This document shows positions 1 to 61,486 of a stretch of 61,486 nt of DNA, one piece after another. How positions within the stretch are numbered: position 1 is the first letter of the stretch; each line of letters opens with the position of its first letter. A program made the translations under genes and the position numbers. Origin of the DNA: Lentimicrobiaceae bacterium (GTDB taxonomy: Bacteria > Bacteroidota > Bacteroidia > Bacteroidales > WCHB1-69); the NCBI GenBank assembly GCA_009787485.1, contig WQWP01000001.1, positions 1 to 61,486 of the forward strand, in the 5' to 3' direction. The notes beneath the pieces were generated by a model. It was not told the DNA's origin. It did not search any database and worked only from the letters and a program-made list of their open reading frames with translations.

Positions 1-2712
1 GAGATGGGCACAGGAGAGGGAAAAACGCTGGTGGCAACGTTATCTGTTTACTTAAACGCCCTTCCGGGAAAAGGCGTGCACGTGGTTACCGTGAACGATT
101 ATTTGGCAAAACGTGACTCGGAATGGATGGGACTTTTGTACGAATTTCACGGATTAACAGTGGATTGTATTGACAAACATGAGCCCAATTCTGAAGAACG
201 CCGACAAGCCTATTTAGCAGATGTTACTTACGGAACGAACAACGAGTTTGGTTTCGATTATTTGCGTGATAATATGGCGCGAAACGTAGGAGAACTTGTG
301 CAACGTCCTCACAATTACGCTATTGTTGATGAGGTGGACTCCGTGTTGGTGGATGATGCGCGAACGCCGTTAATTATTTCGGGTCCTACGCCGCGTGGCG
401 ACCAGCAAGAGTTCGACATTTACAAGCCAATGATTGAGCGTTTGTATAACGCACAAAAAATATTAGTCAATGAAATATTGACCAAAGCCAAACAGCTGTT
501 AGCACAAAATCCTGATCCTAAGCCGGAAGAAGAAGCTGCCATTTTATTGCTTCGCGCACACCGCGGTTTGCCGAAAAGTAAAGCGATGATTAAATTCCTG
601 AGTGAACAGGGAATGAAGCAGTTGTTGTTGCGCACCGAAGGGTTTTATATGCAGCAACAAAATAGAAACATGCCGATTATTGATCAGGAACTTTACTTTG
701 TGATTGAAGAGAAGCAAAATACAGTAGATATTCAGGAAAAAGGAATTGAGTTGGTTTCCCGCAGCGCCGAAGAAGCCAAATTGTATGTTATTCCAGACGT
801 GGGCGCCGAAATTGCCGAACTCGAAAAACAAAATATTGATCCACAAGAAAAAATAAAAATCAAAAACGAAATCTACCGCAATTTTTCTATTGCTTCCGAG
901 CGCATTCACACCATTCATCAATTACTGAAAGCATATACCATGTTTGAAAAAGATGTGGAGTATGTGATTATGGATAACAAAATTAAGATTGTGGATGAAC
1001 AAACGGGACGTATTATGGAAGGCCGCCGTTATTCGGACGGATTGCACCAAGCTATTGAAGCAAAGGAAAATGTAAAAGTGGAAGCGGCCACGCAAACTTA
1101 CGCCACCATCACTTTGCAAAACTATTTCCGTATGTATAAGAAACTTGCGGGGATGACCGGTACGGCAGAAACCGAAGCCGGTGAGTTTTGGAATATCTAC
1201 AAGTTGGACGTGGTGGTGATTCCTACCAATAGACCGATTGCCCGCTTAGACTCCAACGACTTGGTTTACAAAACCAAACGCGAAAAATACACTGCGGTTG
1301 TAGATGAAATTCTTCGCTTAAATGAAGCAGGACGCCCGGTTTTGGTAGGTACTACCTCTGTGGAAATATCAGAGTTGCTCGCTAAAATTTTATCCGCTAG
1401 AAAAATTAAACATAATGTATTGAACGCCAAACTGCATAAAAAAGAGGCCGATATTGTAGCGGAAGCCGGTCAGGCGGGCACAGTAACCATTTCTACTAAC
1501 ATGGCAGGTCGTGGTACCGACATTAAGTTGGGACTCGGCATTAAGGAAAAAGGCGGACTTGCCATTATCGGCACGGAGCGACACGATTCGCGGCGTGTGG
1601 ACAGGCAGTTGCGTGGGCGCGCCGGACGTCAGGGAGACCCGGGAAGTTCGCAATTCTTTGTTTCGCTGGAAGATGACCTGATGCGTTTGTTCGGCTCCGA
1701 GCGTATCTCAAAAATTATGGACAGGATAGGCTTGCAGGATGGCGAAGTGATTCAACACAGCATGATTTCCAAATCTATTGAGCGCGCCCAGAAGAAAGTG
1801 GAAGAGAACAACTTCGGCATCCGTAAACGTTTGCTGGAGTATGACGACGTGATGAACAAACAGCGCGAAACCATCTACCGCAAAAGAAAAAATGCACTTT
1901 TCGGAGATAAACTGGCGATTGATATTTCCGATATGTTTTACGATGTTTGCGTAAAAGTAATAGAACGAAATTATGAATCGAAAGATTACGAAGGCTTTGA
2001 GCAAGATGTGATTACTACTTTTGGTTGTGAGGTGCCGTTTACACAAGAACAGTTTTTTCAAGAAAGAACCAACAAATTGACGGACGAATTGTATGACAAA
2101 GTGTTTGAAAATTATAAAATCAGACAGCAAATACTTTGTAAACAGGCATTTCCTGTGATAGAGCGTGTTTATTTGGACAACGGCGAACGTTTTGCCAACA
2201 TCGCCATCCCGATTACCGATGGCGTAAAAACATTAAACGTGGTTGCCCCGTTAAAAAAATGCTTTGAAACCGAAGGCCGCGAAATAGGACTTTCTATCGA
2301 AAAAGGAATCACCTTAGCCGTAATTGACAACGCATGGAAAGAGCATTTGCGCGAAATGGACGACTTAAAACAATCGGTACAAAACGCTTCATACGAACAA
2401 AAAGACCCGTTATTAATCTATAAATTAGAGTCTTTCAATCTTTTCGACAGATTATTGGAAAAGATTAACGAAGAGATTGTTTCTTTCCTGAACAAAGGTG
2501 GTTTGCCGGTAGAGCAACACTCACAGGTTCGCGAGGCGCAACTACCACAATCGGAGGCAAGAAAACTGCAAACAGGCAGAAGCGAAATAGGCGGCCGACC
2601 GGTAATTGGCGGCAAGGGAAGTGCGCCGGTACGAGTGGAAAAGAAGGTGGGGAGGAATGAGCCTTGTCCTTGCGGGAGTGGAAAGAAGTATAAGAATTGT
2701 CATGGGCGGTAA
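1..2712 (+). CDS. secA: Preprotein translocase ATPase SecA, 5'-truncated by the window edge
   Basis: The ORF is open from base 1. It has Walker A GTGEGKT at the first codons, a DEVDS box, [24 protein letters not shown], and the C-terminal zinc finger [14 protein letters not shown]. Confidence 0.97.
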
Positions 2713-2811
2713 GATTTTGCACGAGTTTACCCCACATAATACATTAATAATTGCTAATGTTAAAACGGGCAGCAATTTCTCGTTTTGTTAGAATGGAGAA
2801 ATCAATATCTC

Positions 2812-5800
2812 CTAATTTCCAATATTATAAAAGTAATTATTCACTTTCTCCTTATAGTAATATTGCAACGCCGGTGGCACCGTCTTCAACAGTTCCGTCT
2901 GTTGGCTTCTGTTTCTATCGAATTGCCATTCTTTGGGTGGCGAAGGGTTTAGTCTTTCGCGAGCTTCAATAGACTCGCGTTTTTCTTCTTTTTCGCGTTC
3001 TTGCCTAGCGCGTTCGCTCTCTAACATACGCGTTTCAATGCTTTTTTGTCGTGTAATAGTTTGTGCTGATATAGAACGATTTACCAACTCTTTTTCTGTT
3101 TTCTTCATCTCTTCAAGAAGTTGCTCTATGGACTTATCCCCTACCCCATCTTGCCCTTTCAATTCATCGTTATAATCCTGCATCATTTTGCGAATAGCTT
3201 CTTGTTGTGCGGCCATACGTGCAAATTGCTCGCTCATGCCTTGCTGACCGGACTGGCCGGGCATGGGCACTTGTCCCTCCTGCTTGCCTTGCTGCATAGA
3301 ACGTTGCATCGCTTCCATTTGGCGGTTTAATTGTTGTTGCAGTTCGCGCGCCGAATTGGGTTTTCCTTTGCCACCCGGTTTACTGCATGAGGAGTTTTTA
3401 CCTTTACTCCCTTTTTTATTGCACTTTGAATTACATTCTTTCTGCTTTTCTTTCATTTTTTTCAAAGATTCCGCCAACATTAAAGCTAAATTATTCATGG
3501 AAGTCAACGAAAATTGCTCATCTGAAAGCGCCTGTGGAATTTTTCTCTCTACTAAATGTTCTATAGAAGTTTTTGAATACTCTCGAATTTTTGTTACTTC
3601 CTTTGTAATAAACGGTTCTACCATCGGTTGACGTTTCGCCAAATTGGTCAACGAATCATCAATCATGCGCATATAATCTTGAATATTAGATTGTTCGCGA
3701 ATATAATCGGTTAACATCGGCGATTTTGCGCCGCCTGCTTTTACCGCTTGCATTACATCTTCCTGCTTAAAGGAAACACGAATAAGGTTATTCAAAATTT
3801 GACGCAAGGTTTCTATATCTTCGGTAATATCTTCCGCTTCGGCTTCATCTTTCTCTTGTTGCATCTCATCTGCCATATCTTCCATTTGTTGCGAGGCATC
3901 TTGTTGGCTATCTTTGGCTTTCGAGCGATTGTTTTTATTCAACTGTTCCGCCGATTCCTTCATTTTTTGCATAATTTGCTGCTCTTGTTCCGAACGATTC
4001 TTCAATTTGTTCGGCTCTTCCAATTCCTTGTTCAATTTCTGCAAATCTTTCATATCTTTTTGCAAGTCTTGAAACTTTTGATTCAATTGCTCCTGTTTTT
4101 GTTGCAAATCCTCCTTCGGAATTGCTTTTTGTTCGGTTTGTTTCGACAAATCCTTTTGCTCTTGCGCCAAATTACGCGTGTTGTCAATTACCTCCTGAAA
4201 TTTCTTTTCAAATTCCAACAATTTAAACAATGCAAGTTGTTGATCCAAAGACTTATTAATATCTTCCGCACTCATCTGCATTTTTTGCAACGCTTCGCGC
4301 ATCTGATCTTTATTCATTTCCTGCATCATATTCTGCATCTTTTCTATCATTTGTTTCATTTCATCAGAAAGCAAATTATCGAAACGCTTTTGCAGTTCTT
4401 CCTGTTTTTTCATGATCTCAGAAGCCGTATTTTTATACTGTTCCTCTTTCATCAAATTTTTATCTTGACTATCTTTGGCATCTTGAATCTTATCTTGCAG
4501 CTCTTTGTATTGTTCCATCAATGCTTCCATTTTTTGCCGGTCTTGCCAGGAAGGCTCATTTGTTTGCAGCAATTGCTGATTCAATTTTTCTAACTCTTTC
4601 ACCAAATCTGCGGCTTCTTTTGCCAAATCATCCATCGAACTTTTGGTTTGCTCGTTGCCTTGAGCAATCTCTTTGTTAATCTCTTCCATCGTTTTTAAAC
4701 GGAAAGTTACCGCTTGTGTTTTAGCCGCTTTATGCCCGTTAACTCCATCATTATCTTTCACTTCAAAGAAATATTCCATAGAATACCCGGGATGCAAATT
4801 CAATGTACCGGCAGCAAAGTCGAAATAATAATCCTGAACCGTCGCATTTTTATCAAATTGAATATCAATAGTTTGATTTTGTTCCAACAAGTTTTTATTT
4901 TCGTCAAAAACAGAATACACGAACTTCAAACTTGAAAAACCGTAATCATCTCTAATGTTTCCTTTAAAATACACACGATCGGAAAATAAAGAATCGGCTT
5001 GACTTTGCACACTGATTTCAGGGTACAAATCTTTAATTACTTGAATATTATACGACAAGGTATCCGGACTCACGAAATGTTGGTTTTTGGAAATTGTAGC
5101 ATAGTGAAAACTTTCCCGAGCGGTGTGTGAAGTTGTAAATACTTCTTTTTCAGGAGTTAATATCTCTTCTTTATCTCGTAAAAAAAAGTCAATTTGATTG
5201 GTATTTTTGGTATAAAACTTCCAGGTAATGCGTGTGCCTTCCGGTACAGTGGCATCTCCGTTATTTTCAATAACTTCTCTGTTTTTATTCAGATAAGCAG
5301 GAAAACTTAATTCCATTACATAACTTACAATTACCGGTTTGGGGAGTACGTTTATCGTGTAAGGTTGCGTAGTAACCTCTTCTGTTTGCAATTGAAACGT
5401 CATGTCTCTCTGCATATTAGAAAAAGTATAAGCAAATTCCGTATTCGACTGTTTGGTACATCTGTAGTTCCGTTTATCATACACAATAAAAAGCTCATTG
5501 GGCGCTTCATCGCCTATTATTTTAATATATACAGTAAAATTATCATTTTGTAGCGCTTTTAGGCTCTTATTTTGCACTTCAATTTTATAAGGCGCCGGTT
5601 TTTCAAAATGTTGCTGATATTGCACAATTCGTTGTGTGGACTCCGTAAAAATTTCACTTTTGGTAGAAAAAAGCACAAAAAACAGCAGTACCGGAATCAT
5701 TGCCCATTTTATAAAGCGGGTACTCTTTTTAAACGGCACCGCTTTTACAAACGCAAAAGGTTTCAGTGTTTCAATTTTGGTGTCAATAGCTGCATTAAGC

Positions 5801-6186
5801 AGGTCTAAACTTTTATATTTTCCTTCTTCAATTTGAGCTTCTAATTGAATTACATTGAGCAATTTATCATCAATTTCAGGAAAATATTTTCCGATAATTT
5901 TAGAGACCGTCAAGGAATTCAAAGTTTTTCCCAACCCTACTATTTTTGCAAGCGGGTAAATGACATAAATGCCAATTGTGCTCAAAAACAACGCCAAATA
6001 GGTATAAAAAAGCACTGTACGAGTCGTAGAATTTAAGTAAGAGAAGTACTCTAATAACGCAAAGGCAATAAAAACCCCCATTGTAATCATCACGAAAACA
6101 AGCGCCCCTTTGTACAGTTTATTGAGGTAATATTTTCGTATAAAAATTTTGATTTTATGGTGGATAAAAATTCTATTTTCTGTCAT
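2812..6186 (-). CDS. Large membrane-anchored coiled-coil protein, K/E/Q-rich (possibly DUF4175-like)
   Basis: 1124-aa ORF. There are hydrophobic helices near the N-terminus (ALVFVMITMGVFIAFALLEYF, LALFLSTIGIYVIYPL), a mid region with beta-rich composition, then about 500 aa of charged low-complexity heptad-like sequence and a Cys/Lys patch (KECNSKCNKKGSKGKNSSCSK). The family name is from memory only. Confidence 0.6.
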   Translation of the reverse strand: MTENRIFIHHKIKIFIRKYYLNKLYKGALVFVMITMGVFIAFALLEYFSYLNSTTRTVLFYTYLALFLSTIGIYVIYPLAKIVGLGKTLNSLTVSKIIGKYFPEIDDKLLNVIQLEAQIEEGKYKSLDLLNAAIDTKIETLKPFAFVKAVPFKKSTRFIKWAMIPVLLFFVLFSTKSEIFTESTQRIVQYQQHFEKPAPYKIEVQNKSLKALQNDNFTVYIKIIGDEAPNELFIVYDKRNYRCTKQSNTEFAYTFSNMQRDMTFQLQTEEVTTQPYTINVLPKPVIVSYVMELSFPAYLNKNREVIENNGDATVPEGTRITWKFYTKNTNQIDFFLRDKEEILTPEKEVFTTSHTARESFHYATISKNQHFVSPDTLSYNIQVIKDLYPEISVQSQADSLFSDRVYFKGNIRDDYGFSSLKFVYSVFDENKNLLEQNQTIDIQFDKNATVQDYYFDFAAGTLNLHPGYSMEYFFEVKDNDGVNGHKAAKTQAVTFRLKTMEEINKEIAQGNEQTKSSMDDLAKEAADLVKELEKLNQQLLQTNEPSWQDRQKMEALMEQYKELQDKIQDAKDSQDKNLMKEEQYKNTASEIMKKQEELQKRFDNLLSDEMKQMIEKMQNMMQEMNKDQMREALQKMQMSAEDINKSLDQQLALFKLLEFEKKFQEVIDNTRNLAQEQKDLSKQTEQKAIPKEDLQQKQEQLNQKFQDLQKDMKDLQKLNKELEEPNKLKNRSEQEQQIMQKMKESAEQLNKNNRSKAKDSQQDASQQMEDMADEMQQEKDEAEAEDITEDIETLRQILNNLIRVSFKQEDVMQAVKAGGAKSPMLTDYIREQSNIQDYMRMIDDSLTNLAKRQPMVEPFITKEVTKIREYSKTSIEHLVERKIPQALSDEQFSLTSMNNLALMLAESLKKMKEKQKECNSKCNKKGSKGKNSSCSKPGGKGKPNSARELQQQLNRQMEAMQRSMQQGKQEGQVPMPGQSGQQGMSEQFARMAAQQEAIRKMMQDYNDELKGQDGVGDKSIEQLLEEMKKTEKELVNRSISAQTITRQKSIETRMLESERARQEREKEEKRESIEARERLNPSPPKEWQFDRNRSQQTELLKTVPPALQYYYKEKVNNYFYNIGN

Positions 6187-6488
6187 AGTGATGGGGTAAA
6201 AACAGTTTTAAAACGAATCAAGCGAAAATATCGTATTTTTTGATGAAAATATTAAAAAAAGTATTTTGTGCTTAACTTTTTGCGACTTGCATAATTCCCA
6301 TACCATTCAACTACCCACTTCCGCCACAGGGCTGCATTTTGTGGTGATCATGCTGAGAGATGGCGCTGTGCTAACGCAAAAGATGGTGATACAGCGGTAG
6401 CAGTTAATACGGGTTACAGTTTTTCTATTTTGCTGAAAATCTGCTAGAAAAAATTTTCATATTTTTTCCGAAAACGGTTTTTGCGTTG

Positions 6489-6496
6489 TATATTTG
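6489..6496 (+). promoter_or_regulatory. Candidate Bacteroidota -7 box (TATATTTG)
   Basis: Exact TAnnTTTG match about 37 nt upstream of the GTG at 6533. It overlaps the TTG that the ORF track used as a start. Confidence 0.35.
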
Positions 6497-6532
6497 CCGC
6501 GGAATTACTACTATAAACTAAACCTAACTGCC

Positions 6533-7315
6533 GTGTCTCGTAAACTACTCATCCGTTGCTGCTTAGCATCATTTTTTCACCTCCTTACCTGCTCTTTTAT
6601 TTTTGCTCAACAGCAAGTTTCCGTTGCCGATTATTTCTATTTTCATAATCGGGAACAAAATTTTTCTATACGGGCGTGGATTCCTCATGGAACGTTTTCA
6701 CTTTCCTCACAAAATCAATTTCTATTAAAGGAACTGTGTACGGCAACGATATCGGGAGGTTATCATATAAAAGGAAATGCGGTAGTTTTAACCGTTTCAC
6801 ATTTTGGGTATTCTAAATATGGATTGTTTACGATTTCTTCCGGCTATGCGCGAGCTTTTGCCCATCGCATTTCCTTTGGATTGCAAGTGCATTATCTGTT
6901 GCATCATGCGGAAAATTATCCGAAAAGACACTCTCTTACTTTCGATTTATCGCTTTATGGAAGAATTACGCAAAAAGTAGGTGTGGGCATATCAGCATAT
7001 AATCCGGCAAATTTAAGATATGGGCTTACGGGGAAAGAAAAAATTCCGATGTGTTATATATTAATGTTGGATTATAAACTTAATGATAAAGTGTTGTTGG
7101 CGGTGGGGGCTTCAAAGCAATTGCCCGGATTTTTTGATGTTACTGCAACTGTTTGTTTTAGAGATAAATTTTATGGTTTTATTATGGATTTATCGTTGAA
7201 GAAAATGGATATACAATTTTCTTTTTGGTGGAAAGGGTTTCAATTTGATTTGGGAGGGGGCTTTGATTATCGGGTGGGGTTTTCGCCACGGGTGGGTGGG
7301 CAGTATTTTTTTTAG
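6533..7315 (+). CDS. Hypothetical secreted / outer-membrane beta-barrel-like protein
   Basis: ORF 6494..7315. I prefer the GTG at 6533, which gives MSRKLLIRCCLASFFHLLTCSFIFAQQ, a signal-peptide-like N-terminus. The rest shows an alternating aromatic/hydrophobic pattern and ends in ...GGQYFF. Confidence 0.5.
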   Translation: MSRKLLIRCCLASFFHLLTCSFIFAQQQVSVADYFYFHNREQNFSIRAWIPHGTFSLSSQNQFLLKELCTATISGGYHIKGNAVVLTVSHFGYSKYGLFTISSGYARAFAHRISFGLQVHYLLHHAENYPKRHSLTFDLSLYGRITQKVGVGISAYNPANLRYGLTGKEKIPMCYILMLDYKLNDKVLLAVGASKQLPGFFDVTATVCFRDKFYGFIMDLSLKKMDIQFSFWWKGFQFDLGGGFDYRVGFSPRVGGQYFF

Positions 7316-7342
7316 CACGCAGATATTATTTTAAAAAAAACT

Positions 7343-9373
7343 ATGAAAAACTTCCTCCTCTTCCTCCTCCTCCCATCAATCGCCCTCGCGCAAGTTGATT
7401 CCACATTCACCCGTATCCATCTCGAAGACCACCTCATCGAAGAAATAGAGACTCTTGATATCGAAGAGGAAACCGACCTCATAGAAGAACTATACGAAAT
7501 ATATGATGCACTCGAAACAATCAACCTCAACGATCTGCCTCCCGAAATCGCCTTTTCTATTCTAAAAATGTCTGATTATCAATATTACCAACTTCAAAAA
7601 TATATCGCCGAAAACGGATTTTTAATCTCTATTTACGAACTGATTGCGGTAGAAGGATTTACTATAGAATATGTGCAACAACTTGAACCTTATGTTGTAA
7701 CCGACGCCGTTAAAGAGCAGAAGCGAAGTTTCAAATCATTATTTAAACGTCCCAAACACAAATTGTTAATCCGTTATTCGCAGATCTTGGAAACGAAAGC
7801 GGGATACAACAAAGACAGAAGCACACACTATGTAGGCACCCCGCAACAGTACGTCTTTCGCTATACTTTCACGGCGAGCGAGCATATTACATTAGGAATT
7901 GCAGGTAAAAAAAATGCCGGCGAAGAGTTCTTCAAAGGCTCTCAAAAGCATGGATTTGGATTTTATTCTTGTCATTTACAGATAAAAAACATCGGCATTT
8001 TACAATCAGTAATTATAGGCGATTACCGGTTGCATTTCGGACAAGGCATGATAATGGGAAACGGATTTTTAAGCAACACTTCCGGTGAGATCAGAAAAAC
8101 AGGCGCCGTGCAGCGTCCGGTAACCGCCATGAGTCAGAGTAATTTTTTACGAGGTATAACCTTGCAATTAGGAACTTACAAATTTAGTGGCACAATTTTC
8201 TACGGTCATCGTTTTTTTGATGGCAATGTTGTAGAAATAGAGCCCGGTAATTTTGCTTTTGAAGGAGCCATTTCCAACACGGGGCTACATCGCACCGAAA
8301 CAGAGCTAAGCAAGCGCAATACGTTGTTTAACAGAGTGTATGGAGTACATTTTCGCACACAGTTCAAAGCTTTTAAAATCGGAACACAAATCATGCGTAC
8401 CGAATTTTCATTGCCAATAGTATCGCCTTCAAGACCTTATCAATATTTTGATTTTTCAGGAAAAGGGTTATGTAATGCAAGCATAGATTATCAGGTATTA
8501 GCAAAACATCATATCATTTTCGGGGAAGTGGCGGCAAGCAGTACATCCGGTTTCGGGTTTCTGCAAGGCGCTATTTTTAAAATAGATCCACGGGTAAGAC
8601 TCTCCGCATTAATACGCCATTTTAGCAAAAACTTTATCGCCATTGATGGGAAGCCTTATTCAAAAAACAGCAAGCTGAATAATGAAACCGGCTTATTGCT
8701 TACTTCCGAAATTGTACTTTCAAAAAGAGTAAATATGGTGATGTTTTTCGATATGTATCAATTTCATTGGCTGCGATATTTGACAGACAAGCCTTTACCA
8801 CATCTCAATGCTTCGCTGCGGTTTGACATCGCGATGAGTAGAAATTGCGCATTATTAGTGCGTTACACCTACAAAACACAAGCCAAAAACTTCAGAGAAG
8901 AACAAATCTACAATCAAGTCTTAGAAACACAGCAACATCGTTTACGGGTAATTCTTTCCTGTAATTTTCTGCAATTTCTGCAATTAAAATCGGAAATAAG
9001 CGGCGTTTACAATAGAAATATTCATCATAAAAAACACATCTTCGGATTACTTGCCTATCAAGATGTTGGCGTTAATATGAATAGAATAGGATTGGATTTA
9101 AAACTCAGACTTGCTTTGTTTGATACCGATACTTACGATGAACGATTGTATGCTTATGAAAACGACCTCTCTTATACATTTACTATAAACAGCTATTATT
9201 ACAGAGGTTGCAAAACTTACTTCATCGTAAAATGGAAATACGGGTGGTTTGAAATACAAGGCAAAATATCGCGCACATTATTTTTTAATAGAAATCAAAT
9301 CAGCAGCGGGTTGGAGTTGATTGATGCGCCGCATAGAACGGAAGTGAAATTGCAAATGCTGATTAAACTATAA
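7343..9373 (+). CDS. Secreted helix-hairpin-helix domain protein with a large C-terminal beta-barrel-like region
   Basis: Signal peptide MKNFLLFLLLPSIALAQ, an acidic stretch, an HhH-like segment (LNDLPPEIAFSILKMSDYQYYQLQKYIAENGFLISIYELIAVEGFT), then about 550 aa rich in alternating aromatic residues. Confidence 0.6.
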   Translation: MKNFLLFLLLPSIALAQVDSTFTRIHLEDHLIEEIETLDIEEETDLIEELYEIYDALETINLNDLPPEIAFSILKMSDYQYYQLQKYIAENGFLISIYELIAVEGFTIEYVQQLEPYVVTDAVKEQKRSFKSLFKRPKHKLLIRYSQILETKAGYNKDRSTHYVGTPQQYVFRYTFTASEHITLGIAGKKNAGEEFFKGSQKHGFGFYSCHLQIKNIGILQSVIIGDYRLHFGQGMIMGNGFLSNTSGEIRKTGAVQRPVTAMSQSNFLRGITLQLGTYKFSGTIFYGHRFFDGNVVEIEPGNFAFEGAISNTGLHRTETELSKRNTLFNRVYGVHFRTQFKAFKIGTQIMRTEFSLPIVSPSRPYQYFDFSGKGLCNASIDYQVLAKHHIIFGEVAASSTSGFGFLQGAIFKIDPRVRLSALIRHFSKNFIAIDGKPYSKNSKLNNETGLLLTSEIVLSKRVNMVMFFDMYQFHWLRYLTDKPLPHLNASLRFDIAMSRNCALLVRYTYKTQAKNFREEQIYNQVLETQQHRLRVILSCNFLQFLQLKSEISGVYNRNIHHKKHIFGLLAYQDVGVNMNRIGLDLKLRLALFDTDTYDERLYAYENDLSYTFTINSYYYRGCKTYFIVKWKYGWFEIQGKISRTLFFNRNQISSGLELIDAPHRTEVKLQMLIKL

Positions 9374-10252
9374 AAACAACAACACACACCCTCCCACACT
9401 AATAAACGCCCCAAACACTTGATAAAACGTTATTTTCTCTTTAAATATCAGCGCCGACGGGAATATGATCAGAATGGGCACTAACCCCATCAAAGTGGCG
9501 GCTACTCCGGCTTTGGTATGTTGAACAGCGAAGAGGGAGAGCGACACGCCCATTACAGGACCAAAAACAGAACCGGACAACACAAACTTTACGCCCGATT
9601 TATTAGAAAATGCTTTCAAGATAGAACTCCATCTATTTAAGAAAGTTACTAATAACAGAAACGATATTCCTCCTGTAATGGCACGAATTTGGGTAGCAGA
9701 GATGGCATTGTAATCCCCCATTCCTTTTTTGCTAAGTACTAGTCCGATAGCTTGCCCTGCCGCTCCGCCAAGCGCAAACAAAAACCCTTTGAGCGGCACA
9801 TTAAAATTAAATTTTTCCCCTCTTTTCTTTCCGAGCATGGCAATACAAATACCGCCCACTGTGATGCAAATACCCAAAGCTTGCTTGGCAGAAAGATATT
9901 CATTTAACATTAACAATCCGGTAATTGCGGTAATGGGTGGCGCGAGCGTCATCACAAGTTGCGCCATCCGTGAGCCGATTATAGAGTAGGAGTGAAACAA
10001 AAAAAGATCTCCGAGAAAGAAACCGACAAATCCGGAGAGCGAAAGCCAAAACCATTGATACGGCGTAGCATCTGTGGGAAGGAAGTACCCGCGCGTAACC
10101 CATGCAATTAGCCCCAACAGTATAATTGCCGTCATCAAGCGAATGACATTTACGGATAGGGATCCTATTTTACTGCCTGCCTTTTCAAAAAACAAAGCGC
10201 TTAGCGTCCAACATATTGCAACGCCGAGTGCGGAAAATTCGCCGATATGCAT
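9368..10252 (-). CDS. DMT-superfamily (EamA-like) transporter
   Basis: 294 aa, about 10 hydrophobic helices, and a two-fold repeat architecture typical of EamA proteins. Confidence 0.8.
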   Translation of the reverse strand: MHIGEFSALGVAICWTLSALFFEKAGSKIGSLSVNVIRLMTAIILLGLIAWVTRGYFLPTDATPYQWFWLSLSGFVGFFLGDLFLFHSYSIIGSRMAQLVMTLAPPITAITGLLMLNEYLSAKQALGICITVGGICIAMLGKKRGEKFNFNVPLKGFLFALGGAAGQAIGLVLSKKGMGDYNAISATQIRAITGGISFLLLVTFLNRWSSILKAFSNKSGVKFVLSGSVFGPVMGVSLSLFAVQHTKAGVAATLMGLVPILIIFPSALIFKEKITFYQVFGAFISVGGCVLLFL

Positions 10253-10367
10253 TTAATTTCTTATAATGGCTGCGAAAATACGAAAAACTCTCTGTGTTCT
10301 TCTGGTCTCCTTTGTGCTCTATGTGCTAAAAAACAAAACTTGTACAATTATTTCCTATTTTCGCGCC

Positions 10368-12509
10368 ATGAACGATTCCCCCCAAAACCCACTCGGCAAC
10401 CGCATCATAGAACTCTTATCTAAAAGCGGAAAAGAAAAGTACAACTATAAGCAAATTGCTGCTAAGGCAGGTGTTTTTGACCGGAAAGGACGAGACACCG
10501 TAAAACAAATCATCAGCGATTTTGTGAATGCCAAAATCTTATTTCACGCAGGAAGAGGCAAATATAGCATCAACCCTAAATATTTAACCAAAGAGAATAC
10601 CGGAAAAAATTATGTGATCGGCAAACTGAGCATCAGTAAAAATGGCGCCGCTTATGTGATTATGGAAGGTTTGGGTGATGAAGATATTTTTATCGCCGAA
10701 GGAAATCTAAGCAACGCATTACATAATGATATTGTGAAGATTAATGTTTTTCCGGCGCGCAACAAACGTCGCCCCGAAGGACAAGTAGTTGAAATTGTAG
10801 AGCGCAGCAAAAAACAGTTGGTGGGCGTCATCTCCATATCCAAAGGAATTGCTTACTTCATTCCGGATAATCCGTCTTATCGCCGCGACATTCTGATTCC
10901 CGGACGTTTACTGAAAAGCGCAAAAACCGGAGATAAAGTGGTAATTCAGATTACCGATTGGGTAGTAGGAACCCGAAGCCCGCTGGGCGAAGTAATACAT
11001 GTGCTGGGAAAACCGGGCGACAACAACGTGGAAATGAACGCCATTTTAGCTGAGTACGACTTTCCGCTGGCTTTTAACGAGGCTGTAGAAAAAGAGTGTG
11101 AGAAGATTGACCCCGCAATTTCGGAAAAAGAGATCGCCTTACGCCGAGATTTTCGTAACATTACTACATTTACAATTGACCCCGCCGATGCTAAAGATTT
11201 CGACGATGCCATTTCGTATGAAGCCCTTAGTAACGGCATGCACCGTGTAGGCATTCATATTGCCGATGTTTCGCATTATGTGCGCCAGGAGAGCGCCATT
11301 GATAAAGAGGCTTACGAAAGAGGAACCTCCATCTATTTGGTGGACAGAACGATTCCGATGCTGCCCGATAAATTATCCAATGAACTCTGCTCACTCAAAC
11401 CGCACACCGATAAACTGTGTTACAGTGCCGTTTTCGATTTGGATGACAACGCCAAAGTGCATAAAGAGTGGTTTGGACGCACGATCATCAATTCGGACAG
11501 ACGTTTTGATTACGATGAAGCGCAAGAAATTATTGAAACCAAACAAGGAGATTTTGCAGAAACTGTGTTGAAAATTCACGACTTGTCTCAAAAATTACGT
11601 CAGCAACGTTTTGATAATAACGCCATTAATTTTGAAACGGAAGAAGTGCGCTTTAAATTAGATGAAAACGGAAAACCGATCGGCGTATTTTTAAAGGTAC
11701 AACGCGAATCGAACTGGCTGATTGAAGAGATGATGTTGTTGGCAAACAAACGGGTAGCCGAAAAAATCGGCAAAAAAATATCGCGTTTCAAAGAAGTGAA
11801 AACATTTGTATATCGTATTCATGATGAGCCGATTGGAGATAAAGTGGAGAATTTTAAAAACTTTGTGGCAAAAATGGGCTTCGAACTGAAAACCGGAAAT
11901 CGCAAGCAATTTACCCAATCGTTAAACGACCTGTTGGAAAAAGCCAAAGAAAAAAACGAATATGAATTGCTTTCCAAGCTCTCCATTCGTATTATGGCAC
12001 GGGCGGTCTATTCTACCGATAATATCGGGCATTACGGGTTGGCATTTCCGTACTACACGCACTTTACCTCGCCCATTCGCCGCTACCCTGATTTGATGGT
12101 ACACAGGTTGTTAGATGCTTATTTGCACGACAAACCTTCCGTAAATAAATACCAATACGAAGAACTTTGTAAACATTGTTCCAAAATGGAACAAAAAGCC
12201 ACTGAGGCGGAGCGTACCTCTATCAAATACAAACAAGCCGAATATTTAGCCGATAAAATCGGGCAAGTGTTTGAAGCCACCGTAAGCGGCATCTCCAAAT
12301 GGGGCGTTTTTGCCGAATTGAAAGAGAGCAAATGCGAAGGCATCATCCCCATAAAGCGTTTCGATGACGATTTCTATTATATTGATGATGATAACTTTAC
12401 ACTAATCGGCTTGCACACCGGAAAAAACATTCGCTTTGGCGACACAATAAAAGTAAAAGTAACGGAGGTGGATTTGCAGAAGAAAACGATGACGTTTGAT
12501 GTGGTTTAA
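10368..12509 (+). CDS. rnr: Ribonuclease R (RNB family 3'-5' exoribonuclease with C-terminal S1 domain)
   Basis: RNB motifs FTIDPADAKDFDDAIS, YLVDRTIPMLP, HYGLAFPYYTHFTSPIRRYPDLMVHR, and a C-terminal S1-like segment. Start moved to the ATG at 10368 (MNDSPQNPLG); the upstream 34 codons of the ORF look like repeat-derived noise. Confidence 0.93.
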   Translation: MNDSPQNPLGNRIIELLSKSGKEKYNYKQIAAKAGVFDRKGRDTVKQIISDFVNAKILFHAGRGKYSINPKYLTKENTGKNYVIGKLSISKNGAAYVIMEGLGDEDIFIAEGNLSNALHNDIVKINVFPARNKRRPEGQVVEIVERSKKQLVGVISISKGIAYFIPDNPSYRRDILIPGRLLKSAKTGDKVVIQITDWVVGTRSPLGEVIHVLGKPGDNNVEMNAILAEYDFPLAFNEAVEKECEKIDPAISEKEIALRRDFRNITTFTIDPADAKDFDDAISYEALSNGMHRVGIHIADVSHYVRQESAIDKEAYERGTSIYLVDRTIPMLPDKLSNELCSLKPHTDKLCYSAVFDLDDNAKVHKEWFGRTIINSDRRFDYDEAQEIIETKQGDFAETVLKIHDLSQKLRQQRFDNNAINFETEEVRFKLDENGKPIGVFLKVQRESNWLIEEMMLLANKRVAEKIGKKISRFKEVKTFVYRIHDEPIGDKVENFKNFVAKMGFELKTGNRKQFTQSLNDLLEKAKEKNEYELLSKLSIRIMARAVYSTDNIGHYGLAFPYYTHFTSPIRRYPDLMVHRLLDAYLHDKPSVNKYQYEELCKHCSKMEQKATEAERTSIKYKQAEYLADKIGQVFEATVSGISKWGVFAELKESKCEGIIPIKRFDDDFYYIDDDNFTLIGLHTGKNIRFGDTIKVKVTEVDLQKKTMTFDVV

Positions 12510-12526
12510 GAAAATATTTCAATGTA

Positions 12527-15500
12527 TTAAACAATCTCCTTCTTCCTCCTTTTCCTCCAAACCCCAAACTGTGCAAAACTCGCATACAACACCGGAATCA
12601 ACACCAGCGTAATCAATGTAGAAAACGACAACCCCCAGGCTACGGTCATTCCGAGTGCATTCCACATTTCGGCGCCTTCGCCTCTGCCGAGTGCTAACGG
12701 GATCATTCCCAATACAGTAGTTACGGCGGTCATTAAGATGGGGCGCAAACGGGAGTGGCCGGCAGCGATCACCGCTTCTTTGATGCCCATACCGCGCTCG
12801 CGGCACAGTATCGTGTAGTCAATGAGCACAATGCCGTTTTTCACTACTATGCCCACCAACATTACAATGCCCAGCAGCGCCATCAGCCCGAGGGCGGTGT
12901 TTGTAACGGCTAATCCAACGAGAACGCCGGTCAGTGCAAACGGAATAGAAAACATAATCACAAACGGATATGTAAAAGATTCAAATTGCGAAGCCATTAC
13001 AATATAGACCAATATGAGTATTAAAAGCACCAACGATATGATATCTCTAAATGCCTCTTGTTGATCCTGAAAAGTTCCTGCCAATATGGTGCTAACGCCA
13101 GCAGGTGTTTCTACATCTTCTAATAACTCCATAGTTGCAGAGGCAATGTCGCTCAATGCGGCGCCGGCGCCCACAATGCCCACTACTTTTACCACGCGCT
13201 CGCGGTCTTTGCGCTCAATAGTGGGTGGCGTTAATCTTTCTACCACATTGCCCAACTCACGCACTCTAATGCCCATTCCCTGTGCGTTATACACAATGAT
13301 GTTTTCAATAGCGTCAATACTTTTGCGGTATTGCGGAGCGTAACGTACTCTGATATAATACTCATCGCCGTCTTCGCGGTAGAAAGAGGCGATAGAGCCG
13401 CTAAAACGGCTTTGAATGAAAGAGGAAACAGTTGCCAGATTCAATCCTCTTTCCGCTAATTTTTGCCTGTCGAAATCTATTTGAATTTCAGGTGCATACT
13501 CCGCACGGCTGATATTTACCTGGGTGCATCCCGGAATGGCGCGCATTCTTTGGGCTACTTCCGATGCAAATCGGTCGGTAACGTTAAAGTCGTAGCCATA
13601 CACTTCAACCGTTACGTTATTTCCTCCGCCCATGCCGCCGCCTGCATCTACTGCAAACCTGTTAATTTCAGGGAACTGGTTCAGTCTTGCCCGAATTTCA
13701 TCCGCAACCTCTTCAATACCACGAGTCCGTTGCGTTTTCTTTACCATTCTAATTGTCATGGAAATAATATGCGAGCCGTTGTCTTGCAATCTTCCCCATG
13801 CGTTGCTTTCGTCGGGTTGCCCCACACTAAAGTTAACCCGTATAATCTCAGGATATTTTTCACGCAACTCATTTTGAAAATCCAAAGCAAAAGCTCTAGT
13901 AATCTCCATTCTTGTTCCAATCGGAAACTTGATATTGACCCCAATACGCGCATTATCCTGTGTAGGAAGAAATTCGGTGGGTATAATCTTCATCAACATC
14001 AACGAAGAAGCAAAAACTAATGTGGCGCCAACCACTACAATAAGTTTGTTGTTTACCGACCAGTTCAGCACTTTTCCATATCCGATATCTAATTTATCTA
14101 ATGCTCTTTCAATGGGTGAATAGAGTTTTTTGTACCATTTGCCTTGTTTATCGCCTTGTTTCAGCATGTAAGCTGCCATCATGGGCGTTAAGGTGAGCGC
14201 CACAATAGTAGAGATCACGGCTGTAATACTAATAATCCAACCCATTTGTTTGAATAAAATACCTGCCATACCTTGCAACATGGTGAGCGGGATAAACACC
14301 ACCAAAATCACTAAAGTGGAAGCCACTACCGATAAGTAAACCTCGCGGGTGGCAAACACCGAAGCCGCACGCGGTTTGCTGCCCCGATCAATATGTTTGC
14401 TAATGTTTTCCAAAATGACAATCGCGTCGTCTATTACCATCGCAATGGCAATACTTAAAGAAGATAAAGAGATGATATTGATTGTGTTGCCTGTTATTAA
14501 CAAATAAATAAAAACTGCTACGAGGGAAACAGGAATGGTAATGGCGATAATAAAAGTAGCACGCCATCTGCCCAAAAACAGCATGATCACTACTATAATA
14601 AGCACCAAAATGATGACAATGGCATTTTGTAAACTATTGATAGTATTGATAATACTTTCGGAACTATCCCAAACCGGAGCAAGTTTAACATCGGGAGGAA
14701 GTGTTTTTTCTAATCCGGGTAACAACTCATTTATTTTTTTACAAATCTCCACTGAATTTGCACCTGCTTGTTTTTGAATGACTAACAAAGCACCTTGCTT
14801 TCCGTTGGTAAAAACCTCCTGCAATCGTTCCTGAATGGTGTCGGCAACTACAGCCACATCGTGTAAATATATATTTCGATTATTGAAACTGCCCACTACA
14901 ATATCGTTCATTAACTTAGTATCCATAAACTCGCCTTGCACGCGCATGGAGTAGGTTTGTGTGCCAACATCAATGGTGCCTAACGGCAAGTTCATGTTTT
15001 CCATACGGATGATTTGCGTAATTTGCTCAATAGTTAACCCGTAAGATTCTAATTTAAAAGGATCTGCGTAAACATTGATTTCGCGTTTCGGCGCGCCGGA
15101 GATGGAAACCGTTCCCACGCCGTTAATCCGGCTAAGCGGTGACGCCACTCTATCGTCTAAGATTTTATACAGGGCATTGGTACTCTCTTTGCTTTCCACC
15201 GAAATCATCATAATGGGCATATCTGCCGCGCTAAACTTGTAAATGAAGGGTTTGTTCACATTGTCGGGCAGCATCGGCGTAACCATATCCAACTTGTCGC
15301 GCACATCGTTTACGGCTTGTTCAATATTAATGCCATATCTGAATTCAAGCGTGATGATGCTGTAATTTTCGCGCGAGTTGGAAGTAATGTGCTTCAAATC
15401 GCTCACCGTGGCTAATATATTTTCGAGCGGCTTGGTTACGTTATTCTCAATATCAGAGGGACTTGCACCGTTGTAGCTGGTAAATACCAAAATGGTGTTG

Positions 15501-15625
15501 CTGCCCAAATCGGGCAAAAAGTCAATCGCCAATCTTGTTAACGAATAAATACCGATAATGGCAACCGCTACATACACAAGCGCTGTGGTAATAGGATTTT
15601 TTACGGATGACGCAGAGATATTCAT
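12527..15625 (-). CDS. RND efflux transporter permease subunit (AcrB family), no adjacent adaptor gene
   Basis: 1032 aa with 12-TM / two-large-loop RND architecture, the N-terminal motif NPITTALVYVAVAIIGIYSL..LAIDFLPD, and a conserved VIDDAIVILENI segment. Confidence 0.92.
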   Translation of the reverse strand: MNISASSVKNPITTALVYVAVAIIGIYSLTRLAIDFLPDLGSNTILVFTSYNGASPSDIENNVTKPLENILATVSDLKHITSNSRENYSIITLEFRYGINIEQAVNDVRDKLDMVTPMLPDNVNKPFIYKFSAADMPIMMISVESKESTNALYKILDDRVASPLSRINGVGTVSISGAPKREINVYADPFKLESYGLTIEQITQIIRMENMNLPLGTIDVGTQTYSMRVQGEFMDTKLMNDIVVGSFNNRNIYLHDVAVVADTIQERLQEVFTNGKQGALLVIQKQAGANSVEICKKINELLPGLEKTLPPDVKLAPVWDSSESIINTINSLQNAIVIILVLIIVVIMLFLGRWRATFIIAITIPVSLVAVFIYLLITGNTINIISLSSLSIAIAMVIDDAIVILENISKHIDRGSKPRAASVFATREVYLSVVASTLVILVVFIPLTMLQGMAGILFKQMGWIISITAVISTIVALTLTPMMAAYMLKQGDKQGKWYKKLYSPIERALDKLDIGYGKVLNWSVNNKLIVVVGATLVFASSLMLMKIIPTEFLPTQDNARIGVNIKFPIGTRMEITRAFALDFQNELREKYPEIIRVNFSVGQPDESNAWGRLQDNGSHIISMTIRMVKKTQRTRGIEEVADEIRARLNQFPEINRFAVDAGGGMGGGNNVTVEVYGYDFNVTDRFASEVAQRMRAIPGCTQVNISRAEYAPEIQIDFDRQKLAERGLNLATVSSFIQSRFSGSIASFYREDGDEYYIRVRYAPQYRKSIDAIENIIVYNAQGMGIRVRELGNVVERLTPPTIERKDRERVVKVVGIVGAGAALSDIASATMELLEDVETPAGVSTILAGTFQDQQEAFRDIISLVLLILILVYIVMASQFESFTYPFVIMFSIPFALTGVLVGLAVTNTALGLMALLGIVMLVGIVVKNGIVLIDYTILCRERGMGIKEAVIAAGHSRLRPILMTAVTTVLGMIPLALGRGEGAEMWNALGMTVAWGLSFSTLITLVLIPVLYASFAQFGVWRKRRKKEIV

Positions 15626-15772
15626 AGTGTTTTTCTGTTTTAAAAATAAAGGTGGCGAAAATATATCTTTTTTTGGAAATTTCTCAAATTTTGTATCTTT
15701 TGTAGGAAATTGTGAAATTCAATATCAAACAAAGTTATCCGTTGGCTGAAGTCAACAGCAATGATTTTGTCC

Positions 15773-17050
15773 TCATTCCATCGTTACCACTCGCTGCCCC
15801 ACCACACAATCAATGCACCTTTTTTTCTCACAATATTCGTTATGCAACTCCAGCAACGCTTGCGAATCTCCGGCGTTTTTTGCACAAAATCCTAAACATT
15901 TGTATTTTTTTGTGATGCAATTTTCTTCAAAGGGCAGAAATTCAAGCAATCGCATGCTGTATTCCTGAAGTTTTTCGTTGCCTATGAAGGTGCCGTAAAC
16001 ATAAAGAAAAGGAATCAGCGCATTGATGAGGAGCAGGTGGAAACTCTTTTCACCCATTATTTTCTCGCTTTTACGGCTTGTTTTGCCAAAATAATAGTGT
16101 GTATCCCAATAATCGTTGGGCTTGTTAATGAAGATGCTTTGGAAATAGGTGAGATTTTTGGAAGTGGTAATTTTTGTAAATAAATTATGATGGGTAAAAA
16201 TGATTTCGCCTAATTGCGCCAAACGGATGCAAGGGAAATTGTGAGGACGTAAACGCAATAAATTCCAACACTTTGCATCAACAGGAACCAATTTATATTT
16301 TGCTCTGAGATATAAATACTCGTTTTGTAATGATTGATAATAAGCATCTTCTAACTCTTCTTCCAACATTCCGGCTTGTCCGAAAACAAGTGCGGAAATT
16401 TGCAAGTGCGAGTCGGCATGTTTCTTTAATATTTTGTATGGTAATGCTTTGCCAAGCATTTCAAAAGCAGGCGCATTGGTTTTAAATCCAAAACTTTGAC
16501 ATAGAATGTAAAATAGCGCCTGTTCCCAATCTTCTGAAAATGTGTGCAATATCTCAAAAACCTGGGCTTGCCTTCGCATTAATCTGTCGAAAGCCAATCG
16601 GGTAAAAAAAGATTGCATCGTTAAAGGATGGATTCTTTCAATGTATGCCTCGCAAGGCATCGGACGTGCAGCGTACATCAATTGACTGTACCGCAATAAA
16701 AGCTGGGAAGATAACAACGGTTGCAACTCCAACGTGGGCAACAGCGTTTCTTGCGCTATGAAAACATCCTGGTCGTGCTCGTACACCACATGCAGCACCA
16801 CCGAGTTGTATTTCATATCATATTGGTGCTGATGTTTGTACCAATCGGAAGAGCGGATGTGTATTTCCACATTGCCTGCCCATGTAACGTCGTCAATTTT
16901 AATAATTGCCTGTTTAAAATCGGGACCGGCATCCTGATGCGGAAACCCTTGGTTTAATATGGCAAGAGGTTGGTTGTGAACAGTTTTTAACTGCTCTTTG
17001 GCAAACCACTGGTTTTTCCAAATGTAATGCAATAGCTTTTCTGAGATCAT
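15773..17050 (-). CDS. DUF2851 family protein
   Basis: 425 aa. The N-terminus EKLLHYIWKNQWF is characteristic of DUF2851 as I remember it, and there is a C-terminal Cys cluster CEKKRCIDCVVG. Confidence 0.7.
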   Translation of the reverse strand: MISEKLLHYIWKNQWFAKEQLKTVHNQPLAILNQGFPHQDAGPDFKQAIIKIDDVTWAGNVEIHIRSSDWYKHQHQYDMKYNSVVLHVVYEHDQDVFIAQETLLPTLELQPLLSSQLLLRYSQLMYAARPMPCEAYIERIHPLTMQSFFTRLAFDRLMRRQAQVFEILHTFSEDWEQALFYILCQSFGFKTNAPAFEMLGKALPYKILKKHADSHLQISALVFGQAGMLEEELEDAYYQSLQNEYLYLRAKYKLVPVDAKCWNLLRLRPHNFPCIRLAQLGEIIFTHHNLFTKITTSKNLTYFQSIFINKPNDYWDTHYYFGKTSRKSEKIMGEKSFHLLLINALIPFLYVYGTFIGNEKLQEYSMRLLEFLPFEENCITKKYKCLGFCAKNAGDSQALLELHNEYCEKKRCIDCVVGQRVVTME

Positions 17051-17100
17051 AACGAGTTAATTTTGAGTGTTTATAGTTTTTTTTTGCGAACGTGCAAATA

Positions 17101-17121
17101 TATATTTGAAAATTACGTTTG
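17101..17121 (+). promoter_or_regulatory. Two candidate -7 boxes (TATATTTG at 17101, TACGTTTG at 17114)
   Basis: Exact TAnnTTTG matches 25-45 nt upstream of the ATG at 17146. Confidence 0.35.
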
Positions 17122-17145
17122 TCAAGGGGTAAATACATTTTTTTT

Positions 17146-18930
17146 ATGAAAAAAATATTTATAACTGCAATTTCATTTCTTTTTATGGGATTTGCTTACA
17201 CGCAACCTATTGATACGGCGAGATTTAGATTAGACTTTACGCCCAAACTTCAAAATTTTCATAAGATTACGCAACCTGCTGTCATTCCTGAGGAAACGCA
17301 GGAGCCGGTAAATTTTGAATATGAAATAGTTCCGCAATCCATTGATCTTTCTTTTTCGCCCACGCCCATAAAACCGGTAAAACTTCCCGGAGAAGTAATG
17401 AAAAAACTCTACCGCAATTTTTTGAAGGTAGGTTTTGGCTATCCGGTTACCCCGCTCGGCGAGCTTTGTATCCACAATTTCGATAATTCTAAATTCTCTT
17501 ACGGGCTGAATGTCAACCACATTTCAGGTTGGGCGGGAGCGATCGGAAAAGAGATGAAAAATTATGCTTATGCACCGTTTAGCGATACGCGCACGCTGCT
17601 GTTTTTAAATACCTTTTTTAAGAATCAAACACTCTATTCTTCTGCAGGTTACAATCATCAAGTAGCACATTTATATGGATTTGACCGCAGACTTGGTTTC
17701 GATTCTCTATATTATGAGGAAAATTACAGAGATACGTTGAAAAACAATTTCCATCATGCGCATGCCGAAATCGGGTTGCGCTCTAATTACCTTCAGGATG
17801 ATGCTAAGCTTAAGCAAGATGTGCGTTTGAGTTATGATTTTCTTTACACGCACAAAAAAGATATGGAAAATCGTATCGGGTTGGCTTCGTTTTTTGCTTA
17901 TGATGTGCTGTTTAGAAAACTTAGCGGTTTTCTTCGCCCGCAATTGGATTTCAACATGGATTTTTACATTAACAGGTGGCATAATCATTTTGAATATCAA
18001 TGCATTACAGAACCATGCCCAGGCTTTCAAAACACTACAAACAGTTTTAAATTAGAGTTTGCGCCCACTGTTAAATTTTCACTACGAGAATATCACTTCC
18101 GCTTAGGTCTCGGTATTCCTATTATTAACGCGGACGGGAATGCAAAATGTCCAATATATCCGGTAGCAGAAGTGCAGTTGGGCATTGTGCCCGGCATTTT
18201 GAGTATTTACGCCGGTCTGGACGGAAATGTTAAATACAACTCACTCAAAGATTTACTCTATGAAAATCCATTTGTAAAACCCGGGCTGGATTCGCTCCGG
18301 TTTTCAAAAACACAAATCAGTATTTTCGGTGGGGTAAAAGGAAATTTGGTAAAGAAGTTGAATTACCATGTTTCGGCGCGCTACTCAAATACCCAGGATA
18401 TGGCGTTCTTCTTTTTGGATACGGCATCGTTGCTTAAAAATCAATTCGATGTAGTGTATGCCAACGTGAATTGGGTAAACGTTTGCGCCAATTTAAACTG
18501 GCAAGTGGTGGATAGATTGTATTTGAATTTGGAAGCGAATTATTGGGGCTACTTCAAGTATCAAGAACAAATTGAAAAGCCTTGGTACAAACCCACTTGG
18601 GAAGTAGCCTTCTCCGGAAAGTATTACCTCAAAGAGAAATTCATCTTCGACCTCAATATGAAATTAGGGTTTGACAGCTACGCCTTGAAGCCTTCTTTAA
18701 ATGAAGAACAAAAGATTGTATATGACATCGTTAAAATGAGCCCTGTTATAAACTTTGGCGTAGGTTTTGAATATTTAGTTACGAAACGGTTTTCATGCTT
18801 TGCCACTGTAAACAACCTTGGTTTTCAACATTTTGAGAAATATTATGATTTCAAGAATGTTGGGTTTAATGCAATTATTGGGGTTACTTATTCTTTTGGG
18901 GATGAGAGTTTGAGGAGGGGGAAGAGGTAA
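17146..18930 (+). CDS. Putative outer-membrane beta-barrel protein (porin-like)
   Basis: Signal peptide MKKIFITAISFLFMGFAYTQ at the internal ATG 17146, about 590 aa with an alternating aromatic pattern, ending ...GVTYSFGD. Confidence 0.6.
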   Translation: MKKIFITAISFLFMGFAYTQPIDTARFRLDFTPKLQNFHKITQPAVIPEETQEPVNFEYEIVPQSIDLSFSPTPIKPVKLPGEVMKKLYRNFLKVGFGYPVTPLGELCIHNFDNSKFSYGLNVNHISGWAGAIGKEMKNYAYAPFSDTRTLLFLNTFFKNQTLYSSAGYNHQVAHLYGFDRRLGFDSLYYEENYRDTLKNNFHHAHAEIGLRSNYLQDDAKLKQDVRLSYDFLYTHKKDMENRIGLASFFAYDVLFRKLSGFLRPQLDFNMDFYINRWHNHFEYQCITEPCPGFQNTTNSFKLEFAPTVKFSLREYHFRLGLGIPIINADGNAKCPIYPVAEVQLGIVPGILSIYAGLDGNVKYNSLKDLLYENPFVKPGLDSLRFSKTQISIFGGVKGNLVKKLNYHVSARYSNTQDMAFFFLDTASLLKNQFDVVYANVNWVNVCANLNWQVVDRLYLNLEANYWGYFKYQEQIEKPWYKPTWEVAFSGKYYLKEKFIFDLNMKLGFDSYALKPSLNEEQKIVYDIVKMSPVINFGVGFEYLVTKRFSCFATVNNLGFQHFEKYYDFKNVGFNAIIGVTYSFGDESLRRGKR

Positions 18931-21657
18931 TTAGAATAGCGTCAGCTGTTCCCATTCTTCGTCGTCCTTGTTCTTTTTAATGGGCTTTTCCTGTTCTTCA
19001 ATTACCTCTTGTATTTTTTCGATTACTTCGATTTTTTCGACTACCTCTATTTCTTCGATTACTTCCTCTATTTCTTCGATTACTTCTTCTATTTCTTCAA
19101 CTTCTTCATCTTGAATTACTTCTTCCTCCGGCTCCGGCAACGATTCTACGGGCGTAATAGCCACGATATTTTTAAAACTAATCCGTTTTCCACGCGCCTT
19201 AATGCTCATTATCTCTACAAAATCGGCGCAAGAAATAGTTGCTTTCTCAACTTCATCCGGTTTTTTCTCGTAATATTCTACTTCAATTTGCGGGAAATGG
19301 TCGTAGCTGATGAAAATGGGGCAGATCGTTTTATCATCTCCCAGAAATTCAACCTTTTTATCTGTAACTTCCGGAAAGAAGCGCTTCATGTAAAACTTGC
19401 CGTCCTCCTTGTTTTCGTAAACTGCAGTAATCGGTTTTTGGGCGTTATGTTTTTGAATGATAGAAAGATTATCTTCAAAGTGGGTGGAAAGGTCAAAACC
19501 GGTAACTCGGTAATTTCCGGTTTGGTAAATGGAGATAATTTTATCGTCTTCTTTAAATGCGCCTAATAAATCGCCGCGCTCATCGCTGTTTAAACGCATG
19601 ACAATAGGGTCATAAAAAATGTTAATGGCGCTTAAGGTAGATACGCCTTTGGAGATGATTTCGATTTTCCGCACCGGATTTCGCGATAAGATATTGCCTT
19701 GCGAAGCACGACCTTTTATGGCTAATGTGCTAAAGTCGAAGTCGAATTGTAGTTTTTTAAGTTTGGCTTTGGCTTTGAGAAATACGCGTACTTTTTCGGC
19801 TTCCCCGTTAGGATTTGAAGTAAAGTAAACCACTTTCGTTCCGAGAGTTCCTTTAGTTAAATCATATTCCCTATCTCTGGTAACGCCGCCCACCGAAAAT
19901 CTTTTCACCATGGCAAAACCGTTGTAGCCATCGGCATATACCATATTGTAAACCGTTCTGTCGTCGTTTCTTTTAAACACTTCTACATGAATGATGTCTT
20001 TTCCAAAGAACTGTTTTTCTGATACTTTGCTCACCATAAAAGTTCCGGTATCGCGAAAAACCACCACCTCATCAATGTCGGAGCAGTCGCACACGTATTC
20101 TACGTCTTCATCTTTTTTGAGCGCAGTTCCTACAAATCCTTCTTTTCTATTTACATACAACTTTTGATTTGCTACTGCCACCGTTGCCGCCACGATATTA
20201 TCAAAGTTTTTAATTTCGGTTTTGCGCTCTCTGCCTTCGCCATATTTTTTCTTTAGATTTTCGAAATAAGCAATCGCATATTCAATTAAATGATTCAAAT
20301 GATGAAGCACCTGATCCATTTTCTCTTCAATTTGTGCAATTTTTTCGTCCGCTTGTTTGATGTCGAATTTAGAAATTTTACGAACAGGTTTTTCACATAA
20401 TTTCAGCACGTCTTCTCGTGTAATTTCCCTTCTAAACATATCACGATACGGATCGAACGCTTTTTCGATGTTGTCAATTTGCTTTTCCCACGTAGCCGTA
20501 TCTTTTTCGAGTTCTTTATAAATTCTTTTTTCAAAGAAGATTTTTTCTAACGACCATTTGTGCCAATCTTCCTCTAATTCAGCCAATTCAATTTCAAGCT
20601 CACGTTTCAACAGCGCAACCGTATTTTCCGTATTAATACGCAAAATCTCTTTTACCGACAAAAACTGCGGTTTTCTATCATAAATTACGCAGGCATTGGG
20701 CGAGTACGACATCTCGCAATCTGTAAAAGCATACAGTGCATCAATGGTTTGGTCGGGCGAAACGCCGGGTTGAAGGTGTAGCAATATTTCTACCTTTTCT
20801 GCCGTATTGTCATCAATCTTCTTAATCTTCAATTTCCCTTTTTCAATGGCGGGCGCTATAGAATTGGTAATGAGGTTTGTAGTAGTTGTCCCATAAGGTA
20901 TTTCGTGGATGACCAATATTTTTTTATCCACGATAGTAATTTTCGCTCTGTTTCTCACTTTTCCGCCTCTCACGCCATCGTTATATTTTGAAATATCCAC
21001 TGTGCCGCCGGTAGGAAAATCGGGGTAAATTTCAAAATCTCTGTTTTCCAAAATGGCGATAGAAGCGTCAATCAGTTCTATAAAATTGTGTGGTAAGATT
21101 TTGGTAGCCAAGCCCACAGCAATTCCTTCCACGCCTTGCGCCAGCAGCAACGGAAATTTTACCGGCAGGGCAATAGGCTCTTTGTTGCGGCCGTCGTACG
21201 ACTGTTTCCATTGAGTGGTTTTAGAATTAAAAACTACTTCCAATGCAAATTTCGTCAACCTTGCTTCGATATATCTCGGCGCTGCCGCGTCATCTCCGGT
21301 GAAGATATTTCCCCAATTTCCCTGTGTATCAATGGTAATCTCTTTTTGCCCCAGTTGCACCATGGCATCGCCAATGGAAGTATCGCCATGCGGGTGGTAC
21401 TTCATGGTATTTCCGATAATATTCGCCGCCTTGTTGTAACGTCCGTCTTCTAACTCATACATAGAGTGAAGGATACGGCGTTGCACCGGTTTCAGCCCAT
21501 CGTAAATATCCGGCACTGCGCGGTCTAAAATTACATAAGAGGCATAATCCAAAAAATAGTTCTCAAACATGGATTGCACAAAGATGACTTTGTGGAGGTC
21601 GGAGGTTGGGGGGATGTCGTTGGTTAGCTGTTGGTCTTCGTTGATTTCTTCCGGCAT
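18931..21657 (-). CDS. parC: DNA topoisomerase IV subunit A (type IIA topoisomerase A subunit) with an acidic repeat tail
   Basis: YASYVILDRAVPDIYDGLKPVQRRILHSM, HPHGD, and the active-site context AAPRYIEARL. The Bacteroidota ParC-like N-terminus (FLDYASYVI) is distinct from the GyrA pattern. Confidence 0.9.
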   Translation of the reverse strand: MPEEINEDQQLTNDIPPTSDLHKVIFVQSMFENYFLDYASYVILDRAVPDIYDGLKPVQRRILHSMYELEDGRYNKAANIIGNTMKYHPHGDTSIGDAMVQLGQKEITIDTQGNWGNIFTGDDAAAPRYIEARLTKFALEVVFNSKTTQWKQSYDGRNKEPIALPVKFPLLLAQGVEGIAVGLATKILPHNFIELIDASIAILENRDFEIYPDFPTGGTVDISKYNDGVRGGKVRNRAKITIVDKKILVIHEIPYGTTTTNLITNSIAPAIEKGKLKIKKIDDNTAEKVEILLHLQPGVSPDQTIDALYAFTDCEMSYSPNACVIYDRKPQFLSVKEILRINTENTVALLKRELEIELAELEEDWHKWSLEKIFFEKRIYKELEKDTATWEKQIDNIEKAFDPYRDMFRREITREDVLKLCEKPVRKISKFDIKQADEKIAQIEEKMDQVLHHLNHLIEYAIAYFENLKKKYGEGRERKTEIKNFDNIVAATVAVANQKLYVNRKEGFVGTALKKDEDVEYVCDCSDIDEVVVFRDTGTFMVSKVSEKQFFGKDIIHVEVFKRNDDRTVYNMVYADGYNGFAMVKRFSVGGVTRDREYDLTKGTLGTKVVYFTSNPNGEAEKVRVFLKAKAKLKKLQFDFDFSTLAIKGRASQGNILSRNPVRKIEIISKGVSTLSAINIFYDPIVMRLNSDERGDLLGAFKEDDKIISIYQTGNYRVTGFDLSTHFEDNLSIIQKHNAQKPITAVYENKEDGKFYMKRFFPEVTDKKVEFLGDDKTICPIFISYDHFPQIEVEYYEKKPDEVEKATISCADFVEIMSIKARGKRISFKNIVAITPVESLPEPEEEVIQDEEVEEIEEVIEEIEEVIEEIEVVEKIEVIEKIQEVIEEQEKPIKKNKDDEEWEQLTLF
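18998..19128. repeat. 21-bp tandem repeat inside the 3' end of parC
   Basis: ttcgattacttcctctatttc-type units are reiterated. They encode IEEVIEE heptads (EEVEEIEEVIEEIEEVIEEIEVVEKIEVIEKIQEVIEE). Confidence 0.8.
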
Positions 21658-21703
21658 GTTGGGTTTTTCTTTGGGCTAGTTTACTTTTTAACAAAAGTGT
21701 GGG

Positions 21704-21711
21704 CAAAAATA
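21704..21711 (-). promoter_or_regulatory. Candidate -7 box for parC (TATTTTTG on the minus strand)
   Basis: caaaaata on the plus strand, about 47 nt upstream of the parC ATG at 21657. Confidence 0.35.
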
Positions 21712-21779
21712 TATGATTTCGTTTATCGTGGAATTGTGGGTTAATCTTTTTTTAGGGCAAAATCATTAATCTTTATTAC

Positions 21780-22404
21780 TTGGGCGTGCCCACTCGCTTT
21801 CCTCCGCGCGTTCGGCGGCGGCTCTGCCGTCGTCGTTTTATTCTATTCTCTACCGCCGATGCCATCACACGCTCGGGTCGCGGTGGCTACGGGGTTCGCT
21901 TCGCTCCCGTGCTCGCCTTCGGCTCGCACCGGCTTCGCCGCCCTCCGCCTCGCTCACGCAGGGGGAAATACAACGGTCTGTGCGTTGGGATAGGAAGGCT
22001 GAAAGCCTTGTAATCAATAGCATAGGGCAACGCCCTATGGAAATGAGCGTCATCTCGTTTGTCAGGCTGAAAGCCTGAAATCTAAATGATCGCGCCCTTT
22101 CAGGGCTTATCTTTGGACGCACGTCCTTTCGTAGGGCGTTGCCCTACGCTATTGATTACAAGGCTTTCAGCCTTCCTACCCCAACGCACAGACCGTTGTA
22201 CTTCCCCCTGCGTGAGCGAGGCGGAGGGCGGCGAAGCCGGTGCGAGCCGAAGGCGAGCACGGGAGCGAAGCGTACCCCGTAGCCACCGCGACCCGAGCGT
22301 GGGTAGGATGAGGCGGCAGGGGACAGAGCGACGGCGGCAGAGCCGCCGCTGAACATAATTGAGCCGCCGCCGAACGCGCGAAGGAAAGCGAGGGGCACGC
22401 CCAA
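21780..22404. repeat. 625-bp GC-rich foldback: about 260-bp inverted arms around a 91-bp hairpin-rich spacer
   Basis: Ends are ttgggcgtgccc... / ...gggcacgcccaa. The inner arms 21869..22039 and 22131..22300 are near-identical reverse complements. Local hairpins include aggctgaaagcct and tagggcaacgcccta. The ORF track shows mirror-image pseudo-proteins on the two strands. Confidence 0.9.
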
Positions 22405-22417
22405 ATAATAAAAAAAC

Positions 22418-22425
22418 TATTTTTG
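22418..22425 (+). promoter_or_regulatory. Candidate -7 box (TATTTTTG) for the M16 peptidase / folC operon
   Basis: Exact TAnnTTTG match 29 nt upstream of the ATG at 22454, immediately outside the foldback. Confidence 0.4.
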
Positions 22426-22453
22426 CACTTCAAAAATTAAACCCCAACCCAAC

Positions 22454-25357
22454 ATGAAAAAAACATTTCTCCTCCTTTTCGTAGCCTTCTTCGCTACTTT
22501 TTCCGTGCTTCATGCACAAAAACAGTACAAATATGAAACGGTTCCCAACGATCCGTTAAATGCTCGTATCTATAAATTAGACAACGACTTAACTGTTTAT
22601 CTAACCCAATACAAAGAAGCGCCGCGCATTCAAACTTACATCGCGGTGAAAGTGGGAAGCAAAAACGACCCCGCCGAAACCACCGGATTGGCGCACTATT
22701 TTGAACACATGATGTTTAAAGGCTCGCCAGATTTTGGCACCATAGATTGGGAAAGAGAGCAAGTGATGATCGCCCAAATTGAAGAATTATTCGAACAATA
22801 CCGGCTTTTGTCGGATGAAGCCGAGCGAGCCGCACTCTACAGAATTATTGACAGTATTTCGTTTGAAGCCAGCAAATTGACAATTCCCAATGAGTACGAT
22901 AAACTGATGAAATTTATTGGCTCGCAAGGTACCAATGCGGGAACGGCAAATGATTATACCGTTTATATGGAAAATATTCCTGCCAATCAATTGGAAAATT
23001 GGGCAATCATTCAGGCAAACCGCTTCGATCATCCGGTGTTGCGCCTGTTTCATACGGAGTTAGAGACAGTTTATGAAGAAAAAAACATGTCGCTTACTAA
23101 CGATAACCGCAAAGGGAGTGAAGCTATTCTTGCCGGATTGTTTCCCAATCATCCTTACGGACAGCAAACTACGCTGGGAGAAGCCGAACACTTGAAAAAT
23201 CCTTCCATGAAAAATATTCGTGAGTTTTACGAAAAATACTATGTGACTAATAATATGGCAATTGCCATGTCGGGAGATTTTGAGTTTGATGATGCTATCG
23301 CTATCATTGACAGGCATTTCAGCAAGTTAAGACGAGGCAACGTGCCGGAATTGATTTATACCGGAGAAACGCCTATTACCGAGCCTGTAGTGAAAGAAGT
23401 GGTGGGTTTGGAAGCTGAATTTCTCAATATGGCGTTTCGCGTGGATTTACCTGCAAACGATCCTAATATCTATACTTTGAATATGTTAGTTCGCATATTG
23501 TATAATGGAAAATCGGGATTGATTGATTTGAATTTGAATCAGAAACAATTGGTAATGAGCGCCGGAGCGTTCCCCTACGTGTTAACCGATAACTCCGCAT
23601 TATTTTTAACCGGAAAACCAAAAGAAGGGCAAACATTAGAAGAAGTTCGCGATTTATTATTGAAACAAATTGATTTATTGAAAAAAGGAGAATTTGATGA
23701 TGATTTATTAACCGCCGTAATTAACAATATGCGTTTAACTGAAATGCGCCAGTTGGAAAGCAATGCCTCGCGCGCAAGAATGTTTACAAGCGCCTTTTGG
23801 AATAATATTCCCTGGGAAGTTGCCTCTCAATCCATCGCCAATTATTCCAAAATCACAAAAAAAGATATTGTTAATTTTGCCAATAAGCACTTCCACAATA
23901 ACTATGTAATTGTGTTTAAGCGACAAGGCACGCCTGAGGAAGTAACTAAGGTGAACAAGCCTGCCATTACGCCCATTCATATTAATAGAGATGAAGAGTC
24001 AAACTTTATGAAGAAAATAAAAGAGGCTAAAACAGAACCCTTAGTAGCTGTTTTTATTGATTTTCAAAAAGATATGACAATCATTCCCAATAAAAACTTC
24101 AACATTTATTATATTAAAAATGTAGAAAATGCTACATTTAATTTGCAGTTTCGTTATAAAACAGGCGAGTTGAATGATTTACGTTTGCCTTTTGCCACCG
24201 ACTATATTGATTATTTAGGAACTTCAACGATGAGCGCCGACAAAATTCAGGAGGAGTTTTATAAATTGGCATGTACCATGAATTTGTCGTGCAGCGACGA
24301 ATATACAACGCTCACTATTACCGGTTTAAGCGACAATTTTGCGAAAGCGCTACAACTTACCTCATCGGTGATGAAAGATGCGCAACCTAATGCCGAAGCG
24401 TTGCAAAATCTGATTTCCGATGCGTTAAAAGCGAGGAGAGATGCGAAAAGCAATCAAAATGCCGTGCAAAACGCACTTCGCAGCTATGGCGAGTTTGGGC
24501 CTGACTTGGCGCAATATATCCTTTCCGAAGAGCAACTTCAAAAGCTTACGCCCAACGAATTAATTAGCATCATAAAAGATTTATTGAACATAAAACCGGA
24601 AGTTTATTTTTATGGCAACCTCTCTACTGATGAATTTAATAAACTTTTATTGAAAAATTACCAAATACCGAAAAAATTCACCGAACCGGCGCCAGCTCAA
24701 GTATTTAACCGCCTTCCAGTAACAGAAGATAAAGTTTATTTTGTACATTATGATGCCAAACAAGCCAGATTGTTTACTTATTCCGACGGTACACCATTTA
24801 ATGTGCAATATTTACCCAATATTAATATGTATAACCAATATTTTGGGGGAAGTATGAATGCCATTGTATTTCAGGAAATGCGCGAAAAACGCGGCTTGGC
24901 TTATACTGCGCGTTCGGCTTATATTTCTGCCAATGAGCTAAATAAGATAAATTACAATTTCTCTTTCATTGCCACTCAAAACGACAAAGTAACGGATGCT
25001 TTTGAGGCTTTTAATGAGCTGTTTAATGATATGCCGCAATCGGAAGCTGCTTTTACATTGGCAAAAGAGGGCGCTTTACAAGCTATTGAAACCAATAGAA
25101 TTCAGAAAACCGCTATTTTCAACGCGTGGCGCAACGCACAAAGAATGGGCATTGACTACGACATTAACAAAGTGCTATATGAATCCTACAAAACCTTTAC
25201 ATTGGATGATGTCGTAAAGTTTAATCATAACCATGTGAAAGACAGAAAGAAAGTATATATGATTGCCGCCAAAGAAGGAGATATGAATTTTGAAGAGCTG
25301 CAGAAAAAATTTGGTCCGGTACAAAAATTAACATTAGAAAATATCTTTGGATATTAA
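22454..25357 (+). CDS. M16 (pitrilysin/insulinase) family zinc metallopeptidase, secreted
   Basis: Signal peptide, and an inverted zinc motif HYFEHMMFKG (HxxEH). The 967-aa length fits a two-module M16 protein. Confidence 0.88.
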   Translation: MKKTFLLLFVAFFATFSVLHAQKQYKYETVPNDPLNARIYKLDNDLTVYLTQYKEAPRIQTYIAVKVGSKNDPAETTGLAHYFEHMMFKGSPDFGTIDWEREQVMIAQIEELFEQYRLLSDEAERAALYRIIDSISFEASKLTIPNEYDKLMKFIGSQGTNAGTANDYTVYMENIPANQLENWAIIQANRFDHPVLRLFHTELETVYEEKNMSLTNDNRKGSEAILAGLFPNHPYGQQTTLGEAEHLKNPSMKNIREFYEKYYVTNNMAIAMSGDFEFDDAIAIIDRHFSKLRRGNVPELIYTGETPITEPVVKEVVGLEAEFLNMAFRVDLPANDPNIYTLNMLVRILYNGKSGLIDLNLNQKQLVMSAGAFPYVLTDNSALFLTGKPKEGQTLEEVRDLLLKQIDLLKKGEFDDDLLTAVINNMRLTEMRQLESNASRARMFTSAFWNNIPWEVASQSIANYSKITKKDIVNFANKHFHNNYVIVFKRQGTPEEVTKVNKPAITPIHINRDEESNFMKKIKEAKTEPLVAVFIDFQKDMTIIPNKNFNIYYIKNVENATFNLQFRYKTGELNDLRLPFATDYIDYLGTSTMSADKIQEEFYKLACTMNLSCSDEYTTLTITGLSDNFAKALQLTSSVMKDAQPNAEALQNLISDALKARRDAKSNQNAVQNALRSYGEFGPDLAQYILSEEQLQKLTPNELISIIKDLLNIKPEVYFYGNLSTDEFNKLLLKNYQIPKKFTEPAPAQVFNRLPVTEDKVYFVHYDAKQARLFTYSDGTPFNVQYLPNINMYNQYFGGSMNAIVFQEMREKRGLAYTARSAYISANELNKINYNFSFIATQNDKVTDAFEAFNELFNDMPQSEAAFTLAKEGALQAIETNRIQKTAIFNAWRNAQRMGIDYDINKVLYESYKTFTLDDVVKFNHNHVKDRKKVYMIAAKEGDMNFEELQKKFGPVQKLTLENIFGY

Positions 25358-26643
25358 TGACTTATCCTGAAATTATAGCGCATATTTTCCAATCCTTCCC
25401 TATGTACCACCGCATTGGAAGTGCGGCATACAAAGAAGGGTTGGAAAATATTGAGCAGCTTGCCGAAATGGCAGGTCATCCCGAAAAGAAAATCAAAACC
25501 ATTCACATTGCCGGAACCAACGGAAAAGGCTCTGTAGCGCACTTATTGGCTTCCTATTTTCAAGAGTTGGGCTGGAAAACGGGCTTGTTTACCTCACCGC
25601 ATCTGATTGATTTTCGCGAACGCATAAAAATCAACGGCAAAGAGATTTCCGAAAAACAAGTAGTAGATTTTTTTGACAAATATCAAGAAAAAATGGCAAA
25701 AATTACGCCTTCTTTTTTCGAAATGACGACAATTTTAGCCTTCGATACATTTGCCAGCGAAAAAACCGATATTGCCATTATTGAAACCGGTTTAGGCGGA
25801 AGATTAGATGCCACCAACATCCTCTCCCCTATCCTATCGGTAATTACCAATATCTCGTTGGAACACACCCAAATGCTGGGCAATACGCTGCCTGAAATTG
25901 CTGTTGAAAAAGCCGGCATTATTAAAAAAAACACTCCCGTAGTGATTGGCGAATATCATCCTGAAACATTTCCGATTTTTGAAGAAATCGCAAAAAACAA
26001 AAACGCCCCACTTTTTTTAGCGGAAGAATATATTGGGGATTTGCAACTTAGCGGCACTTACCAACGAAAAAATATCGGAACGTTTTTAAAATGCGTGCAA
26101 GTTCTTAAAGAAGAAGGAAGAAAGAAGAAGGAAGAAATATCCCCTTCAAATTTTGAAGGGGTGCCCGAAGGGCGGGGTAGTTTATATAAAAACATAATTC
26201 ACACCGCCATCCAAAACCTTTTCAAAAACACCGGTTTTGCAGGCCGCTGGCAAATCATCTCCCAAACCCCGCTTACCATTTGCGACGTGGCGCACAACCC
26301 CGCCGGAATAGCCTTAGTGATGGCGCAATTGCAGGAGTTTCCACACCGCAACTTACACATTATCATGGGTTTTGTTAATGATAAAGATATTGATGAAATT
26401 GTACCTCTGTTGCCCAAAAATGCAACCTATTACGCCTGTCAGGCTCAAATAGAGCGTGCTATGCCTGCGGAAAAACTGTTTCAAAAATTATCTTTGGCTA
26501 ACCTTAATGTTCTTAAAATCTCTAATGTCTTTAATGCCTATAATGAAGCTAAACAAAATGCCGATAAAAACGACCTCATTTTCATCGGCGGAAGTTTTTT
26601 TGTGGTGGGGGAATTTTTGAAAAAAAATGACACAAGTGGGTAA
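25357..26643 (+). CDS. folC: Folylpolyglutamate synthase / dihydrofolate synthase, carrying an in-frame repeat insertion
   Basis: P-loop HIAGTNGKGS, Mur-ligase-like motifs (TSPHL, GLGGRLDATN, DVAHNP). The start overlaps the upstream stop (TAATG). Confidence 0.9.
   Translation: MTYPEIIAHIFQSFPMYHRIGSAAYKEGLENIEQLAEMAGHPEKKIKTIHIAGTNGKGSVAHLLASYFQELGWKTGLFTSPHLIDFRERIKINGKEISEKQVVDFFDKYQEKMAKITPSFFEMTTILAFDTFASEKTDIAIIETGLGGRLDATNILSPILSVITNISLEHTQMLGNTLPEIAVEKAGIIKKNTPVVIGEYHPETFPIFEEIAKNKNAPLFLAEEYIGDLQLSGTYQRKNIGTFLKCVQVLKEEGRKKKEEISPSNFEGVPEGRGSLYKNIIHTAIQNLFKNTGFAGRWQIISQTPLTICDVAHNPAGIALVMAQLQEFPHRNLHIIMGFVNDKDIDEIVPLLPKNATYYACQAQIERAMPAEKLFQKLSLANLNVLKISNVFNAYNEAKQNADKNDLIFIGGSFFVVGEFLKKNDTSG
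26108..26190 (+). repeat. GA-rich tract plus double-hairpin element (copy A), inside the folC reading frame
   Basis: aagaagaaggaagaaagaagaaggaagaaa followed by tatccccttcaaattttgaaggggtgcccgaagggcggggtagtttatataaa. It translates in frame as EEGRKKKEEISPSNFEGVPEGRGSLYKN. Confidence 0.9.
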
Positions 26644-26797
26644 TTTCTATAAAAAAGTTGCTTCTTTTTAATGAAAATGTACAAAAGGCATCTATTTTTA
26701 ACACATTGATTATTAGAAAAATAGTTTATACAATCAGATTGTTGAATTGATTTTTTAATATTTTCGCGGCATATTAAATAAAGTAAAAATAGTTACA

Positions 26798-27421
26798 ATG
26801 AGAAGTAAAAATCAATTACCCCCGGCAACATTTGAAAGTGTATGGGCGCTCTTACAAGAATCCATCAAAGATACTCAAGAAATAAAAAAAGAGAATCGAG
26901 AGATGAAAAAAGAAATGAAAAGAGAGTCGAAAGAATTTAGCAAAAGAATAGACGAAATGATTGCCGAGAGTCGTCGAGAAAGAAAAGAATTGAACCGGCA
27001 ACTTGGCGGCATTTCAAATAGCAACGGCGAAATGGCGGAAGCCTATTTTTACAACGCTTTTAAGGTAAATAAACGTTTTGCCAATGAACAATATGATCAT
27101 GTTCAACGACCAACAAAAATAACAAATGGTGATATTGAAGCAGAATTTGATATTGTATTATCCAATGGAAAAAGCGTTGCTATTATTGAAGTAAAATACA
27201 ATGCTAAACCGGATAATATTTCTGTCAGAAGGCTGATTGATAAAGTAGAAAAATTTAAAATATTGTATCCGAATTACAAAAATCATAGCATTTATTTGGG
27301 TGTTGCTGCCATGACGTTTAGAGGCGGATTGGAAGAAAGGTTACATCGCAACGGCATCGCCACTATTCATCAAGTAGGAAAGAAAATGGTGGTGTACGAC
27401 AAGGGAGTGAAGGCGTTTTAA
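26798..27421 (+). CDS. Hypothetical protein: N-terminal coiled coil plus C-terminal PD-(D/E)xK-like nuclease fold
   Basis: K/E-rich helix (aa 20-65), then a ...EAEFDIVLSNGKSVAIIEVKYN... D-x(n)-E-x-K pattern. It resembles the DUF3782-type architecture as I remember it. Confidence 0.5.
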   Translation: MRSKNQLPPATFESVWALLQESIKDTQEIKKENREMKKEMKRESKEFSKRIDEMIAESRRERKELNRQLGGISNSNGEMAEAYFYNAFKVNKRFANEQYDHVQRPTKITNGDIEAEFDIVLSNGKSVAIIEVKYNAKPDNISVRRLIDKVEKFKILYPNYKNHSIYLGVAAMTFRGGLEERLHRNGIATIHQVGKKMVVYDKGVKAF

Positions 27422-27429
27422 TAAAAATT

Positions 27430-28533
27430 TCAAGATAAATATAAAATCTCCTTCACTATTCCATCTATCGCCTCCGGTTGCGCAAACTGCTTCATTTTTA
27501 GCGCCATATCTTTCGATTTTCCAACATCTTCCATAAGATTAACCAACGTTGCGTACAATTTCTCTTTCACCTCTTTATCCGGCAAAAGAATAGCAGCTCC
27601 CGCATCGGAAAGTTGCCGTGCATTTGCAGTTTGGTGGTCTTCTGCAGCAGTGGGCAACGGAACTAAAATGGTGGGCACGCCCACTATTGTAAGCTCTGCG
27701 ATGGCAAGTGCGCCGGCACGCGAAACAATGTAATCGGCAACGCTATACGCCAAATCCATGCGTTTTATAAAAGGTAAGATTTTGATATGCTGCGATTTCA
27801 ATTCAGATAATGGTGCCTCGTTTGAAGTATAGAAAAGCTCGCCCGTTTGCCATAATAACTGAACATCCATTTTCTTAAAATTCTCAATATGATTTAAAAC
27901 AGCTTGATTTATAGTGCGTGCGCCCTGACTTCCGCCAATAATGAGAACTGTTTTTTTGTTTTTATCCAAACCGAGAAACGAGTAAGCTTCTTCTAATTTG
28001 GGTTGAAAGTTGATGATTTCGGCACGCACAGGATTTCCTGTTTTCACAATTTTATCTTTTAGAAAAAAACGCTCCAATCCATCGTATGCGACACAAATTT
28101 TAGCTGCTTTTTTGGATAACCATTTGTTCGTTTTTCCCGGATAGGAGTTTTGTTCTTGAATGACTGTAGGAATATTCAGGTCTTGGGCGGCGCGTAATGC
28201 GGGACCGCTGGCGTAGCCTCCTACCCCAATTACCACATCGGGTTTAAATTGGCGCATCACTTGTTTGGCTTTGCGCATCGTTTTAAACAATACAAAAGGC
28301 AATTTCAAATTGCTTTTTATGCCGCTCCACGACAAATCTCTGCGAATGCCAAAAACATCTAACCCCACGATGTTGTAGCCGGCTTCGGGCACGCGGGTCA
28401 TCTCCATTTTTCCGTTGGCGCCAATAAACAGGATTTCTGCATTGGGGATCTCTTTTTTCAATTGGTTGGCAATTGCCAAGGCGGGGAAGATGTGGCCGCC
28501 GGTTCCGCCGCCGGAAATGATGAAGTGGGTCAT
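27430..28533 (-). CDS. murG: Undecaprenyldiphospho-muramoylpentapeptide beta-N-acetylglucosaminyltransferase MurG
   Basis: GGGTGGHIFPALAIA at the N-terminus (start set to the ATG at 28533), GGSQGA, and EDHQTANARQL near the C-terminus. Confidence 0.88.
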   Translation of the reverse strand: MTHFIISGGGTGGHIFPALAIANQLKKEIPNAEILFIGANGKMEMTRVPEAGYNIVGLDVFGIRRDLSWSGIKSNLKLPFVLFKTMRKAKQVMRQFKPDVVIGVGGYASGPALRAAQDLNIPTVIQEQNSYPGKTNKWLSKKAAKICVAYDGLERFFLKDKIVKTGNPVRAEIINFQPKLEEAYSFLGLDKNKKTVLIIGGSQGARTINQAVLNHIENFKKMDVQLLWQTGELFYTSNEAPLSELKSQHIKILPFIKRMDLAYSVADYIVSRAGALAIAELTIVGVPTILVPLPTAAEDHQTANARQLSDAGAAILLPDKEVKEKLYATLVNLMEDVGKSKDMALKMKQFAQPEAIDGIVKEILYLS

Positions 28534-28534
28534 G

Positions 28535-28750
28535 TTACAAACTTTCTTTATTAGCAAGTTTAATATGCTTAGAAACATGAGGAGTTTTAGTGGATAGTCT
28601 ATGTCTTCTTTCTTCAAAATATTTTTGCATCTCAACAAAATTCATATCTTTTATTTCGTTGCTTATTTGGTCGCGTTCTCGGCGCATAAATTCAACAGCC
28701 TTAAAACCATCATACAATGTTAATTTTCGCTCTTTCATAGTTTTTTCCAT
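28535..28750 (-). CDS. Small hypothetical protein (71 aa) immediately upstream of murG
   Basis: ATG-initiated ORF whose stop sits 1 nt before the murG ATG. A candidate -7 box lies just upstream. The sequence is charged and helical, and I recognise no family. Confidence 0.4.
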   Translation of the reverse strand: MEKTMKERKLTLYDGFKAVEFMRRERDQISNEIKDMNFVEMQKYFEERRHRLSTKTPHVSKHIKLANKESL

Positions 28751-28765
28751 TTTTTAACTGCGGTG

Positions 28766-28773
28766 CAAAACTA
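28766..28773 (-). promoter_or_regulatory. Candidate -7 box (TAGTTTTG on the minus strand) for the small ORF and murG
   Basis: caaaacta on the plus strand, 16-23 nt upstream of the ATG at 28750. Confidence 0.3.
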
Positions 28774-28826
28774 CATTTTATTTGACAATTATCACCGTTA
28801 ATATACCAATTTTACTAAATCCCACT

Positions 28827-31800
28827 TCAAGAGATCCTCTCCTGCACCCCCTTAAACACCACAAAAAACACCGGCACAAACAACAACCCCAAAACCGTCG
28901 AAATCAAAAACCCGCCGGCAGCAGCGATGCCAATGGAGATATTTCCGGCAGCGCCGGCGCCGCTTGCCAAACACAACGGCAACATGCCAAAGATAAACGC
29001 AAAGGAGGTCATTAAGATGGGGCGGATACGTTCTTTTGCCGCTAAAACAGCCGCTTCCGGCAAACTCATGCCCTGCTTTCGCTTCAGCAAGCCGAACTCG
29101 ACAATTAAGATGGCGTTTTTGGCTAACAAGCCCAGCAACATGATCATGGCTACCTGAACGTAGATGTTGGCAGGCAAGCCCACGAGGTTTATGGTTACAT
29201 ACACGCCGAAAATGCCGAGCAACAGCGCCAACATCACAGATATAGGAACAATGTAGCTTTCGTATAATGCTGCAAGAATGAAAAATACCAAAATAAAACT
29301 CAAAGCAAAAACAAAAAGTTGCTGTCCGCCCGATTCAATTTCATCGCGGGTCATTCCCGAATATTCATATTTAAAACCTACCGGCAATTCCTGCGCCACA
29401 ATCGCCGCCGCATCCATCGCCTGGCTCGTGCTGTAGCCATCTGCCGGCGAAACGTTGATGGTCATACAAGGAAACATGTTGTAACGTTTAATCAGGTCGG
29501 AGCCAAATACGGGCTTTAAGGAGACTAATGAGTTGAGCGGCACCATTTCCCCTTGCTTGTTTCTCACATACATAATGTTCAAATCCATTACGCTTTGGCG
29601 CGAAACTGCATCGGCTTGCACCATAACGCGGTAAAACCGAGTGAACTTATTAAAGTCGCCGGCTACCCCGCCGCCAAAGTAAAACTGCATGGTATTGAAC
29701 ACATCCGCAGGCGAAACACCCATCATTTTGGCTTTATTCACATCCAATTCCAGCTCATATTGCGGCACATTTACCGTGAAGCTGCAAAATGTTTTGGAAA
29801 TCTCCGGACGTTCATTCATTTTACTCATAAACTCCTGTCCCACATTATACATATTGATAATATCGCCCGATCCGGTTTGATCCAAGAACTGCATTTCAAT
29901 ATCGGAAGAACTGCCGTAGCCGCTAATGGTAGGCGGCACAAAAAAGAGCACGGTGGCATCTTTGGTTACGTTAATTGCCGTTAGCACATACATCTGCATT
30001 ACAATGTCTCTTAGAGAGATAGCTTCTCTTTGCGACCAATTTACCAATCTCACAAATCCCAATCCATACGAGCCGCCTACCGCACCCGACAACATTCCAA
30101 CACCGCCTACGGTAACCACCAACTCTACTTCCGGTATCGTTTGCAAAAGCGTATCTAACTGTGCCAACACATTTTCCGTCCTATCCAAAGAAGTTCCTTC
30201 CGGCATGGTAATATCGAAAAATATTACGCCCTGGTCTTCTGTAGGGACGAAAGCGGTTGGGGTTGTTTTTAACAAAAAGAAGGAAAAGCCTGCAATGATA
30301 AGGAAAGCGATGAACACAAGCGTTTTGCGATTCATAAATTTTTGCAACAACCTCCCATATTTTTGCACCATCGCATTAAACCCAACATTAAACCCATCCC
30401 CCATCCTCTTCAACAAATTCCTTTTCTCCTTTTCTCCCTTCTCCTTTTCTCCATGTTTTACCTTTATCATAATCGCGCACAACGCCGGACTCAACGTCAG
30501 CGCATTAATCGCCGAAATAGACACAGCAACGGCTAACGTTACGCAAAACTGTTGGTAAAATGCGCCGGTCGCGCCGGTCATCATCACTGCCGGAAGGAAG
30601 GTGGCGATAAACACTAAGGTAATGGAAATCACTGCTCCGGTAATTTCGCCCATAGCAGATTTTGTCGCCTCTAAGGGCGAAATATTTGGGTCGGCTTCGA
30701 GTTTGGCATATACGGCTTCGACGACGACGATGGCGTCATCCACCACAATTCCAATAGAAAGCACTAAGGCGAACAGCGTAAGCATGTTAATGCTAAATCC
30801 GAAGATTTGCAAAAACATAAATGTGCCTACTAACGCCACCATTACCGAAATGGCAGGAATAATAGTAGCCCGTATGTTTTGCAGGAAAATAAACACCACC
30901 AGAAACACCAAAATAAACGCCTCAACCAATGTTTTTTTTACTTCGTGAATAGAAGCGTCTAAGAAATCCTGGCTATCTACTACTAAATCGTAGTGTACAC
31001 CGGCAGGCAGATTGGCTTCGAGGTCTTTCAAAACAGCTTTAATTGCGGTGGAAATATATTGAGAATTAGATCCTTTCATTTGATACACCGCCATAACTAC
31101 GGAAGGCTCGCCGTTAGTTCGCCCAATAATGTCATAGTTAAATGCGCCGAACTCGATCGTTGCCACATCTTTCAAATATAAAATCTCTCCGGTGTTGCTT
31201 ACGCGAAGTACAATGTTTTCGTATTGAGACACTTCTGTTAAACGTCCTTTATATTTAATGGTAATTTGAAACGCTTCTCTGCTGTTTGCGCCAATTCTTC
31301 CGGGGGCAACCTCCAAACTTTGTTCTTTAATGGCTTGCACCACATCGGTGGGCTGCAGGTTATATACTGCTAATTTTTCCGGATGCAGCCACACCCGCAT
31401 GGCGTAGTCGCGGGCGCCGAACACTGCCACATCTCCCACGCCGGCAATACGTTGCAGCTCCGGAAGGATGTAAATACGGGCATAATTTTGAATAAACGTT
31501 TCATCATACGCAGGATTGCTGCTTGCCAGCGACAACACCAGCACCATGCTGTTTTGTTTTTTGGAAGTTCTTACCCCCATCTGGTTTACCACTGCCGGCA
31601 AGCTGCTGATGGCAGACGATACGCGGTTTTGCACATTTACCGCCGCCATATCGGGGTCGGTATCCAAGGTAAAAAACACTTGGATGGTAGCGCTGCCGTC
31701 GTTGTTGGCAGAAGAAACCATGTAGGTCATGCCCTCCACGCCGTTTATTTTTTCTTCCAACGGGGCAACTACGGAGTTGAGCACCACATCGGCGTTGGCG

Positions 31801-31952
31801 CCCGGGTAGCTTGCCGTAACCTCTACGGTGGGCGGCGCAATATCGGGGAATTGCTGAACGGGGAGGGAGGTTAATGCCACCAACCCCAAAATCACGATGA
31901 TGATGGAGATTACGGTGGAGAGGACGGGGCGGGTGATGAAGGTTTGGAGCAT
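28827..31952 (-). CDS. RND efflux transporter permease subunit (AcrB/HAE1-like)
   Basis: 1041 aa. N-terminus FITRPVLSTVISIIIVILGLVAL..LPVQQFPDIAPP, VVDDAIVVVEAV, and 12-TM architecture. It lies downstream of an adaptor gene. Confidence 0.94.
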   Translation of the reverse strand: MLQTFITRPVLSTVISIIIVILGLVALTSLPVQQFPDIAPPTVEVTASYPGANADVVLNSVVAPLEEKINGVEGMTYMVSSANNDGSATIQVFFTLDTDPDMAAVNVQNRVSSAISSLPAVVNQMGVRTSKKQNSMVLVLSLASSNPAYDETFIQNYARIYILPELQRIAGVGDVAVFGARDYAMRVWLHPEKLAVYNLQPTDVVQAIKEQSLEVAPGRIGANSREAFQITIKYKGRLTEVSQYENIVLRVSNTGEILYLKDVATIEFGAFNYDIIGRTNGEPSVVMAVYQMKGSNSQYISTAIKAVLKDLEANLPAGVHYDLVVDSQDFLDASIHEVKKTLVEAFILVFLVVFIFLQNIRATIIPAISVMVALVGTFMFLQIFGFSINMLTLFALVLSIGIVVDDAIVVVEAVYAKLEADPNISPLEATKSAMGEITGAVISITLVFIATFLPAVMMTGATGAFYQQFCVTLAVAVSISAINALTLSPALCAIMIKVKHGEKEKGEKEKRNLLKRMGDGFNVGFNAMVQKYGRLLQKFMNRKTLVFIAFLIIAGFSFFLLKTTPTAFVPTEDQGVIFFDITMPEGTSLDRTENVLAQLDTLLQTIPEVELVVTVGGVGMLSGAVGGSYGLGFVRLVNWSQREAISLRDIVMQMYVLTAINVTKDATVLFFVPPTISGYGSSSDIEMQFLDQTGSGDIINMYNVGQEFMSKMNERPEISKTFCSFTVNVPQYELELDVNKAKMMGVSPADVFNTMQFYFGGGVAGDFNKFTRFYRVMVQADAVSRQSVMDLNIMYVRNKQGEMVPLNSLVSLKPVFGSDLIKRYNMFPCMTINVSPADGYSTSQAMDAAAIVAQELPVGFKYEYSGMTRDEIESGGQQLFVFALSFILVFFILAALYESYIVPISVMLALLLGIFGVYVTINLVGLPANIYVQVAMIMLLGLLAKNAILIVEFGLLKRKQGMSLPEAAVLAAKERIRPILMTSFAFIFGMLPLCLASGAGAAGNISIGIAAAGGFLISTVLGLLFVPVFFVVFKGVQERIS
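30418..30452. repeat. CT-rich tract inside the RND CDS (encodes GEKEKGEKEK on the minus strand)
   Basis: ttccttttctccttttctcccttctccttttctcc. The 21-mer ctccttttctcccttctcctt (30426..30446) is identical to 37408..37428. Confidence 0.8.
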
Positions 31953-31961
31953 AGTTTTAAA

Positions 31962-32013
31962 AATTAGGAATTAGGAATTAAGAATTAAGAATTAGGAATT
32001 AGGGATTAGGAAA
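31962..32013. repeat. Heptamer tandem array (AATTAGG / AATTAAG, about 7 units)
   Basis: aattaggaattaggaattaagaattaagaattaggaattagggattagg, located between the beta-barrel gene stop and the RND ATG. Confidence 0.9.
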
Positions 32014-32026
32014 CTTCGTTCATTTT

Positions 32027-32620
32027 TCATTGAGTCAAATTTACTGTTTTTTTATTGAAAGTACGCCGAAGTGTAAATCCTATCAACCAATCAAAATGCG
32101 ACCAAGGGTTTGTATCCGGAATGAAAAAATAGTCATTCAAATTATCACCTGAATTAAACAACATACCATAACCGGGTCGCAAATCTATCTGCAAAGCAAT
32201 AGGGGAATTCTTAAATACAAATTCCAAGCCCAATATAGCATTTGCTCCAAATTTTCCGTTTGGCCCCAATACTTCACAACCTAAACTTGCTCCTCCACCA
32301 ATAAACCAAAATAATTCGGAGTTTTTTTTATCTTTTATCTTTTTTTGATACATCACATTGCAATTTAGTTCTACTGCAGGGTAGAGAGCGAGATAGATTA
32401 TGTGTTCATCTATATATCCTCCAAGCGTTACTCGCCACAAAAGATCTGTCTGAAGAGAAAAATTGTCTTTTAAAAATGTTTTAAAAGAAGGACCCGTACC
32501 GGTACTACCGTAAGGAAGCATTCCGCCAACACTTGTTTTATAAGGTGCTTGCGCTGTAATTTCATTGCAAGGCAGGCACAATAAAATGATTGCGGTTAAT
32601 AAGAGATAGAGTTTTTTCAT
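32027..32620 (-). CDS. Small outer-membrane beta-barrel-like protein (197 aa) between the adaptor and the RND permease
   Basis: Signal peptide MKKLYLLLTAIILLCLPCNEITAQA, glycine/aromatic-rich alternating strands, and a ...FTLRRTF motif near the C-terminus. Confidence 0.6.
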   Translation of the reverse strand: MKKLYLLLTAIILLCLPCNEITAQAPYKTSVGGMLPYGSTGTGPSFKTFLKDNFSLQTDLLWRVTLGGYIDEHIIYLALYPAVELNCNVMYQKKIKDKKNSELFWFIGGGASLGCEVLGPNGKFGANAILGLEFVFKNSPIALQIDLRPGYGMLFNSGDNLNDYFFIPDTNPWSHFDWLIGFTLRRTFNKKTVNLTQ

Positions 32621-32649
32621 AATTTTTTATTTTGGTTCATGATTTTGTC

Positions 32650-32704
32650 ATATAAACTACCCCGTCTCGCTTCGCGAGACACCCCTTCAAAATTTGAAGG
32701 GGAT
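32650..32704 (-). repeat. Double-hairpin element, copy B (reverse orientation)
   Basis: catataaactaccccgtctcgcttcgcgagacaccccttcaaaatttgaaggggat. Its reverse complement matches copies A and C. Confidence 0.9.
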
Positions 32705-32718
32705 TTTTCATCAGCTCG

Positions 32719-33786
32719 TCAAAAAACAGGGTTTATCTTCTTTCCATCACGTAGCTTACTAACTCCTTCCAACACAATAACATCTCCGGGTGCAAGTCCT
32801 TCCGAAATCACGTAGTTATCGCCGCTGGAGCCGGCAATGGTAATGGGTTGCGATTGTGTAACATTTTGGCTGTTAACCGTAACCACCATCGTTTTGTCTA
32901 ATAATTGGTAGGTTGCCGATTTGGGGACGAATATAGCGGCCGGTACTTCAAAAGGGATAATCAGCGTGCCGCTGGAGCCTGTGGTCAGCTCACGTTTCGG
33001 GTTGGGGAAAACGGCTTTCAACAGCACGGTGCCGGTGGTGGGGTTTACAATTCCGCTGGCAATGTCAAGTTCGCCAAATTCGCTGTATATGGCGCCATTG
33101 GCTAAGCGCAGCTGTGCCTTTGGAACGTAGGCAGGGCGCTCGTTGGGATTCAATAGTTTTTCGCTTATGGAGAAATAGGCAAACATGTCTCCATCTGCGG
33201 AAATGGTGGTCAGCGGCGATTGCGACATCACTTGCACCAAAGCGCCTTCGCGGATGTTAATGGCGCTTGCCGAGCCCGAAATGGGCGCCGTAATTTGGGT
33301 ATAACTTAAATTGATTTTGGCTTGCTCTAATGCCGCCCGCGCTTGCTCTACGCCGGCCTGCGCCGCCTTCAAATTCATTAACGCACTCTTCAATTCATAC
33401 TCGCTTACAATATCTTTTTCTACCAACGGCCTTACTTTTTGCACCTCATATTCGGCATTCGCCAATTTTGCCTCCGCAGCATTGAGGTTAGCCTGACCGG
33501 AATAAACTTGCTGCTGATAAACATCAGGGTTAATTTGAAACAAGAGCTCGCCTTTTTTTACACGGGCGCCTTCATTAATAAGCACTCTCTCCAAAACGCC
33601 TTCCACACGCGGACGAATTTCGATAACCTGCCGGCTCTGCAATTGCGTGGGATACTCCACCAAAATTACACCACTCGACAATGCTAATTGCATTGCTTTG
33701 TAATTTGGAATCTGAGTCTCAGTCACTTTTGGCTTGCAAGCAGAAAAGAGAATGATCAGGATAATTAAAAAATAAAATCTATTCAT
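32719..33786 (-). CDS. RND efflux periplasmic adaptor (membrane fusion protein)
   Basis: Lipoprotein-like N-terminus (LFSACKPK), an alpha-hairpin region with coiled-coil heptads (AEAKLANAEYEVQKV...AGVEQARAALEQAKINLSYT), and flanking beta-barrel/lipoyl segments. Confidence 0.9.
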   Translation of the reverse strand: MNRFYFLIILIILFSACKPKVTETQIPNYKAMQLALSSGVILVEYPTQLQSRQVIEIRPRVEGVLERVLINEGARVKKGELLFQINPDVYQQQVYSGQANLNAAEAKLANAEYEVQKVRPLVEKDIVSEYELKSALMNLKAAQAGVEQARAALEQAKINLSYTQITAPISGSASAINIREGALVQVMSQSPLTTISADGDMFAYFSISEKLLNPNERPAYVPKAQLRLANGAIYSEFGELDIASGIVNPTTGTVLLKAVFPNPKRELTTGSSGTLIIPFEVPAAIFVPKSATYQLLDKTMVVTVNSQNVTQSQPITIAGSSGDNYVISEGLAPGDVIVLEGVSKLRDGKKINPVF

Positions 33787-33894
33787 TGTTTGTTAATTTT
33801 ATTGCATTTTAAAATATTGGGCGAAATTATATGAATTTCCTTTTCATCAAATATTTTATTTACTTCGCCGATAATTTTAAAAAACTCATTCAAA

Positions 33895-34830
33895 ATGAAA
33901 AAAATCCTCGGAATCGGTAACGCCTTAGTAGATGTGCTCGTTGAAATAAAAGACGAGTCCTTGTTCAAAAAATTCGGTTTAAAAAAAGGAGGCATGGAAA
34001 TGATTAGCGCCGACTTAAAAAACGAAATTCATAGAGAGATTCATGGGTTGCAACAAACCGTTGCCTCCGGAGGCTCCACCTCAAACACCATTTACGGATT
34101 GGCGCAATTGGGCGCTCCGGTGGGTTACATTGGAAAAATTGGAGAAGATGATATGGGGTACTTTTTCAAAAAAGATATGGAGGAAGCAGGTGTAACAACG
34201 CATCTTATTCATTCTAAAATAGATACAGGAATTGCAACCACCTTCATTACCAAAGGTGGAGAGCGTACTTTTGCCACTTACCTCGGCGCTGCGGCAACCC
34301 AAACCCCTGAAGATCTGCACGAACGCATATTCTCTTTGTACGACCTCATCCATGTGGAAGGCTATCTGATTTTTAACAGAGATTTGATTTTAAACATCTG
34401 CAAGCTGGCAAAAAAATGCGGATTGCAAATTTCAATGGACATGGCAAGCTACAACTTGGTAGAAGCAATGCACCCTTTGGTAGAGGAACTGCTTCGCGAC
34501 TACGTGGACATTATCTTTGCCAACGAAGAAGAAGCCTTCGCCTTTACCGGAAAGAAAGAGCACGAAGCTTTAGAAGTTTTATCCGGCTACTGTCCGGTTG
34601 CCGTAGTAAAGTTAGGCGCAGAAGGCTCCTTAGCGCGCGTACACGGAGAAACCACAGTAATTCCCGCCATCAAAGCGCACCCTAAAGACACCACCGGCGC
34701 CGGCGACATCTACGCCGCCGGTTTCCTCTACGGCCTCATCAACAACTACCCCATCGCCAACGCCGGCGCCTTAGCCTCAAAACTAAGCGCAAAGTGCATA
34801 GAGGCGATTGGGGCAAGGATTGGGGGGTAA
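33895..34830 (+). CDS. PfkB-family sugar/nucleoside kinase (adenosine kinase-like)
   Basis: N-terminal GIGNALVDVL, GGSTSNT, and a C-terminal DTTGAGDIYAAGFLYG signature. Confidence 0.85.
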   Translation: MKKILGIGNALVDVLVEIKDESLFKKFGLKKGGMEMISADLKNEIHREIHGLQQTVASGGSTSNTIYGLAQLGAPVGYIGKIGEDDMGYFFKKDMEEAGVTTHLIHSKIDTGIATTFITKGGERTFATYLGAAATQTPEDLHERIFSLYDLIHVEGYLIFNRDLILNICKLAKKCGLQISMDMASYNLVEAMHPLVEELLRDYVDIIFANEEEAFAFTGKKEHEALEVLSGYCPVAVVKLGAEGSLARVHGETTVIPAIKAHPKDTTGAGDIYAAGFLYGLINNYPIANAGALASKLSAKCIEAIGARIGG

Positions 34831-34835
34831 ACTTA

Positions 34836-35018
34836 AGGGAGAAAGGAGAAAGGAGAAGGGAGAAACGAGAAGGAAGAAAAGAGAAGGGAGAAGGGAGAAG
34901 GGAGAAACGAGAAGGAAGAAAAGAGAAGGGAGAAGGGAGAAGGGAGAAACGAGAAGGAAGAAAAGAGAAGGGAGAAGGAAGACGGAAGAAAAGAGAAGGG
35001 AGAAGGAAGACGGAAGAA
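34836..35018. repeat. Purine-rich (GA) tandem array, 42-bp period, about 3.5 units plus shorter sub-repeats
   Basis: gggagaaacgag recurs at 34858, 34900 and 34942. The plus strand is almost entirely G/A. It begins just after the pfkB-family stop and runs directly into hairpin copy C. Confidence 0.9.
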
Positions 35019-35077
35019 TATCCCCTTCAAATTTTGAAGGGGTGTCTCGCAAAGCGAGACGGGGTAGTTTATATAAA
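35019..35077 (+). repeat. Double-hairpin element, copy C
   Basis: atatccccttcaaattttgaaggggtgtctcgcaaagcgagacggggtagtttatataaa. It abuts the stop codon (35080..35082) of the DUF559 gene. Confidence 0.9.
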
Positions 35078-35079
35078 TA

Positions 35080-35499
35080 TCACTTCCCAAACCTCCCCAC
35101 TATAAACCCCTCCAAATCCAACAACACACTCCCCATAAAAAACCGCACACTCTCATCAGCCACCCTGTAAACAACCAACCCCAACGATTCCAAATACGCA
35201 CTCCGTTTCTCATCATATTCTTCCTGATATTTATGAATACCCCCATCAATTTCAATGACCAGCCCTAAACTCTCTACATAAAAATCAACAATATAATTCC
35301 CAATAACTCTTTGTCTATCAAAATCAATTCCATAGAACTTCTTTTTATTGACGTGCATCCAAAACATAACTTCTGAAAAAGTGGAGTTGCTCCTTAATTT
35401 TCGCGCTCGGTATTTTAGAGATTCGTTATATGGTAAGGAGTGGATGTAGCGGGTAGGGATTTGGAGGTCTTTGATTTTGATGTGTTTGGTGGTTTTCAT
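35080..35499 (-). CDS. DUF559 (Vsr-like, restriction-endonuclease-fold) endonuclease domain protein
   Basis: 139 aa with ARKLRSNSTFSEVMFW...FDRQRVIGNYIVDFYVESLGLVIEIDGGIH.., the typical DUF559 core pattern. Confidence 0.8.
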   Translation of the reverse strand: MKTTKHIKIKDLQIPTRYIHSLPYNESLKYRARKLRSNSTFSEVMFWMHVNKKKFYGIDFDRQRVIGNYIVDFYVESLGLVIEIDGGIHKYQEEYDEKRSAYLESLGLVVYRVADESVRFFMGSVLLDLEGFIVGRFGK

Positions 35500-35546
35500 G
35501 AGTTGATTTTTTTAAAAATTCTACTTTCTTTTTAGTTTTTAATTTT

Positions 35547-35596
35547 CATATAAACTACCCCGCCCTGCGGGCACCCCTTCAAAATTTGAAGGGGAT
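35547..35596 (-). repeat. Double-hairpin element, copy D (reverse orientation)
   Basis: catataaactaccccgccctgcgggcaccccttcaaaatttgaaggggat, 48 nt upstream of the DUF559 ATG. Confidence 0.9.
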
Positions 35597-35604
35597 GTTT
35601 GGGT

Positions 35605-35628
35605 TGTCCTATACCGAGATATAGGACA
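35605..35628. repeat. Perfect 9-bp-stem hairpin next to copy D
   Basis: tgtcctata-ccgaga-tataggaca. Confidence 0.7.
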
Positions 35629-35815
35629 GAAATTTAGTTGGTTACAGGCTTTGTTGATGTAAATAAAGGGATCTGATTTTTCTGCGTAAATTTCGCGGCG
35701 AAGATATATAATGGAAAGGCGTTTGTCAAGAGGGGATGTTATTTTTTACTAAGTCTTTTTACAACACTATCATTTTTTTTGTTAATTAGCACCCAAATTT
35801 AAAACAGCAATTTCT

Positions 35816-36247
35816 ATGAAAAAACTTGAATTAAAATCAAGAAGATTGTTAAGAACAATTTTCGGCTGTATTAGCTTTACTGCGGTGGCTTTTGTTTTTC
35901 AGGCGTGCTATGGTACACCCCAAGATATGGACTTCCTTGATGTAAGAATTACCGGTACAGTGAAGTCTAAAACTACAGATCTGCCTATCGAAGGGATAAA
36001 AGTTAGCATTAAGGACTTACCATACGATTATGGACTTACTGATACAACGGGCGTTTTTGACTTTTATGCATATCTTCCGAATTATGTGCATCGGGTCAAT
36101 GACAGTGTGGTTTACAAACCCGACAGCTTAAAAATTCAATTTCTTGATATTGATGGTATCGAAAATGGCAGTTTTAATGATACAACAATCTACGTTCCCA
36201 CATATAGGAAGAGGATAGAAATTCATGTAGCATTAGAGGAAAAATGA
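35816..36247 (+). CDS. Putative lipoprotein with a CarboxypepD_reg-like beta-sandwich (radical-SAM-associated lipoprotein type)
   Basis: Lipobox-like FVFQAC, then ITGTVKSKTTDLPIEGIKVSI...TDTTGVFDF. The stop overlaps the rSAM start (ATGA). Confidence 0.7.
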   Translation: MKKLELKSRRLLRTIFGCISFTAVAFVFQACYGTPQDMDFLDVRITGTVKSKTTDLPIEGIKVSIKDLPYDYGLTDTTGVFDFYAYLPNYVHRVNDSVVYKPDSLKIQFLDIDGIENGSFNDTTIYVPTYRKRIEIHVALEEK

Positions 36248-37293
36248 CAAACCTCCTCCACACCATCTTCCGCAAAAACGAAACAAAACTCCACATCCTC
36301 AACTACCTATTTTGGGAATGCACCTGGCGTTGCAACCTGAAATGCCACCACTGCGGCTCCGATTGCAAGAGCAGCAGCACTCATCCCGATATGCCGTTTG
36401 AAGATTTCCTCAACGCCATTCAACCGCTTAAAAAAGAATACCCCAAAAATTCCATAACCGTTGCCATCATGGGTGGCGAGCCCCTGCTTCGTTCGGATTT
36501 GGCCGAGTGCGGCAAACAACTGCGCGAGCACGGCTTCCGATGGGGCATCGTTACAAACGGCTATGCCTACGACGAAGCGATGCACTCCAAACTGATTTCG
36601 GCAGGAATGGGCAGCATCACTGTCAGTTTAGACGGTTTGGAAGAAAATCATAATTGGCTAAGAAACAATCCGAAAAGTTTTGAACGCGCCGTGAAAGCGT
36701 TAGAGCTGATTATCTCTTACCCTCGTTTGAATTATGATGTTGTAACCTGCGTTCATCAAAAAAACATCGCAGAACTGCCTGATTTAAAAGAATTTCTAAT
36801 TTCCAAAAACATAAAAAACTGGCGCATTTTTACCATTGCGCCCATTGGCAGAGCCGCTGAAAATCAAGAAATGCTACTCTCAAACGAGCAAACGCGGCAA
36901 CTCATGAGTTTTATTGCAGCATCTCGCCAAAACGATCCCCGAATAAACCTCTATTTCAGCTGCGAAAGTTATGTTGGAGCGTATGAAAAAAAGGTGCGCG
37001 ACAGTTACTTCTTCTGCCGTGCAGGCATCAACATCGGCTCAGTGCTGATTGACGGCGCTATCTCCGCCTGCCCAAATATTGATAGAAGTTTTGCTCAAGG
37101 CAACATTTACAACGACAACCTTTTAGAAACATGGAAAAATCGTTTTGAAATTATGCGTAACCGAAACTGGTGTAAAACAGGCATTTGCAAAAACTGCAAA
37201 GATTTTAAACGTTGCAACGGCGGCGCCATGCACCTTTGGAATGAAAGACAAGATGGCATCATGGCTTGTATTGCAGAAAAATTAAAATTTTAA
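36244..37293 (+). CDS. Radical SAM / SPASM-domain protein
   Basis: CNLKCHHC (CxxxCxxC) near the N-terminus, and a C-terminal SPASM-type Cys cluster CRAG...ISACPN...CKTGICKNCKDFKRCNGG. Confidence 0.88.
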   Translation: MTNLLHTIFRKNETKLHILNYLFWECTWRCNLKCHHCGSDCKSSSTHPDMPFEDFLNAIQPLKKEYPKNSITVAIMGGEPLLRSDLAECGKQLREHGFRWGIVTNGYAYDEAMHSKLISAGMGSITVSLDGLEENHNWLRNNPKSFERAVKALELIISYPRLNYDVVTCVHQKNIAELPDLKEFLISKNIKNWRIFTIAPIGRAAENQEMLLSNEQTRQLMSFIAASRQNDPRINLYFSCESYVGAYEKKVRDSYFFCRAGINIGSVLIDGAISACPNIDRSFAQGNIYNDNLLETWKNRFEIMRNRNWCKTGICKNCKDFKRCNGGAMHLWNERQDGIMACIAEKLKF

Positions 37294-37294
37294 T

Positions 37295-38806
37295 ATGTTT
37301 TTCAAAAAAATATCGTTATATTCATTATTTATGAATTTTAACCTAATGAATACCCAACCTCACCATCCAAAATTCTCAATTCTCAATTCTCAATTCTCAA
37401 TTCTCATTCTCCTTTTCTCCCTTCTCCTTGCTCCTTTTACCTCTGTTTACGCCCAAAAAAAACAAAAAAAAGAAAAATCCACTAAACAAACCGAGCTTGT
37501 AATCAACGAGCGCAAGCAATCTATTGTTTTTGCCGATGGGCTTCGCGAGTTTTATTCGCAAAATTATTCTGCAGCAAAAAAATCGTTTCAGGAAGTATTG
37601 AAACAAAATCCTAAAAATCATGCGGCTCATTATCTGCTGCATAAAATAGCGGTGGAGCAACAAGATTACCTGTTGGCTTCCCATTATTTAAAGGAAGCGA
37701 TAAAATTGGATAAAAAAAATGAATGGTATCAGATTGATTTAGCGGGAGTTCACGAAAAATTGGGCGATTATGTAAGCGCTGCAAAAATTTGGGAAGAAAT
37801 ATGTAAAGTGAAATATAATAATGAATATTATTTAATATCGTTGGCAAACAGCTATTTACATTTAGGAAGATTGCACGATGTCATCAAAGTATATGATCGA
37901 ATAGAGAATCTCTTGGGAAAAAATGACGGTCTCACCGAAACCAAAAAAAATATATGGCTCTATTTAAACGATGTAAAAAACGCCGTGCGGGAATATGAAA
38001 AATTGATGGCGCTTTATCCTCATGAAATTGGATATTACATTATTGCCGGCGAAATTTACTTGTCGAACAACATGCCGGACAAAGCGTTTCCTTTCTTTCA
38101 GCAAGCCATGCAGATAGATGCAGAAGATCCTGATTTGAACTTGGCATTGGCAAACTATTACGAGCGCGTTAAAAAACCGGAGGAAAGTTTTGAGGCATTA
38201 TTAAAGGCTATTTCGAGCAAGGAGTTAGAGATTGAAGAAAAAATTCCTACACTGAAAACCTATTTAGCCAACGCTTTTCGTTTGCAAGTTCCCGACATAT
38301 TGGAAAAAACTGAAAAATTAGCCCAAGCGGTTACCATAGCGCATCCTTTCGATTTGGAAGGTTGGGCATCTTTAGCCAAACTCAGCTCGCTAAAAAAACA
38401 ATATCAGGAAGCTAAGTTGCTCTACGAAAAATGTATAGCGTTAGATGAAGCACAATTTTCCATTTGGGAAGATTATTTTTATGTGTTGGCAAAATTGGAA
38501 GATTATCAAACCATTATCGCCAATGAGAAATTAGTAGAAGAATATTTTCCTACCAATGCCACCATTCAATACAGTTTGGCGCTGGCTTTATACAAAGAAA
38601 AACAGTTCGAGAGCGCTTTAAAGGCTGCCAAACGCGCATTAGCATTCACTTTTGAAAATAGTTTCGTAGCAGATTTGAATCTATTACTTGGCGACATCGC
38701 GATTGAATTGGAGCAAAAAGAGGAAGCGGTAAAATATTGGAAAACAGCGCAACGCCGCGGGATTAACACCCCTGAGCTGCAAAACAAAATAGAAACCAAT
38801 CAATAA
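37295..38806 (+). CDS. Secreted TPR-repeat protein
   Basis: The ATG lies 2 nt after the rSAM stop. There is a hydrophobic N-terminus ending VYAQ and multiple 34-aa TPR-like units (A..Y..A...F..AL..NP...A.Y.L). Confidence 0.8.
   Translation: MFFKKISLYSLFMNFNLMNTQPHHPKFSILNSQFSILILLFSLLLAPFTSVYAQKKQKKEKSTKQTELVINERKQSIVFADGLREFYSQNYSAAKKSFQEVLKQNPKNHAAHYLLHKIAVEQQDYLLASHYLKEAIKLDKKNEWYQIDLAGVHEKLGDYVSAAKIWEEICKVKYNNEYYLISLANSYLHLGRLHDVIKVYDRIENLLGKNDGLTETKKNIWLYLNDVKNAVREYEKLMALYPHEIGYYIIAGEIYLSNNMPDKAFPFFQQAMQIDAEDPDLNLALANYYERVKKPEESFEALLKAISSKELEIEEKIPTLKTYLANAFRLQVPDILEKTEKLAQAVTIAHPFDLEGWASLAKLSSLKKQYQEAKLLYEKCIALDEAQFSIWEDYFYVLAKLEDYQTIIANEKLVEEYFPTNATIQYSLALALYKEKQFESALKAAKRALAFTFENSFVADLNLLLGDIAIELEQKEEAVKYWKTAQRRGINTPELQNKIETNQ
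37370..37437. repeat. Heptamer array (attctca, about 5 units) fused to a CT-rich tract, inside the 5' end of the TPR CDS
   Basis: aattctcaattctcaattctcaattctcattctccttttctcccttctccttgctcctttt. It encodes KFSILNSQFSILILLFSLLLAPF. Confidence 0.85.
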
Positions 38807-38826
38807 CCGTTGGCTAAAGCCAACGG
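38807..38826 (+). terminator. Short hairpin after the TPR gene (REP-like or weak terminator)
   Basis: ccgttggc-taaa-gccaacgg, an 8-bp stem directly after the stop codon, with no clear T-tract. Confidence 0.35.
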
Positions 38827-38835
38827 CAATATCTT

Positions 38836-39399
38836 ATGAAACGCCTCTTTATTGCCATAGACACTGAGTTGTCGAGCGAATTTCAGGCATTAACCCAACA
38901 ACTGCAACACGAGTTAAGAAACGACGATATTGTGTGGGTAAAAAGCCACTTACAACACCTTACCTTGCGTTTTCTCGGCGAAACCCCCGAAGCCAAAATC
39001 GAGCCCATTGCGGACGCTTTGGTTGCCATAGCAAATATAACATCACCCTTTGAATTACAGTTAGATAAAATGGGCGTTTTTGGCAGTAAATATGCGCCTT
39101 CCGTTTTGTGGTACGGTTTTTCCGAATTTTCATTATTCAAAAATCTGTTTGAAAACTTGGAAAAAGAGCTGTTTCAAATCGGATTTCAGGAAAACTATGG
39201 AAATTTCGTGCCTCATATCACAGTAGGAAGAATAAAAAAAGTGGATAGCAAGAAGCGTTTTTGGGAAACGATTGAAAAGCGGCAGCCGCATTTCTCGCAA
39301 ACCGTGCCCGTTCAGCGGCTTAAGCTGATGCAGAGCAAACTTACGAATGAAGGACCTGTGTATAGGACGTTATTTGAGTTTGAATTAAAAAACATTTAA
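38836..39399 (+). CDS. thpR: RNA 2',3'-cyclic phosphodiesterase (2H phosphoesterase, LigT/ThpR family)
   Basis: Two H-x-T-x motifs at the expected spacing: HLTLRFLGE and PHITVGRI. The protein is 187 aa. Confidence 0.85.
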   Translation: MKRLFIAIDTELSSEFQALTQQLQHELRNDDIVWVKSHLQHLTLRFLGETPEAKIEPIADALVAIANITSPFELQLDKMGVFGSKYAPSVLWYGFSEFSLFKNLFENLEKELFQIGFQENYGNFVPHITVGRIKKVDSKKRFWETIEKRQPHFSQTVPVQRLKLMQSKLTNEGPVYRTLFEFELKNI

Positions 39400-39407
39400 T
39401 ATCTTTG
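39400..39407 (+). promoter_or_regulatory. Candidate -7 box (TATCTTTG)
   Basis: Exact TAnnTTTG match about 68 nt upstream of the ATG at 39476. Confidence 0.3.
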
Positions 39408-39475
39408 CCCCCAAAATCATAGGAGGTGCCGAAAATCCTTTAAAGAGTAAGCGTAATTATTTAATATTTAAACTT

Positions 39476-39718
39476 ATGAAAAAAATATTTGTACTATTAA
39501 TAGCAGTAGCGTTCTGTTTTGGCGTCATGTCCTGTGTAAGAGACTGCAAATGTATCGGAACTTATAAGGTAGTAAAAGATGATAAGGTTATAGATGAGGA
39601 CATTATTAATCAAACGGTACAATTGACCAAATCTGACTGCGCAAAATACGAATATAAACCTGTTGATCCTGATCCTGAAGTACAGGTAATCACAGATATT
39701 ACCTGCACATCTGAATAA
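39476..39718 (+). CDS. Small Cys-rich lipoprotein (80 aa)
   Basis: The signal peptide plus lipobox reads LLIAVAFCFGVMSC. The mature part of about 60 aa has four further Cys residues and an acidic Pro-rich stretch (PVDPDPEVQ). Confidence 0.55.
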   Translation: MKKIFVLLIAVAFCFGVMSCVRDCKCIGTYKVVKDDKVIDEDIINQTVQLTKSDCAKYEYKPVDPDPEVQVITDITCTSE

Positions 39719-39756
39719 AAAAATATTCAAACGAATAGAAAATAAAATTATAGCCC

Positions 39757-40737
39757 GTGCTCAATTTTTCAATAATCATTACTGTTTATAACACGCCAGA
39801 TGAGGTTAATGAATTTCTAAATAGCCTGACCATGCAAACTGACCCGAATTTTGAGGTCATTGTAGTGGAAGACAGCTTAAAAGCTCCGTGTAAAGAGGTT
39901 TGCGAACAATATTCAGATAGATTAGAGATACATTACTATTTCGTTCCCCCATCGGGGCGCAGCGAAAAACGAAATTTTGCCATGCAGCAGGCACACGGAG
40001 ATTATTTTATTATTTTTGATACGGATTGCATTATTCCTCCCCATTATATTGAGATTGTGCGAAGAAGATTGACCTCCAACTATGTAGGTTGCTACGGAGG
40101 GCCTGACAGTGCAGACAAATCATTCACCGATACGCAAAAAGCTATTAATTTTACTATGACCTCTACGATGACTACCGGAGGAATCAGAGGTGGCGCCATC
40201 AAACCTGAAAAGTTTTTCCCGCGTTCCTTCAATATGGGATTATCTAAGCAAGTGTTTGAAACAGTAGGAGGTTTCAGAAATGTAATCGGAGAAGATACGG
40301 ATTTAAGCATCCGCATCAAAAATGCAGGATTTCGCGTAATGCTTTTAAAAGAAGCGGTGGTTTTTCATAAACGAAAAATAGATTTTAAAAAGTTCTTTAA
40401 ACAGGTAACTACCTTTGGCAAAGCAAGAATGATATTGGCAAGACTACATCCGGGCTCGTTAAAACTGATACACCTTTTCCCTGCTTGTTTTCTATTGGGC
40501 AATGTGGCATTAGTTTTATTAAGTTTGATTTTTCTTAACTTTTGGCTTTTATTACCAATCGGAATATTTGTCTTAGCTATATTTATTGAATCTTTATTCA
40601 AAAACGGGAAAATGAATATTGCATTGATGGCAATTGCAGCCTGTTATATTCAATTATTCGGCTATGGCTTCGGATTCCTTTCGGAATGGATTACCAAAAA
40701 GGCTTCTAAATCAACACAGGAAGAGTTGTACAAATAA
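39757..40737 (+). CDS. Family 2 glycosyltransferase with a C-terminal membrane region
   Basis: GTG start, FSIIITVYNTPDEV, a DxD-like IIFDTDC, then 3-4 hydrophobic helices. Confidence 0.8.
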   Translation: MLNFSIIITVYNTPDEVNEFLNSLTMQTDPNFEVIVVEDSLKAPCKEVCEQYSDRLEIHYYFVPPSGRSEKRNFAMQQAHGDYFIIFDTDCIIPPHYIEIVRRRLTSNYVGCYGGPDSADKSFTDTQKAINFTMTSTMTTGGIRGGAIKPEKFFPRSFNMGLSKQVFETVGGFRNVIGEDTDLSIRIKNAGFRVMLLKEAVVFHKRKIDFKKFFKQVTTFGKARMILARLHPGSLKLIHLFPACFLLGNVALVLLSLIFLNFWLLLPIGIFVLAIFIESLFKNGKMNIALMAIAACYIQLFGYGFGFLSEWITKKASKSTQEELYK

Positions 40738-40738
40738 A

Positions 40739-41638
40739 TTATTCGTGTATTTTTTTATACATTTCAAGACCATCTTCCAAAGAAATTTCAGTTTTCCAAT
40801 TCAATAACTCCATATTATTGTTCACCGGAGCTACTGCATACATGGTATCTAACGGACGATACGAAATTCCGCCCCAATTTGCGTTGCAACTTTTTCCGAA
40901 TATCTTTTCCATCATTTTTGCTAAATCTCTAACCGAAGTGCCTGTTCCTGTACCGATATGAAACTCCTCCCCTATCGGAAATTGAAGAAATTGATCAAAC
41001 TTTTTGATAATTAAAAGAAAGAATGAAGCTATATCTTTAACATGAGTAAAATCTAATATCTGTTCTCCTTTCGACATTTTCACAGGCTGTTCGGCATCCA
41101 AAGATTCCCGGATATAATCAATAATTTTCTTAGCAGTATCTTTTCCTCCATAAAGAGAATAAGGAACTAAGTGAACCGCCTTAAAGTCCGATAAGTTAGC
41201 ATAATATTCTACAAAGCAACGAAATGCGGATTTTGTAGCAGAATAAAGATAACTATTGCTAATTTTTTGTGTACCTTGATTATACTCGGCAAACGTGCCT
41301 ATATTCACAAAAAGTTGCAAATTGTTACAAAAAGAAAGGTGATGCAGCAATTTTACACCAAATTCTATATTGGCTTCCAACATCGGATGAATAATCTCCT
41401 CATCATTTCTGCTGGTGGAAAGCGTTGCCAAATGATATACCAAATTAGGGTTAAAATATTGAATAAGAGGCAATTCTTGTATCGAAATATGTTTACATTG
41501 AGAATATGGAAACAATCCGCTTGCTTCTTCCACAGAAAGATTTACCGTCATGATTTCAACCTCCGGAAAAGTTTGAATAAGTTCTGGAATAAAATTTTGT
41601 CCCACATATCCGGTGGCTCCGGTGATTACTATTTTCAT
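40739..41638 (-). CDS. NAD-dependent epimerase/dehydratase family (extended SDR) protein, probable 4-ketoreductase
   Basis: GATGYVGQNF Rossmann motif and a YSATK catalytic YxxxK. It is the last gene of the CDP-sugar operon. Confidence 0.75.
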   Translation of the reverse strand: MKIVITGATGYVGQNFIPELIQTFPEVEIMTVNLSVEEASGLFPYSQCKHISIQELPLIQYFNPNLVYHLATLSTSRNDEEIIHPMLEANIEFGVKLLHHLSFCNNLQLFVNIGTFAEYNQGTQKISNSYLYSATKSAFRCFVEYYANLSDFKAVHLVPYSLYGGKDTAKKIIDYIRESLDAEQPVKMSKGEQILDFTHVKDIASFFLLIIKKFDQFLQFPIGEEFHIGTGTGTSVRDLAKMMEKIFGKSCNANWGGISYRPLDTMYAVAPVNNNMELLNWKTEISLEDGLEMYKKIHE

Positions 41639-41643
41639 CTCGC

Positions 41644-42189
41644 TTAGTTTCTAAATTTATATGCGCCAAAAAGGGGTAAGTCTTTATCTTTTTCCGATAA
41701 AATGGGATGTACAATTTCCCAATCAAATCCAAAACTATCGTATCTGATGCCTACATCATCTTTCGGAACGTGTAATTGTGTGGCCATATACATTACGATA
41801 GAATTATCAGTTAGTACTCTATATCCATGGGCGCAACCAATTGGAATATAGAGCGCTTTCGGTGATTTTTCATCCAAAATAGTATCAAAATATTTTCCAT
41901 AGGTGGGCGATTTTTCCCTGATATCCAAAACAACGTCATGCACTTTTCCTTGAATAATTGAAACAATTTTTTCGCAGGCATACTCGCCAACCTGCAAGTG
42001 CATTGCCCGTATCACATCTTTTTTCGATTTGGTGAACCATGTTTCCTTAATGTCAATATTTATTTTTTCGGGTAAATTATGCTGGTAATTTTCTGCATTG
42101 AAAGGCTTAAACAACTCGCCTCTAAGATCATGGAAAGGATTCAGTGCAATTGTATAAACTCCTTCTATCGGTGTGGATTCAAAAATCAT
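41644..42189 (-). CDS. RmlC-like cupin (sugar-nucleotide 3,5- or 5-epimerase family)
   Basis: 181 aa with IRAMHLQ...GKVHDVVLDIREKSPTYGKY...LYIPIGCAHGY, matching the dTDP-4-dehydrorhamnose 3,5-epimerase fold pattern. Confidence 0.8.
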   Translation of the reverse strand: MIFESTPIEGVYTIALNPFHDLRGELFKPFNAENYQHNLPEKINIDIKETWFTKSKKDVIRAMHLQVGEYACEKIVSIIQGKVHDVVLDIREKSPTYGKYFDTILDEKSPKALYIPIGCAHGYRVLTDNSIVMYMATQLHVPKDDVGIRYDSFGFDWEIVHPILSEKDKDLPLFGAYKFRN

Positions 42190-43267
42190 AAGCCATATAT
42201 TGTTGTATCTGTTTCAAACAGAGTTGATAAACATTTTGATTTTGATAGTTTCGATACCAGTCAACGGTCATTTTCACCGTTTCATCAATATTCATTCTTG
42301 GTTGCCAACCCAACTCAGATTTTGCTTTATGTATATTCAGCATCAACAAATTGGCTTCATGGAAGTCGTGAGGATTTGAAATATCTCTCAACACTCCTTT
42401 TCCGTAATATTGTATGACTTTAGAGGCAACAAACCACACATTTTCAATAGATTTCATCTCTGGCCCGAAGTTCCATCCTTCACAATATTGAGCAGGTTCT
42501 TCCCACATTCTTTTCGCCAGCAACAAATATCCGTTCAAAGGTTCTAAAACGTGCTGCCATGGGCGAATAGCTTTTGGATTTCTGATAAGAATCGCTTCAT
42601 CTGCTTCTAATGCGCGGATACAGTCGGGAAGGATCCGGTCGGCTGTCCAGTCGCCGCCCCCGATTACGTTTCCGGCTCTTGCGCTGGCAATTGACTTACC
42701 ATGTTTTGCATAATCTTTCGGATGCATGAACGAGCGTCTCCACGAAGATATGGCTAATTCTGCCGCTCCTTTAGAAGACGAGTAGGGGTCGTAGCCGCCC
42801 ATCCGGTCATTTTCGCAATACCCCACAGTTTGCTCTTTATTTTCATAGCATTTATCGGTAGTAATCATAACAACCACTTTCGCCGAGGCGCATCTCCTGA
42901 AAGATTCCATCACATGAATACTTCCCATGACGTTTGTTTGATAGGTTTCAACAGGCTCTTGATACGACAGCCGCACTAATGGTTGAGCCGCCAAATGAAA
43001 AATAATGTCAGGTTGCACTTGTTGAATTACCTCATCTAAACATTTTGCGTCTCTAATATCTCCTCTAATATCTTTTATTTTTGAAGAAAGCTCCGACAAA
43101 ACAAAGTTATCTCTATTCGTGTATGGATCTAAAGCAAAGCCTGTTACTTCCGCGCCCAACTCGTGCAGCCAAAGCGACAACCATGAGCCTTTGAATCCAG
43201 TGTGTCCTGTAACCAAAACCTTTTTACCTTTATAAAAATGATTGAATAGATCCATATTATTTGTCAT
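42179..43267 (-). CDS. rfbG: CDP-glucose 4,6-dehydratase
   Basis: VLVTGHTGFKGSWLSLWL, YSSSK (YxxxK), and a length of about 360 aa. Confidence 0.88.
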   Translation of the reverse strand: MTNNMDLFNHFYKGKKVLVTGHTGFKGSWLSLWLHELGAEVTGFALDPYTNRDNFVLSELSSKIKDIRGDIRDAKCLDEVIQQVQPDIIFHLAAQPLVRLSYQEPVETYQTNVMGSIHVMESFRRCASAKVVVMITTDKCYENKEQTVGYCENDRMGGYDPYSSSKGAAELAISSWRRSFMHPKDYAKHGKSIASARAGNVIGGGDWTADRILPDCIRALEADEAILIRNPKAIRPWQHVLEPLNGYLLLAKRMWEEPAQYCEGWNFGPEMKSIENVWFVASKVIQYYGKGVLRDISNPHDFHEANLLMLNIHKAKSELGWQPRMNIDETVKMTVDWYRNYQNQNVYQLCLKQIQQYMAYDF

Positions 43268-43279
43268 AGTTTGAATAGA

Positions 43280-44053
43280 TTACTTCCAAATTTTCCAGGG
43301 TGCTTTCCCTTGGCTCCACAATTCGTTAAGTTCGGCGTTGTCTCGCAATGTATCCATAGGTTTCCAAAAACCAAAATGTTTATATGCATGTATTTGTCTG
43401 TCTTTCATCAGGCGGTCCATCGGCTCGCGTTCCAGCATTTCGTGGTCTCCTTCTAAATAATCAAACAGCTGAGGCTCACATACAAAGAAACCTGCATTGA
43501 TCCATGAAGCGCTTTCGGCAGGTTTTTCAGTAAAAGACTCTACTATATCTTGTTGATCAATATTGAGCACCCCAAGGCGAATGGTGTGCTGGTAAGCCGT
43601 CATAGTTAATATTTTTCCCGATTTTTTGTGTTTTTCAATCGTTTCGAGAATATCTACATCTGCTACGCCATCGCCGTAAGTGAGTAGAAAGGTTTCGTTT
43701 CCAACATATTGCTGTATGCGTTTAATACGTCCGCCGGTCATCGTTTCCAAACCGGTGTCCACCATCGTTACTTTCCAATTCTCAGAGTGGTTATTCAAAA
43801 TTTGCACACTGTTATCCGATAAATTCACCGTCATATCGCAATTATGTCGAAAATAATTGGCAAAATATTCTTTAATCATATATTGTTTATAGCCGCAACA
43901 GACGACAAACTCATTGATACCGTGCATGCTATAAATTTTCATGATATGCCATAAAATCGGTTTGCCTCCAATTTCCACCATGGGTTTTGGGATCATTGCC
44001 GTGGATTCACTCATTCGAGTTCCTAATCCACCGGCTAAAATCACTGCTTTCAT
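43280..44053 (-). CDS. rfbF: Glucose-1-phosphate cytidylyltransferase
   Basis: MKAVILAGGLGTRMSE...PKPMVEIGGKPILWHIMK, 257 aa. Confidence 0.9.
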   Translation of the reverse strand: MKAVILAGGLGTRMSESTAMIPKPMVEIGGKPILWHIMKIYSMHGINEFVVCCGYKQYMIKEYFANYFRHNCDMTVNLSDNSVQILNNHSENWKVTMVDTGLETMTGGRIKRIQQYVGNETFLLTYGDGVADVDILETIEKHKKSGKILTMTAYQHTIRLGVLNIDQQDIVESFTEKPAESASWINAGFFVCEPQLFDYLEGDHEMLEREPMDRLMKDRQIHAYKHFGFWKPMDTLRDNAELNELWSQGKAPWKIWK

Positions 44054-44142
44054 ACAAGTTTAATTTGATGCGCGAAAATACAAGTTTTTCAATATTTTCG
44101 CAACGTTAAAACATCACTAAAAAATTCTATCTGATTCCGTAC

Positions 44143-45303
44143 ATGAAAAAGAAAAAAAAATCGCCCTTTTCTTTCAAAAAATTTCTGATTATTCTCTTAT
44201 TTCTTGCGAATTGTGTAGCGGCGTTAGGATTACTCCTTGCATTTTTAGCACAAATTCTACCTCCTACAGGATATAGCATCATTGCATTTTGCGGCTTAGG
44301 TTTTATATACATTTTAATTATTAATGCACTTTTTGTAGTTCTGTGGATTCCCATAAGATACCCGCTCGCTTTACTTTCTCTTTCATTAATTTTGTTAAAT
44401 GTGGGCACTGTTGATAAACATTTTCAGCTTAAAGGGGCAGAAAAACCGCCCAGATGTGTCAATTGTGTCAAAGTAATGAGTTATAATGTAAAATTGTTCG
44501 GGTTATACGATACCGAAAATAAAAAATTGCGCGAACGAAGAAAAAACGAAATTCTAAGTTTTATCAATGAAGAACAACCAGACATCGTGTGTTTTCAAGA
44601 ATATTTTTACGATAAATCGAAAAAATTAAACTTTAACACCACCGATACGTTGCTTTCCATTTTAAAATTGAAAGATAAAAATCATCATTTTGAGTATTTT
44701 ACTGCAAGTAGAAATGATGAGTTTTTTTATGGATTGGCAACATTTTCCAAACACAAAATTGTAGGAAAAGGCACGGTAGAAATGCCCGACAGTACTGTAA
44801 TTGCCACTTATATCGAATTTAAGCATAAAAACGACACCGTTCGTGTTTATAATTGCCATTTAGCTTCCATTCATTTTGAAGATGAAGATTATGAGATTGG
44901 TAAACAATTGATTATTAATCGTATGAATGACCCGAAATGGCAGAAAAAAGTAAATATTTTGTACGAAAAATTAAGACTTGCTTATGAGATTAGAAAAGAT
45001 CAGGCAAAAGTATTCAAAAAACATCTTAAAAGTTGCCCACATTATGTGATCGTTTGCGGAGATTTGAACGACTCGCCGGCTTCCTTTGCCTATAACAAAG
45101 TAGCCGGCAGTTTAAAAGATTCTTTCAGAGAAAGCGGCAAGGGAATGGGCAGAACTTATTCGGGAGAAACTTTTCCCAATTTCAGAATTGATTACATTTT
45201 GCATGACAAAGCTTATAAATCTTACGGACACACGGTTTGCACAGATATTTCAATATCAGACCACTACCCTATTTATACGTGGATATCGTTATTGCGGAAT
45301 TAA
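44143..45303 (+). CDS. Membrane-anchored endonuclease/exonuclease/phosphatase (EEP) family protein
   Basis: Three or four N-terminal TM helices, then an EEP pattern (VMSYNV, CFQE, GDLND, SDHYP). Confidence 0.8.
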   Translation: MKKKKKSPFSFKKFLIILLFLANCVAALGLLLAFLAQILPPTGYSIIAFCGLGFIYILIINALFVVLWIPIRYPLALLSLSLILLNVGTVDKHFQLKGAEKPPRCVNCVKVMSYNVKLFGLYDTENKKLRERRKNEILSFINEEQPDIVCFQEYFYDKSKKLNFNTTDTLLSILKLKDKNHHFEYFTASRNDEFFYGLATFSKHKIVGKGTVEMPDSTVIATYIEFKHKNDTVRVYNCHLASIHFEDEDYEIGKQLIINRMNDPKWQKKVNILYEKLRLAYEIRKDQAKVFKKHLKSCPHYVIVCGDLNDSPASFAYNKVAGSLKDSFRESGKGMGRTYSGETFPNFRIDYILHDKAYKSYGHTVCTDISISDHYPIYTWISLLRN

Positions 45304-45327
45304 TTTTAAACAATAAACCTTTATATT

Positions 45328-46323
45328 ATGAAAAAAAACGCTCTTTATTTTAGTTTTCTGCTACTATTAACAACATTATTGCTTTTTTCATGCAAAAAAA
45401 GCGGTATAAGAGGAATAAAAATAGATAATTTTTCCAGCGGCAAAGCAGGCGAGGTCATTTTGGTGTTAGACAAAAAATACGCCTCAGAATCTGTATTGAG
45501 TTATATTGAAGAAGTGCTTGGCCAGCCACAACCTGCACTCAATCAAATTGAACCCATGTTTGATGTGCTACGTTTTGATAATAAAGAGTTCTCATCTCAT
45601 TTTCAACGCCACAGAGGCATCGTTCAATTTGATATAAATCCAAAATTTGCTTCCAATACATTTAATATGGAAGAAAATGTATGGGCAAGACCACAAGTGC
45701 ATATCCATTTGAGAGGCAATAATGTGGATAGTTTGTTGGCGCTCTTTAAACAAAACGAAAATGAAATTATTGAAGCGCTTTATACTAACGACTTAAAAAG
45801 AGTTCAGTATTTTATTGCCACCAGAAATGATGCCTATATTGAGAAAAAAATAAAAGAAAAATTCGGCATTCAGGTTACGATTCCCAATACTTACAGCATA
45901 GCTCGTGAAGAGGAAGATTTTATGTGGCTTCGTTTTCGTACCATACGCAACGACCGGTTTATTATCATTTATAAAACCCCCGGCAACGATTTATCAAGAC
46001 GAGGTCTGATTGATGCCCGCAATGAAAAAACCAAAGCCTTTATTCCTGGGGCTGTACTGGGCGCGTATCCAATTGTTGCTGAGGTATATCAATTTCCATT
46101 ATACAATAAAAATGTAACGATTGGAACGATCGCCGGCGCTGAATTAAGAGGGCTTTGGGAAAGTGTGAATGATAAAATGGGCGGGCCTTTTTACCACTTC
46201 TCTTTTTTGGATAAAGCTAATGAAAATGTAATTTCTGTAGATGGTTTCGTCTATGCTCCTGAAGAAGACAAACGCGATTATCTGCGTGAAATAGAAGCAA
46301 TTGTAAAAACGGTAAAGTTTTAA
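45328..46323 (+). CDS. Hypothetical lipoprotein (possibly DUF4837)
   Basis: Lipobox LLLFSCKKS, 331 aa. The family name is from memory only. Confidence 0.5.
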   Translation: MKKNALYFSFLLLLTTLLLFSCKKSGIRGIKIDNFSSGKAGEVILVLDKKYASESVLSYIEEVLGQPQPALNQIEPMFDVLRFDNKEFSSHFQRHRGIVQFDINPKFASNTFNMEENVWARPQVHIHLRGNNVDSLLALFKQNENEIIEALYTNDLKRVQYFIATRNDAYIEKKIKEKFGIQVTIPNTYSIAREEEDFMWLRFRTIRNDRFIIIYKTPGNDLSRRGLIDARNEKTKAFIPGAVLGAYPIVAEVYQFPLYNKNVTIGTIAGAELRGLWESVNDKMGGPFYHFSFLDKANENVISVDGFVYAPEEDKRDYLREIEAIVKTVKF

Positions 46324-48296
46324 TATTTTACCAATTTCAAGCATTCGCTCAAAATTCTACAAAAATATATCCCATTCGGTTGGTCAGATATATCAATCAA
46401 TGAATTTTCCAAATTTCCGGTTTTTATTACTTGACCAAAAGCATTATAAATAACGTAACCGGTATTATAAAAATCAATAATATCACGATTAATAATCTGA
46501 AATTGCCCTTGGTTTGGGTTGGGCGCAATGAAAAATCTGTTACTTTTTTTTTCCGGCGTATGGATAGAATTGCCATCAATGGAAACGCCACGTAACGTAA
46601 TGTTATCGAAGCGATTATTGCCGGTTGGACCGGTAGCGCCGTCTAACGTTAAACGTAAAAAAACTTCATATTGGTCGTTCAAATCATCTATATTTCTCAA
46701 ATCTAAAGTGGTCAACACAAAATCTCCGGCTATAAGTGGGCAAGTAGCAGTACTTTCAATCAGCATGTAATTTTCACCATCTAAACTCCACTCCCATTCG
46801 TGCGAGTTAAATCCGGTAGCCGTTCTTTGTACTGCCATACTGAGAGCCAAATTAAAATATCCTTTTGTAGGAAATTTGAGAACCACCGATTTTCCGTTTG
46901 CAGTGGTATTGGCAAAAGCAATGGCTCTTCCTGCTCTGGGGTTGGGGCGCGGATCTCCCACTACGGTGCCGTTAAAAGCATCTAACTCAGTAGCATTGCC
47001 TGGGGCGGATAAAAGCACACTCGATTGATAAGTACCATCACAAAACAAAACAGCTTCGGAAACCGTATCCAACAACAAATGGTAATCGGCAGCTATTCTG
47101 TTCGGTGTATTCGGTTTGGAGGGCAAATTGTCGAAAGTCCAAGCCAGCAGCGGTATTTGCTCCACTTTGTAAGGATATAAAAACGAAATCACGGTATCCT
47201 TTATAAAAGCCATGTTTTGCGCCAATACATGCCGGATAGACAAATTGTAAGTTACATTTTGAGAGAATAAACCGCCGAGATGCAACACTAATGTGTCGTT
47301 TAAATAATGCAGCGAAGTAACCGATACTGTTTCGCCGATGTAATAATTTCGTGGATTTTCAGCGGTCCATCCTACCATTGGCTGGGTAAAGGTCATTTTT
47401 AAAGTTCGATTATCCGTAAGTGCAAACCACTTAATTTTAGGGTTTTCGGGAAGCGCTTCCGGAGTAATTTGCAGAGGGTTTATAGAATCGCCGCCCCAAA
47501 TTTTAGACACCCATTCCGGATGATCTATAAAAGGGTTTCTGTTTTTCTGTATCGCATAAATGGCATTATTCCGGTCTATCTCTTTTTGACTTACCGGGTC
47601 TAACTGATGCCATTCCATGAACATATTCAACGCCCAAGGTTGCAATTGCGATTTGAAAGTCATGGGAGATTCCGCTTGAAAACCGCCATCTTCAAACATG
47701 TAACGTGCTGCCATGTAGAAAAATGAGCGGGCAAGATCGCCTTTATACTCATCTATCGGCTCATAACAAGTAACACTCGGAGCGCCGGGATAAGTATTGA
47801 TTCCCATTTTTGAGCCATTTTTAAAAGTGAGGGAAGGATTATCTATTTGTCCGTATGGATTATTGCTCCTTTTGGTATTTATCCATCCATCAACAGGATA
47901 GAGGTGGAAAATATCGGTATAGGGCGCCGCTTGCCCGCCTCCAAACCAGCTTTGGCAAAACGAATGCTCGCGTGTGTAACATTTCCCTTCTTCGTTGCCG
48001 ATATTTATACATTGGTCTGTTCTAAATATAAACTCATACGCCGGCGTTCCTTGCGGATTATCGGAATAAATATCCCAAATTGTTCCATTTGGTTTTAAAT
48101 CAGTAAATTGATAATATATCCAAACCTCCGCGTAGGTAACACTTCTGTGATTGTTTATAATTTGATTTAATGCAATTTGAAGTTCCTTCCCTTTTTTCCC
48201 ATTCACCGTATTGTAGTACCCTGAAGGAATTTGTGCATAAATTTGTACAAAAAGTGCAAGAAAAAAGCAGAAAAGTGTAAAAATGTGTTTTCTCAT
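46320..48296 (-). CDS. Secreted endonuclease I family nuclease with a T9SS C-terminal sorting domain
   Basis: Start set to MRKHIFTLFCFFLALFVQIYAQ (48296). Endonuclease_1 motifs are YTREHSFCQSWF and DIFHLYPVDGWINTKRSNNPYG. The C-terminal PNPNQGQF...GIYFCRI tail is T9SS type A-like. Confidence 0.82.
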   Translation of the reverse strand: MRKHIFTLFCFFLALFVQIYAQIPSGYYNTVNGKKGKELQIALNQIINNHRSVTYAEVWIYYQFTDLKPNGTIWDIYSDNPQGTPAYEFIFRTDQCINIGNEEGKCYTREHSFCQSWFGGGQAAPYTDIFHLYPVDGWINTKRSNNPYGQIDNPSLTFKNGSKMGINTYPGAPSVTCYEPIDEYKGDLARSFFYMAARYMFEDGGFQAESPMTFKSQLQPWALNMFMEWHQLDPVSQKEIDRNNAIYAIQKNRNPFIDHPEWVSKIWGGDSINPLQITPEALPENPKIKWFALTDNRTLKMTFTQPMVGWTAENPRNYYIGETVSVTSLHYLNDTLVLHLGGLFSQNVTYNLSIRHVLAQNMAFIKDTVISFLYPYKVEQIPLLAWTFDNLPSKPNTPNRIAADYHLLLDTVSEAVLFCDGTYQSSVLLSAPGNATELDAFNGTVVGDPRPNPRAGRAIAFANTTANGKSVVLKFPTKGYFNLALSMAVQRTATGFNSHEWEWSLDGENYMLIESTATCPLIAGDFVLTTLDLRNIDDLNDQYEVFLRLTLDGATGPTGNNRFDNITLRGVSIDGNSIHTPEKKSNRFFIAPNPNQGQFQIINRDIIDFYNTGYVIYNAFGQVIKTGNLENSLIDISDQPNGIYFCRILSECLKLVKY

Positions 48297-48428
48297 GATA
48301 AAAAGTATGCGCGAATAAACATAAAATTTTGCTACTTCTGCATAGATGGATAAAATTATCAAGGCAAACGCATTAATTTTTTTCTACTATTTTCGCGGCA
48401 ATTTTTAACAAACACATTTTATTTTGAA

Positions 48429-48971
48429 ATGATGGAAAAAGAACTGACCGTAGGCACAAGAGTAAGCCATGAAAAATATGGCGAAGGCATCATCAGCAAG
48501 AATAATACAATGACTTATAAGGTTATTTTTGTAAGAGGAGGCGAAATAGAGTTTTCTAAAATGGGCGCAAAGTTTGAGGTGGTGGAAGAAAATCCGCAAG
48601 AGGATGACGGAAACCCCAAAATCAATATGAAAGAGGTAGAAATGATGTTGAAATATGTGTTAGACAAATTTAACGGATTGCATTACAAAATAGACTTAGG
48701 GAAAAAGTGGGATAACGGCATCATGATTCTGCAACCCGGCAACAAAGATTTGAAACCCAAAGAGATTCCTATAGACACTTTCTTTCACAAAATTGTGATG
48801 TTGCGCGACAGGCTCAGGGTGCTCGAGCAAAACATTAACAGTCACGCCGGTTTGAGCGATGAGGAAAAAGTAAATCTGCAACAATATATTACCCGTTGCT
48901 ACGGAAGTTTAACTACATTTAATATCCTTTTTGATGATAAAGAGGATTTTTTTGTGGGCAGTAAAAGCTAA
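48429..48971 (+). CDS. Hypothetical protein
   Basis: 180-aa ORF. The N-terminal VGTRVSHEKYGEGII resembles the small beta-barrel found at UvrD/PcrA C-termini. I recognise no family. Confidence 0.45.
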   Translation: MMEKELTVGTRVSHEKYGEGIISKNNTMTYKVIFVRGGEIEFSKMGAKFEVVEENPQEDDGNPKINMKEVEMMLKYVLDKFNGLHYKIDLGKKWDNGIMILQPGNKDLKPKEIPIDTFFHKIVMLRDRLRVLEQNINSHAGLSDEEKVNLQQYITRCYGSLTTFNILFDDKEDFFVGSKS

Positions 48972-48998
48972 ATAATTATTTATAAACATAAAACATTT

Positions 48999-50279
48999 AT
49001 GAAAAGAGATTCTCAAGTTTTTGAATTAATTCAGGAAGAACGCAATCGCCAAACACATGGCATTGAGCTGATTGCATCTGAAAATTTTGTAAGCGACCAG
49101 GTAATGGAAGCGCAAGGCTCGATATTAACCAATAAATATGCCGAAGGGTATCCGGGAAAAAGGTATTACGGCGGCTGTCAGGTGGTAGATAAAACTGAGC
49201 AGCTTGCCATTGACCGCGCCAAAGCGTTGTTTGGTGCGGAATGGGCAAACGTGCAGCCGCACTCCGGCGCACAAGCCAACATGGCGGTATTGCTCACTTG
49301 CCTCAAACCCGGCGATACGTTTATGGGGTTGGATTTGTCGCACGGCGGACATTTATCGCACGGCTCGCCCGTAAACTCATCGGGCATTTTATACAAAGCA
49401 GTGGCTTATTGTGTAGAAGAAGAAACCGGCATGATTAATTATGATAAAATGGAGGAGGTGGCGCTTCGCGAACGTCCGAAGTTGATTATTGGCGGCGCTT
49501 CGGCTTACTCCCGCGATTGGGATTGGCAACGGATGCGCGAAATTGCCGACAAAATCGGCGCCATCCTCATGGGCGATATTTCGCATCCTGCCGGCTTGAT
49601 TGCCAAGGGCTTGCTGAACAATCCGGTGCCTTACTGCCACATTATCACTACCACTACGCACAAAACGTTGCGGGGACCGCGCGGAGGGCTCATTCTCATG
49701 GGTAAAGATTTTCCAAACCCGTGGGGGTTAACTACGCCCAAAGGGGAAATTAAAATGATGTCGCAATTGTTAGATTCTGCTGTTTTCCCGGGCATACAGG
49801 GCGGCCCGCTTGAGCATGTGATTGCGGCAAAAGCCGTAGCTTTCGGGGAAGCACTATCCGATTCTTATCTGGAATATATTAAACAAGTGGCGAAAAACGC
49901 ACAAGCCATGTCGAAAGCATTTACCGACAGAGGGTACAAAGTAATTAGCGGCGGCACCGATAATCACTTAATGTTAATAGATTTACGTTCAAAATTTCCG
50001 GAAATTACAGGAAAGCAAGTAGAGAACACCTTAGTATTGGCAGACATCACTATTAATAAGAACATGGTGCCTTTTGATAGCCGCACGCCGTTTAGCACTT
50101 CGGGAATTAGAGTAGGCACGCCGGCGATAACCTCGCGCGGGCTGAAAGAGCACGAAATGGAAGCTGTTGTGGAGTTGATAGATGAAGTGATTTCCAATAT
50201 TAATAATGAAGAATTGATTGCAAAAGTTGCTGAAAAGGTAAAGGCGATGATGGCGCACAGGCCGTTGTTTGCCTGGTAG
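48999..50279 (+). CDS. glyA: Serine hydroxymethyltransferase
   Basis: [22 protein letters not shown], and [14 protein letters not shown] (PLP lysine). Confidence 0.97.
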
Positions 50280-50284
50280 GTTTT

Positions 50285-50344
50285 TCTCGCAAAGGCGCAG
50301 AGGCGCAAAGAAAAAAAACTTTGCGCCTCTGCGCCTTTGCGAGA
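50285..50344 (+). terminator. Perfect 26-bp-stem hairpin after glyA (repeat-derived, putative terminator)
   Basis: tctcgcaaaggcgcagaggcgcaaag-aaaaaaaa-ctttgcgcctctgcgcctttgcgaga. There is no downstream T-tract. Confidence 0.55.
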
Positions 50345-50382
50345 TACTATACGAAAATTACGGATCAACCGTTTGTAAGCGT

Positions 50383-50955
50383 ATGAAATCATTACTCCAC
50401 GTTAAACCCACGCTTTTAAAGCCCGCTATGGGCAGAATTTTAATTTCCGTTCCCTACTATAACGACCCGTTTTTTAATCGCAGCGTGGTCTTACTCATTG
50501 AAAAAGATGAGGAAAATTGTGTAGGTTTAATTATCAATCAGGAGTTAAGCTGCACAGTTCGGCAAGCCGTGTCGGGGGTAAAAATAGATATGCCCGTATT
50601 TGCCGGCGGTCCCATCATGTACCATACCGCTTTTGCGTTGCATAATTTTGAAAACTGCAAAGAATCGGAAGAAATTTTGCCGCATGTTTATACCGGATAC
50701 GACAATATCTTGCTGGCAATTTTTGAATATAACGCCATTCCCAAAATGGATTTCAAGTTCTTCATCGGTTACTCAGGGTGGTCGCCCGGGCAATTGGAAG
50801 ATGAGATTAGCAAGAAAATGTGGGTTGTAGGAGAAGGCAACGAGGAGCTTGTTTTAAAGACGCCCACTTCAAAGGTTTGGGAGCGCGCTGTGCAAGGTCT
50901 TGGGAAGGAGTATGCGCATTGGTTGGATGTGCCGAAGAATATTCATGATAATTAG
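50383..50955 (+). CDS. YqgE/AlgH family (UPF0301) protein
   Basis: Start set to the ATG at 50383. GRILISVPYYNDPFFNRSVVLLIEKDEENCVGLIINQ is the family signature. The upstream ORF extension runs through the hairpin. Confidence 0.82.
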   Translation: MKSLLHVKPTLLKPAMGRILISVPYYNDPFFNRSVVLLIEKDEENCVGLIINQELSCTVRQAVSGVKIDMPVFAGGPIMYHTAFALHNFENCKESEEILPHVYTGYDNILLAIFEYNAIPKMDFKFFIGYSGWSPGQLEDEISKKMWVVGEGNEELVLKTPTSKVWERAVQGLGKEYAHWLDVPKNIHDN

Positions 50956-51012
50956 CACACAGATTTGAGTGGTTAAAGGGAGGTTGTTATTTTTTTTAGA
51001 CACTTATACACT

Positions 51013-52290
51013 TTAATAATCTTTTATTTCAAAGGCTTTACAACCTTTCTCTTTAATTTCTTTTATAAGTTCAACACAAGGGTCTGTTCCGCTTCTTCTA
51101 TCTAAAACTCTTCTTTTAGGATTAATCAAAAGCAGTTGAGGAACTGAATGGATATAGTATGTTGAAGAATACAAATATTTTCCTTCATTAATTTTATCGC
51201 AAATTGCTTTCCATGGAATATTATAATCATTTATATACTTGATAAATGCCGCGCTGTCTCTTTCCTGGTTTACGCTGATAATTGTTATTTCGGGGTGCTG
51301 TTGATGGAAAACAAGAAGAGAGTCTAATACGGGTTTACAAGGGCGACACCAGGAGCCGGTAAAAAACACTAATGTATAATCGGACAATGAACTCAATTCC
51401 GGCGTATCAGCAAAATAATTACCTCTGTTTGTACCGATTTCATCATCTTCTAATCTTTTCAATTCCAACGTTTTGTTATAGATGTCAAAATCTTCAAACA
51501 CATATTTGTGGTTTCTAATCTGAAAAGTTTGTCCTAATATGATTGGGGCATAAAAGTTCATCGCTTTGTTTGAGCACCACCCAAGGATTCCAATTCCGGT
51601 TTTTGTATAGAGTTGGTCAAAGTTTTGAGCATATAAATCTACCCAAATCGTATCAACGTCATCTATAAAAAAACCTTGATAAGAAATATTTACGTAAATT
51701 TTAATTTGTAGTGAATCTGCAATAACATTATCTCCAGTACAAGAAGAGCCTATATTATTTGCTATTCCAATAGGTACCTGCTTTGCAATAGAATTTTCTA
51801 TCGGGTCAACAGGAATGCTGAGATTTGTAAAAAAACGGTTATTATTCGATATACTGTCGTTCGTGTTAAAAGTAAAAACTTGCTCATTCACAAAAGAATC
51901 GTCAAAATCGGTATCAAGAATACAATGTTTGATTCCATTTTGCATGTAAATCAGAACATTTAGCCATGTTTTATGTAGCTTATTATAAGCAAATTGCATG
52001 GTGTCAATGTCATCTTTTTTAACTCTATTTTGATATTCTAACAACCTTTCTTCGTTCCGATGGCGATTATTGTATAAGGAATGAGGATAACTTATACTTA
52101 AATAACCAATTACGAAGTCTTCTATCCCTTCCGGTATTTTATACTGAGACACATCTTTATCTTCATAAAGAGATGCTGAGGAAATTAGCTTATCAGGTTC
52201 CTGTTTTTGAAGGGAAATAATTTGCTTTTGCGCGAAGCATTGTAGTGAAAAACAAATTGTTATTAATACAATTGAGGTTAGTTTACTCAT
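51013..52290 (-). CDS. Secreted TlpA/ResA-like thiol-disulfide oxidoreductase with a large N-terminal domain
   Basis: Signal peptide ending CFAQ, and a thioredoxin motif FFTGSWCRPCKPV in the C-terminal third. Confidence 0.78.
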   Translation of the reverse strand: MSKLTSIVLITICFSLQCFAQKQIISLQKQEPDKLISSASLYEDKDVSQYKIPEGIEDFVIGYLSISYPHSLYNNRHRNEERLLEYQNRVKKDDIDTMQFAYNKLHKTWLNVLIYMQNGIKHCILDTDFDDSFVNEQVFTFNTNDSISNNNRFFTNLSIPVDPIENSIAKQVPIGIANNIGSSCTGDNVIADSLQIKIYVNISYQGFFIDDVDTIWVDLYAQNFDQLYTKTGIGILGWCSNKAMNFYAPIILGQTFQIRNHKYVFEDFDIYNKTLELKRLEDDEIGTNRGNYFADTPELSSLSDYTLVFFTGSWCRPCKPVLDSLLVFHQQHPEITIISVNQERDSAAFIKYINDYNIPWKAICDKINEGKYLYSSTYYIHSVPQLLLINPKRRVLDRRSGTDPCVELIKEIKEKGCKAFEIKDY

Positions 52291-52468
52291 ACTATTAAAG
52301 CTTAAATTTTGCTTGCAAAGATAAAAAAACCTAATTAATTTGATAATATTAAATAGGTTTTTTCAAGAGTAATAATTACTTCAAAGAATGAATCATCACT
52401 TAATTGTATCTGTAGGTATTGTTGCTCCGCCTTCAGGAGTTGCGGCTGCCCTTTTATTTGTGGCGTAG

Positions 52469-52679
52469 TTCCGCAGGGACGTCATTTTATTAACCGTATG
52501 CAAGCGAAGCGCAGCTTACGGACAAGGCGATACGGGTATGCTAAAAAGCCTCGCATGAGGCGACACTATTGATACTGAAGTGTCGCCCCATGCGGGGCTA
52601 TAATGGTATGCACGGTCTTCTGCTCCGTAGGTTACGCTTCGCTTCACCTACGGTTAATCAAGTGTTTTCCCTGCGGGAA
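52469..52679. repeat. GC-rich imperfect foldback, about 100-bp arms and a 13-nt loop, built from REP-like hairpins
   Basis: The left arm ttccgcaggga...ccgtatgcaagcgaagcgcagcttacgg...cgcatgaggcgacac pairs with gtgtcgccccatgcg...ccgtaggttacgcttcgcttcacctacgg...ttccctgcgggaa. Confidence 0.85.
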
Positions 52680-52710
52680 AAATGTTAAAAAATCAACAAG
52701 ACAGTTTTTG

Positions 52711-53805
52711 CTAATATGGATAAAGAGGAACAGATTCACTCATTTTTTTTTCCACTTTTTTACCATCAACAATATAGGGCTTGCACTGCGGTAAGGATTT
52801 GATAACATTTATGGCATCCTCCGCATAATTGTAGCCATATTCTTTCATAAAAATGGAACTTGTTCCCTCATATACGTGTACATTATATATGTTGCCACAA
52901 GTATCTATTGTAAAGCAAACCTGTATGCTGGTAGCAATTCCTTTTAGATGCTTAACCGCTTCTTCAGATCGTGGTCTTTCAAGTGTAGCGAATTTTTTAT
53001 AAGACCTTTGCCATTCATCCATATCATTTGGATCGAAATTGTATGGAATGGTATCGTTTGTGTATTGAGCAATTTCCTTTTGTCTTTTTATTTCTCTAAA
53101 TTTGCCGGGAGATGCTGCAATGAAAACGAGCGCTATTATGGGCGCAACTATCATGGTAGCGTTAAATCCAAAATGAGCAAATATTGAGGGAATAATTGAT
53201 TGATATTTATTGCGAAGCCAACTCAAATACAATGCCCCAATAAATAATGGAATTAAAGTAATCAAAAACTGTTTTACAGTAATATTAAACAAAAAGCCAA
53301 AATGAGAAATAGCAAATAACAGGGCTGTTACCACAATAATTAGTTTTATGGGAGTTTTTTCTTTATCGCTGTAAAGTTTTTGCCATAAACCTTGTATAAA
53401 CCCTCTGAACAAAAACTCTTCCGTTAGGGGAGCCAAAATGAGAATCAAAGGAATAATCATAAATGTATCGCCAAGCTCTCCTAAAGGGCTTAATGGCATT
53501 TCTTTAAATATCATAAAATAAACAACAAAAGCAATAGGGCTGCATATTAAATTAATCAGTAGCCCCACTCCAAAAGATTTCCAAATGACTTTTTTGGTAA
53601 TGCCTTTTACGTTTAACCCCAATACCTGATGCCATTCTCTTCGATAAAGGAACCAGGTAGCTCCAATCGCAAGTAAAAGCAAAAGCAATAAAAAAAATAT
53701 CCTCAGTAGTTGAAATTTAGCATCCACGTAATAAGTGCGTATCCAGAGTAGCGCTAATGCTGTAAAGATAAATATAACCGTTAAAATGGTCGTACGTTTT
53801 TTCAT
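52711..53805 (-). CDS. CPBP (CAAX/Abi) intramembrane protease fused to a C-terminal TonB_C-like domain
   Basis: LTEEFLFRGF (EExxxR), FAISHF, HFGFN across about 6-7 TM helices. About 130 aa of soluble tail follows, with a V.F.ID..G.I..V.V / GKKV...VPL pattern. Confidence 0.7.
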   Translation of the reverse strand: MKKRTTILTVIFIFTALALLWIRTYYVDAKFQLLRIFFLLLLLLLAIGATWFLYRREWHQVLGLNVKGITKKVIWKSFGVGLLINLICSPIAFVVYFMIFKEMPLSPLGELGDTFMIIPLILILAPLTEEFLFRGFIQGLWQKLYSDKEKTPIKLIIVVTALLFAISHFGFLFNITVKQFLITLIPLFIGALYLSWLRNKYQSIIPSIFAHFGFNATMIVAPIIALVFIAASPGKFREIKRQKEIAQYTNDTIPYNFDPNDMDEWQRSYKKFATLERPRSEEAVKHLKGIATSIQVCFTIDTCGNIYNVHVYEGTSSIFMKEYGYNYAEDAINVIKSLPQCKPYIVDGKKVEKKMSESVPLYPY

Positions 53806-53821
53806 AAAAGAATATGTTAAA

Positions 53822-53861
53822 AGATGGCACAGATTTTATCCATGAAAACCTTGTGCCATCT
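53822..53861 (-). terminator. Putative intrinsic terminator of the giant surface-protein gene
   Basis: 10-bp stem agatggcaca / tgtgccatct, 26 nt past the stop, followed on the minus strand by a T-rich run. Confidence 0.5.
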
Positions 53862-53886
53862 GTGTCATCTACGTGCAAAAACGCGG

Positions 53887-56800
53887 TTAATTGATGCTAA
53901 CCTTCGTAATTACCTGTTGGTTATCCTCCATAATGATGCGTACAGCATAAATACCGGCGGCTACATGCAATGTAATTTCAGTGGTTTCGGCATTGGATTG
54001 TCCTTTCCATACTACACGGCCAAACATATCCATGATTTCAACTGTTTTTACGGGGACAAGGTTTTCGTTCTTGATGGTAACTACGTTGGTATAGCTGAAG
54101 ACATTAAACCTAAGTTCGTTTTCATCAATGCCTACAATGCGTTTGAAGAATGCTTCAACAGTGGCGTCGGCTTTAATGTTTTTCAGCGTATATGCGTCAT
54201 CTTCTAACACAACCACTTTATTATTTACGAGAACTTTGTCAATTTCAAAGTTCTGGTTTGGTGTAAATGTAAATGTTTGGTCAGCACCGTGCGTTACCAT
54301 AAAAACACCATCAGGATTCATTGTTCCGCCTGCAAAAGCTCTGGCGGTAATGCGATATTGGTTAAGTACCGCGTTTTCAACTGTAATGTCATAATCTCTT
54401 ACAATATTATTGAGGGTATAAATTCCACCTATCGAATTCATGATCATGCCGCTGATCGTATCTCTAACCGTGATGTTAGATTGATTATAGCCCTCATCTA
54501 ATGTTACTTTAAACATAAACCTGCCGCCATGTGCAACTGTAGGAACTCCGGAAATCGGAACGCCTGCGGTGTCGGTATAAGTAGCTCCTGCTACATCCAG
54601 CAAGGTAATGGAATAGGTTAGTCTTTCAAATATGGCGGCAATGGTATGATTTTCCATTACATTTTCAAAGACGTAGAAGCCATTTGTTACAGCTCCTGCC
54701 TGATTGAATCCGTCAACCATTACGCGAATTAATTCAAAGCCTTGTTCTGCAACAAAGTCGAATCTTCTGTCGGTATTTGCCGGAACATTTACAACACCCG
54801 ACGGGCTAATGGATCCTCCTTGTGAAGCAGTTGCCGCAATGGTATAGGTGTCGGAAGCGAAAATTACATGCAGCGTGTGGTTTGCCTTTACATTAAAGAA
54901 ACGGTACAAACCGTTTTGTATCGCTTCGTGATTAACTATACCATCCACCAGTACGGATATAATGTAGAAACCCGGATCCGGATTAAATACATAAATAGGA
55001 GAATGAACGCCGTACTCTACTGTCGTAATTCCTTGCGGGTCAATAGTTCCACCTGTAGTAGCCGTTGCCGTAATGGTGAAGGTGAGTTTTGCGAATGTTA
55101 CTTCTACTTCGTGACTTTGAATTACATTGGTAAAAGTGTAAGATCCTGCCAATGCTGCCGCATGGTTAGGCACGTTGTCAATAAGCACGGTATTTACTCT
55201 GTATCCTTCATTCGGCACAAAAGTAAGGATAACATTATCGCCATGTTCCACAAGAATTGGGTTCGCAATAGGAACGATGAATCCGTTTCCTCCAGACACA
55301 GAAGTGGTGATCTCATAGATAATCTTTGAGAAAGTGGCGTGAATTGTACCGTTGGCTTTTACATCTTCAAAAGTATAGCTGTTGATAGCGCCTTCGCTGT
55401 TACCATTCACAATCACATCGTTTATTTCGTATCCGGTATTTGGAAAAATGTGGAAAGTTTGGTTGGTGCCCCAAACAACTTGCACAGCGCCGCTTGGGTT
55501 AATACTACCGCCCGGCTCAGCCGTTGCCATAATAGAATATGTAATAGGCTTGAAGGTTACAAAAAGGGTATGATTGGCATCCAAATCAAAAAACTCATAA
55601 GTAGCTATTGAGGTGCCTGTTACATTAACTATTACATCATCTACATATACTTTATCAATTTCAAAGCCATCATCAGCTATGATGGTAAATGGATAGACTA
55701 ACGTGCCTGAATCTATAGCAATGAAAAATTCTACAATTTCTCCGCTTTCATCAAATGGTATGGTTGGATATACGAAACCGCCTGCGTTTTGTGCTGCGCG
55801 TGGTCCAAATTGGATGATGTATTGCGGGAAATCTTCAAACTCCACATGAATGGTCCTATTAAAGCGAATATTTTCTAAATTGTAACGACGTATGGTATTA
55901 GGTACTGAAATCTCCTCGCCATCAATAAAAAGCGCGCGTACACGGTATCCTAAATCCATAATAAAATCGTACATTTTGTCCACTCCGCAATCTACATAAG
56001 ATAATCCTGCTGGACTAATATAATTCCACGGGCTTTCCATTTGAGACGGGGTAGCCATAACGGTATATTGCTTTATCGTTGTAAACACTTTAATCAAAGG
56101 AAGTTTTCCGGTTATGTTGGTAATAGTATGAGTATACCCCTCATTATTAGCTGTTGCATTATATAGTCCATGAAACTCATCACCTATCCATACTTCGTAT
56201 TGATAGCAATCGGCAGAAATATTGAAAGTAACATTTGAGCCGTGTGGTATGCAACCGGCAGGATTCATCGTTACTGTAGCGCCTGTTCCGATAATGTTAC
56301 CCGGGTTCATCGCGTAACAATTGGTAGCAAAGCTCACTGATAAGTTATGATAAGCCTGAATATTATCGAAAGTATAAGACCAGGGTGCAGTAGTTTCTGG
56401 ATTTCCTGTAAAAACGGGAATGCCATCTACTACCACAGTGGCGATATGAGCGCCCGGGTTAGGCGTAAAGGTATAAGTAGCATTTTGTCCTAATAAATAA
56501 TTGATCGTGGTTGCCGGAGCAACTGTGCCCAATAAAGGATTCATATTACTAACCGATATTGGATAATGGAAAATAGCAATAGCTGTTTTATTGGAGTCCC
56601 ATGTCCAAGGGGTGTTTGCAGAAATTGGCGTACCATCTATTTCCCAACGTAAGAAAATACAATTGAGCTGTGTAGGAACCGGAAGCGTACCGATAGGGAA
56701 ACTGTAAGTAACCGGTTTTGAAGTGGGAGAAACCGTACCTGTACTTGGATTGAATGTTAAGGTATATTGTCCAAGTTTAAACGATGCTACAATAGTTTGA

Positions 56801-59800
56801 TTAGCAGTTACATTTTGGAATGTATAAGTACCCGAACTAACTGCTGCCGGATTATTTACTCCGTTAATTAGCACCTGATCAATTTCGTATCCGGTATTCG
56901 GCGTGATCGTGTATGCTTGGCTTCCGCCATGATTTACCGTTGTAACTCCGGGAGGCGCAATCATTCCATTGCCTCCATTCACAGATGCCGTAATGGTGTA
57001 AGTCTTTATTTGGAAGTTTGCCGTAAAAGTCCGGCTTTCTGTTATATTAAATGAATAAGGATTCTCCGTAATCGTTGCAGTGCCTTCAGTCCAATTCACA
57101 AAATTATAAGCAGCGCCCGGCGTAGCATTAATGGTTACCTGAGCATTATAGTTATAAGTTCCGGCTCCGGTAAGTGTTCCGGCTCCATTCGGAGAAGATG
57201 AAAGCGTAACGGTGTATTCTGTTTTTTTAATATCATTAATGGAATCTCTTGGCGCAATTTGTCTGTCGGCATTGTATGGAATGACAAATCCGGCAACATC
57301 ATATCGTGTAGCCGGATTGGTAACGTAACCGGTAAAAGTTCCAAATTGATTACGACAAATCATATTGCCGGCACCTTGCGAAATTCCGATATTTGCGGCT
57401 GCACCGGTTCCAAAAGTGCCTCCTGCAAAAGCAACTTCTTCCAATTTCACCAATTGCGATTCATAATCAGTAAAATTAGCAAGGAGGTTTGCCATGGTTA
57501 GCGTAATGGGTTGCACGGGAGTTCCCGGAGTTCCTGCGGCAGTATTCACAAGGGGTAACAATTGACGCTGCCCATTAAATACGCTATACGTACCGATAAC
57601 GCCTCCTGAGATGATATCACCATTGTTATAAGTATTTGTAATTACCTGTGTTGCTGTTGGGTTATCGTAGATTATCAAACCACCGGTAGCGTCTTTTATG
57701 TAGATATTCCTGCCGTTACGAAATACAAAAGTAACATTTCCGGTAATTTTGTAGGTTAATGTGGGTTCCTGCGCGCCGGCAGCCTTAAATGCGGCTATGT
57801 TATCTACATTGGTTGGGAATGTATATGTTGCCGTAGCAATGCCGCTATTATCCATGTCTGCTTTTACTGCCATAGCTTTAATGGTAGTTGTTGTGCTGAC
57901 ATTGATTGGGTTGTTGTAAACCGAAGAACCTACAGTTGGGTCAGTCCCGTTGGTGGTATAATAGATCGTAGCGCCCTGTGTGGCACAGTTAATCGTAACA
58001 GCAACAGGCGCAAACTGGTTGCCTCCGGGAGGCGTAAAAGTTGGTGTTGCAACTGTGGATGAAGCAAAATCGGTAATACAGAGGTTGTCAATATTTATAG
58101 AATTAGTACTGCCGCCATAATATTTAATGATTCTGATACGGGCATTTCCGGGAACATCTACCTCGAAAGAGGCTTCAAGCATTTTACTTCCGCCGGCTAC
58201 CCAAGAGGGAGCAGCAGGCGTATTTCCTGCATTAATCCAGTTTGTACCTTGGTCGGTAGAGTACTCAAGGGCAAGAACACCACCGGAATGAGAACTGTAA
58301 GAAGCATAATTAAACGAAACGGTTCCTATTCCGTTGGGTCTGTCAAAAGACATTTCAATTCTATTCGTATTATCATTTTGATCGTTAGCATTATTCCCTC
58401 TCAAACGGAGCGATCTATTATCAAAGCGTCTGTCATTATCATCCATATTTCCTACAGCTGCAACCCTCCAATCATTGCCTTGCAGGTCGGTTACATCTCG
58501 TGCTGTGTAACTTCCTCCTGCCCACGCTGCGTCTTCAAAATCTTCAAGCAAATCACATTCACCGGCTTCAAAGAGTTTTATAACAAATAATGCGGAAGCA
58601 ATCGGGCTATTATCATGATTTGCTTTTACTCCAACCGCCTTGAGGTTATAAGTTCCGGTTTCATCTAATGGTACAGGGGCTGTATATAAAATAGAAGAAC
58701 TCGTTGGCTCTGTACCATCTAAGGTATAATAGATAGCAGCGCCTTCGGTAGAGCAAGTTATCTCTACAGTTTTTGTTTCGGTAAAGGAGCCTCCGTTTGG
58801 AGCGATCACCGGAGTGGCAACAATAGGATTTGCAGTACCATAAGACTCCCATATAAAGTTATCAATACATGTTTGGGCATTAGTAGTTCCTGTTCCTTGC
58901 AGTTCAATTCTTACGGTGAAGCTACCCGATATGTTCAAATTTTCCGCCTCTAACGTTCTTAGCTCGGTATCGCCACCGCAGTTCTCTCCCGTAGCAACCA
59001 AATTGCCATTGATATAAACTTGAACAATTCGAGTTGCTGTTGAGGTATAGGCTCGTTTATAATCTAATGAAAACTTTGAGATACCTCCCGGAATAGTTGC
59101 TTGAACGAACGATGATGGGTTTCTTAATACAGGGGTTACGCTTTCAATAGTCCACGGCGGATTTTGTTTATTTCCATCTTGACAGGCATCCCATTGCCAT
59201 TCATAGCCGGTTGAACCGACTTGTGTACCGGCATTATATGCAGTGCTTCCTGCTAAGTTAGTTAATGTGTTAAAGGTTTCGTGGTGTTCCTCGCCGGTTA
59301 CTTCCTGATCCATTTTATAGAGTGTCAGATGTTGTTGGGTGCCTGTATAGCAGGCAAAGCGCGGAGAAGCTGTGTTATATTGTAAAAAACGTCCTGCAAC
59401 GTTTACATTTTCAACTCGAAATAAATTGCTTACATAAGTAAATGTCCATCTTGCCGCATTAGTTACATTGGCTATAAAAAGCGCTGAATTATTGGCTCCA
59501 TTAGATGAAACATATTGGGCAATAGCTTCATTATAGATGGTTTTAGAACTCCCGTCTGTTTCTATTTTCCAAACTATAGAAGGATCCGGATTAGTAATTA
59601 TGTCGGCTGCCGGAGTTATTGCCGTACTCAAAATATGGATACTATTACCTGAGCCTGATGTCGTATTAATCATTGCAAAAGTAGCGCCATACGCAATTAC
59701 ATACTCCCCGTCTGTCAAATCGGCGAGAGAGGTAATTTTAGTAAAAGTTCCGGTTCCGGAGTATTGACCGCATAAAGTGTTTGAAAAGCCCAATATCATT

Positions 59801-59844
59801 ATTATGGTAAGGGCAAAGCATTTAAAAAAAGAAAAATTTTTCAT
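53887..59844 (-). CDS. 1985-aa T9SS-secreted surface protein with about 13 divergent InlB-B-like repeats
   Basis: Signal peptide, two chitobiase/hexosaminidase-C-like modules (..ITCSTEGAAIYYTLDGTEPT.., ..INCATQGATIYYTTNGTDPT..), about 13 modules of about 80 aa (Y.I.A....GG.I.P.G...V..G....F...P..GY.I..V.VDG..), and a C-terminal T9SS sorting domain (VEIMDMFGRVV...GIYAVRI). Confidence 0.85.
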   Translation of the reverse strand: MKNFSFFKCFALTIIMILGFSNTLCGQYSGTGTFTKITSLADLTDGEYVIAYGATFAMINTTSGSGNSIHILSTAITPAADIITNPDPSIVWKIETDGSSKTIYNEAIAQYVSSNGANNSALFIANVTNAARWTFTYVSNLFRVENVNVAGRFLQYNTASPRFACYTGTQQHLTLYKMDQEVTGEEHHETFNTLTNLAGSTAYNAGTQVGSTGYEWQWDACQDGNKQNPPWTIESVTPVLRNPSSFVQATIPGGISKFSLDYKRAYTSTATRIVQVYINGNLVATGENCGGDTELRTLEAENLNISGSFTVRIELQGTGTTNAQTCIDNFIWESYGTANPIVATPVIAPNGGSFTETKTVEITCSTEGAAIYYTLDGTEPTSSSILYTAPVPLDETGTYNLKAVGVKANHDNSPIASALFVIKLFEAGECDLLEDFEDAAWAGGSYTARDVTDLQGNDWRVAAVGNMDDNDRRFDNRSLRLRGNNANDQNDNTNRIEMSFDRPNGIGTVSFNYASYSSHSGGVLALEYSTDQGTNWINAGNTPAAPSWVAGGSKMLEASFEVDVPGNARIRIIKYYGGSTNSINIDNLCITDFASSTVATPTFTPPGGNQFAPVAVTINCATQGATIYYTTNGTDPTVGSSVYNNPINVSTTTTIKAMAVKADMDNSGIATATYTFPTNVDNIAAFKAAGAQEPTLTYKITGNVTFVFRNGRNIYIKDATGGLIIYDNPTATQVITNTYNNGDIISGGVIGTYSVFNGQRQLLPLVNTAAGTPGTPVQPITLTMANLLANFTDYESQLVKLEEVAFAGGTFGTGAAANIGISQGAGNMICRNQFGTFTGYVTNPATRYDVAGFVIPYNADRQIAPRDSINDIKKTEYTVTLSSSPNGAGTLTGAGTYNYNAQVTINATPGAAYNFVNWTEGTATITENPYSFNITESRTFTANFQIKTYTITASVNGGNGMIAPPGVTTVNHGGSQAYTITPNTGYEIDQVLINGVNNPAAVSSGTYTFQNVTANQTIVASFKLGQYTLTFNPSTGTVSPTSKPVTYSFPIGTLPVPTQLNCIFLRWEIDGTPISANTPWTWDSNKTAIAIFHYPISVSNMNPLLGTVAPATTINYLLGQNATYTFTPNPGAHIATVVVDGIPVFTGNPETTAPWSYTFDNIQAYHNLSVSFATNCYAMNPGNIIGTGATVTMNPAGCIPHGSNVTFNISADCYQYEVWIGDEFHGLYNATANNEGYTHTITNITGKLPLIKVFTTIKQYTVMATPSQMESPWNYISPAGLSYVDCGVDKMYDFIMDLGYRVRALFIDGEEISVPNTIRRYNLENIRFNRTIHVEFEDFPQYIIQFGPRAAQNAGGFVYPTIPFDESGEIVEFFIAIDSGTLVYPFTIIADDGFEIDKVYVDDVIVNVTGTSIATYEFFDLDANHTLFVTFKPITYSIMATAEPGGSINPSGAVQVVWGTNQTFHIFPNTGYEINDVIVNGNSEGAINSYTFEDVKANGTIHATFSKIIYEITTSVSGGNGFIVPIANPILVEHGDNVILTFVPNEGYRVNTVLIDNVPNHAAALAGSYTFTNVIQSHEVEVTFAKLTFTITATATTGGTIDPQGITTVEYGVHSPIYVFNPDPGFYIISVLVDGIVNHEAIQNGLYRFFNVKANHTLHVIFASDTYTIAATASQGGSISPSGVVNVPANTDRRFDFVAEQGFELIRVMVDGFNQAGAVTNGFYVFENVMENHTIAAIFERLTYSITLLDVAGATYTDTAGVPISGVPTVAHGGRFMFKVTLDEGYNQSNITVRDTISGMIMNSIGGIYTLNNIVRDYDITVENAVLNQYRITARAFAGGTMNPDGVFMVTHGADQTFTFTPNQNFEIDKVLVNNKVVVLEDDAYTLKNIKADATVEAFFKRIVGIDENELRFNVFSYTNVVTIKNENLVPVKTVEIMDMFGRVVWKGQSNAETTEITLHVAAGIYAVRIIMEDNQQVITKVSIN

Positions 59845-59889
59845 AAAACGTTATTTTATTGGTTATTAATTTTTGGACTAAGAAGGCGA

Positions 59890-59897
59890 CAAATATA
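59890..59897 (-). promoter_or_regulatory. Candidate -7 box (TATATTTG on the minus strand) for the giant gene
   Basis: caaatata on the plus strand, about 46 nt upstream of the ATG at 59844. Confidence 0.35.
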
Positions 59898-60001
59898 AAA
59901 TATTCCTTTAATAAATAGGAGGTTTTTGGTTAAGAAAATATTATTTTTTATATGCTAACGTTTTTTTCTTTTCTTTGCACCCAATTTTTAACCCACCATT
60001 T

Positions 60002-60427
60002 ATGAAAAAACTTTTCTACACCTTGTTATTCGTTTTCAGCGGTTTTTTTCTTTTCGCACAAAACGCCGATGCCATTGTGGGCACTTATGAAAATCCTAAT
60101 GGACAATCGCATTTAGAATATTTCAAATCGGGCAGCACTTATTCCGCAAAAATTGTTTGGTTGAGTGAACCTAACGATGCAAAAGGAAATCCGAGAAAAG
60201 ATGTTAAAAACCCCGACAAGTCATTGCGCGACAGGCCTGTAATGGGCTTAGTAACCGTTACCGGACTGAAATTTGACGGCAAAGACACCTACACCGACGG
60301 AAAGGCTTACCGCGTTGCCGAAGGCGATGAGGTGAAAATGAAGATCAAAGTAAACAAAGACGGCTCGCTCGATGTTACCGGGTCTAAAGGTCCTTTTTCA
60401 AAAACGCAGACCTGGAAGAAGTTATAA
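60002..60427 (+). CDS. DUF2147 domain protein (secreted)
   Basis: Start set to MKKLFYTLLFVFSGFFLFAQ. The pattern GTYENPNG...AKIVWLSEPNDAKGNPRKDVKNPDKSLRDRPVMGL fits DUF2147. Confidence 0.75.
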   Translation: MKKLFYTLLFVFSGFFLFAQNADAIVGTYENPNGQSHLEYFKSGSTYSAKIVWLSEPNDAKGNPRKDVKNPDKSLRDRPVMGLVTVTGLKFDGKDTYTDGKAYRVAEGDEVKMKIKVNKDGSLDVTGSKGPFSKTQTWKKL

Positions 60428-60675
60428 AAAAACGTTCTCCTTCACTTTTCGTATCAATATTTAATTATATTTGCGACCCTTAAAAAACAGTATGCGTACA
60501 AGTAGATTTTAGGTAGCGCAACGTATTCTATGTTAGGGGTTTGAATTTATGTTTGTATATGGTTAATTAAATTAGGTATGGTAAAAATTTCAACTATTTC
60601 ATCCCAAAATTTCAAACAAAACAACCTTTGAACGTCGAATTAAGTCGAATAATAATAATAAAAAATAGATAAAAA

Positions 60676-60867
60676 ATGAAAAAAGTAGTGAATTATTTTA
60701 AGGAAACTTACGATGAGTTGGTTCATAAAGTAACCTGGCCCTCAATGAAAGATCTGCAAAATAGCGTTATCGTGGTGTCTATTGCTTCCCTTATCATAGC
60801 ACTTATAGTGTTTTTGATGGACGCCGTGTTTAATGCAGGTATGACCACCTTATTCCCTTCAATGTAG
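60676..60867 (+). CDS. secE: Preprotein translocase subunit SecE
   Basis: 63 aa with ETYDELVHKVTWPSMKDL followed by a single TM helix. It lies immediately upstream of nusG. Confidence 0.88.
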   Translation: MKKVVNYFKETYDELVHKVTWPSMKDLQNSVIVVSIASLIIALIVFLMDAVFNAGMTTLFPSM

Positions 60868-60909
60868 TTTTTCATCTTAGTTGGTATTTTTACCCATAAC
60901 ACTTTGAGT

Positions 60910-61464
60910 ATGGCAGAAATTGAAAAAAAGTGGTATGTTATTCGTGCTGCTACCGGAACTGAAAAAAAGGTAAAAGCGAACATCGAAAGCGAAGTTCAGG
61001 CTTCTCCTTATGTTAAAGACATGGTAACGCGCGTGCTCATCCCCACAGAAAAAATTTACCAGATTCGCAACGGTAAAAAAGTGAGTAAAGAACGTAACTT
61101 CTTCCCCGGATATGTCTTCGTAGAAGCAATTATGACGGGCGAGACAAAACACACTTTGCTCAGCGTGCCCGGCGTGCTCGGATTTGTAGGATGCAAACGC
61201 AAAATCGATCCCCCTGTCGCCCTGCGCCCCATTGAAGTTACCCGCATGTTAGGAAAAGTGGACGAATTGCTCGAGCAAGACGATACGTACGCCACTCCAT
61301 ACATCGTTGGCGAAGAAATCAAAGTGATTGATGGTCCGTTCAACACTTTCACCGGTATTATTGAAGAAGCGAACACCGAGAAAAAGAAACTGAAAGTTAT
61401 GGTGAAAATTTTCGGTCGTAAAACCCCTCTCGAACTAAGTTTTATGCAAGTTGAAAAAGCGTAA
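60910..61464 (+). CDS. nusG: Transcription termination/antitermination factor NusG
   Basis: KKWYVIRAATGTEKKV (NGN domain), FPGYVFVEA, and a C-terminal KOW (GEEIKVIDGPFNTFTGIIEE). ATG at 60910 is preferred over the TTG at 60904. Confidence 0.93.
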   Translation: MAEIEKKWYVIRAATGTEKKVKANIESEVQASPYVKDMVTRVLIPTEKIYQIRNGKKVSKERNFFPGYVFVEAIMTGETKHTLLSVPGVLGFVGCKRKIDPPVALRPIEVTRMLGKVDELLEQDDTYATPYIVGEEIKVIDGPFNTFTGIIEEANTEKKKLKVMVKIFGRKTPLELSFMQVEKA

Positions 61465-61486
61465 AAACCCAACATCAATTAGTTAC

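What the first reader, a model, noticed from the sequence alone, without database searches (positions are those of the whole stretch)
21780..22404. 625-bp GC-rich foldback element sitting exactly between two divergent promoters
In AT-rich surroundings, a sharply GC-rich block has about 260-bp inverted arms, with ends ttgggcgtgccc / gggcacgcccaa. The inner about 170 nt of the arms (21869..22039 against 22131..22300) differ at only a handful of positions by my manual alignment, the outer about 45 nt also match, and the middle of the arms has diverged. The 91-bp spacer and the arms are themselves made of small hairpins (aggctgaaagcct, tagggcaacgcccta, gccctttcagggc, ggacgcacgtcc). Candidate -7 boxes for parC (21704..21711) and for the M16/folC operon (22418..22425) lie just outside each end. 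The element could act as an insulator, a cruciform, a bidirectional structured RNA, or a foldback-type MITE. I saw no obvious target-site duplication.
Basis: seen in the sequence. Interest (0 to 1): 0.65.

Follow-up and report, generated by a model that had tools for sequence, protein, structure and literature searches.

The report
Nested palindromic repeat cluster, REPIN-like core
The 625-bp GC-rich palindrome is real, but it is a mosaic of selfish repeats: a 184-bp gene-less relic of the two ends of a small tyrosine (IS200-like) transposase gene, sandwiched between two inverted copies of a lineage-specific GC-rich repeat, with no sign of a conserved regulatory role.

Summary
Window 21780-22404 is a GC-rich island whose arms pair over about 270 nt; the single-strand DNA fold is -349 kcal/mol (z = -48).

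It is composite rather than one element.

- **Core (21993-22176).** This is a palindromic doublet of a three-hairpin module: H1 GGCTGAAAGCC, then TAGC plus H2 GGGCAACGCCC, then H3 xxCTGAAAGxx. The module occurs in more than 120 species-level genome contigs, mostly Bacteroidales, with some PVC and other phyla. The hairpin stems covary.
- **Origin of the core.** In eight independent loci, the same modules in inverted orientation directly flank a 150-aa Y1 (HuH) transposase gene. That gene carries the Y---Q--HH signature of TnpAY1 subclass 1.2. The core is therefore a gene-less left end plus right end, i.e. REPIN/MITE-like.
- **Outer arms.** Each arm is an END motif, a variable hairpin and a 100-nt module. 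The arms are copies of a termite-gut lineage repeat that elsewhere occurs singly.

No second full-length copy, target-site duplication, Rfam match or conservation in relatives was found. RNA data were not available.

Best reading: selfish or neutral mosaic DNA parked between two divergent promoters, with its inner arms homogenised locally. The link between subclass 1.2 and a REPIN-like family appears undescribed in the searched literature.

The parts
21772..21805 (+). Left END module (TTTATTAC + TTGGGCGTGCCCACTCGCTTTCCTCC). This is the outer terminus of the left arm and abuts AT-rich promoter DNA.
   Evidence: Inverted-repeat pair I4/I2. The same END (TTGGGCGTGCCCCTCGC) ends single arm copies in L121, L122 and L124. 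Depth is 44-81 against 12 for the flank.
21806..21841 (+). Left variable hairpin slot (GCGCGTTCGGCGGCGGCTCTGCCGTCGTCG).
   Evidence: Depth 150-240. Other arm copies carry different hairpins in this slot.
21842..21865 (+). Left unique linker, diverged from its counterpart in the right arm.
   Evidence: Depth 6-20, close to single copy. Unitigs diverge at 21843 and 21862. About 60% identity to the right arm.
21866..21964 (+). Left copy of the 100-nt GC-rich arm module (CACGCTCGGGTCGCGGTGGCTACGGGG...CTCGCTCACGCAGGGG).
   Evidence: 93-99% identical across 6 copies, with 1-nt indels, so it is non-coding. It occurs singly in L121-L124. Depth 500-1440. It has no structure of its own, z = +0.4.
21965..21992 (+). 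Left inner linker between the arm module and the core.
   Evidence: Shared only by the two arms of this locus. The unitig 21937-21991 has depth 42, about twice what two single-copy arms would give.
21993..22098 (+). Left half of the core. H1 at 21996-22008, TAGC at 22018-22021, H2 at 22021-22039, and an H3-position hairpin at 22063-22077 (cAGGCTGAAAGCCTg).
   Evidence: Covariance model R1: 74.8 bits, E = 1e-13, full length.
22072..22176 (-). Right half of the core. H1' at 22161-22173, GCTA at 22148-22151, H2' at 22130-22148, H3' at 22094-22106, and an extra hairpin GGACGCACGTCC at 22115-22126.
   Evidence: Covariance model R1: 81.4 bits, E = 4e-15, full length. The doublet spans 184 nt against a family median of about 182 nt.
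22177..22204 (-). Right inner linker.
   Evidence: Differs at 2 positions from the left linker.
22205..22303 (-). Right copy of the 100-nt arm module.
22304..22375 (-). Right diverged linker plus the variable hairpin slot, which carries a 21-nt internal duplication (GAGCCGCCGCTGAAC / GAGCCGCCGCCGAAC).
   Evidence: Direct repeat D1; alignment.
22376..22412 (-). Right END module (…GAAGGAAAGCGAGGGGCACGCCCAA + ATAATAAA).
   Evidence: Inverted-repeat pairs I2/I4. The unitig 22298-22582 joins it to the M16 gene.
21704..21711 (-). Candidate Bacteroidota -7 box TATTTTTG for the topoisomerase IV subunit A gene (ORF 18931-21657, - strand). It lies outside the element.
22418..22425 (+). Candidate -7 box TATTTTTG for the M16 peptidase / folC-type operon (ORF 22454-25357, + strand). 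It lies outside the element.

Best explanation
The region is a nested mosaic of repeated DNA, not one purpose-built element.

**(1) Core, 21993-22176.** This is a non-autonomous, REPIN/MITE-like doublet: the left end and the inverted right end of a small Y1 (HuH-tyrosine, IS200-like) transposase gene, with the gene itself missing. Each end is a string of three DNA hairpins:
- H1, GGCTGAAAGCC.
- H2, GGGCAACGCCC, preceded by a conserved TAGC.
- H3, xxCTGNAAGxx.

By analogy with IS200/IS605 TnpA and with RAYT-REP, such hairpins form on single-stranded DNA and are what the Y1 enzyme binds and cuts. A Y1 protein encoded elsewhere in the genome would therefore move or copy the doublet in trans. That last step is inferred, not shown.

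**(2) Outer arms.** On each side lies one copy, in inverted orientation, of a lineage-specific GC-rich repeat of about 215 nt. It consists of the END motif TTGGGCGTGCCCCTCGC, a slot holding a variable hairpin, and a 100-nt unstructured module. Elsewhere in termite-gut Bacteroidales this repeat occurs as single copies.

**(3) Origin of the large palindrome (inferred).** The very high identity of the inner 170 nt of the arms, against a diverged middle, is best explained by local arm-to-arm conversion or template switching around the palindromic core. It does not look like transposition of a 625-bp unit.

**(4) Consequence (inferred).** The cluster sits between two divergent promoters because that site tolerates insertions. 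Nothing indicates that it is a conserved regulatory device.
For: **Core belongs to the family.**
- Both halves match the three-hairpin covariance model over its full length (81.4 and 74.8 bits).
- The doublet spans 184 nt against a family median of about 182 nt over 61 doublets.

**The family is real and structured.**
- On 80 sequences, 94.5% of pair cells form standard pairs.
- There are 142 double-sided changes against 35 in shuffles, reached by 0 of 500 shuffles. Sliding the partners collapses the pairing.
- The TAGC is nearly invariant.

**Link to the Y1 gene, found from the module side.**
- In L012, L025, L037 and L038 a 150-151-aa PF01797 gene lies between the modules. In L116 a module doublet follows the gene and the locus ends just upstream of it, and L058 holds a Y1 gene fragment beside a doublet.
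- Five convergent pairs are 451-456 nt apart, which is the gene length.

**Link to the Y1 gene, found from the protein side.** Homologues were picked by protein only. P0157, P0187 and P0238 have model hits abutting the gene on both sides in inverted orientation (46-72 bits).

**Protein signature.** HuH, WQ and Y---Q--HH are invariant. This matches TnpAY1 subclass 1.2 of PMC6006769.

**The gene behaves as single-copy.** P0217 lies in the same context in the places shown among the 24 contigs read.

**Arms are separate repeats.**
- The 100-nt module is found singly in L121-L124.
- The depth profile is stepwise: flank 12, END 44-81, hairpin slot 150-240, unique linker 6-20, 100-nt module 500-1440.
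- blastn of the element against the 120 family loci matches only 21995-22176.

**Not conserved.** It is absent upstream of M16 in eight relatives with 80-87% identical protein.

**Precedent.** REP dimers nested in longer palindromes are described in PMC3733652.
Against: - No Y1 gene and no second copy of any module lie in the 61-kb window. Activity in this genome, or even presence of the enzyme, is unshown. The copy may be an immobile relic.
- The enzyme-DNA relationship rests on gene-flank association and analogy. No binding or cleavage data exist.
- The Y1 proteins fail the NCBIfam RAYT model (19-22 bits against a cut-off of 80) and are borderline for the IS200 model (46-57 bits against 55).
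- The only survey of subclass 1.2 lists it as having no REPs.
- The origin of the arm repeat is unknown. So is the reason it recurs next to H1-H2 modules in either orientation (L123, L124).
- The conversion / template-switch origin of the large palindrome is inference only.
- 22 other doublets have at most a short palindromic extension, so the window's structure is atypical for the family.
- Metagenome depth mixes many genomes and cannot give copy number in this genome.
- A regulatory side-effect on the two promoters was not tested.
Confidence: 0.72

Rival explanations
1. The whole 625-bp palindrome is one mobile foldback MITE. Its terminal inverted repeats would be TTGGGCGTGCCC / GGGCACGCCCAA, and it would be moved as a unit by an unknown transposase.
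For: - The ends are symmetric and abut AT-rich DNA.
- The END motif also terminates other arm copies.
- All sub-modules are repeated in the metagenome.
Against: - No second full-length copy was found.
- The arm-specific linkers 21842-21865 have single-copy depth.
- Arm copies elsewhere are single, with different neighbours and different inner linkers.
- There is no target-site duplication.
- The middle of the arms is only about 60% alike, while the modules shared with other copies are 95-99% alike.
Confidence: 0.1
2. The element is a functional cis-acting device. It would be a cruciform or supercoil-sensitive insulator between the divergent topoisomerase IV and M16 / folC-type promoters, or the template of a structured RNA.
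For: - It lies exactly between two candidate promoters.
- Its hairpin potential is extreme.
- A topoisomerase gene sits next to a supercoil-sensitive structure, which is suggestive only.
Against: - It is absent at the M16 upstream region of eight relatives, whose spacers there are mostly about 30-140 nt, up to 331 nt, or hold another kind of Y1 gene (L144).
- The parC-M16 adjacency itself is not conserved.
- There is no Rfam match.
- Both promoters point away from the element.
- The modules are generic repeats found next to unrelated genes.
- No RNA data were obtainable.
Confidence: 0.08
3. The palindrome is an assembly artefact. Two different loci, each with one arm plus a REP module, would have been joined through the shared inverted repeat.
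For: - One-armed versions exist (L123, L124).
- The inner 170 nt are about 98% identical between the arms and are repeated in the metagenome.
- No long read was available.
- The parC-M16 adjacency is not seen in relatives.
Against: - Independent Logan unitigs from different samples join each flank to its arm.
- Others tile 21937 to 22169 at 98% identity or better, at depths of 14-42, close to the flank depth.
- X3/X4 contigs span 22006-22174.
- The contig does not fold back on itself, because the two flanks are different unique genes.
Confidence: 0.07

Closest known systems
REPIN-RAYT systems (REP doublets forming hairpins with a single-copy REP-associated tyrosine transposase; Pseudomonas, E. 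coli; PMC3116915, PMC3337134)
   Same: - Two inverted hairpin-bearing repeats with a short spacer.
- Many gene-less doublets per genome, and the same repeats in inverted orientation flanking a roughly 150-aa Y1 HuH gene.
- That gene looks single-copy and fixed in place.
- A conserved short tag (TAG-C) at the 5' foot of the main hairpin, comparable with GTAG.
   Different: - The associated protein is not a class-2 RAYT. It scores 19-22 bits against an 80-bit cut-off on NF047646 and is IS200-like, subclass 1.2.
- Each end carries three hairpins (about 105 nt) rather than one REP.
- The hairpin loops are nearly identical across phyla, whereas REPs are usually lineage-specific.
- The tag is ATAG/TAGC, not GTAG.
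IS200/IS605 insertion sequences and their gene-less derivatives (MITE-like 'PATE' elements; named from memory, not tested here)
   Same: - A Y1 HuH transposase with DNA hairpins near the ends.
- No target-site duplication.
- Derivatives that keep the ends and lose the gene.
- The nearest solved structure, weakly, is ISDra2 TnpA (2XM3, E = 0.08).
   Different: - IS200/IS605 ends are asymmetric, with different left and right ends and no inverted repeat. Here the two ends are inverted copies of one module.
- The gene appears single-copy at a fixed site.
- PMC6006769 states that subclass 1.2 'does not share IS properties'.
BIMEs (bacterial interspersed mosaic elements of E. coli) and REP clusters / REP dimers nested in longer palindromes (PMC3733652)
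   Same: - A mosaic of a REP-type palindrome with other conserved, non-REP motifs.
- The modules recombine in different orders and orientations at different loci.
- REP dimers inside longer palindromes are described for A. variabilis GTAG-15 and H. neapolitanus CGTC-1.
   Different: - The flanking palindrome here is far longer (about 215 nt per arm against about 20-25 nt).
- Its arms are themselves a separate repeat family that occurs singly.
- No IHF, gyrase or Pol I binding data exist for these sequences.
TnpAY1 subclass 1.2 (Quentin et al. 2018, PMC6006769)
   Same: The Y1 genes flanked by the modules are 150-151 aa and carry (D/N)H(I/V)H, WQ and Y---Q--HH. They are low-copy and found in Bacteroidota.
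   Different: [quoted passage not shown] Here eight loci show inverted three-hairpin ends, and there is a large family of gene-less doublets.

Membership tests
Three-hairpin inverted-end family of subclass-1.2 Y1 genes (defined here, model R1) | H1 hairpin N-GGCTGAAAGCC-N' with a covarying closing pair | tested here: met
   Present at 21996-22008 and 22161-22173. Closing pair across the family: GC 40, AU 34, CG 4, UA 2.
Three-hairpin inverted-end family of subclass-1.2 Y1 genes (defined here, model R1) | Conserved TAGC at the 5' foot of H2 (GGGCAACGCCC, with 3-4 further covarying pairs) | tested here: met
   TAGC at 22018-22021 and H2 at 22021-22039, with the mirror at 22130-22151. In the family, A is present in 127, G in 120 and C in 126 of 135 copies; 116 of 135 have 4 extra pairs.
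Three-hairpin inverted-end family of subclass-1.2 Y1 genes (defined here, model R1) | H3 hairpin with loop CTGNAAG about 26 nt after H2 | tested here: met
   Present at 22063-22077 (variant stem AGGC/GCCT, also seen in L016, L085, L086) and at 22094-22106. Both halves match the model over its full length at 75 and 81 bits.
Three-hairpin inverted-end family of subclass-1.2 Y1 genes (defined here, model R1) | Two halves convergent, with a total span of about 180 nt and no gene between them | tested here: met
   184 nt here. The 61 family doublets have a median of about 182 nt.
Three-hairpin inverted-end family of subclass-1.2 Y1 genes (defined here, model R1) | Cognate Y1 gene and further copies in the same genome | not testable with these tools
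   Only 61 kb of this genome is available. It holds no Y1 gene and no further copy.
REPIN-RAYT system (Bertels & Rainey) | The associated protein is a RAYT (class-2 TnpA_REP) | tested here: not met
   NF047646 REP_Tyr_transpos scores 22.4 and 19.5 bits against a cut-off of 80. The signature is that of subclass 1.2.
REPIN-RAYT system (Bertels & Rainey) | Inverted REP doublet able to form one long hairpin, with the same REPs flanking a single-copy Y1 gene | tested here: met
   Doublets and gene-flanking pairs. P0217 lies in one fixed context in the places shown among the 24 contigs read; this was checked for one species only.
IS200/IS605 insertion sequence or its MITE | Y1 HuH transposase matching the curated IS200 model | tested here: inconclusive
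   NF033573 scores 56.9 bits (passes the cut-off of 55) for the L012 protein and 46.1 bits (fails) for the L037 protein. Pfam PF01797 is clearly met at E = 1e-22.
IS200/IS605 insertion sequence or its MITE | Asymmetric left and right ends without terminal inverted repeats | tested here: not met
   The left and right flanks of the gene are inverted copies of the same module.
Foldback MITE (the whole of 21780-22404) | Several full-length copies at different sites | tested here: not met
   None in the window, in relatives or in the JGI scan. The four metagenome hits are single arms. The arm linkers have single-copy depth.
Foldback MITE (the whole of 21780-22404) | Target-site duplication flanking the terminal inverted repeats | tested here: not met
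   Flanks ...TCTTTATTAC and ATAATAAAAA... share no direct repeat of 4 nt or more. They are partly inverted, not direct.
Any Rfam RNA family | Match to a curated covariance model | tested here: not met
   The only matches are a mir-192 hit at 23 bits (cut-off 54) and an Acido-Lenti-1 hit at 17 bits (cut-off 37); both are chance hairpin matches.

The most novel reading that the evidence does not exclude
The core may reveal an undescribed REPIN-like repeat family present in several phyla (Bacteroidota, with Verrucomicrobiota, Planctomycetota and Chlamydiota). Its cognate enzyme would be TnpAY1 subclass 1.2. The one survey that defined that group lists it as having no REPs and no IS properties. 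If so, subclass 1.2 would be a second, independent domestication, or a REPtron-like lifestyle arising inside the IS200 clade itself. The window would then show how such a doublet can seed a very long near-perfect palindrome by arm-to-arm homogenisation of neighbouring repeats.
Probability: 0.4. Interest if true: 0.55.

Novelty: new variant of a known kind. Interest (0 to 1): 0.42.

Why it matters
**For this locus.** A striking 625-bp palindrome turns out to be an accumulation of selfish repeats in a tolerant intergenic site. It should not be annotated as a regulatory element or an RNA gene.

**More generally.** The core ties a large, easily recognisable family of three-hairpin palindromes to the small Y1 genes of subclass 1.2.
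- The family was seen in more than 120 species-representative genomes, including human-gut Prevotella, Bacteroides and Alistipes.
- The role and DNA partners of subclass 1.2 genes were left open when the subclass was defined.
- This gives a concrete, testable substrate for those enzymes: single-stranded H2 with its TAGC foot, plus H1 and H3.
- It also gives an annotation rule for a common class of intergenic repeats in Bacteroidales, and a possible marker for strain typing.

**For assembly.** Such long palindromes and repeat mosaics break short-read assemblies and sit at synteny breakpoints. The gene upstream of M16 differs in all eight relatives examined. This is useful to know when interpreting MAGs.

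Tried and rejected
- **Rfam, permissive thresholds, 21000-23200.** Only chance hairpin hits.
- **Literature search for the hairpin sequences.** Only primer coincidences. Searches for REPIN / RAYT / subclass 1.2 in Bacteroidales found no description of this family.
- **Spurious ORF as a probe.** I searched the protein database with an 88-aa ORF from the arm to fish out other copies. Nothing was found.
- **RNA runs for this stretch.** None were listed, so transcription could not be tested.
- **Viral contigs.** The arm pattern gave 0 hits and the core pattern 2, so the elements are not phage-borne.
- **Empty site through M16 orthologues.**
  - Eight relatives were fetched.
  - None has the element, but none has parC upstream either.
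  - They show absence, not a true empty site.
- **L144 as an orthologous parent of the core.**
  - L144 has a Y1_Tnp gene exactly upstream of its M16 gene.
  - It is not the parent: model R1 does not hit L144.
  - Its ends are a different inverted repeat with CTTAGTAGC.
  - It is a second Y1 family in the same type of site.
- **The 100-nt arm module as a hairpin REP.** Rejected. It has no structure (z = +0.4), and 1-nt indels rule out coding.
- **Metagenome depth as copy number in this genome.** Rejected. The modules occur in many genomes of the same community, and the 61-kb window holds only this copy.
- **Whether palindromic flanks are usual for the family.** They are not; among 22 other doublets the median z is 0.9, against z = 65 for the window.
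Full report
**1.

Window 21780-22404 is a GC-rich block (0.56-0.71) in DNA of 0.35-0.45 GC. The repeat finder reports these complementary arms:
- 21842-22042 / 22127-22327 (201 nt, 92%).
- 21790-21824 / 22361-22395 (94%).
- 21772-21791 / 22393-22412 (95%). The symmetry therefore reaches 8 nt beyond the stated ends.

Aligning the left arm with the reverse complement of the right arm shows three zones:
- An inner stretch of about 168 nt (21866-22039 against 22128-22303) with 4 differences.
- A diverged middle of about 60% identity, with a 21-nt internal duplication in the right arm.
- An outer stretch of about 45 nt with 2 differences.

As single-stranded DNA the region folds at -349 kcal/mol against -128 +/- 4.6 for shuffles (z = -47.7).

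The flanking ORFs are a DNA topoisomerase IV/gyrase subunit A gene (18931-21657, - strand) and an M16 peptidase gene (22454-25357, + strand) followed by a Mur-ligase (folC-type) gene. TATTTTTG boxes lie at 21704-21711 (-) and 22418-22425 (+). TAnnTTTG occurs 1.4 times per kb in the window, so this is weak support.

**2. It is not an obvious assembly artefact.**

The source is a termite-gut metagenome. Logan unitigs from independent runs join each unique flank to its arm: 21621-21838 and 22298-22582 in X1; 21692-21851 and 22390-22667 in X3. At 98% identity or better, unitigs tile 21937-21991, 21964-22021, 21995-22039, 22020-22078, 22061-22148 and 22133-22169. Their depths are 14-42, against about 12 for the flank. 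No long read spans the whole structure, so a chimeric join through the repeat cannot be fully excluded.

**3. The element is composite.**

Word depth is stepwise:

| Segment | Depth |
|---|---|
| Flank | 12 |
| END motif | 44-81 |
| Hairpin slot 21806-21841 | 150-240 |
| Linker 21842-21865 | 6-20 (unique) |
| 100-nt module 21866-21964 | 500-1440 |
| 45-nt piece 22128-22174 | about 3500-5000 |

Many different sequences adjoin these pieces at 21995, 22130 and 22174. The parts are therefore separate repeats with different abundances in the community.

**4. The core is a member of a widespread three-hairpin family.**

Most are Bacteroidales (Prevotella, Bacteroides, Alistipes, Tannerella, Paludibacter and many termite-gut MAGs). 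Others are Verrucomicrobiota, Planctomycetota, Chlamydiota and a few further bins. Some Firmicutes bins carry Prevotella-type copies and may be contaminated; that is my inference.
- blastn of the 625-bp element against these loci matches only 21995-22176.
- The usual unit is an inverted pair of modules of about 180-200 nt in total, with AT-rich DNA directly outside.
- Aligning 80 half-elements gives: H1 N-GGCTGAAAGCC-N'; a linker ending in TAGC; H2 with GGGCAACGCCC plus 3-4 further pairs; about 26 variable nt; then H3 with loop CTGNAAG on a variable stem.
- The stems covary. 94.5% of cells are paired, and there are 142 double-sided changes against 35 +/- 7 in shuffles (0 of 500 shuffles reach this). 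Pairing collapses when the partners are slid. H1 and H2 cores are invariant by ascertainment, so the informative pairs are the closing and extension pairs and all of H3.
- A covariance model of the half-element (R1) hits the window twice at full length: 22072-22176 (-) at 81.4 bits and 21993-22098 (+) at 74.8 bits. It hits nowhere else in the window or in about 130 kb from relatives.
- With an nhmmer profile, the 120 loci hold 226 half-elements. Of these, 61 pairs form gene-less convergent doublets with a median span of about 182 nt. The window's doublet is 184 nt.

**5. The modules are the ends of a small Y1 transposase gene.**

- *From the module side.* Clustering all ORFs of the 120 loci singled out a protein of about 150 aa.
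  - It is PF01797 Y1_Tnp, E = 1e-22.
  - In L012, L025, L037 and L038 it lies between modules. In L116 a module doublet follows the gene and the locus ends just upstream of it, and L058 holds a Y1 gene fragment beside a doublet.
  - The layout is H1-H2-H3 - ATG...stop - H3'-H2'-H1'.
  - Five convergent pairs are 451-456 nt apart, which is the gene length.
- *From the protein side.* I picked homologues by protein alone and fetched their loci.
  - P0157, P0187 and P0238 have R1 hits abutting the gene on both sides in inverted orientation (46-72 bits).
  - P0217 has only weak hits.
  - P0217 lies in the same gene context in the places shown among the 24 contigs read, and is listed in 126 blocks. 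It therefore behaves as a fixed single-copy gene, not a jumping IS.
- *Protein class.*
  - The proteins share invariant HuH, WQ and Y---Q--HH. That is the signature, size and taxonomic range of TnpAY1 subclass 1.2 in PMC6006769.
  - That paper lists the subclass as low-copy, 'REP: no', and not sharing IS properties.
  - They fail the NCBIfam RAYT model (19-22 bits against 80) and straddle the IS200 cut-off (46-57 bits against 55).
  - The nearest solved structure is ISDra2 TnpA, and only weakly (E = 0.08).
- *Conclusion.* The window's core is a gene-less left end plus right end. It works like a REPIN or a MITE of a Y1 element. Recognition of the hairpins on single-stranded DNA by the Y1 enzyme is inferred from IS608/ISDra2 TnpA and E. 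coli RAYT-REP; it is not shown here. No Y1 gene lies in the window.

**6. The outer arms are another repeat.**

- An exact 24-mer of the arm found four termite-metagenome contigs.
- In all four, the 100-nt module occurs once rather than as an inverted pair, and with different neighbours.
- Aligning six copies gives a consistent unit. It runs: END (TTGGGCGTGCCCCTCGC), a short TATCCTCC-like stretch, a slot holding a different hairpin in each copy, and then the 100-nt module.
- The 100-nt module is 93-99% identical among copies. Its 1-nt indels exclude coding.
- The module has no structure of its own (z = +0.4) and no Rfam match.
- L123 and L124 carry an H1-H2 module 30-55 nt from the inner end of the arm, in either orientation. 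In L123 the H1 loop is flipped. The two kinds of repeat therefore recur together but shuffle.
- The inner linker (21965-21992) is shared only by the two arms of this locus. Its unitig depth of 42 is about twice that expected for two single-copy arms.

**7. How the large palindrome arose (inference).**

The identity pattern is 95-99% where the sequence belongs to a repeat family or lies next to the centre, and about 60% in the unique middle. This does not fit one recent inverted duplication, and it does not fit transposition of a 625-bp unit. It fits two arm copies in inverted orientation around a palindromic doublet. The inner parts would have been homogenised by intrastrand conversion or template switching.

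Among 22 other doublets with enough flank, most have no palindromic extension (median z 0.9). Four have a short one, and the window is an extreme outlier (z = 65). REP dimers nested in longer palindromes have precedent in PMC3733652.

**8. Function.**

The element is absent upstream of the orthologous M16 gene in eight relatives (80-87% protein identity). The spacer there is mostly about 30-140 nt and at most 331 nt. The upstream gene differs in every case. This is therefore a synteny breakpoint, not a conserved regulatory region.

In one relative (L144) the same position holds a different Y1_Tnp gene with its own inverted ends of about 65 nt. A gene-less copy of those ends lies in L121. That supports the view that this type of site collects Y1-associated elements.

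Both promoters point away from the element. No RNA data could be obtained. I conclude that it is selfish or neutral DNA in a permissive site. A side-effect on supercoiling or on promoter coupling is possible but untested.

**9. Comparison and novelty.**

- It works like a REPIN/RAYT system: an inverted hairpin doublet, with the same repeats around a single-copy Y1 gene.
- It is not a member in the strict sense, because the protein is not a class-2 RAYT.
- It is not a classical IS200/IS605 element either, because the ends are inverted copies and the gene appears fixed.
- The mosaic as a whole resembles BIMEs and REP clusters.
- I found no description of the three-hairpin family, or of its link to subclass 1.2, in the searchable literature. 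That is not proof that none exists.

I therefore rate it a new variant of a known kind, of moderate interest. The original puzzle is largely explained, and the by-product is a testable DNA substrate for an uncharacterised Y1 subclass.

Noticed in passing
window 26100-26195 (inside the folC-type ORF 25357-26643): The folC-type gene carries an in-frame insert made of a GAAGAAGG-type run plus a copy of the 58-nt palindromic repeat. It reads as ...EEGRKKKEEISPSNFEGVPEGRGSLYKN.... All four relatives aligned have a hypervariable insert at the same column. L125 has almost the same peptide, SPSKFEGVPEGRGSLYKN.
   Followed up: partly
window 26135-26192, 32650-32707, 35017-35074, 35543-35600: A 58-nt repeat family: CCCCTTCAAAATTTGAAGGGG hairpin, a swappable inner hairpin (CCCGAAGGG or TCTCGCAAAGCGAGA), then CGGGGTAGTTTATAT. 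It occurs in both orientations. A similar GGTAGTTTATAT tail lies next to the arm repeat in L124 at about 900-930.
   Followed up: no
window 34797-35034; also 30416-30454 and 37373-37437: A long purine-rich tandem array of 7/14-nt units (GAGAAGG / GAGAAAC), with inverse-complement copies about 2.4-4.5 kb away.
   Followed up: no
window 50285-50344: A perfect 26 + 26 nt hairpin, TCTCGCAAAGGCGCAGAGGCGCAAAG / CTTTGCGCCTCTGCGCCTTTGCGAGA, with an 8-nt loop.
   Followed up: no
window 18994-19128 (3' end of the topoisomerase IV subunit A ORF): A periodic 9-nt repeat encodes an acidic, repetitive C-terminal tail (...EEVEEIEEVIEEIEEVIEEIEVVEKIEVIEKIQEVIEE...).
   Followed up: no
L144 4600-5300 (relative, directly upstream of its M16 gene); L121 2611-2772: A second kind of Y1_Tnp gene (147 aa, also with Y---Q--HH) sits exactly where the window has its palindrome. 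It is flanked by a different inverted repeat of about 65 nt containing CTTAGTAGC. L121 holds a gene-less doublet of those ends. Model R1 does not match them.
   Followed up: partly
L125-L133, L144, L145 (M16 loci of relatives): M16 and the folC-type gene stay together, but the gene upstream of M16 differs in every relative: IgGFc-binding, Big_5, Lyase_1, KilA-N, Y1_Tnp, glycosyltransferase. This is a recurrent synteny breakpoint.
   Followed up: partly
L121 2330-2360 and 2820-2930: Four copies of another GC-rich short repeat, GTCATTCCGAGCGAAGCGAGGAATCCC. One of them occupies the variable slot of an arm repeat.
   Followed up: no
L051 520-720: A doublet of the three-hairpin family lies between an HNH-motif ORF and an ORF that I read by eye as Cas2-like. 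This is not verified.
   Followed up: no
L026, L042, L056, L064 (Oscillospiraceae bin); L011, L044 (Wujia bin); L063: Firmicutes-labelled MAG bins carry many doublets that are nearly identical to the Prevotella type. This may indicate Bacteroidales contigs mis-binned into those MAGs.
   Followed up: no

Follow-up and report, generated by a model that had tools for sequence, protein, structure and literature searches.

In-frame copies of a REP/MITE-like hairpin family in folC and other genes of termite-gut Lentimicrobiaceae-like bacteria, and a DUF559 nuclease gene bracketed by its modules

How does a hairpin repeat come to lie in frame within an essential gene, and what kind of repeat is it? 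The question is raised by an ORF in the window, by which we mean the whole 61,486 nt stretch of Lentimicrobiaceae contig WQWP01000001.1 that was analyzed. The ORF, folC (folylpolyglutamate/dihydrofolate synthase, 25357..26643 on the + strand, 428 aa), hosts an in-frame copy of the repeat. Its product is a 100% match to a Lentimicrobiaceae MAG protein that NCBI names FolC, and Pfam finds Mur_ligase_M (PF08245) at residues 51-216 and Mur_ligase_C (PF02875) at residues 296-414. The P-loop motif GTNGKGS is invariant in an alignment of 53 FolC homologs, and a Foldseek search with the FolC model gave FolC structures as the best matches (3n2a, 1w78, and 1o5z, TM 0.71-0.77).

The insert lies at 26107-26187, is about 80 nt long (28 aa), and consists of a purine-rich 7-nt tract, a double hairpin, and a GGGGTAGTTTATAT tail, all in frame. 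The first-pass annotation described a GA-rich tract and a double hairpin at 26108-26190, read through without a stop or frameshift. The ORF translation bears this out (...KEEGRKKKEEISPSNFEGVPEGRGSLYKN..., with 0 stops and 0 frameshifts; EEISPSNFEGVPEGR is the peptide stretch across the element), and the earlier coordinates were right to within 3 nt. The tract is a 7/14-nt tandem repeat (TRF, AAAGAAGAAGGAAG x2.2, 26107..26137, +) that forms the array on the inner side of the inserted module and is translated as KEEGRKKKEE in FolC. Hairpin 1 (HP1, CCCCTTCAAATTTTGAAGGGG, 26141..26161, +) is the invariant palindrome of the family as sampled. It is followed by a TG spacer and by hairpin 2 (HP2, G-CCCGAAGGG-C, 26163..26173, +, with the core CCCGAAGGGC at 26164-26173), a variable, covarying stem with a GNA-type loop. 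The tail (26174..26187, +) is the outer terminus of complete 255-nt units found elsewhere. In nearly all copies GTAG occurs after HP2, behind GGG. Read along its own strand, it stands on the 3' side of the stem, while the usual notation for canonical REPs puts GTAG on the 5' side. The double hairpin has a predicted folding energy of -20.4 kcal/mol (z = -2.5). An intein or self-splicing intron is not indicated, as the window has no Rfam family at gathering score and the insert is only ~80 nt.

The window has four copies of the element, at 26141 (+), 35022 (+), 35574 (-), and 32682 (-). The 41-nt core was found again at 35555-35595 (-) with 1 mismatch, where the chance expectation is 0 (100 shuffles). 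Copy D (32650..32702, -), matched among the window copies, is an intergenic solo module between co-directional genes, 15 nt beyond the upstream ORF's stop codon and 28 nt ahead of the next ATG. Copy B (35022..35074, +) is convergent with a DUF559 gene, with 5 nt between the end of its tail and that gene's stop codon, and copy C (35548..35594, -) is upstream of the same gene and co-oriented with it, with 48 nt from tail to ATG. Joined to the inner side of copy B is an array of 26 purine-rich heptamers (AAGGGAG; 34835..35018, +), and the junction between tract and hairpin, GGAAGAA(A)TA|TCCCC, is the same in copy B and in the folC copy. Arrays and hairpins also arrive together in fumarase, as they do at sites where relatives have no insertion. 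Copy C is accompanied by an extra outer hairpin (GTCCTATA..TATAGGAC, 35606..35627). In L027 and L176 this hairpin recurs beside the DUF559-upstream module, as it does in L177 with an altered stem (GTTCTATAAC..GTTATAGAAC), and L058 has it beside a module too. As had been noticed at first pass for one of them, intergenic copies encode the same peptide in the same frame: direct translation gives ISPSNFEGVSRKARRGSLYKY at 35022 and TSPSNFEGVPAGRGSLYEN at 35574. Another GA tract in the window, in an RND pump gene (30419-30452), was considered as a length insertion and rejected, since this stretch aligns to 7wlv without gaps.

Six FolC orthologs at ~59-61% alignment identity have a stretch of 18 residues, with no insert, where the window FolC has 38. 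Close relatives (70-83%) have 16-77 residues at the site, amounting to 0 to about 60 extra residues and made up of several unrelated repeat types, and FolC length ranges from 399 to 468 aa among relatives at 70-80% identity. In P0002, the closest relative at 83% alignment identity, the insert is an entirely different one, and some in-group alleles are at baseline length. Hairpin-type inserts are patchy over the FolC tree, and the frame in which the element is read differs between orthologs (SPSNFEGV..GSLY vs PLQILKGW..GVVY). In the DNA of eight alleles, all in-group folC alleles, even the short ones, have a purine-rich 7-8-nt repeat of some kind at the site. The claim that the segment is repeat-derived rather than ancestral coding sequence is therefore upheld by three results: the distant orthologs (~60%) are without the insert, its DNA belongs to a family of at least 174 copies, and its frame varies between orthologs. 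Repeats often break or mis-join metagenome assemblies and many DUF559 homologs are on contigs <2 kb, but an artefact, either a chimeric or misassembled MAG contig or a chance similarity, has a negligible probability, as five other assemblies, each from a different sample (L001, L003, L004, L069, and L125), carry the hairpin module at the same folC site in an intact ORF and the core match has a chance expectation of 0.

In the AlphaFold2 model of FolC, residues 258-273 have pLDDT below 50 and lie between helices 234-256 and 274-292, and the remaining model superposes on solved FolC structures. These results agree with the earlier idea of a tolerated surface loop, and support the view that the segment is a predicted disordered excursion in a permissive surface loop, translated and tolerated. 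The insert had also been placed just before the GRWQ motif, in a presumed inter-domain linker. It is indeed near the motif, ending ~17 residues before it, but the model puts it within the N-terminal domain, in the loop that joins the last two helices there, and not in the inter-domain linker itself.

Could the insert have been kept because it does something for its host? In this case the peptide, or its mRNA or DNA hairpin, would be functional in FolC or in folC expression. Between folC orthologs a 48-nt core is 48/48 and 47/48 identical, while flanking coding DNA is 76-83% identical and third codon positions in the same comparisons are 54-67% identical; a core up to 100% identical beside coding flanks at 76% speaks for this reading. 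The folC copy in L003 has compensatory changes in both stems, and the hairpin itself could perhaps be selected in that gene. However, intergenic copies and copies in unrelated genes are equally conserved in the core, so the conservation belongs to the family as a whole and is not peculiar to folC. In addition, the site is hypervariable: the insert of P0002 is completely different, other alleles have another frame or other repeat types, some are at baseline length, and the peptide is predicted to be disordered. Exaptation for FolC function, which the first-pass annotation had suggested, is unsupported for a segment this variable and absent in some close relatives, and we consider it very improbable.

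It seems to us little more probable that the clade's ancestor received the insertion once, long ago, and that it has since decayed in place with the activity of the element ended. The purine-rich 7-8-nt repeat shared by all in-group alleles would fit one founding event. However, neutral decay would give ~55-65% identity, as at third codon positions, and the core is 98-100% identical; the patchiness of the hairpin inserts over the FolC tree and the different HP2 variants at orthologous folC and AlaRS sites also argue against it. We found 45 HP2 variants in which pairing is kept, and in a formal test of covariation none of 500 shuffles reached the observed score and slid controls collapsed. Given a core that is far more conserved than its host genes, a covarying second stem, and flipping loops, the family is therefore maintained at the DNA level, through continuing insertion, gene conversion, or constraint. 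Two pairs of filled and empty sites (L080/L133 and L114/L025) have ~82% flank identity, too diverged for defining junctions or a target-site duplication, and the ends of the element are AT-rich (ATAT).

The reference MAGs contain 58 copies, and a metagenome scan brought the number of non-redundant copies to at least 174. Copies were sampled with the exact HP1 pattern, so both the diversity and the host range of the family are underestimated, and the invariance of HP1, with a perfect CCCC/GGGG stem at 209 of 214 HP1-like sites in the DNA around sampled copies, is partly an ascertainment effect. The family, as represented by the sampled copies, is confined to Lentimicrobiaceae-like MAGs from the guts of higher termites. 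The viral contigs that were scanned yielded 0 matches, so a phage origin is not indicated. Single full copies were also seen in one Chitinophagales MAG and in one Francisella genome, a hint of a wider family.

Nearly a third of the sampled copies (51/174, 29%) are within ORFs that are open on both sides, with 44 in frame a, 2 in frame b, and 5 antisense. The 46 sense copies are distributed over ~22 host gene clusters (27 with the antisense cases), and Pfam confirmed FtsK, EPSP synthase, M16 peptidase, fumarase, AlaRS, ABC ATPase, RmlD, GNAT, and AddB-like nuclease among the host ORFs. In fumarase the insert is about 30 residues in place of 3 residues of 7c1c. Stop codons were rejected as the source of the frame bias: they do not account for the excess of frame a, as frame b is just as open and it is frame a that the common GAATAAT linker closes. 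Of the copies located between co-directional genes, 35 are sense and 10 antisense (p = 2.5e-4). Replication-strand bias was rejected as the cause of the orientation bias for the window, where two copies on the + strand and two on the - strand occur within 10 kb, each co-oriented with the local genes. We infer that the orientation and frame biases are due to selection on the genic copies, with selection on the peptide as an assumption. A copy inside an essential gene would survive only if it had no stop, had a length divisible by three, lay in the non-terminating orientation, and encoded a hydrophilic peptide rich in glycine, serine, and proline.

The same orientation bias could also be produced if the modules were mainly regulatory, serving as a portable promoter or leader, an mRNA stabilizer, or an antisense terminator, and selected by the host, with the genic copies being accidental. 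Measured from the tail, the next co-oriented ATG is a median of ~25 nt away. The antisense strand, which has HP1 and then a T-rich run, is terminator-like according to the scan. The tail sequence TAGTTTAT presumably resembles the Bacteroidota -7 box TAnnTTTG, and the promoter scan covers sigma-70-type promoters only. Against this, promoter or terminator use is not obvious for the 29% of copies inside ORFs, and empty orthologous sites exist. We consider a mainly regulatory role unlikely. Such a role is compatible with mobility.

In our view, the folC segment is very probably one of the terminal modules of a mobile hairpin element of REP/MITE-like type, in frame, translated, and tolerated, belonging to the family described here. 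Complete 255-nt units were found in L071, L088, L105, and L112, and also in L152/L097; they have a conserved core between two inverted modules, and their flanks are unrelated. The module is the terminal inverted repeat (~50 nt) of these units, the tails face outward, and the core is rich in hairpins. A permissive Rfam scan of the units gave sub-threshold matches to plant miRNA precursors, which we rejected as reflecting hairpin shape only.

What might move such an element? The gene between copies B and C (35080..35499, -) encodes a 139 aa DUF559 protein, a Vsr-like PD-(D/E)XK endonuclease (Pfam PF04480, E = 1e-27; PDB 3hrl, E = 1.7e-14). Here the tails face inward, a geometry opposite to that of the 255-nt units. 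Two inward-facing modules bracket every close DUF559 homolog that we examined, and these homologs represent six different neighborhoods (the window; L152/L097/L175; L027/L085/L176; L173; L174; L177), the L173-L177 contigs having been chosen for size alone. Under strict bracket criteria, only DUF559 ORFs qualify among 2,686 ORFs. We considered that the bracket might be a by-product of modules flanking genes generally and rejected this, since 0 other ORFs in that set are bracketed. PADLOC gave only weak, sub-significant matches for DUF559, and a known defence system is not indicated.

Alternatively, the family could be mobilized by a conventional transposase, such as a RAYT-like Y1 enzyme or one of the IS630 type that would use the TA-rich ends. 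In that case DUF559 would not be the mobilizer but a passenger between the modules, or a homing parasite there. We know of no strand-transfer activity in DUF559 proteins. REP families are tied to Y1 transposases and their usual tag is GTAG (PMC3733652), which the tail here contains. With their terminal inverted repeats, the 255-nt units resemble classical MITEs, and a Y1_Tnp gene is found at the edge of L174, 2.6 kb from the DUF559 cassette. However, the 770 nt adjoining this gene, the only Y1_Tnp gene seen, contain no module, and the module-bracketed ORFs among the 2,686 are all DUF559. No transposase genes were recognized beside the copies inspected, by inspection rather than by a systematic screen, and no transposase-encoding parent IS with module ends was found in ~1.15 Mb around copies. 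We regard a conventional transposase as rather doubtful, though better placed than exaptation, decay in place, or a mainly regulatory role.

By analogy with RAYT genes flanked by REPs, we tentatively suggest that DUF559 may be the dedicated enzyme of the family, nicking or cutting at the hairpin-tail structure. Host repair would then copy modules to new or already occupied sites, and the heptamer arrays would be generated by slippage during repair copying. Essential genes would be among the targets, even within their coding sequence, and there one reading frame would give a harmless disordered peptide. The full scheme, a REP-like family with DUF559 and not a tyrosine transposase as its dedicated enzyme, spread by repair copying with slippage arrays into sites that include essential genes, is offered as a possibility, with slightly more reserve than the role of the enzyme itself.

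So far, in-frame selfish palindromes have been regarded largely as a Rickettsia curiosity, with scattered REP cases elsewhere. Here a lineage of gut Bacteroidota shows them at a similar scale, with ~29% of copies genic and hosts that include folC, alaS, fumC, aroA, ftsK, and rmlD. The mechanism is approachable, given the extreme 44-to-2 frame bias, the reuse of sites with swapping of modules, and an intact multi-copy nuclease gene that is bracketed by the repeat in all close homologs examined. DUF559 is a large and very widespread orphan family, a domain of unknown function. If it is the driver, it would gain a role, the REP/RAYT paradigm would gain a second enzyme class, and the cassette would be a new class of bacterial 'REPtron'. 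In MAG annotations the elements also make proteins longer and more varied in length, as in FolC, and they break assemblies, which is relevant to comparative genomics of the termite-gut microbiota.

Compared with MITEs such as ERIC, Correia, BOX, and Nezha, the family has a similar ~255-nt non-coding multicopy unit with ~50-nt terminal inverted repeats and a hairpin-rich core, and MITEs sometimes also form in-frame fusions with host ORFs. It differs in that most copies are single terminal modules and not whole units, and in that no parent transposase IS was found; a target-site duplication is not resolved in filled and empty pairs at ~82% flank identity. The I-Bth0305I-type (EDxHD) homing endonucleases belong to the same PD-(D/E)XK clade as Vsr and DUF559 (PMC3424549). 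Vsr-like homing endonucleases are encoded by selfish elements, which spread through cleavage and subsequent host repair. Those enzymes are in group I introns or inteins in phage genes, whereas the DUF559 gene here is free-standing, bracketed by hairpins, and known from sequence.

The likeness to REP/REPIN-RAYT systems and BIMEs lies in short GC-rich hairpins and subfamilies with compensated stems; GTAG is also beside the stem, though here on its 3' side. As in REP/REPIN-RAYT systems, there are singlets and inverted doublets located between co-directional or convergent genes, and, as in a REPtron, each family has one small gene with inverted copies of its own repeat on both sides. Intragenic REPs are known and RAYT genes are flanked by REPs (PMC3733652). 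Such intragenic copies are occasional in REPs, and the genic fraction here is far higher. The flanked gene here encodes a DUF559 Vsr-like PD-(D/E)XK nuclease and not a Y1 (HUH) transposase, and GTAG REPs were not reported from Bacteroidetes in the survey of PMC3733652.

In their use of coding sequence, the closest parallel is with the RPEs of Ogata et al. (2000). As summarized in PMC10969869, these are palindromic repeats found in frame in many unrelated and often essential genes, with nearly half of the copies genic and the encoded homologous peptide tolerated. Their sequence is unrelated to the family here, their hosts are obligate intracellular Alphaproteobacteria and not gut Bacteroidota, and they are about 100-150 nt long, whereas the module here is about 50-80 nt and has a heptamer array attached. 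RPEs are also CGTC-tagged, whereas the tail GGGGTAGTTTATAT carries GTAG and no CGTC tag, and CGTC/RPE repeats are without a dedicated gene, whereas a DUF559 gene is bracketed here (PMC3733652). The family in this study is like the RPEs in being in frame in many unrelated ORFs and encoding a homologous peptide there, with 29% of its copies genic and 44 of the 46 sense copies in one frame.

The folC ORF of the window (25357..26643, + strand) is intact and encodes 428 aa with Mur-ligase M and C domains (Pfam), identical to an NCBI-named FolC protein from a Lentimicrobiaceae MAG. It contains a purine tract at 26107-26137 (a perfect 14-nt unit, 2.2 copies), followed at 26140-26187 by TCCCCTTCAAATTTTGAAGGGG-TG-CCCGAAGGGC-GGGGTAGTTTATAT, which is predicted to fold into two adjacent hairpins, and the repeat stretch is translated as KEEGRKKKEEISPSNFEGVPEGRGSLYKN. 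A 41-nt core of this copy occurs a second time at 35555-35595 on the minus strand with one mismatch, where none would be expected by chance, and the window holds four copies of the module in all, starting at 26141 (+), 35022 (+), 35574 (-) and 32682 (-). The peptide seen in FolC is also what the intergenic copies encode when read in that frame. The first-pass annotation had reported both the stop-free in-frame copy and the peptide common to folC and an intergenic copy, and its observation and core interpretation hold overall. Directly downstream of folC, a 207-aa ORF (26798-27421) has no Pfam match.

The ortholog alignment that the annotation had proposed was run with 53 FolC homologs. The extra residues are absent from six sequences at ~59-61% identity, which have 18 residues between the flanking helices versus 38 in the window, and 46 close relatives (70-83% identity) have 16-77. 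In the eight alleles whose insertion-site DNA we compared, the site always opens with a purine-rich 7-8-nt tandem repeat, the unit of which varies by lineage (GAAGAAG, GGTATGA, GGAGAAA, GCAGAAG, GCAGAAGA), and this is followed by nothing in locus L007, by the same double hairpin in L001, L003 and L004, and by a TCTTACGG repeat in L006 and L008. Four copies of TCTTACGG are read in frame as SYGLTVLRSYGL in L006 (8012-9286), a different large palindrome with CACAAAG/CTTTGTG arms is read in frame as ..LCPLW.. in L005 (10001-11371, GCA_009787215.1), and the relative P0002 has another in-frame hairpin at the site, read as SPPRHSALDAESQGIAGQARNDG. Because relatives carry several in-frame repeat types there, the site serves generally as a landing pad for several different repeat families. 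Inside folC of L004 (1241-1420), three units of hairpin 2 and tail follow one another with a period of 42 nt. In some relatives the hairpin element is translated in another frame, as PLQILKGW..GVVY, so the homology is in DNA, not protein. On a neighbour-joining tree, hairpin-type alleles are scattered and the nearest relative of the window FolC has an unrelated insert. Judged from insert-free orthologs, varied allele DNA, the second frame and the scattered tree, the folC segment is repeat-derived rather than ancestral coding sequence, as had been proposed. It is a solo terminal module of a hairpin family.

Superposition of the AlphaFold2 model of FolC (mean pLDDT 80.8) on solved FolC/FPGS structures gives TM 0.71-0.77. 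The model has a helix at 234-256, disorder at 258-273 (pLDDT <50) and a helix at 274-292, and its C-terminal domain has a first strand at residue 298. Based on this helix/disorder/helix pattern, the insert loops out of the N-terminal domain between its last two helices. The loop inferred in the first-pass annotation agrees with the modeled disorder; its assignment to the inter-domain linker does not stand, the modeled position being near the linker and outside it. The folC module is read through in a permissive loop.

Copies of the family were sampled by the exact hairpin-1 pattern, and hairpin 1 is the invariant part of the module among copies gathered in this way. Reference genomes contain 58 copies, almost all in three MAGs (Cu122P1bin21, Th196P4bin9 and Nc150P4bin20), and the sample codes of copy-bearing MAGs trace to higher-termite gut studies. 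The exact pattern found no copies in viral contigs. Reference genomes and metagenome contigs together gave at least 174 non-redundant copies, in which the order is an inner part that varies (heptamer array or more hairpins), (A)AAT, hairpin 1, TG, hairpin 2 and CGGGGTAGTTTATAT. Hairpin 2 has at least 45 distinct versions in 143 complete cores among the matches listed, several with unrelated stems that all pair, mostly with C-GNA-G loop closure. In the equal-length class both sides changed in 4 of 7 pairs, the covariation score was reached by 0/500 shuffles, slid controls collapse, and loops swap to their complement with stems unchanged. In the L003 folC copy (7462-7510), each stem carries compensatory transitions (CTCC/GGAG and CCT/AGG), which makes it the sole such doubly compensated variant among ~214 hairpin-1-like sites examined. 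Hairpin 2 and tail are duplicated in tandem in L012 (3433-3560). Single copies with the full architecture were seen in unrelated taxa, a Chitinophagales MAG (L009, 3036-3096) and Francisella sp. SYW-9 (L060, 5236-5290), each with hairpin 1, TG, a different paired hairpin 2 and CGGGGTAGTTT. The family, or kin with other hairpin-1 sequences, may be far wider than the exact pattern shows.

If a copy counts as genic when its frame runs open for 50 codons or more in both directions, 51/174 non-redundant copies among the matches listed (29%) lie inside genes, in 27 host clusters. Hosts that Pfam confirms as real genes, by domains to the left and right of the copy, include FtsK (two copies, in a linker), EPSP synthase, M16 peptidase, class II fumarase, AlaRS, ABC ATPase, RmlD, GNAT (the same site in two MAGs), AddB-like nuclease and others. 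In fumarase, ~30 residues (IIEGRRKAEEKSPSNFEGVSREARRGSLYE) stand where the solved enzyme 7c1c has 3, so the heptamer tract belongs to the inserted DNA. Of the 51 listed, sense frame a accounts for 44, sense frame b for 2 and the antisense strand for 5 (frame-a excess, p = 3e-11). Stop codons were ruled out as the source of this excess, which is most simply read as putative selection for a peptide that is hydrophilic and prone to disorder; in-gene copies would then be those that passed a selective filter.

Among the matches listed, copies that lie between co-directional genes share the orientation of those genes in 35 cases and oppose it in 10 (p = 2.5e-4), and the median distance from the module tail to the following start codon is ~25 nt in the same set. 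In the window, replication-strand bias does not account for this, since a 10-kb span has copies in both orientations, each matching local gene direction. The opposite strand of the element has hairpin 1 and then a T-rich run, scored as terminator-like in 3/4 window copies by a consensus scan, and the orientation bias would follow if copies that cause polar termination are selected against.

Other arrays occur in the window: an intergenic 7-8-nt microsatellite, (AATTAGG)x7, at 31962-32012; (AATTCTC)x6 at 37371-37411, within the N-terminus of a TPR-like ORF (37295..38806); 26 heptamers adjoining intergenic copy B (34835-35018); a dense 9/21-nt tandem repeat, TTCTTCGATTAC..., at 18994-19128 (TRF and repeat search); and an RND pump tract (30419-30452) read as GEKEKGEKEKR, which is not a length insertion because it aligns to 7wlv without gaps. 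Elements in L011, L087, L112 and L175 are also flanked by similar arrays.

The 48-nt core of the window folC copy matches L004 at 48/48 and L001 at 47/48 positions, versus 76-83% identity in the flanking coding DNA of these orthologs and 54-67% at third codon positions. An old insert in neutral drift does not fit these values. At the same site, further folC orthologs, and likewise two orthologs of AlaRS, retain hairpin 1 and tail with a different hairpin 2. Empty orthologous sites were found in L133 and L025, with junctions too diverged to show a target-site duplication. The core identity and hairpin 2 swaps mean either that an active pool repeatedly feeds insertion or gene conversion, or that constraint on the DNA is strong. 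These sequence comparisons place the maintenance of the family at the DNA level; it is abundant and dynamic, has a definite structure and shows biases of orientation and frame.

Complete units of ~255 nt (L071, L088, L105, L112) end in inverted modules with tails outermost, around a hairpin-rich conserved core and within unrelated flanks. The window also has a 139-aa DUF559 gene (Pfam E = 1e-27; nearest structure 3hrl) between copies B and C, with tails inward (35022-35594). This inward-tail bracket surrounds every close DUF559 homolog examined, adjoining ABC transporter genes (L152/L097/L175) or type II cas genes (L027/L085/L176) and also in L173, L174 and L177, giving six different neighbourhoods including the window. 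L173-L177 were picked solely on contig size from a list of ~36 homologs, 65-81% identical, of which many sit on contigs <2 kb. A 51%-identical paralog (L028) has no bracket. Under strict criteria, only DUF559 ORFs have such an inward-tail bracket among 2,686 ORFs (>=60 aa) of the DNA examined, and these ORFs are intact and conserved. At the cas locus, the cassette directly adjoins cas2-cas1-cas9 (type II) in L176 (3001-6474), and the gene is 5'-truncated in L085 (11781-13484, equal to L027). The inverted tail meets the ORF end in L176, L175 and L152; the stop codon is provided by the tail's ATATAA in L175 (3001-3432) and L152 (2944-3375), and in L176 (3001-3474) the stop is lost and the ORF continues into the module. 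In L173 (3428-3600), tandem copies of hairpin 1 with a period of 50 nt lie downstream of the DUF559 gene.

By analogy, DUF559 may be to this family what RAYT is to REPs, probably acting by cleavage and host repair in a homing-like manner, and slippage in such repair could also yield the adjoining short tandem arrays. Homing endonucleases are known from the Vsr clade, in which DUF559 is also grouped (PMC3424549); we found no link of DUF559 to palindromic repeats in the literature searched. Alternatively, another transposase moves the modules, and DUF559 is merely carried along with them or parasitises them. A possible alternative mobilising enzyme is the Y1 transposase (PF01797) of L174 (1-78, running off the locus edge), 2.6 kb from the DUF559 cassette, with no module in the adjoining 770 nt.

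Rickettsia palindromic elements are, like this family, in-frame, one-frame selfish palindromes in essential genes (PMC10969869), but their sequence and tag are unlike those here. REP/REPIN-RAYT systems share hairpin subfamilies, doublets and a flanked gene (PMC3733652), although that gene is a Y1 transposase there and a Vsr-like PD-(D/E)XK nuclease here. The family belongs to neither, and it is set apart from known kinds by its host phylum, the 29% genic fraction among the matches listed, a single reading frame, the reuse of sites with swapped modules, attached heptamer arrays and the DUF559 bracket.

Follow-up and report, generated by a model that had tools for sequence, protein, structure and literature searches.

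In the window, the analysed stretch of 61,486 nt of Lentimicrobiaceae DNA, a ~55-nt double-hairpin element is present in four copies, two of which are inverted and enclose an open reading frame (ORF) for a 139-aa DUF559 protein. The arms of this cassette are identical to a dispersed repeat, and gene and arms always occur together. This partnership recurs across loci and phyla and is apparently undescribed; no paper linking DUF559 to repeats was found in the open-access literature, in line with the first-pass annotation of this DNA, which knew of no such link. That DUF559 genes are associated with inverted, lineage-specific structured arms can be taken as practically certain. We read the locus, with a probability of about 0.6, as a copy of a selfish nuclease-plus-repeat module in which the DUF559 protein would act on the hairpin element. 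The action on the repeat is rather likely, as suggested by the association, by the co-variation of arms and nuclease and by analogy.

DUF559 is among the most widespread uncharacterised nuclease domains, and a lineage-specific physical link between DUF559 and structured repeats offers a testable function for both. If the module reading is true, the shaping of bacterial repeat landscapes would involve one more enzyme, a nuclease of neither HUH nor DDE type. The candidate substrate is specified at single-nucleotide resolution, and tractable models are available in E. coli ycjD with BoxC and in Flavobacterium.

Anatomy of the cassette

The module covers ~640 bp in the order hp0-hp1-hp2-CGGGGTAGTTTATAT-short leader-DUF559 gene-inverted tail-hp2'-hp1'-(hp0'). 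Alignment of the four window copies revealed the element layout AT-hp1-TG-hp2-CGGGGTAGTTTATAT[A/G]A, with the tail starting 9-15 nt past hp1. Invariant in all four copies were ATCCCCTTCAAATTTTGAAGGGGTG and CGGGGTAGTTTATAT. The hairpin hp1 is a 21-nt palindrome, CCCCTTCAAA[T/A]TTTGAAGGGG, located at 26141-26161, 32682-32702, 35022-35042 and 35574-35594; eight strand-matches in the window compare to 0.02 expected from shuffles. Beside every hp1 site is a tail GGGGTAGTTTATAT[AG]A (4 matches, 0.5 expected). Between the invariant blocks, hp2 of the window copies was CCCGAAGGG, TCTCGCGAAGCGAGA, TCTCGCAAAGCGAGA or CCCGCAGGG, self-complementary each time.

The DUF559 ORF (35080..35499, minus strand; PF04480, E=1e-27) encodes a Vsr-like PD-(D/E)XK nuclease. 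The right arm relative to the gene, arm C (35019..35077, plus strand), consists of hp1 (35022-35042), TG (35043-35044), hp2 (35045-35059) and the tail CGGGGTAGTTTATAT (35060-35074) and ends 2 nt from the DUF559 stop codon. On the other side, an AT-rich 5' leader (35500..35545, minus strand; 45-120 nt in homologous cassettes) extends from the left-arm tail to the ATG. The left arm, arm D (35546..35596, minus strand), is oriented as the gene and comprises tail (35548-35562), hp2 (35563-35571) and hp1 (35574-35594); its tail lies 48 nt upstream of the ATG. The arms are inverted over 28 nt at 96 % and 21 nt at 90 % complementarity. The first-pass annotation had described the DUF559 ORF as the only cargo between inverted copies C and D; the inverted-repeat and Pfam results agree, and its spacings of 2 nt and 48 nt were correct. 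Both solo copies it had listed exist, the first at 26138..26190, while the second, copy B, starts at 32648 instead of 32650. Beyond that earlier reading are the location of copy A in the frame of FolC, an outer hairpin hp0 outside arm D (35606..35627, minus strand; GTCCTATACCGAGATATAGGAC), with equivalents of other sequence in cassettes elsewhere, and a purine-rich tandem array of ~180 nt directly 5' of arm C (34838..35018, plus strand). The array is GGAGAAG-type with a period of 7/14/42 nt; Tandem Repeats Finder reported period 42 with 4.0 copies and 94 % matches.

The single-strand folding of both arms was far beyond that of shuffled sequences (DNA z-scores -5.4 and -5.95; RNA z-scores -2.6 to -7). 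On the strand of the gene (minus), arm C presents a hairpin followed by a T-rich run and was scored as intrinsic-terminator-like; read in this direction, the right arm is likely the intrinsic terminator of the DUF559 gene. This property would also fit an alternative in which the left arm is an inward promoter or leader and the right arm the terminator of a housekeeping Vsr-like repair nuclease, the dispersed copies being ordinary regulatory or stabilising REP-like hairpins unconnected with the enzyme, as would the strong co-orientation of solo copies with transcription described below. We consider it quite unlikely. An expression unit leaves unexplained the full inverted arms with an invariant 21-nt palindrome and conserved tail, the gene moving with its arms, the presence/absence and the decay of cassettes, and an arm sequence that tracks the nuclease clade.

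Cassettes in related genomes and the empty site

An exact-protein look-up of the window DUF559 yielded nothing; its 99 % identical homologue P0001 led to the same locus. A close clade of ~36 DUF559 homologues with 65-99 % identity was obtained from termite-gut metagenomes, followed by a drop to <=58 %. Seven members of this clade were examined, in seven independent contexts with seven different neighbour-gene sets. All seven had inverted arms, usually with an outer hp0, and DUF559 was the sole gene found between the arms. Between the upstream arm and the ATG there were 45-120 nt, and between the stop codon and the other arm 27-38 nt. Hairpin hp1 and the tail were identical between cassettes with only ~70 % identical coding DNA; hp0 in other cassettes differed in sequence and kept its structure. 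Two loci were decayed cassettes: L024 retained the arms and codons 63-139 at a site orthologous to the intact cassette of L074, and L004 the arms and the last few codons. The L074 cassette adjoins cas2 in a cas9-cas1-cas2 locus. The flanking of other DUF559 genes, on which the first-pass annotation had let its proposal depend, was thus observed in 7 of 7 close contexts, in the two decayed cassettes, in four distant Bacteroidota contexts and, by translation of the ORF extensions, in a fifth protein.

A high-copy repeat may land by chance on both sides of a short gene, and with about one copy per 15 kb (our own estimate) a few genes per genome would be flanked by accident. The same gene family, however, was flanked at at least 12 independent loci, inverted and at fixed distances, different arm families included; chance has a negligible probability.

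Sister lineages, in which the first-pass annotation had proposed to look for insertion polymorphism, presented an empty site. A PfkB metagenome scan yielded ~30 orthologous loci, none with the cassette. In L095, a sister lineage with a 94 % identical PfkB, repeats, cassette and purine array are all missing, and the same downstream lipoprotein gene follows 55 nt past the PfkB stop codon. The window has ~940 nt extra in this spacer, more than the cassette: besides the cassette, the segment 34831..35770 (no strand assigned) contains the purine array and 138 nt of unassigned sequence. No target-site duplication was visible at the window/L095 junctions. The difference is a presence/absence polymorphism which may be an insertion or a deletion. 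The cassette is present or absent at one site, occupies different chromosomal sites in relatives and decays by internal deletion; that the module is, or was, mobile is very probable.

As to the mechanism, DUF559 probably recognises the 21-bp palindrome of hp1 with the flanking GGGGT(G/A), as duplex or as extruded hairpin, and would nick or cut at hp1/GGGGT(G/A) sites. Host recombination and repair would in turn duplicate the gene, or the element, at other copies or at new sites. Since hp1 and hp2 are palindromic, a solo copy is homologous to both inverted arms. A specific homing or repair-copying mechanism is a tentative proposal, with the odds somewhat against it. PD-(D/E)XK nucleases alone are incapable of strand transfer, which counts against the module reading. 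Further observations against it are the missing target-site duplication at L095, a syntenic DUF559 gene in Flavobacterium and a Vsr-like DUF559 protein in Caulobacter.

DUF559 may instead be a hitchhiker of an element spread by another enzyme, either as a free-standing homing-type gene that uses the multi-copy element as landing pad or as cargo caught between two copies and shifted when these recombine. Solo copies vastly exceed cassettes, the fold resembles that of a homing endonuclease, and extra arm copies with duplicated flanks were present in L076 and L077. Within a single cassette the hp2 of the two arms is often not the same, and one window arm has a solo-type flank, which suggests an exchange of arms with solo copies. 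On the other hand, a classical homing gene lies between the two direct halves of its split target, whereas here two complete inverted copies are present, and nothing other than DUF559 was ever found between arms. Arm families co-vary with DUF559 clades in at least three Bacteroidota lineages, which is not a prediction of passive trapping. The element has no linked candidate transposase, and we regard the hitchhiker as unlikely. The examined RAYT, a Y1_Tnp (PF01797) gene in L076 from the same community, has its own REPs, CAGTAGCC..GGCTACTG, unlike the element; a RAYT as mobiliser is ruled out for this one RAYT seen, as the REPs differ.

Dispersed copies of the element

The scan for hp1 covered a collection with one genome per species, the window's own genome not being part of it, and returned 70 stretches. 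WQTS01, a termite-gut Bacteroidota metagenome-assembled genome (MAG), had ~45 hp1 sites in 40 stretches, the Lentimicrobiaceae MAG WRNX01 nine sites and WRGQ01 two. Single full copies were present in a Chitinophagales MAG, a Bacteroidales MAG and Francisella sp. SYW-9, and a MAG labelled as Thermus/Deinococcus group contained a diverged copy without the GGGGTAG tail. The remaining stretches were plain terminator hairpins. Whether element-rich genomes carry DUF559, a correlation the first-pass annotation had suggested, received a partial answer: the stretches recovered from WQTS01, the richest in solo copies and, as MAGs are, incomplete, contained a decayed cassette only, an observation that counts against the module reading as a caveat, short of refuting it. 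In viral contigs hp1+TG had no copies, leaving a phage origin without support. Rfam 15 gave no match in the window at gathering score and one sub-threshold chance match (E=0.08).

The two hairpins are conserved in different ways. Among 85 copies, 33 distinct hp2 sequences were observed, nearly all with stems capped by GAA, GCA, GTA, AAA, GCAA or GTAA. In the 15-nt class of hp2, four of six pairs had changes on both sides, and the observed covariation score was reached by none of 500 shuffles. None of the nine pairs of hp1 varied in 27 distinct copies. We read these patterns as a constraint on sequence in hp1 and tail, as expected of a protein site, and a constraint on structure alone in hp2 and the outer hp0. 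Loops of the type C-GNA-G typify mini-hairpins of single-stranded DNA with very high stability. To read GAAGGGG..GGGGTAG as a mirror repeat or triplex is speculation. The tail may be compared to the -7 promoter box of Bacteroidetes (TAnnTTTG), its spacing being a loose fit.

Eighteen of 62 full copies (~30 %) reside within long ORFs, FolC and MurC among the hosts. Nearly all intragenic copies have one orientation and frame, encoding the peptide KSPSNFEGV(S/D)(R/G)EA(R/G)RGSLY. In the window, solo copy A (26138..26190, plus strand) is in frame within the FolC ORF (25357-26643) and encodes ...EEISPSNFEGVPEGRGSLYKN...; compared to FolC of T. maritima (1O5Z), it forms a loop insertion of ~25 aa. 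The insertion is common to the 82 % identical FolC orthologue of L035, at the same site; L035 and L048 are ~80 % identical orthologous segments of the window. One MurC gene contains two element insertions, one per orientation, and is otherwise intact (E=1.6e-66). AroA (L012) was rejected as a clean in-frame insertion: the element seems to replace ~20 residues, and the case is ambiguous.

Intergenic copies are, in their great majority, co-oriented with transcription. Sixteen of 32 are <=60 nt upstream of a same-strand ATG, typically at a distance of 8-34 nt, 16 just past a same-strand stop codon, and none near a divergent start. Solo copy B of the window (32648..32704, minus strand) lies in sense orientation within an RND efflux operon, in the spacer of two genes read in the same direction. 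In the opposite direction the element presents a hairpin and then a run of T, much like a terminator; the orientation bias of solo copies is therefore seen as a reflection of selection. A sense-oriented element would be transcription-neutral, so that solo copies may persist within operons and in frame in genes. A purine-rich tract is located 5' of many solo copies, as at arm C. For solo copy B no empty site was identified in the orthologues L096, L101 and L116, in which the spacer is too diverged to align. In the empty-site comparison for a solo copy of L048, synteny breaks at the element and is not clean; there the purine tract pre-exists without the element.

The nuclease, known systems and DUF559 genes farther afield

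A single search returned 2136 DUF559 homologues at E 1e-10 or better. By sequence the window protein matches PDB 3HRL (E=1.7e-14). Four residues, D72, E83, D85 and H89, never change between E. coli YcjD and the Bacteroidota proteins and are the putative catalytic ones. The AlphaFold model (pLDDT 91) had 3HRL (E=8e-7) and the catalytic domain of I-Bth0305I (3R3P_B; E=2e-4, probability 1.00) as top Foldseek matches, with a target-normalised TM-score for 3R3P of 0.77. The first-pass annotation had set the protein apart from tyrosine transposases, and the results from Pfam, PDB and the fold search agree. Judged by the predicted model, the characterised protein closest in structure is I-Bth0305I, a homing endonuclease that is homodimeric and has a pseudopalindromic core site (PMC3239194). 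NCBIfam and PHROGs provided no informative family beyond DUF559, and PADLOC only weak partial matches to defence systems (E 6e-4 or worse).

In Caulobacter, VsrA with a DUF559 domain has been genetically implicated in the repair of cytosine-methylation mismatches and behaves like a methyltransferase-linked Vsr-type nuclease (PMC12907096). Because of this genetic tie to mismatch repair, a repair role stays a rival, and together with the synteny of the Flavobacterium gene it speaks for the arms being expression signals of a housekeeping nuclease. Very-short-patch repair by Vsr, however, is linked to a cytosine-5 methyltransferase, and no cytosine methyltransferase was present in the seven cassette neighbourhoods; the sole methyltransferase near cassettes is of the D12 class (Dam-type), ~2 kb away in L078.

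The selfish module resembles REP/REPIN-RAYT systems in its small single gene between inverted copies of a short structured repeat and in the dispersal of that repeat in tens of copies with a sequence specific to the enzyme lineage. As in REP/RAYT, the gene is single-copy and syntenic in some lineages. The variable GNA-type hairpin loops of the element suggest single-stranded DNA hairpins, a further likeness to REP/RAYT. The REP/RAYT-like layout noticed in the first-pass annotation recurs across loci, the enzyme link being suggested by analogy. DUF559 would relate to the repeat as RAYT does to REP/REPIN, with a restriction-fold nuclease in place of the HUH tyrosine transposase. The RAYT is a HUH/Y1 (PF01797) transposase, whereas here PF04480 with its Vsr-like PD-(D/E)XK fold is the only domain; the module is not a REP/RAYT member, because the enzyme class differs. 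Unlike REP, the element is a unit of two or three hairpins with many copies in frame within genes. In REP, GT[AG]G precedes the palindrome; here GTAG (GTGG in Flavobacterium) is located 3' of the hairpins, in CGGGGTAG.

The Vsr-like 'EDxHD' homing endonucleases such as I-Bth0305I (PMC3239194, PMC2677866) have the closest fold and share with the module a small selfish nuclease gene and its presence/absence. The palindromic hp1 would be a candidate target as in homing endonuclease systems. Differences are the active site, D...ExD...H (D72, E83-x-D85, H89) versus EDxHD, and the setting of the window gene without intron, intein or fractured gene. Full inverted repeats bracket DUF559 in place of two target halves, and a whole family of dispersed repeats would serve as target. 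MITEs and IS elements are also similar in having terminal inverted repeats around one ORF and high-copy non-coding derivatives, but here a transposase of a known class and a target-site duplication are lacking, and solo copies are single arms, not arm-arm miniatures.

In-frame insertion into housekeeping genes with a conserved peptide is shared with the Rickettsia palindromic elements (RPEs; PMC10969869), the peptide here being KSPSNFEGV..RGSLY in FolC and MurC. RPEs are ~100-150 nt long versus 42-55 nt here, have no sequence relationship to the element and belong to another host phylum. We know of no protein-coding partner linked to RPEs, whereas the element has one; nor, to our knowledge, is a mobilising enzyme known for BoxC-type repeats and in-frame palindromes such as RPEs. 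BoxC of E. coli is, like the element, dispersed and forms an imperfect C-rich/G-rich hairpin, to which a further copy of the C-rich strand is added. It differs in sequence family and is found near ycjD only on the 3' side, with a duplicated gene fragment. No BoxC-YcjD link was found in the open-access literature.

Bacteroidota DUF559 proteins with 51-55 % identity (Flavobacterium-type), in three to four further contexts, had cognate diverged arms in the same architecture. Arms of the Flavobacterium type are CCCCTCC-N3-GGAGGGG TG hp2 CGGGGTGGT. In Flavobacterium the gene has a conserved Aldedh-DUF559-SnoaL context, flanked by TTTCCCCTCCTTTGGAGGGG-TG-CCTGAAAGG-CGGGGTGGT and its inverse. The ~6 kb seen contained no solo copies and the gene is syntenic across species; the Flavobacterium DUF559 gives the impression of a resident gene, not of a mobile one. 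Arms of the same design accompanied two more Bacteroidota homologues from other contexts, the N- and C-terminal extensions of the P0058 ORF are translated arms, and in L025 the layout recurred with a third arm family.

A plasmid collection supplied a sample of six DUF559 genes (Sphingomonas, Pseudanabaena, Deinococcus, Synechocystis, Azospirillum and Neisseria). The genes of Sphingomonas, Pseudanabaena and Deinococcus were bracketed by inverted C-rich/G-rich hairpins. For Synechocystis an upstream hairpin and an arm-like C-terminal extension in the translation were observed, and the repeat finder gave no inverted pair; Azospirillum and Neisseria had C-rich/G-rich hairpins upstream only. In E. 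coli, ycjD is the only DUF559 gene and ends within a BoxC-like hairpin, with an inverted partner 154 nt away. The arms follow a common design, a hairpin to which one of the stem strands is added a second time; in the termite clade, hp2 lies between the two GGGGT motifs.

DUF559 could be the cognate, co-evolving partner of pan-bacterial C-rich/G-rich hairpin repeats, a second, mechanistically distinct REP/RAYT-like system with a restriction-fold nuclease that would explain in-frame palindromes in essential genes, a generalisation to which we give somewhat less than even odds. Such a class might, with the same reserve, take in the double-hairpin element, the CCCCTCC..GGAGGGG arms of Flavobacterium and E. 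coli BoxC beside ycjD. The CCCTCTCCC..GGGAGAGGG repeats of Deinococcus, Alphaproteobacteria and cyanobacteria would be included as tentatively. Matches of 85-91 % to the Deinococcus arm occurred in enterobacterial records and in Azospirillum, there with 7-14 per replicon; the Pseudanabaena arm occurred eight times on its plasmid, and for the repeat abutting ycjD the median number of places in an E. coli genome was 15.

Purine-rich tracts and copies within genes

Purine-rich tandem tracts of the GGAGAAG type were located 5' of many copies of the double-hairpin element, in the window at 34838-35018 and 26107-26137 and in many of the loci L005-L070. Comparison of locus L048 with the window around ~12527 revealed a purine tract without the element; there it is native coding sequence and encodes an RKRRKK tail. 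The empty site L095 had no purine tract. The tract could therefore reflect a target preference at some copies and belong to the mobile unit at others.

Some copies are part of open reading frames. In the FolC ORF of the window (25357-26643), the purine tract and the element at 26107-26190 are translated through with the frame kept, and encode ~25 extra residues (RKKKEEISPSNFEGVPEGRGSLYKN) in a loop of FolC. This insertion is common to the window and the orthologue in L035 (82% identical). A murC gene (L034 2618-4171) has two in-frame element copies in opposite orientations, the reverse copy being translated into the peptide YKPPRPAAPDTPSKFEGD. Apart from these two copies, the gene is intact.

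Flanks of the cassette and local amplification

Upstream of the lipoprotein gene in the window, a 138-nt stretch of unassigned sequence (35633-35770) separates the extra outer hairpin hp0 from the conserved leader of this gene. The stretch is missing from the empty site, and 36 nt of it (35711-35746) match L062 7559-7594 with 94%.

Parts of the element were amplified locally, as at L181 1376-1500, L072 6430-6640 and L077 5700-6660. In L181, the unit of second hairpin and tail (hp2+tail) is present three times in tandem upstream of a DUF559 gene; in L072, repeated hp2-hp1 units follow downstream of a cassette, and the hp1 loop of one such unit contains an insertion. Additional arms with duplicated flanks were observed at the cassette loci L076 and L077. 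The window itself contains two further short tandem arrays: AATTAGG x7 (31962-32012), located in one of the efflux operon's intergenic spacers, and AATTCTC x6 (37371-37411), close to the TPR gene's 5' end.

Genomic neighbours and other arm families

In two related genomes, the cassette is situated immediately after cas2. An intact cassette adjoins cas9-cas1-cas2 in L074 (5900-6500); in L024 (4330-4740) cas1-cas2 are followed by a decayed cassette and then, downstream, by a CRISPR array. Locus L076 has a RAYT-like Y1_Tnp gene (2617-3078) within REP arrays (region 2050-3750). These REPs are classical GTAG-type arrays (CAGTAGCCTnAGGCTACTG), unrelated to the DUF559 arms, which are 3 kb off.

A DUF559 paralogue of the same MAG with 51% identity (L025 300-1200) lies between inverted repeats of ~140 nt with a different sequence. 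Their layout is that of the termite element: a hairpin CCTTTTCCAC..GTGGAAAAGG, TG, a long hairpin and again the stem strand (CGGAAAAGG). In L090, a stand-alone GIY-YIG nuclease ORF of 97 aa (1172-1465) precedes the Flavobacterium DUF559 cassette by about 1.5 kb.

Copies in Francisella and a BoxC-like repeat in E. coli

Francisella sp. SYW-9 carries two element copies back to back with the tails facing outward (L069 ~5160-5290). One hp1 is exactly that of the termite-gut element, the other differs (CCTCTTCGAGTGTCGAAGGG). A DUF559 gene was not found within the 8 kb searched in this strain. The copies could reflect a cross-phylum horizontal transfer.

In E. coli K-12 (L094; NC_000913.3 1351185-1351420), the 3' end of ycjD, the sole DUF559 gene of E. 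coli, falls within a BoxC-like hairpin. Its inverted partner is located 154 nt downstream, and the stretch between the two hairpins contains a duplicated piece of ycjD from its 3' end. This BoxC-like repeat occurs at a median of 15 dispersed places per genome.

Follow-up and report, generated by a model that had tools for sequence, protein, structure and literature searches.

The locus raises the question of which genes work with a radical SAM (rSAM) enzyme encoded between a small lipoprotein and a TPR protein, and of what that enzyme modifies. It lies in a 61,486-nucleotide stretch of Lentimicrobiaceae bacterium DNA (contig WQWP01000001.1), which was analysed as a whole and is called the window here. 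A sequence-only reading had described a translationally coupled operon of three open reading frames (143, 349, and 503 aa) and had connected the first two with TIGR04133 and TIGR04134, the NCBIfam/TIGRFAMs hypothetical equivalogs named 'rSAM/lipoprotein system'. All three ORFs were found with these positions and lengths, as were the ATGA overlap between the first two and the DUF559 ORF beside the cassette (Table 1). An Rfam scan of the window matched no RNA family. A TAnnTTTG box was looked for ahead of the lipoprotein gene (hereafter the partner) and not found; scanning for sigma-70 promoters is uninformative in Bacteroidota. The start codon of the partner that is kept across the family is ATG 35816; the deposited annotation (P0121, 133 aa) begins 10 codons downstream and probably has the wrong start.

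Table 1 Features of the rSAM locus, in window positions.
Feature	Position	Strand	Length, basis or context
Partner ORF, TIGR04134-like (sub-threshold) lipoprotein precursor	35816..36247	+	143 aa
rSAM ORF, TIGR04133 radical SAM/SPASM enzyme	36244..37293	+	349 aa
TPR ORF at its longest	37295..38806	+	503 aa
DUF559 ORF	35080..35499	-	
ATGA, partner stop codon overlapping rSAM start codon	36244..36247	+	4 nt
Signal-peptide-like N-terminal module, partner residues 1-30	35816..35905	+	entropy, lipobox pattern
Cys31-Tyr32-Gly33-Thr34-Pro35, proposed modification site	35906..35920	+	conservation among partners
Transthyretin-like / CarboxypepD_reg-like beta-sandwich, partner residues 40-140	35933..36235	+	AF2, Foldseek
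CX3CX2C radical SAM cluster motif, C30/C34/C37	36331..36354	+	invariance in family
SPASM auxiliary-cluster region	36961..37269	+	invariant cysteines, PF13186 on isolated C-terminus
DNA missing from ancestral pfkB-TPR junction	34831..37299		blastn vs relatives
DUF559 element with purine tandem array	34831..35770		within 34831..37299
Partner-rSAM cassette	35771..37299		within 34831..37299

The proposed identity of the enzyme was borne out. It scored 454.9 bits with TIGR04133, above the cutoff of 425 (E 1.5e-136), in an alignment of protein residues 6-347 to profile positions 10-349 of 350, and its homologues carry the same 'rSAM/lipoprotein system' naming in JGI and NCBI. PF04055 was matched at 67.1 bits, and the CxxxCxxC cluster noted earlier was located as CX3CX2C (C30/C34/C37), which together with the flanking extra cysteines C26 and C41 was invariant in 69 family members. 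The proposed C-terminal SPASM domain was also recovered: PF13186 was absent from the scan of the whole protein but, with residues 230-349 scanned alone, reached 25.1 bits and so exceeded its gathering score of 21.5. The cysteines of this region are arranged as C240, C258-x12-G-x4-C276, C315-x2-C318-x5-C324, and C342, and six of the seven canonical SPASM cysteines were invariant in the same 69 members, as was the upstream C240. Ala328 stands where the canonical CX3C cysteine would be, and the canonical fourth Aux-I cysteine is missing; C26, C41, and C169 are candidates that may complete Aux I. Ligands of the auxiliary clusters were assigned by motif spacing and from the literature, with the seven-Cys motif and the anSME ligands taken from PMC5715301.

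The AF2 model of the enzyme had an overall pLDDT of 84.2, with low values (55-69) in the SPASM region. Its top structural neighbours in Foldseek were SkfB, SuiB, anSMEcpe, ChlB, and PqqE, with TM scores of 0.70/0.69 for anSMEcpe; the first four of these are SPASM/Twitch enzymes that modify peptides or proteins. The SPASM region on its own, compared by sequence with the PDB, returned chance matches only. Neither the sequence nor the model has a hydrophobic signal at the N-terminus, and the enzyme is predicted to be cytoplasmic, without a signal peptide. The core begins at about residue 20, with the first strand at 21-27; no RRE-sized N-terminal extension and no PqqD/RRE Pfam match were found. 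Relatives of the enzyme below the cutoff bear weak peptidase-like fusions.

For the partner, the assignment to TIGR04134 held in part, as the protein has a lipobox and matches the model at 28.5 bits, below the cutoff of 39.8. The model is marginal for the clade of the window, because other genuine rSAM-adjacent neighbours score 31.1, 38.4, and 40.5 bits. A profile made from 79 rSAM-adjacent neighbours matched the partner at 1.8e-40. An insertion of about 12 residues (approximately residues 90-101) is missing from most members. The claim of a CarboxypepD_reg-like beta-sandwich was backed by the AF2 model (pLDDT 84.9), consisting of a helix (2-31), a linker (32-39), and a beta-sandwich (40-140), and by the best Foldseek matches, which were teneurin and carboxypeptidase-D transthyretin-like domains. 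A Pfam scan of the partner itself gave no match, and its homologues carry PF13715/PF13620. The segment FTAVAFVFQAC ends at Cys31, is preceded by Lys/Arg in the n-region, and fits a PS00013-type lipobox pattern.

The conserved portion of the partner is, as judged from sequence variation, its N-terminus and not the beta-sandwich: mean column entropy was 1.39 bits over residues 13-35 versus 2.43 bits over residues 36-143. This N-terminal module, made up of an n-region rich in Lys/Arg, a hydrophobic core, and the F-Q-A of the lipobox, was the only element common to all partners and is proposed as the recognition element for the enzyme. In the adjoining Cys-Tyr-Gly-x-Pro motif, Tyr and Gly were each present in 55 of 55 non-redundant partners, Cys in 52, and Pro in 51, and the variants CMKKYGAP, CCKYGMP, and CAYGPAC retain YG.P. 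The Cys of the variant partners keeps the lipobox position, with 0 to 3 residues between it and YG.P. Among all partners, the PS00013-type pattern ended at the motif Cys in 208 of 215, versus 40 of 764 background genes. The C-terminal part was swappable and could be a beta-sandwich, an acidic peptide of 54-76 aa, or a coiled coil. Enzymes beside such swapped-tail partners were bona fide TIGR04133 members (472-478 bits), and the TIGR04134 model recognised neither the short acidic peptides nor the coiled-coil protein next to them. Some loci held several short precursor-like paralogues. The S-R-R of the window protein had suggested a Tat signal, but this idea was rejected because relatives have QQ, YK, or RK in place of the twin arginine and only R13 is kept.

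The lipoprotein gene proved to be the conserved, overlapping companion that had been claimed. It was located directly upstream of the rSAM gene in 74 of 77 evaluable genomes, in addition to a divergent one in L077, and its stop overlapped or abutted the rSAM start in 47 of 64 related loci. No other conserved neighbours of the rSAM gene were found across the loci. A gene for a 189-192-aa OMP-like protein occurred in only five related loci and is missing from the window, and therefore is no core part. On gene order, the conserved unit is two genes, partner and rSAM, and the TPR gene is a bystander. The pair was distributed in anaerobic Bacteroidales-type genomes. The cassette is real and is already catalogued as a family in TIGRFAMs/NCBIfam, although literature searches found no paper on TIGR04133/TIGR04134 and nothing on radical SAM enzymes with lipobox or lipoprotein precursors. 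The 'TIGR04134' of one paper is typographical and was meant for the T9SS type-B CTD.

We give an even chance to the proposal that the cassette is self-contained, the TIGR04133 rSAM/SPASM enzyme being a maturase and the exported partner its cognate substrate, modified at the Cys-Tyr-Gly-x-Pro junction. The cytoplasmic enzyme would recognise the conserved signal-peptide-like N-terminus of the partner, and 5'-deoxyadenosyl radical chemistry would modify the junction, most likely at Tyr32 or Gly33, with a cross-link, an epimerisation, or an oxidation as candidates. The thiol of Cys31 may dock on the incompletely Cys-ligated auxiliary cluster I; CteB, PapB, and Tte1186 have an AC1 with three Cys ligands to which the Cys of the substrate binds (PMC10177961). 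The modified precursor would then leave via Sec, after which the lipoprotein pathway would lipidate Cys31 and cleave the signal peptide, giving a lipid-anchored beta-sandwich protein with the modification on the first residues after the lipid anchor. The role of the partner as substrate, the site of modification, the order of events, and the lipidation are all things that we infer. Cytosolic modification followed by Lgt/LspA/Lnt processing has a precedent (PMC13056109). Since the motif touches the lipidation site, however, a modified residue there could hinder the action of Lgt or LspA. Y-G-x-P could also be conserved for another reason, as a signal for sorting or processing. A more specific idea, to which we incline only tentatively and with more doubt than belief, is that TIGR04133 is the first radical-SAM class of RiPP-lipoprotein maturases, modifying the invariant Tyr-Gly after a lipidated Cys and using the signal peptide as 'leader'.

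The pair resembles the catalogued TIGR04133/TIGR04134 system in its enzyme, which passes the cutoff, and in the lipobox-bearing small protein encoded immediately upstream and overlapping it; it differs in that the TIGR04134 model covers less than the partners that actually occur and leaves the window partner below its cutoff. The DAG-RiPPs, RiPP-lipoprotein hybrids made by MNIO enzymes (DybA/DybH, NedABC), offer a second comparison, and the same study predicts RiPP-lipoproteins from enzyme classes beyond MNIO (PMC13056109, PNAS 2026). Both are minimal two-gene clusters with a small SPII-signal precursor directly upstream of a signal-less cytosolic enzyme, and in both the precursors span peptides to whole proteins. 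In contrast, the enzyme here is a radical SAM/SPASM protein rather than an MNIO (DUF692), the motif occupies positions +1 to +5 relative to the lipidation site, whereas that of the DAG-RiPPs is a C-terminal Cys motif remote from the signal peptide, and strong conservation extends to the signal peptide itself. The system may function in the manner of a DAG-RiPP without belonging to the described families. The sulfatase maturase anSME (PDB 4K36-4K39), the best full-length structural match, is likewise a minimal rSAM-SPASM enzyme of ~350-370 aa without an RRE. It acts in the cytoplasm on a short motif of a protein that Sec exports afterwards, the order proposed here. However, its sequence similarity is generic (34 bits with the family profile), the window pair has neither a sulfatase nor a C/S-x-P-x-R motif, and both auxiliary clusters of anSME are fully Cys-ligated (PMC5715301), whereas the TIGR04133 family lacks the CX3C cysteine. 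CteB, PapB, and Tte1186 are also SPASM enzymes; they act on Cys-containing peptide motifs and have only three Cys ligands at auxiliary cluster I, and SkfB, a Twitch relative, was the top Foldseek match. Unlike the enzyme in the window, the thioether SPASM maturases have an N-terminal RRE and leader-containing, non-signal-peptide precursors, and the Cys ligand they lack is a different one; their HMMs scored low (PapB 66.6 vs 340, StsB 57.9 vs 625).

This comparison bears on an alternative in which Cys31 itself is modified and never lipidated, by a sacti-/ranthipeptide-like thioether or other Cys chemistry (e.g. to Tyr/Gly), with the N-terminal segment serving either as RiPP leader or as a membrane anchor that stays uncleaved, and with a non-lipidated, cross-linked peptide or protein as product. 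Thioethers are what the SPASM enzymes best known for Cys motifs make, with a three-Cys AC1 that binds the substrate Cys, and the absence of one canonical Aux-I cysteine, the nearly invariant motif Cys, the multiple RiPP-like short paralogues per locus, and the peptidase-like fusions of sub-cutoff relatives all fit such chemistry. We nonetheless consider it unlikely, given that the lipobox rule is obeyed around the Cys in nearly all partners, that the variable Cys-YG.P distance is easier to reconcile with two separate functions than with a fixed-size ring, and that the enzyme has no RRE-sized extension. It is quite unlikely that the substrate is no protein but a cofactor, tetrapyrrole, sugar, or lipid, for which the lipoprotein would be an accessory carrier, receptor, or exporter component. 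Small molecules are targets of some SPASM/Twitch enzymes, secondary HMM matches included the tetrapyrrole enzymes NirJ and AhbD, and the best sequence matches among solved structures were BlsE (nucleoside sugar) and the lipid-tail-coupling GDGT-MAS; these matches, however, span the generic rSAM core only, at 50-130 bits. The partners also share their N-terminal 35 residues only and no ligand-binding domain, many are 60-aa acidic peptides, and the surroundings of the pair hold no conserved biosynthetic genes. Membership of a characterised family, whether anaerobic sulfatase maturases, viperin-like defence enzymes, or PqqE/MftC-type cofactor maturases, is scarcely credible: despite the fold similarity to anSMEcpe and generic MftC and PqqE matches, every characterised-family model scored far under its cutoff (MftC 107 vs 265, PqqE 78 vs 381, viperin 72 vs 180; for the L077 enzyme, the anaerobic sulfatase maturase model TIGR03942 gave 57.4 vs 349.45). 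anSME was not among the 25 best NCBIfam matches, and TIGR04133 passed its own cutoff. The placement in a characterised family that the sequence-only reading had named as a refutation did not come about. The defence assignment was rejected, since the PADLOC pVip match (74 bits) is limited to the generic rSAM core and viperins lack a SPASM domain, and there is no adjacent sulfatase, PqqA, or MftA-like gene.

As to the TPR protein, whose repeats are real, its role as a functional component of a translationally coupled three-gene operon is very improbable, in spite of the shared orientation, the absence of a predicted terminator-like site between the genes on the + strand, and the presence of TPR after rSAM in L083 and L091. 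These are the two nearest relatives (rSAM identities to the window of 93% and, from a partial sequence, about 81-83%), and the only ones with this order; relatives with 86% identical rSAMs have unrelated genes downstream. The synteny check divided the proposed operon, with the lipoprotein/rSAM pair syntenic and the TPR gene not: TPR, LigT, pfkB, and DUF559 were next to rSAM in 0 of 80 genome loci, and rSAM adjoined TPR in one of ~24 TPR loci with enough upstream sequence, compared with TPR-LigT in 44 loci and pfkB directly upstream of TPR in 10. The pfkB-TPR-LigT array occurs in termite-gut metagenome contigs. The spacer, given earlier as 2 nt, is 1 nt from the rSAM stop (37291-37293) to the first ATG of the long ORF, which is probably not the start. 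In a blastn comparison of the window with L083, L094, L096, L098, and L113, bases 37300-37354 proved homologous to the sequence between pfkB and TPR in related contigs, which start TPR translation at the equivalent of ATG 37346 (M18, MNTQPHH...). This is the likely TPR start, 52 nt after the rSAM stop with the native upstream sequence kept, and the 'tight coupling' is therefore a longest-ORF artefact. Because TPR elsewhere belongs to the conserved pfkB-TPR-LigT array, the cassette and, later, the DUF559 element must have been inserted there. The DUF559 cassette is missing from the closest relative and is, on this comparison, the later insertion; TPR, LigT, and DUF559 are not involved in the rSAM/lipoprotein system.

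For annotation, these results mean that TIGR04134 misses most partner types and that longest-ORF starts can create false 'coupling'. The question has now been narrowed to a 35-residue module of signal peptide and C-Y-G-x-P, for which natural minimal substrate candidates of ~60 residues exist. If the enzyme modifies the junction, the RiPP-lipoprotein concept would extend to radical SAM chemistry. The lipid-anchored N-terminus of Bacteroidota lipoproteins, the region that governs sorting and surface exposure, would then carry a new modification. In anaerobic gut Bacteroidales from termite, rumen, and horse, surface or periplasmic proteins and acidic lipopeptides of ~40 residues would thereby bear an N-terminal anchor of new chemistry.

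The 349-aa radical SAM protein scored 454.9 bits against TIGR04133 (curated cutoff 425), the NCBIfam model for the enzyme of the 'rSAM/lipoprotein system', and every characterised SPASM family model remained far under its own cutoff with this sequence. The upstream 143-aa lipoprotein-like protein, termed the partner here, reached 28.5 bits against TIGR04134, the lipoprotein model of the system (cutoff 39.8). The TIGR04133/TIGR04134 pair put forward in the sequence-only reading thus holds for the enzyme and only marginally for the partner. Public databases list homologues under the labels 'TIGR04133 family radical SAM/SPASM protein' and 'radical SAM enzyme (rSAM/lipoprotein system)', and the NCBI annotation of the 61,486-bp contig, from a Lentimicrobiaceae MAG, lists the partner as a 'hypothetical protein' (FWD09_00110). 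The cassette is a further member of a catalogued, uncharacterised family. A literature search found no publication on the TIGR04133 or TIGR04134 family, the sole text match being a typo for a T9SS domain, and lipoproteins were not mentioned in a Bacteroidales RiPP-mining paper.

Among 1.84 billion representatives scanned, 318 relatives reached E <= 1e-30, and the set had no sharp limit. TIGR04133-like, sub-cutoff relatives included proteins with fused domains (P0381, P0394 and P0426, 736-854 aa; P0395, P0414 and P0440, 543-560 aa; P0485, 834 aa); TIGR04133 proved to be the best-fitting model, below cutoff, only for P0381, P0394, P0395, P0414 and P0440. Tandem pairs of rSAM/SPASM modules occurred in some sub-cutoff relatives. 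In some the C-terminus was extended by ~200 aa that gave a weak JAB-like match and contained HxH...S..D, and one relative matched Peptidase_M50 weakly. These sub-threshold JAB-like and M50-like matches hint, weakly, at peptide processing in the wider TIGR04133-like clade.

Eighty genome loci encoding enzymes 50-84% identical to the window rSAM were fetched. A partner-family ORF was located immediately upstream of the enzyme gene in 74 of them, which upholds the claimed lipoprotein-rSAM pairing; of the six loci without a standard partner, three were truncated by contig ends and one, from an Ignavibacteriaceae MAG (L077), carried a divergent partner. The partner stop and enzyme start overlapped or abutted in 47/64 loci, and the ATGA overlap reported for the window pair was seen in the sequence. 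Clustering of all neighbouring ORFs in the 80 loci revealed no further gene conserved throughout. TPR, LigT, pfkB and DUF559 genes were absent from all 80, so that the TPR gene, previously counted as the third member of the operon, does not belong to it.

Features of the window and of related loci (L-numbers)
Sequence	Feature	Position	Strand	Remark
Window	pfkB-family kinase	33895-34830		
Window	Block with purine array and DUF559 element	34831-35770		
Window	Purine-rich tandem array	34835-35018		
Window	Inverted repeats	35017-35080 / 35542-35599		bracket DUF559 gene
Window	DUF559 ORF	35080-35499	minus	inside block 34831-35770
Window	Partner ORF	35816-36247	same as rSAM and TPR	143 aa
Window	rSAM ORF	36244-37293	same as partner and TPR	349 aa
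Window	TPR ORF, longest form	37295-38806	same as partner and rSAM	503 aa
Window	AATTCTC array	37371-37411		six copies
Window	LigT-type RNA 2',3'-cyclic phosphodiesterase	38836-39399		TIGR02258, 134.8 bits
L083	GYRF/GYKF protein	1218-1787		
L081	GYRF/GYKF protein	5422-6000		
L084	GYRF/GYKF protein	5396-5965		
L005	GYRF/GYKF protein	4927-5499		
L002	Toxin-antitoxin/integrase/transposase neighbours	5112-5832		
L081	Toxin-antitoxin/integrase/transposase neighbours	4294-4482, 12485-13065		
L084	Toxin-antitoxin/integrase/transposase neighbours	792-965, 13018-13062		

Particular lineages showed additional neighbours. In termite-gut relatives, a gene for a protein of 189-192 aa, which has a signal peptide and ends in GYRF or GYKF, sat between the partner and rSAM genes (L081-L084) or upstream of the partner (L005); the protein looks like a small outer-membrane beta-barrel, had no Pfam match and is missing from the window. 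Rumen Bacteroidales (L085-L090 and L042-L061) had a larger conserved neighbourhood around the cassette, comprising an ADP-forming acyl-CoA-synthetase-like protein, a 98-108-aa membrane protein, a CotH protein with a T9SS tail (~600 aa), a 229-235-aa polytopic membrane protein, one to three partner paralogues and the rSAM, followed by an ABC ATPase, two membrane proteins and GntR. One partner paralogue of this clade contained QACDGFP in place of QACYG.P. Toxin-antitoxin genes (PIN/VapC-like, HicA, SymE), an integrase and a transposase often adjoined the cassette, and in L002 a toxin-antitoxin pair apparently replaced the partner gene. The placement of the cassette is consistent with variable genome regions.

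The 2-nt gap described between the rSAM and TPR genes proved to be one base, between the stop codon at 37291-37293 and the first ATG of the long ORF. Nucleotide alignment revealed homology between window positions 37300-37354 and the short spacer that separates pfkB from TPR in three related loci (L094, L096 and L113), in which the TPR start is the equivalent of the window ATG at 37346 (MNTQPHH...). The annotated or longest-ORF start (window 37295-37346) is probably wrong and the ATG at 37346 the true one; from this spacer homology we conclude that the seeming rSAM-TPR coupling is an artefact of the longest ORF. For the partner, the deposited protein (P0121, 133 aa) is shorter by 10 codons, its start lying downstream of the ATG conserved in the family (35816; window 35816-35845), a choice that drops most of the Lys/Arg-rich n-region of its signal peptide. 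The AATTCTC array lies within the TPR signal-peptide coding region (SILNSQFSIL...); since seven is not a multiple of three, gaining or losing a unit would put the TPR gene out of frame, making the array a possible phase-variation site. L094 and L098 differ in sequence at this region.

When the TPR protein was used as a query against metagenome contigs, mostly from termite gut, TPR adjoined LigT in 44 loci and had pfkB immediately upstream in 10, and rSAM was upstream of TPR only in L091. The pfkB-TPR-LigT array, with LigT and pfkB flanking TPR, was strongly conserved across termite-gut Bacteroidales contigs. The locus with the nearest enzyme relative (L083, 93% identity) had the order pfkB, partner, 189-aa gene, rSAM, TPR; in nucleotide alignment it lacked the window block bearing the purine array and DUF559 element, and its 189-aa gene was missing in the window. 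From these synteny counts and alignments, we conclude that pfkB-TPR-LigT was the ancestral array, into which the partner-rSAM cassette was inserted in the window lineage, with a later insertion of the DUF559 element. The TPR coupling and DUF559 adjacency of the cassette are incidental.

The DUF559 block behaves as an inserted element, because the whole of it is absent from L083. A fragment of the block was found upstream of pfkB in L094. The flanking inverted repeats contain the palindrome CCCCTTCAAA(A/T)TTTGAAGGGG, which occurs in four copies in the window (26141, 32682, 35022 and 35574) against 0 expected by chance. The purine array, which immediately follows the stop codon of pfkB and lies at the border of the DUF559 insertion, has a period of 7/14/42 with ~26 copies of AAGGGAG-like units and gives rise to spurious Lys/Glu/Arg-rich ORFs on both strands.

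The partner had no Pfam match of its own, and its homologues carry PF13715/PF13620. Its AF2 model (pLDDT 84.9) consisted of an N-terminal helix (residues 2-31), a linker (32-39) and a beta-sandwich (40-140) with best PDB matches to transthyretin-like domains of teneurin and carboxypeptidase-D, bearing out the CarboxypepD_reg-like fold proposed earlier. Among 56 non-redundant partners with 30-60% overall identity, the N-terminus was the most conserved part, with a mean column entropy of 1.39 bits for residues 13-35 versus 2.43 bits for residues 36-143. Tyr32 and Gly33 were invariant (55/55), and Cys31 and Pro35 were retained in 52/55 and 51/55, respectively. A PS00013-type lipobox rule, in what we take to be its standard pattern, matched before Cys31 in 208/215 partners versus 40/764 other genes. 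In variant paralogues (FAC-MKK-YGAP, TTCC-K-YGMP and ISC-A-YGPAC), the Cys retained its lipobox context and the Tyr-Gly-x-Pro motif (YG.P) followed 1-3 residues later, pointing to two separate roles.

The C-terminal part of the partner is interchangeable: 66 ORFs have the beta-sandwich, 15 end in an acidic, Pro-rich tail of 30-40 residues, and L077 has a coiled coil. When a profile of the first 43 residues was searched, hundreds of proteins matched, and all of the top 120 were 54-76 aa long; two of these short proteins were checked and lay 3-5 nt upstream of enzymes scoring 478 bits against TIGR04133. Neither short nor coiled-coil partners were recognised by TIGR04134. What defines the system is therefore a signal peptide followed by C-Y-G-x-P and not the presence of a CarboxypepD_reg-like domain.

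In the enzyme, the claimed CxxxCxxC cluster was located at C30/C34/C37 (CX3CX2C) together with PF04055, and the SPASM domain passed the Pfam threshold (25.1 vs 21.5 bits) only when the C-terminal 120 residues were searched alone. Thirteen cysteines were invariant among 69 family members (C26, C30, C34, C37, C41, C169, C240, C258, C276, C315, C318, C324 and C342). Relative to the canonical seven-Cys SPASM motif, CX9-15GX4C...CX2CX5CX3C...C (PMC5715301), TIGR04133 enzymes contained C258-x12-G-x4-C276, C315-x2-C318-x5-C324 and C342, whereas Ala328 occupied the position of the CX3C cysteine, which in anSME is C330, a ligand of auxiliary cluster I (Aux I, AC1). With Ala328 at this position, the Cys ligands assigned to Aux I would number three (C240, C258 and C276), unless the cluster is completed by C26, C41 or C169. 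Neither a signal peptide nor an RRE-sized extension was found in the enzyme. Its nearest structural neighbours, SkfB, SuiB, anSMEcpe (TM 0.70/0.69), ChlB and PqqE, all act on peptides or proteins.

The best-supported reading is that partner and rSAM constitute a substrate/maturase pair. The cytoplasmic rSAM would recognise the conserved N-terminal module of the partner and modify the C-Y-G-x-P junction ahead of Sec export, with a cross-link, epimerisation or oxidation as candidate chemistries; lipidation of Cys31 and loss of the signal peptide would follow, through Lgt and LspA. In the main rival reading, Cys31 is itself cross-linked, as with thioether-forming SPASM enzymes, and so would not receive a lipid at all. 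The three-Cys AC1 of CteB, PapB and Tte1186 binds a substrate cysteine (PMC10177961). Tyr32 or Gly33 is favoured as the probable modification site, because these are the sole invariant non-Cys residues common to all partner types and because the Cys follows the lipobox, not the YG motif. Cytosolic modification followed by the lipoprotein pathway has experimental precedent in the MNIO-modified 'DAG-RiPPs', whose authors noted that RiPP-lipoproteins from other enzyme classes may exist (PMC13056109). anSME offers an older analogy, in which a Sec substrate is modified before export.

New on this family are the conserved N-terminal module, in which Tyr-Gly is invariant, the finding that partners can be short peptides or lack the sandwich, the incompleteness of the SPASM motif and the insertion history of the cassette. 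This sharper description makes the question of substrate and chemistry directly testable and ties it to the 2026 concept of DAG-RiPPs.
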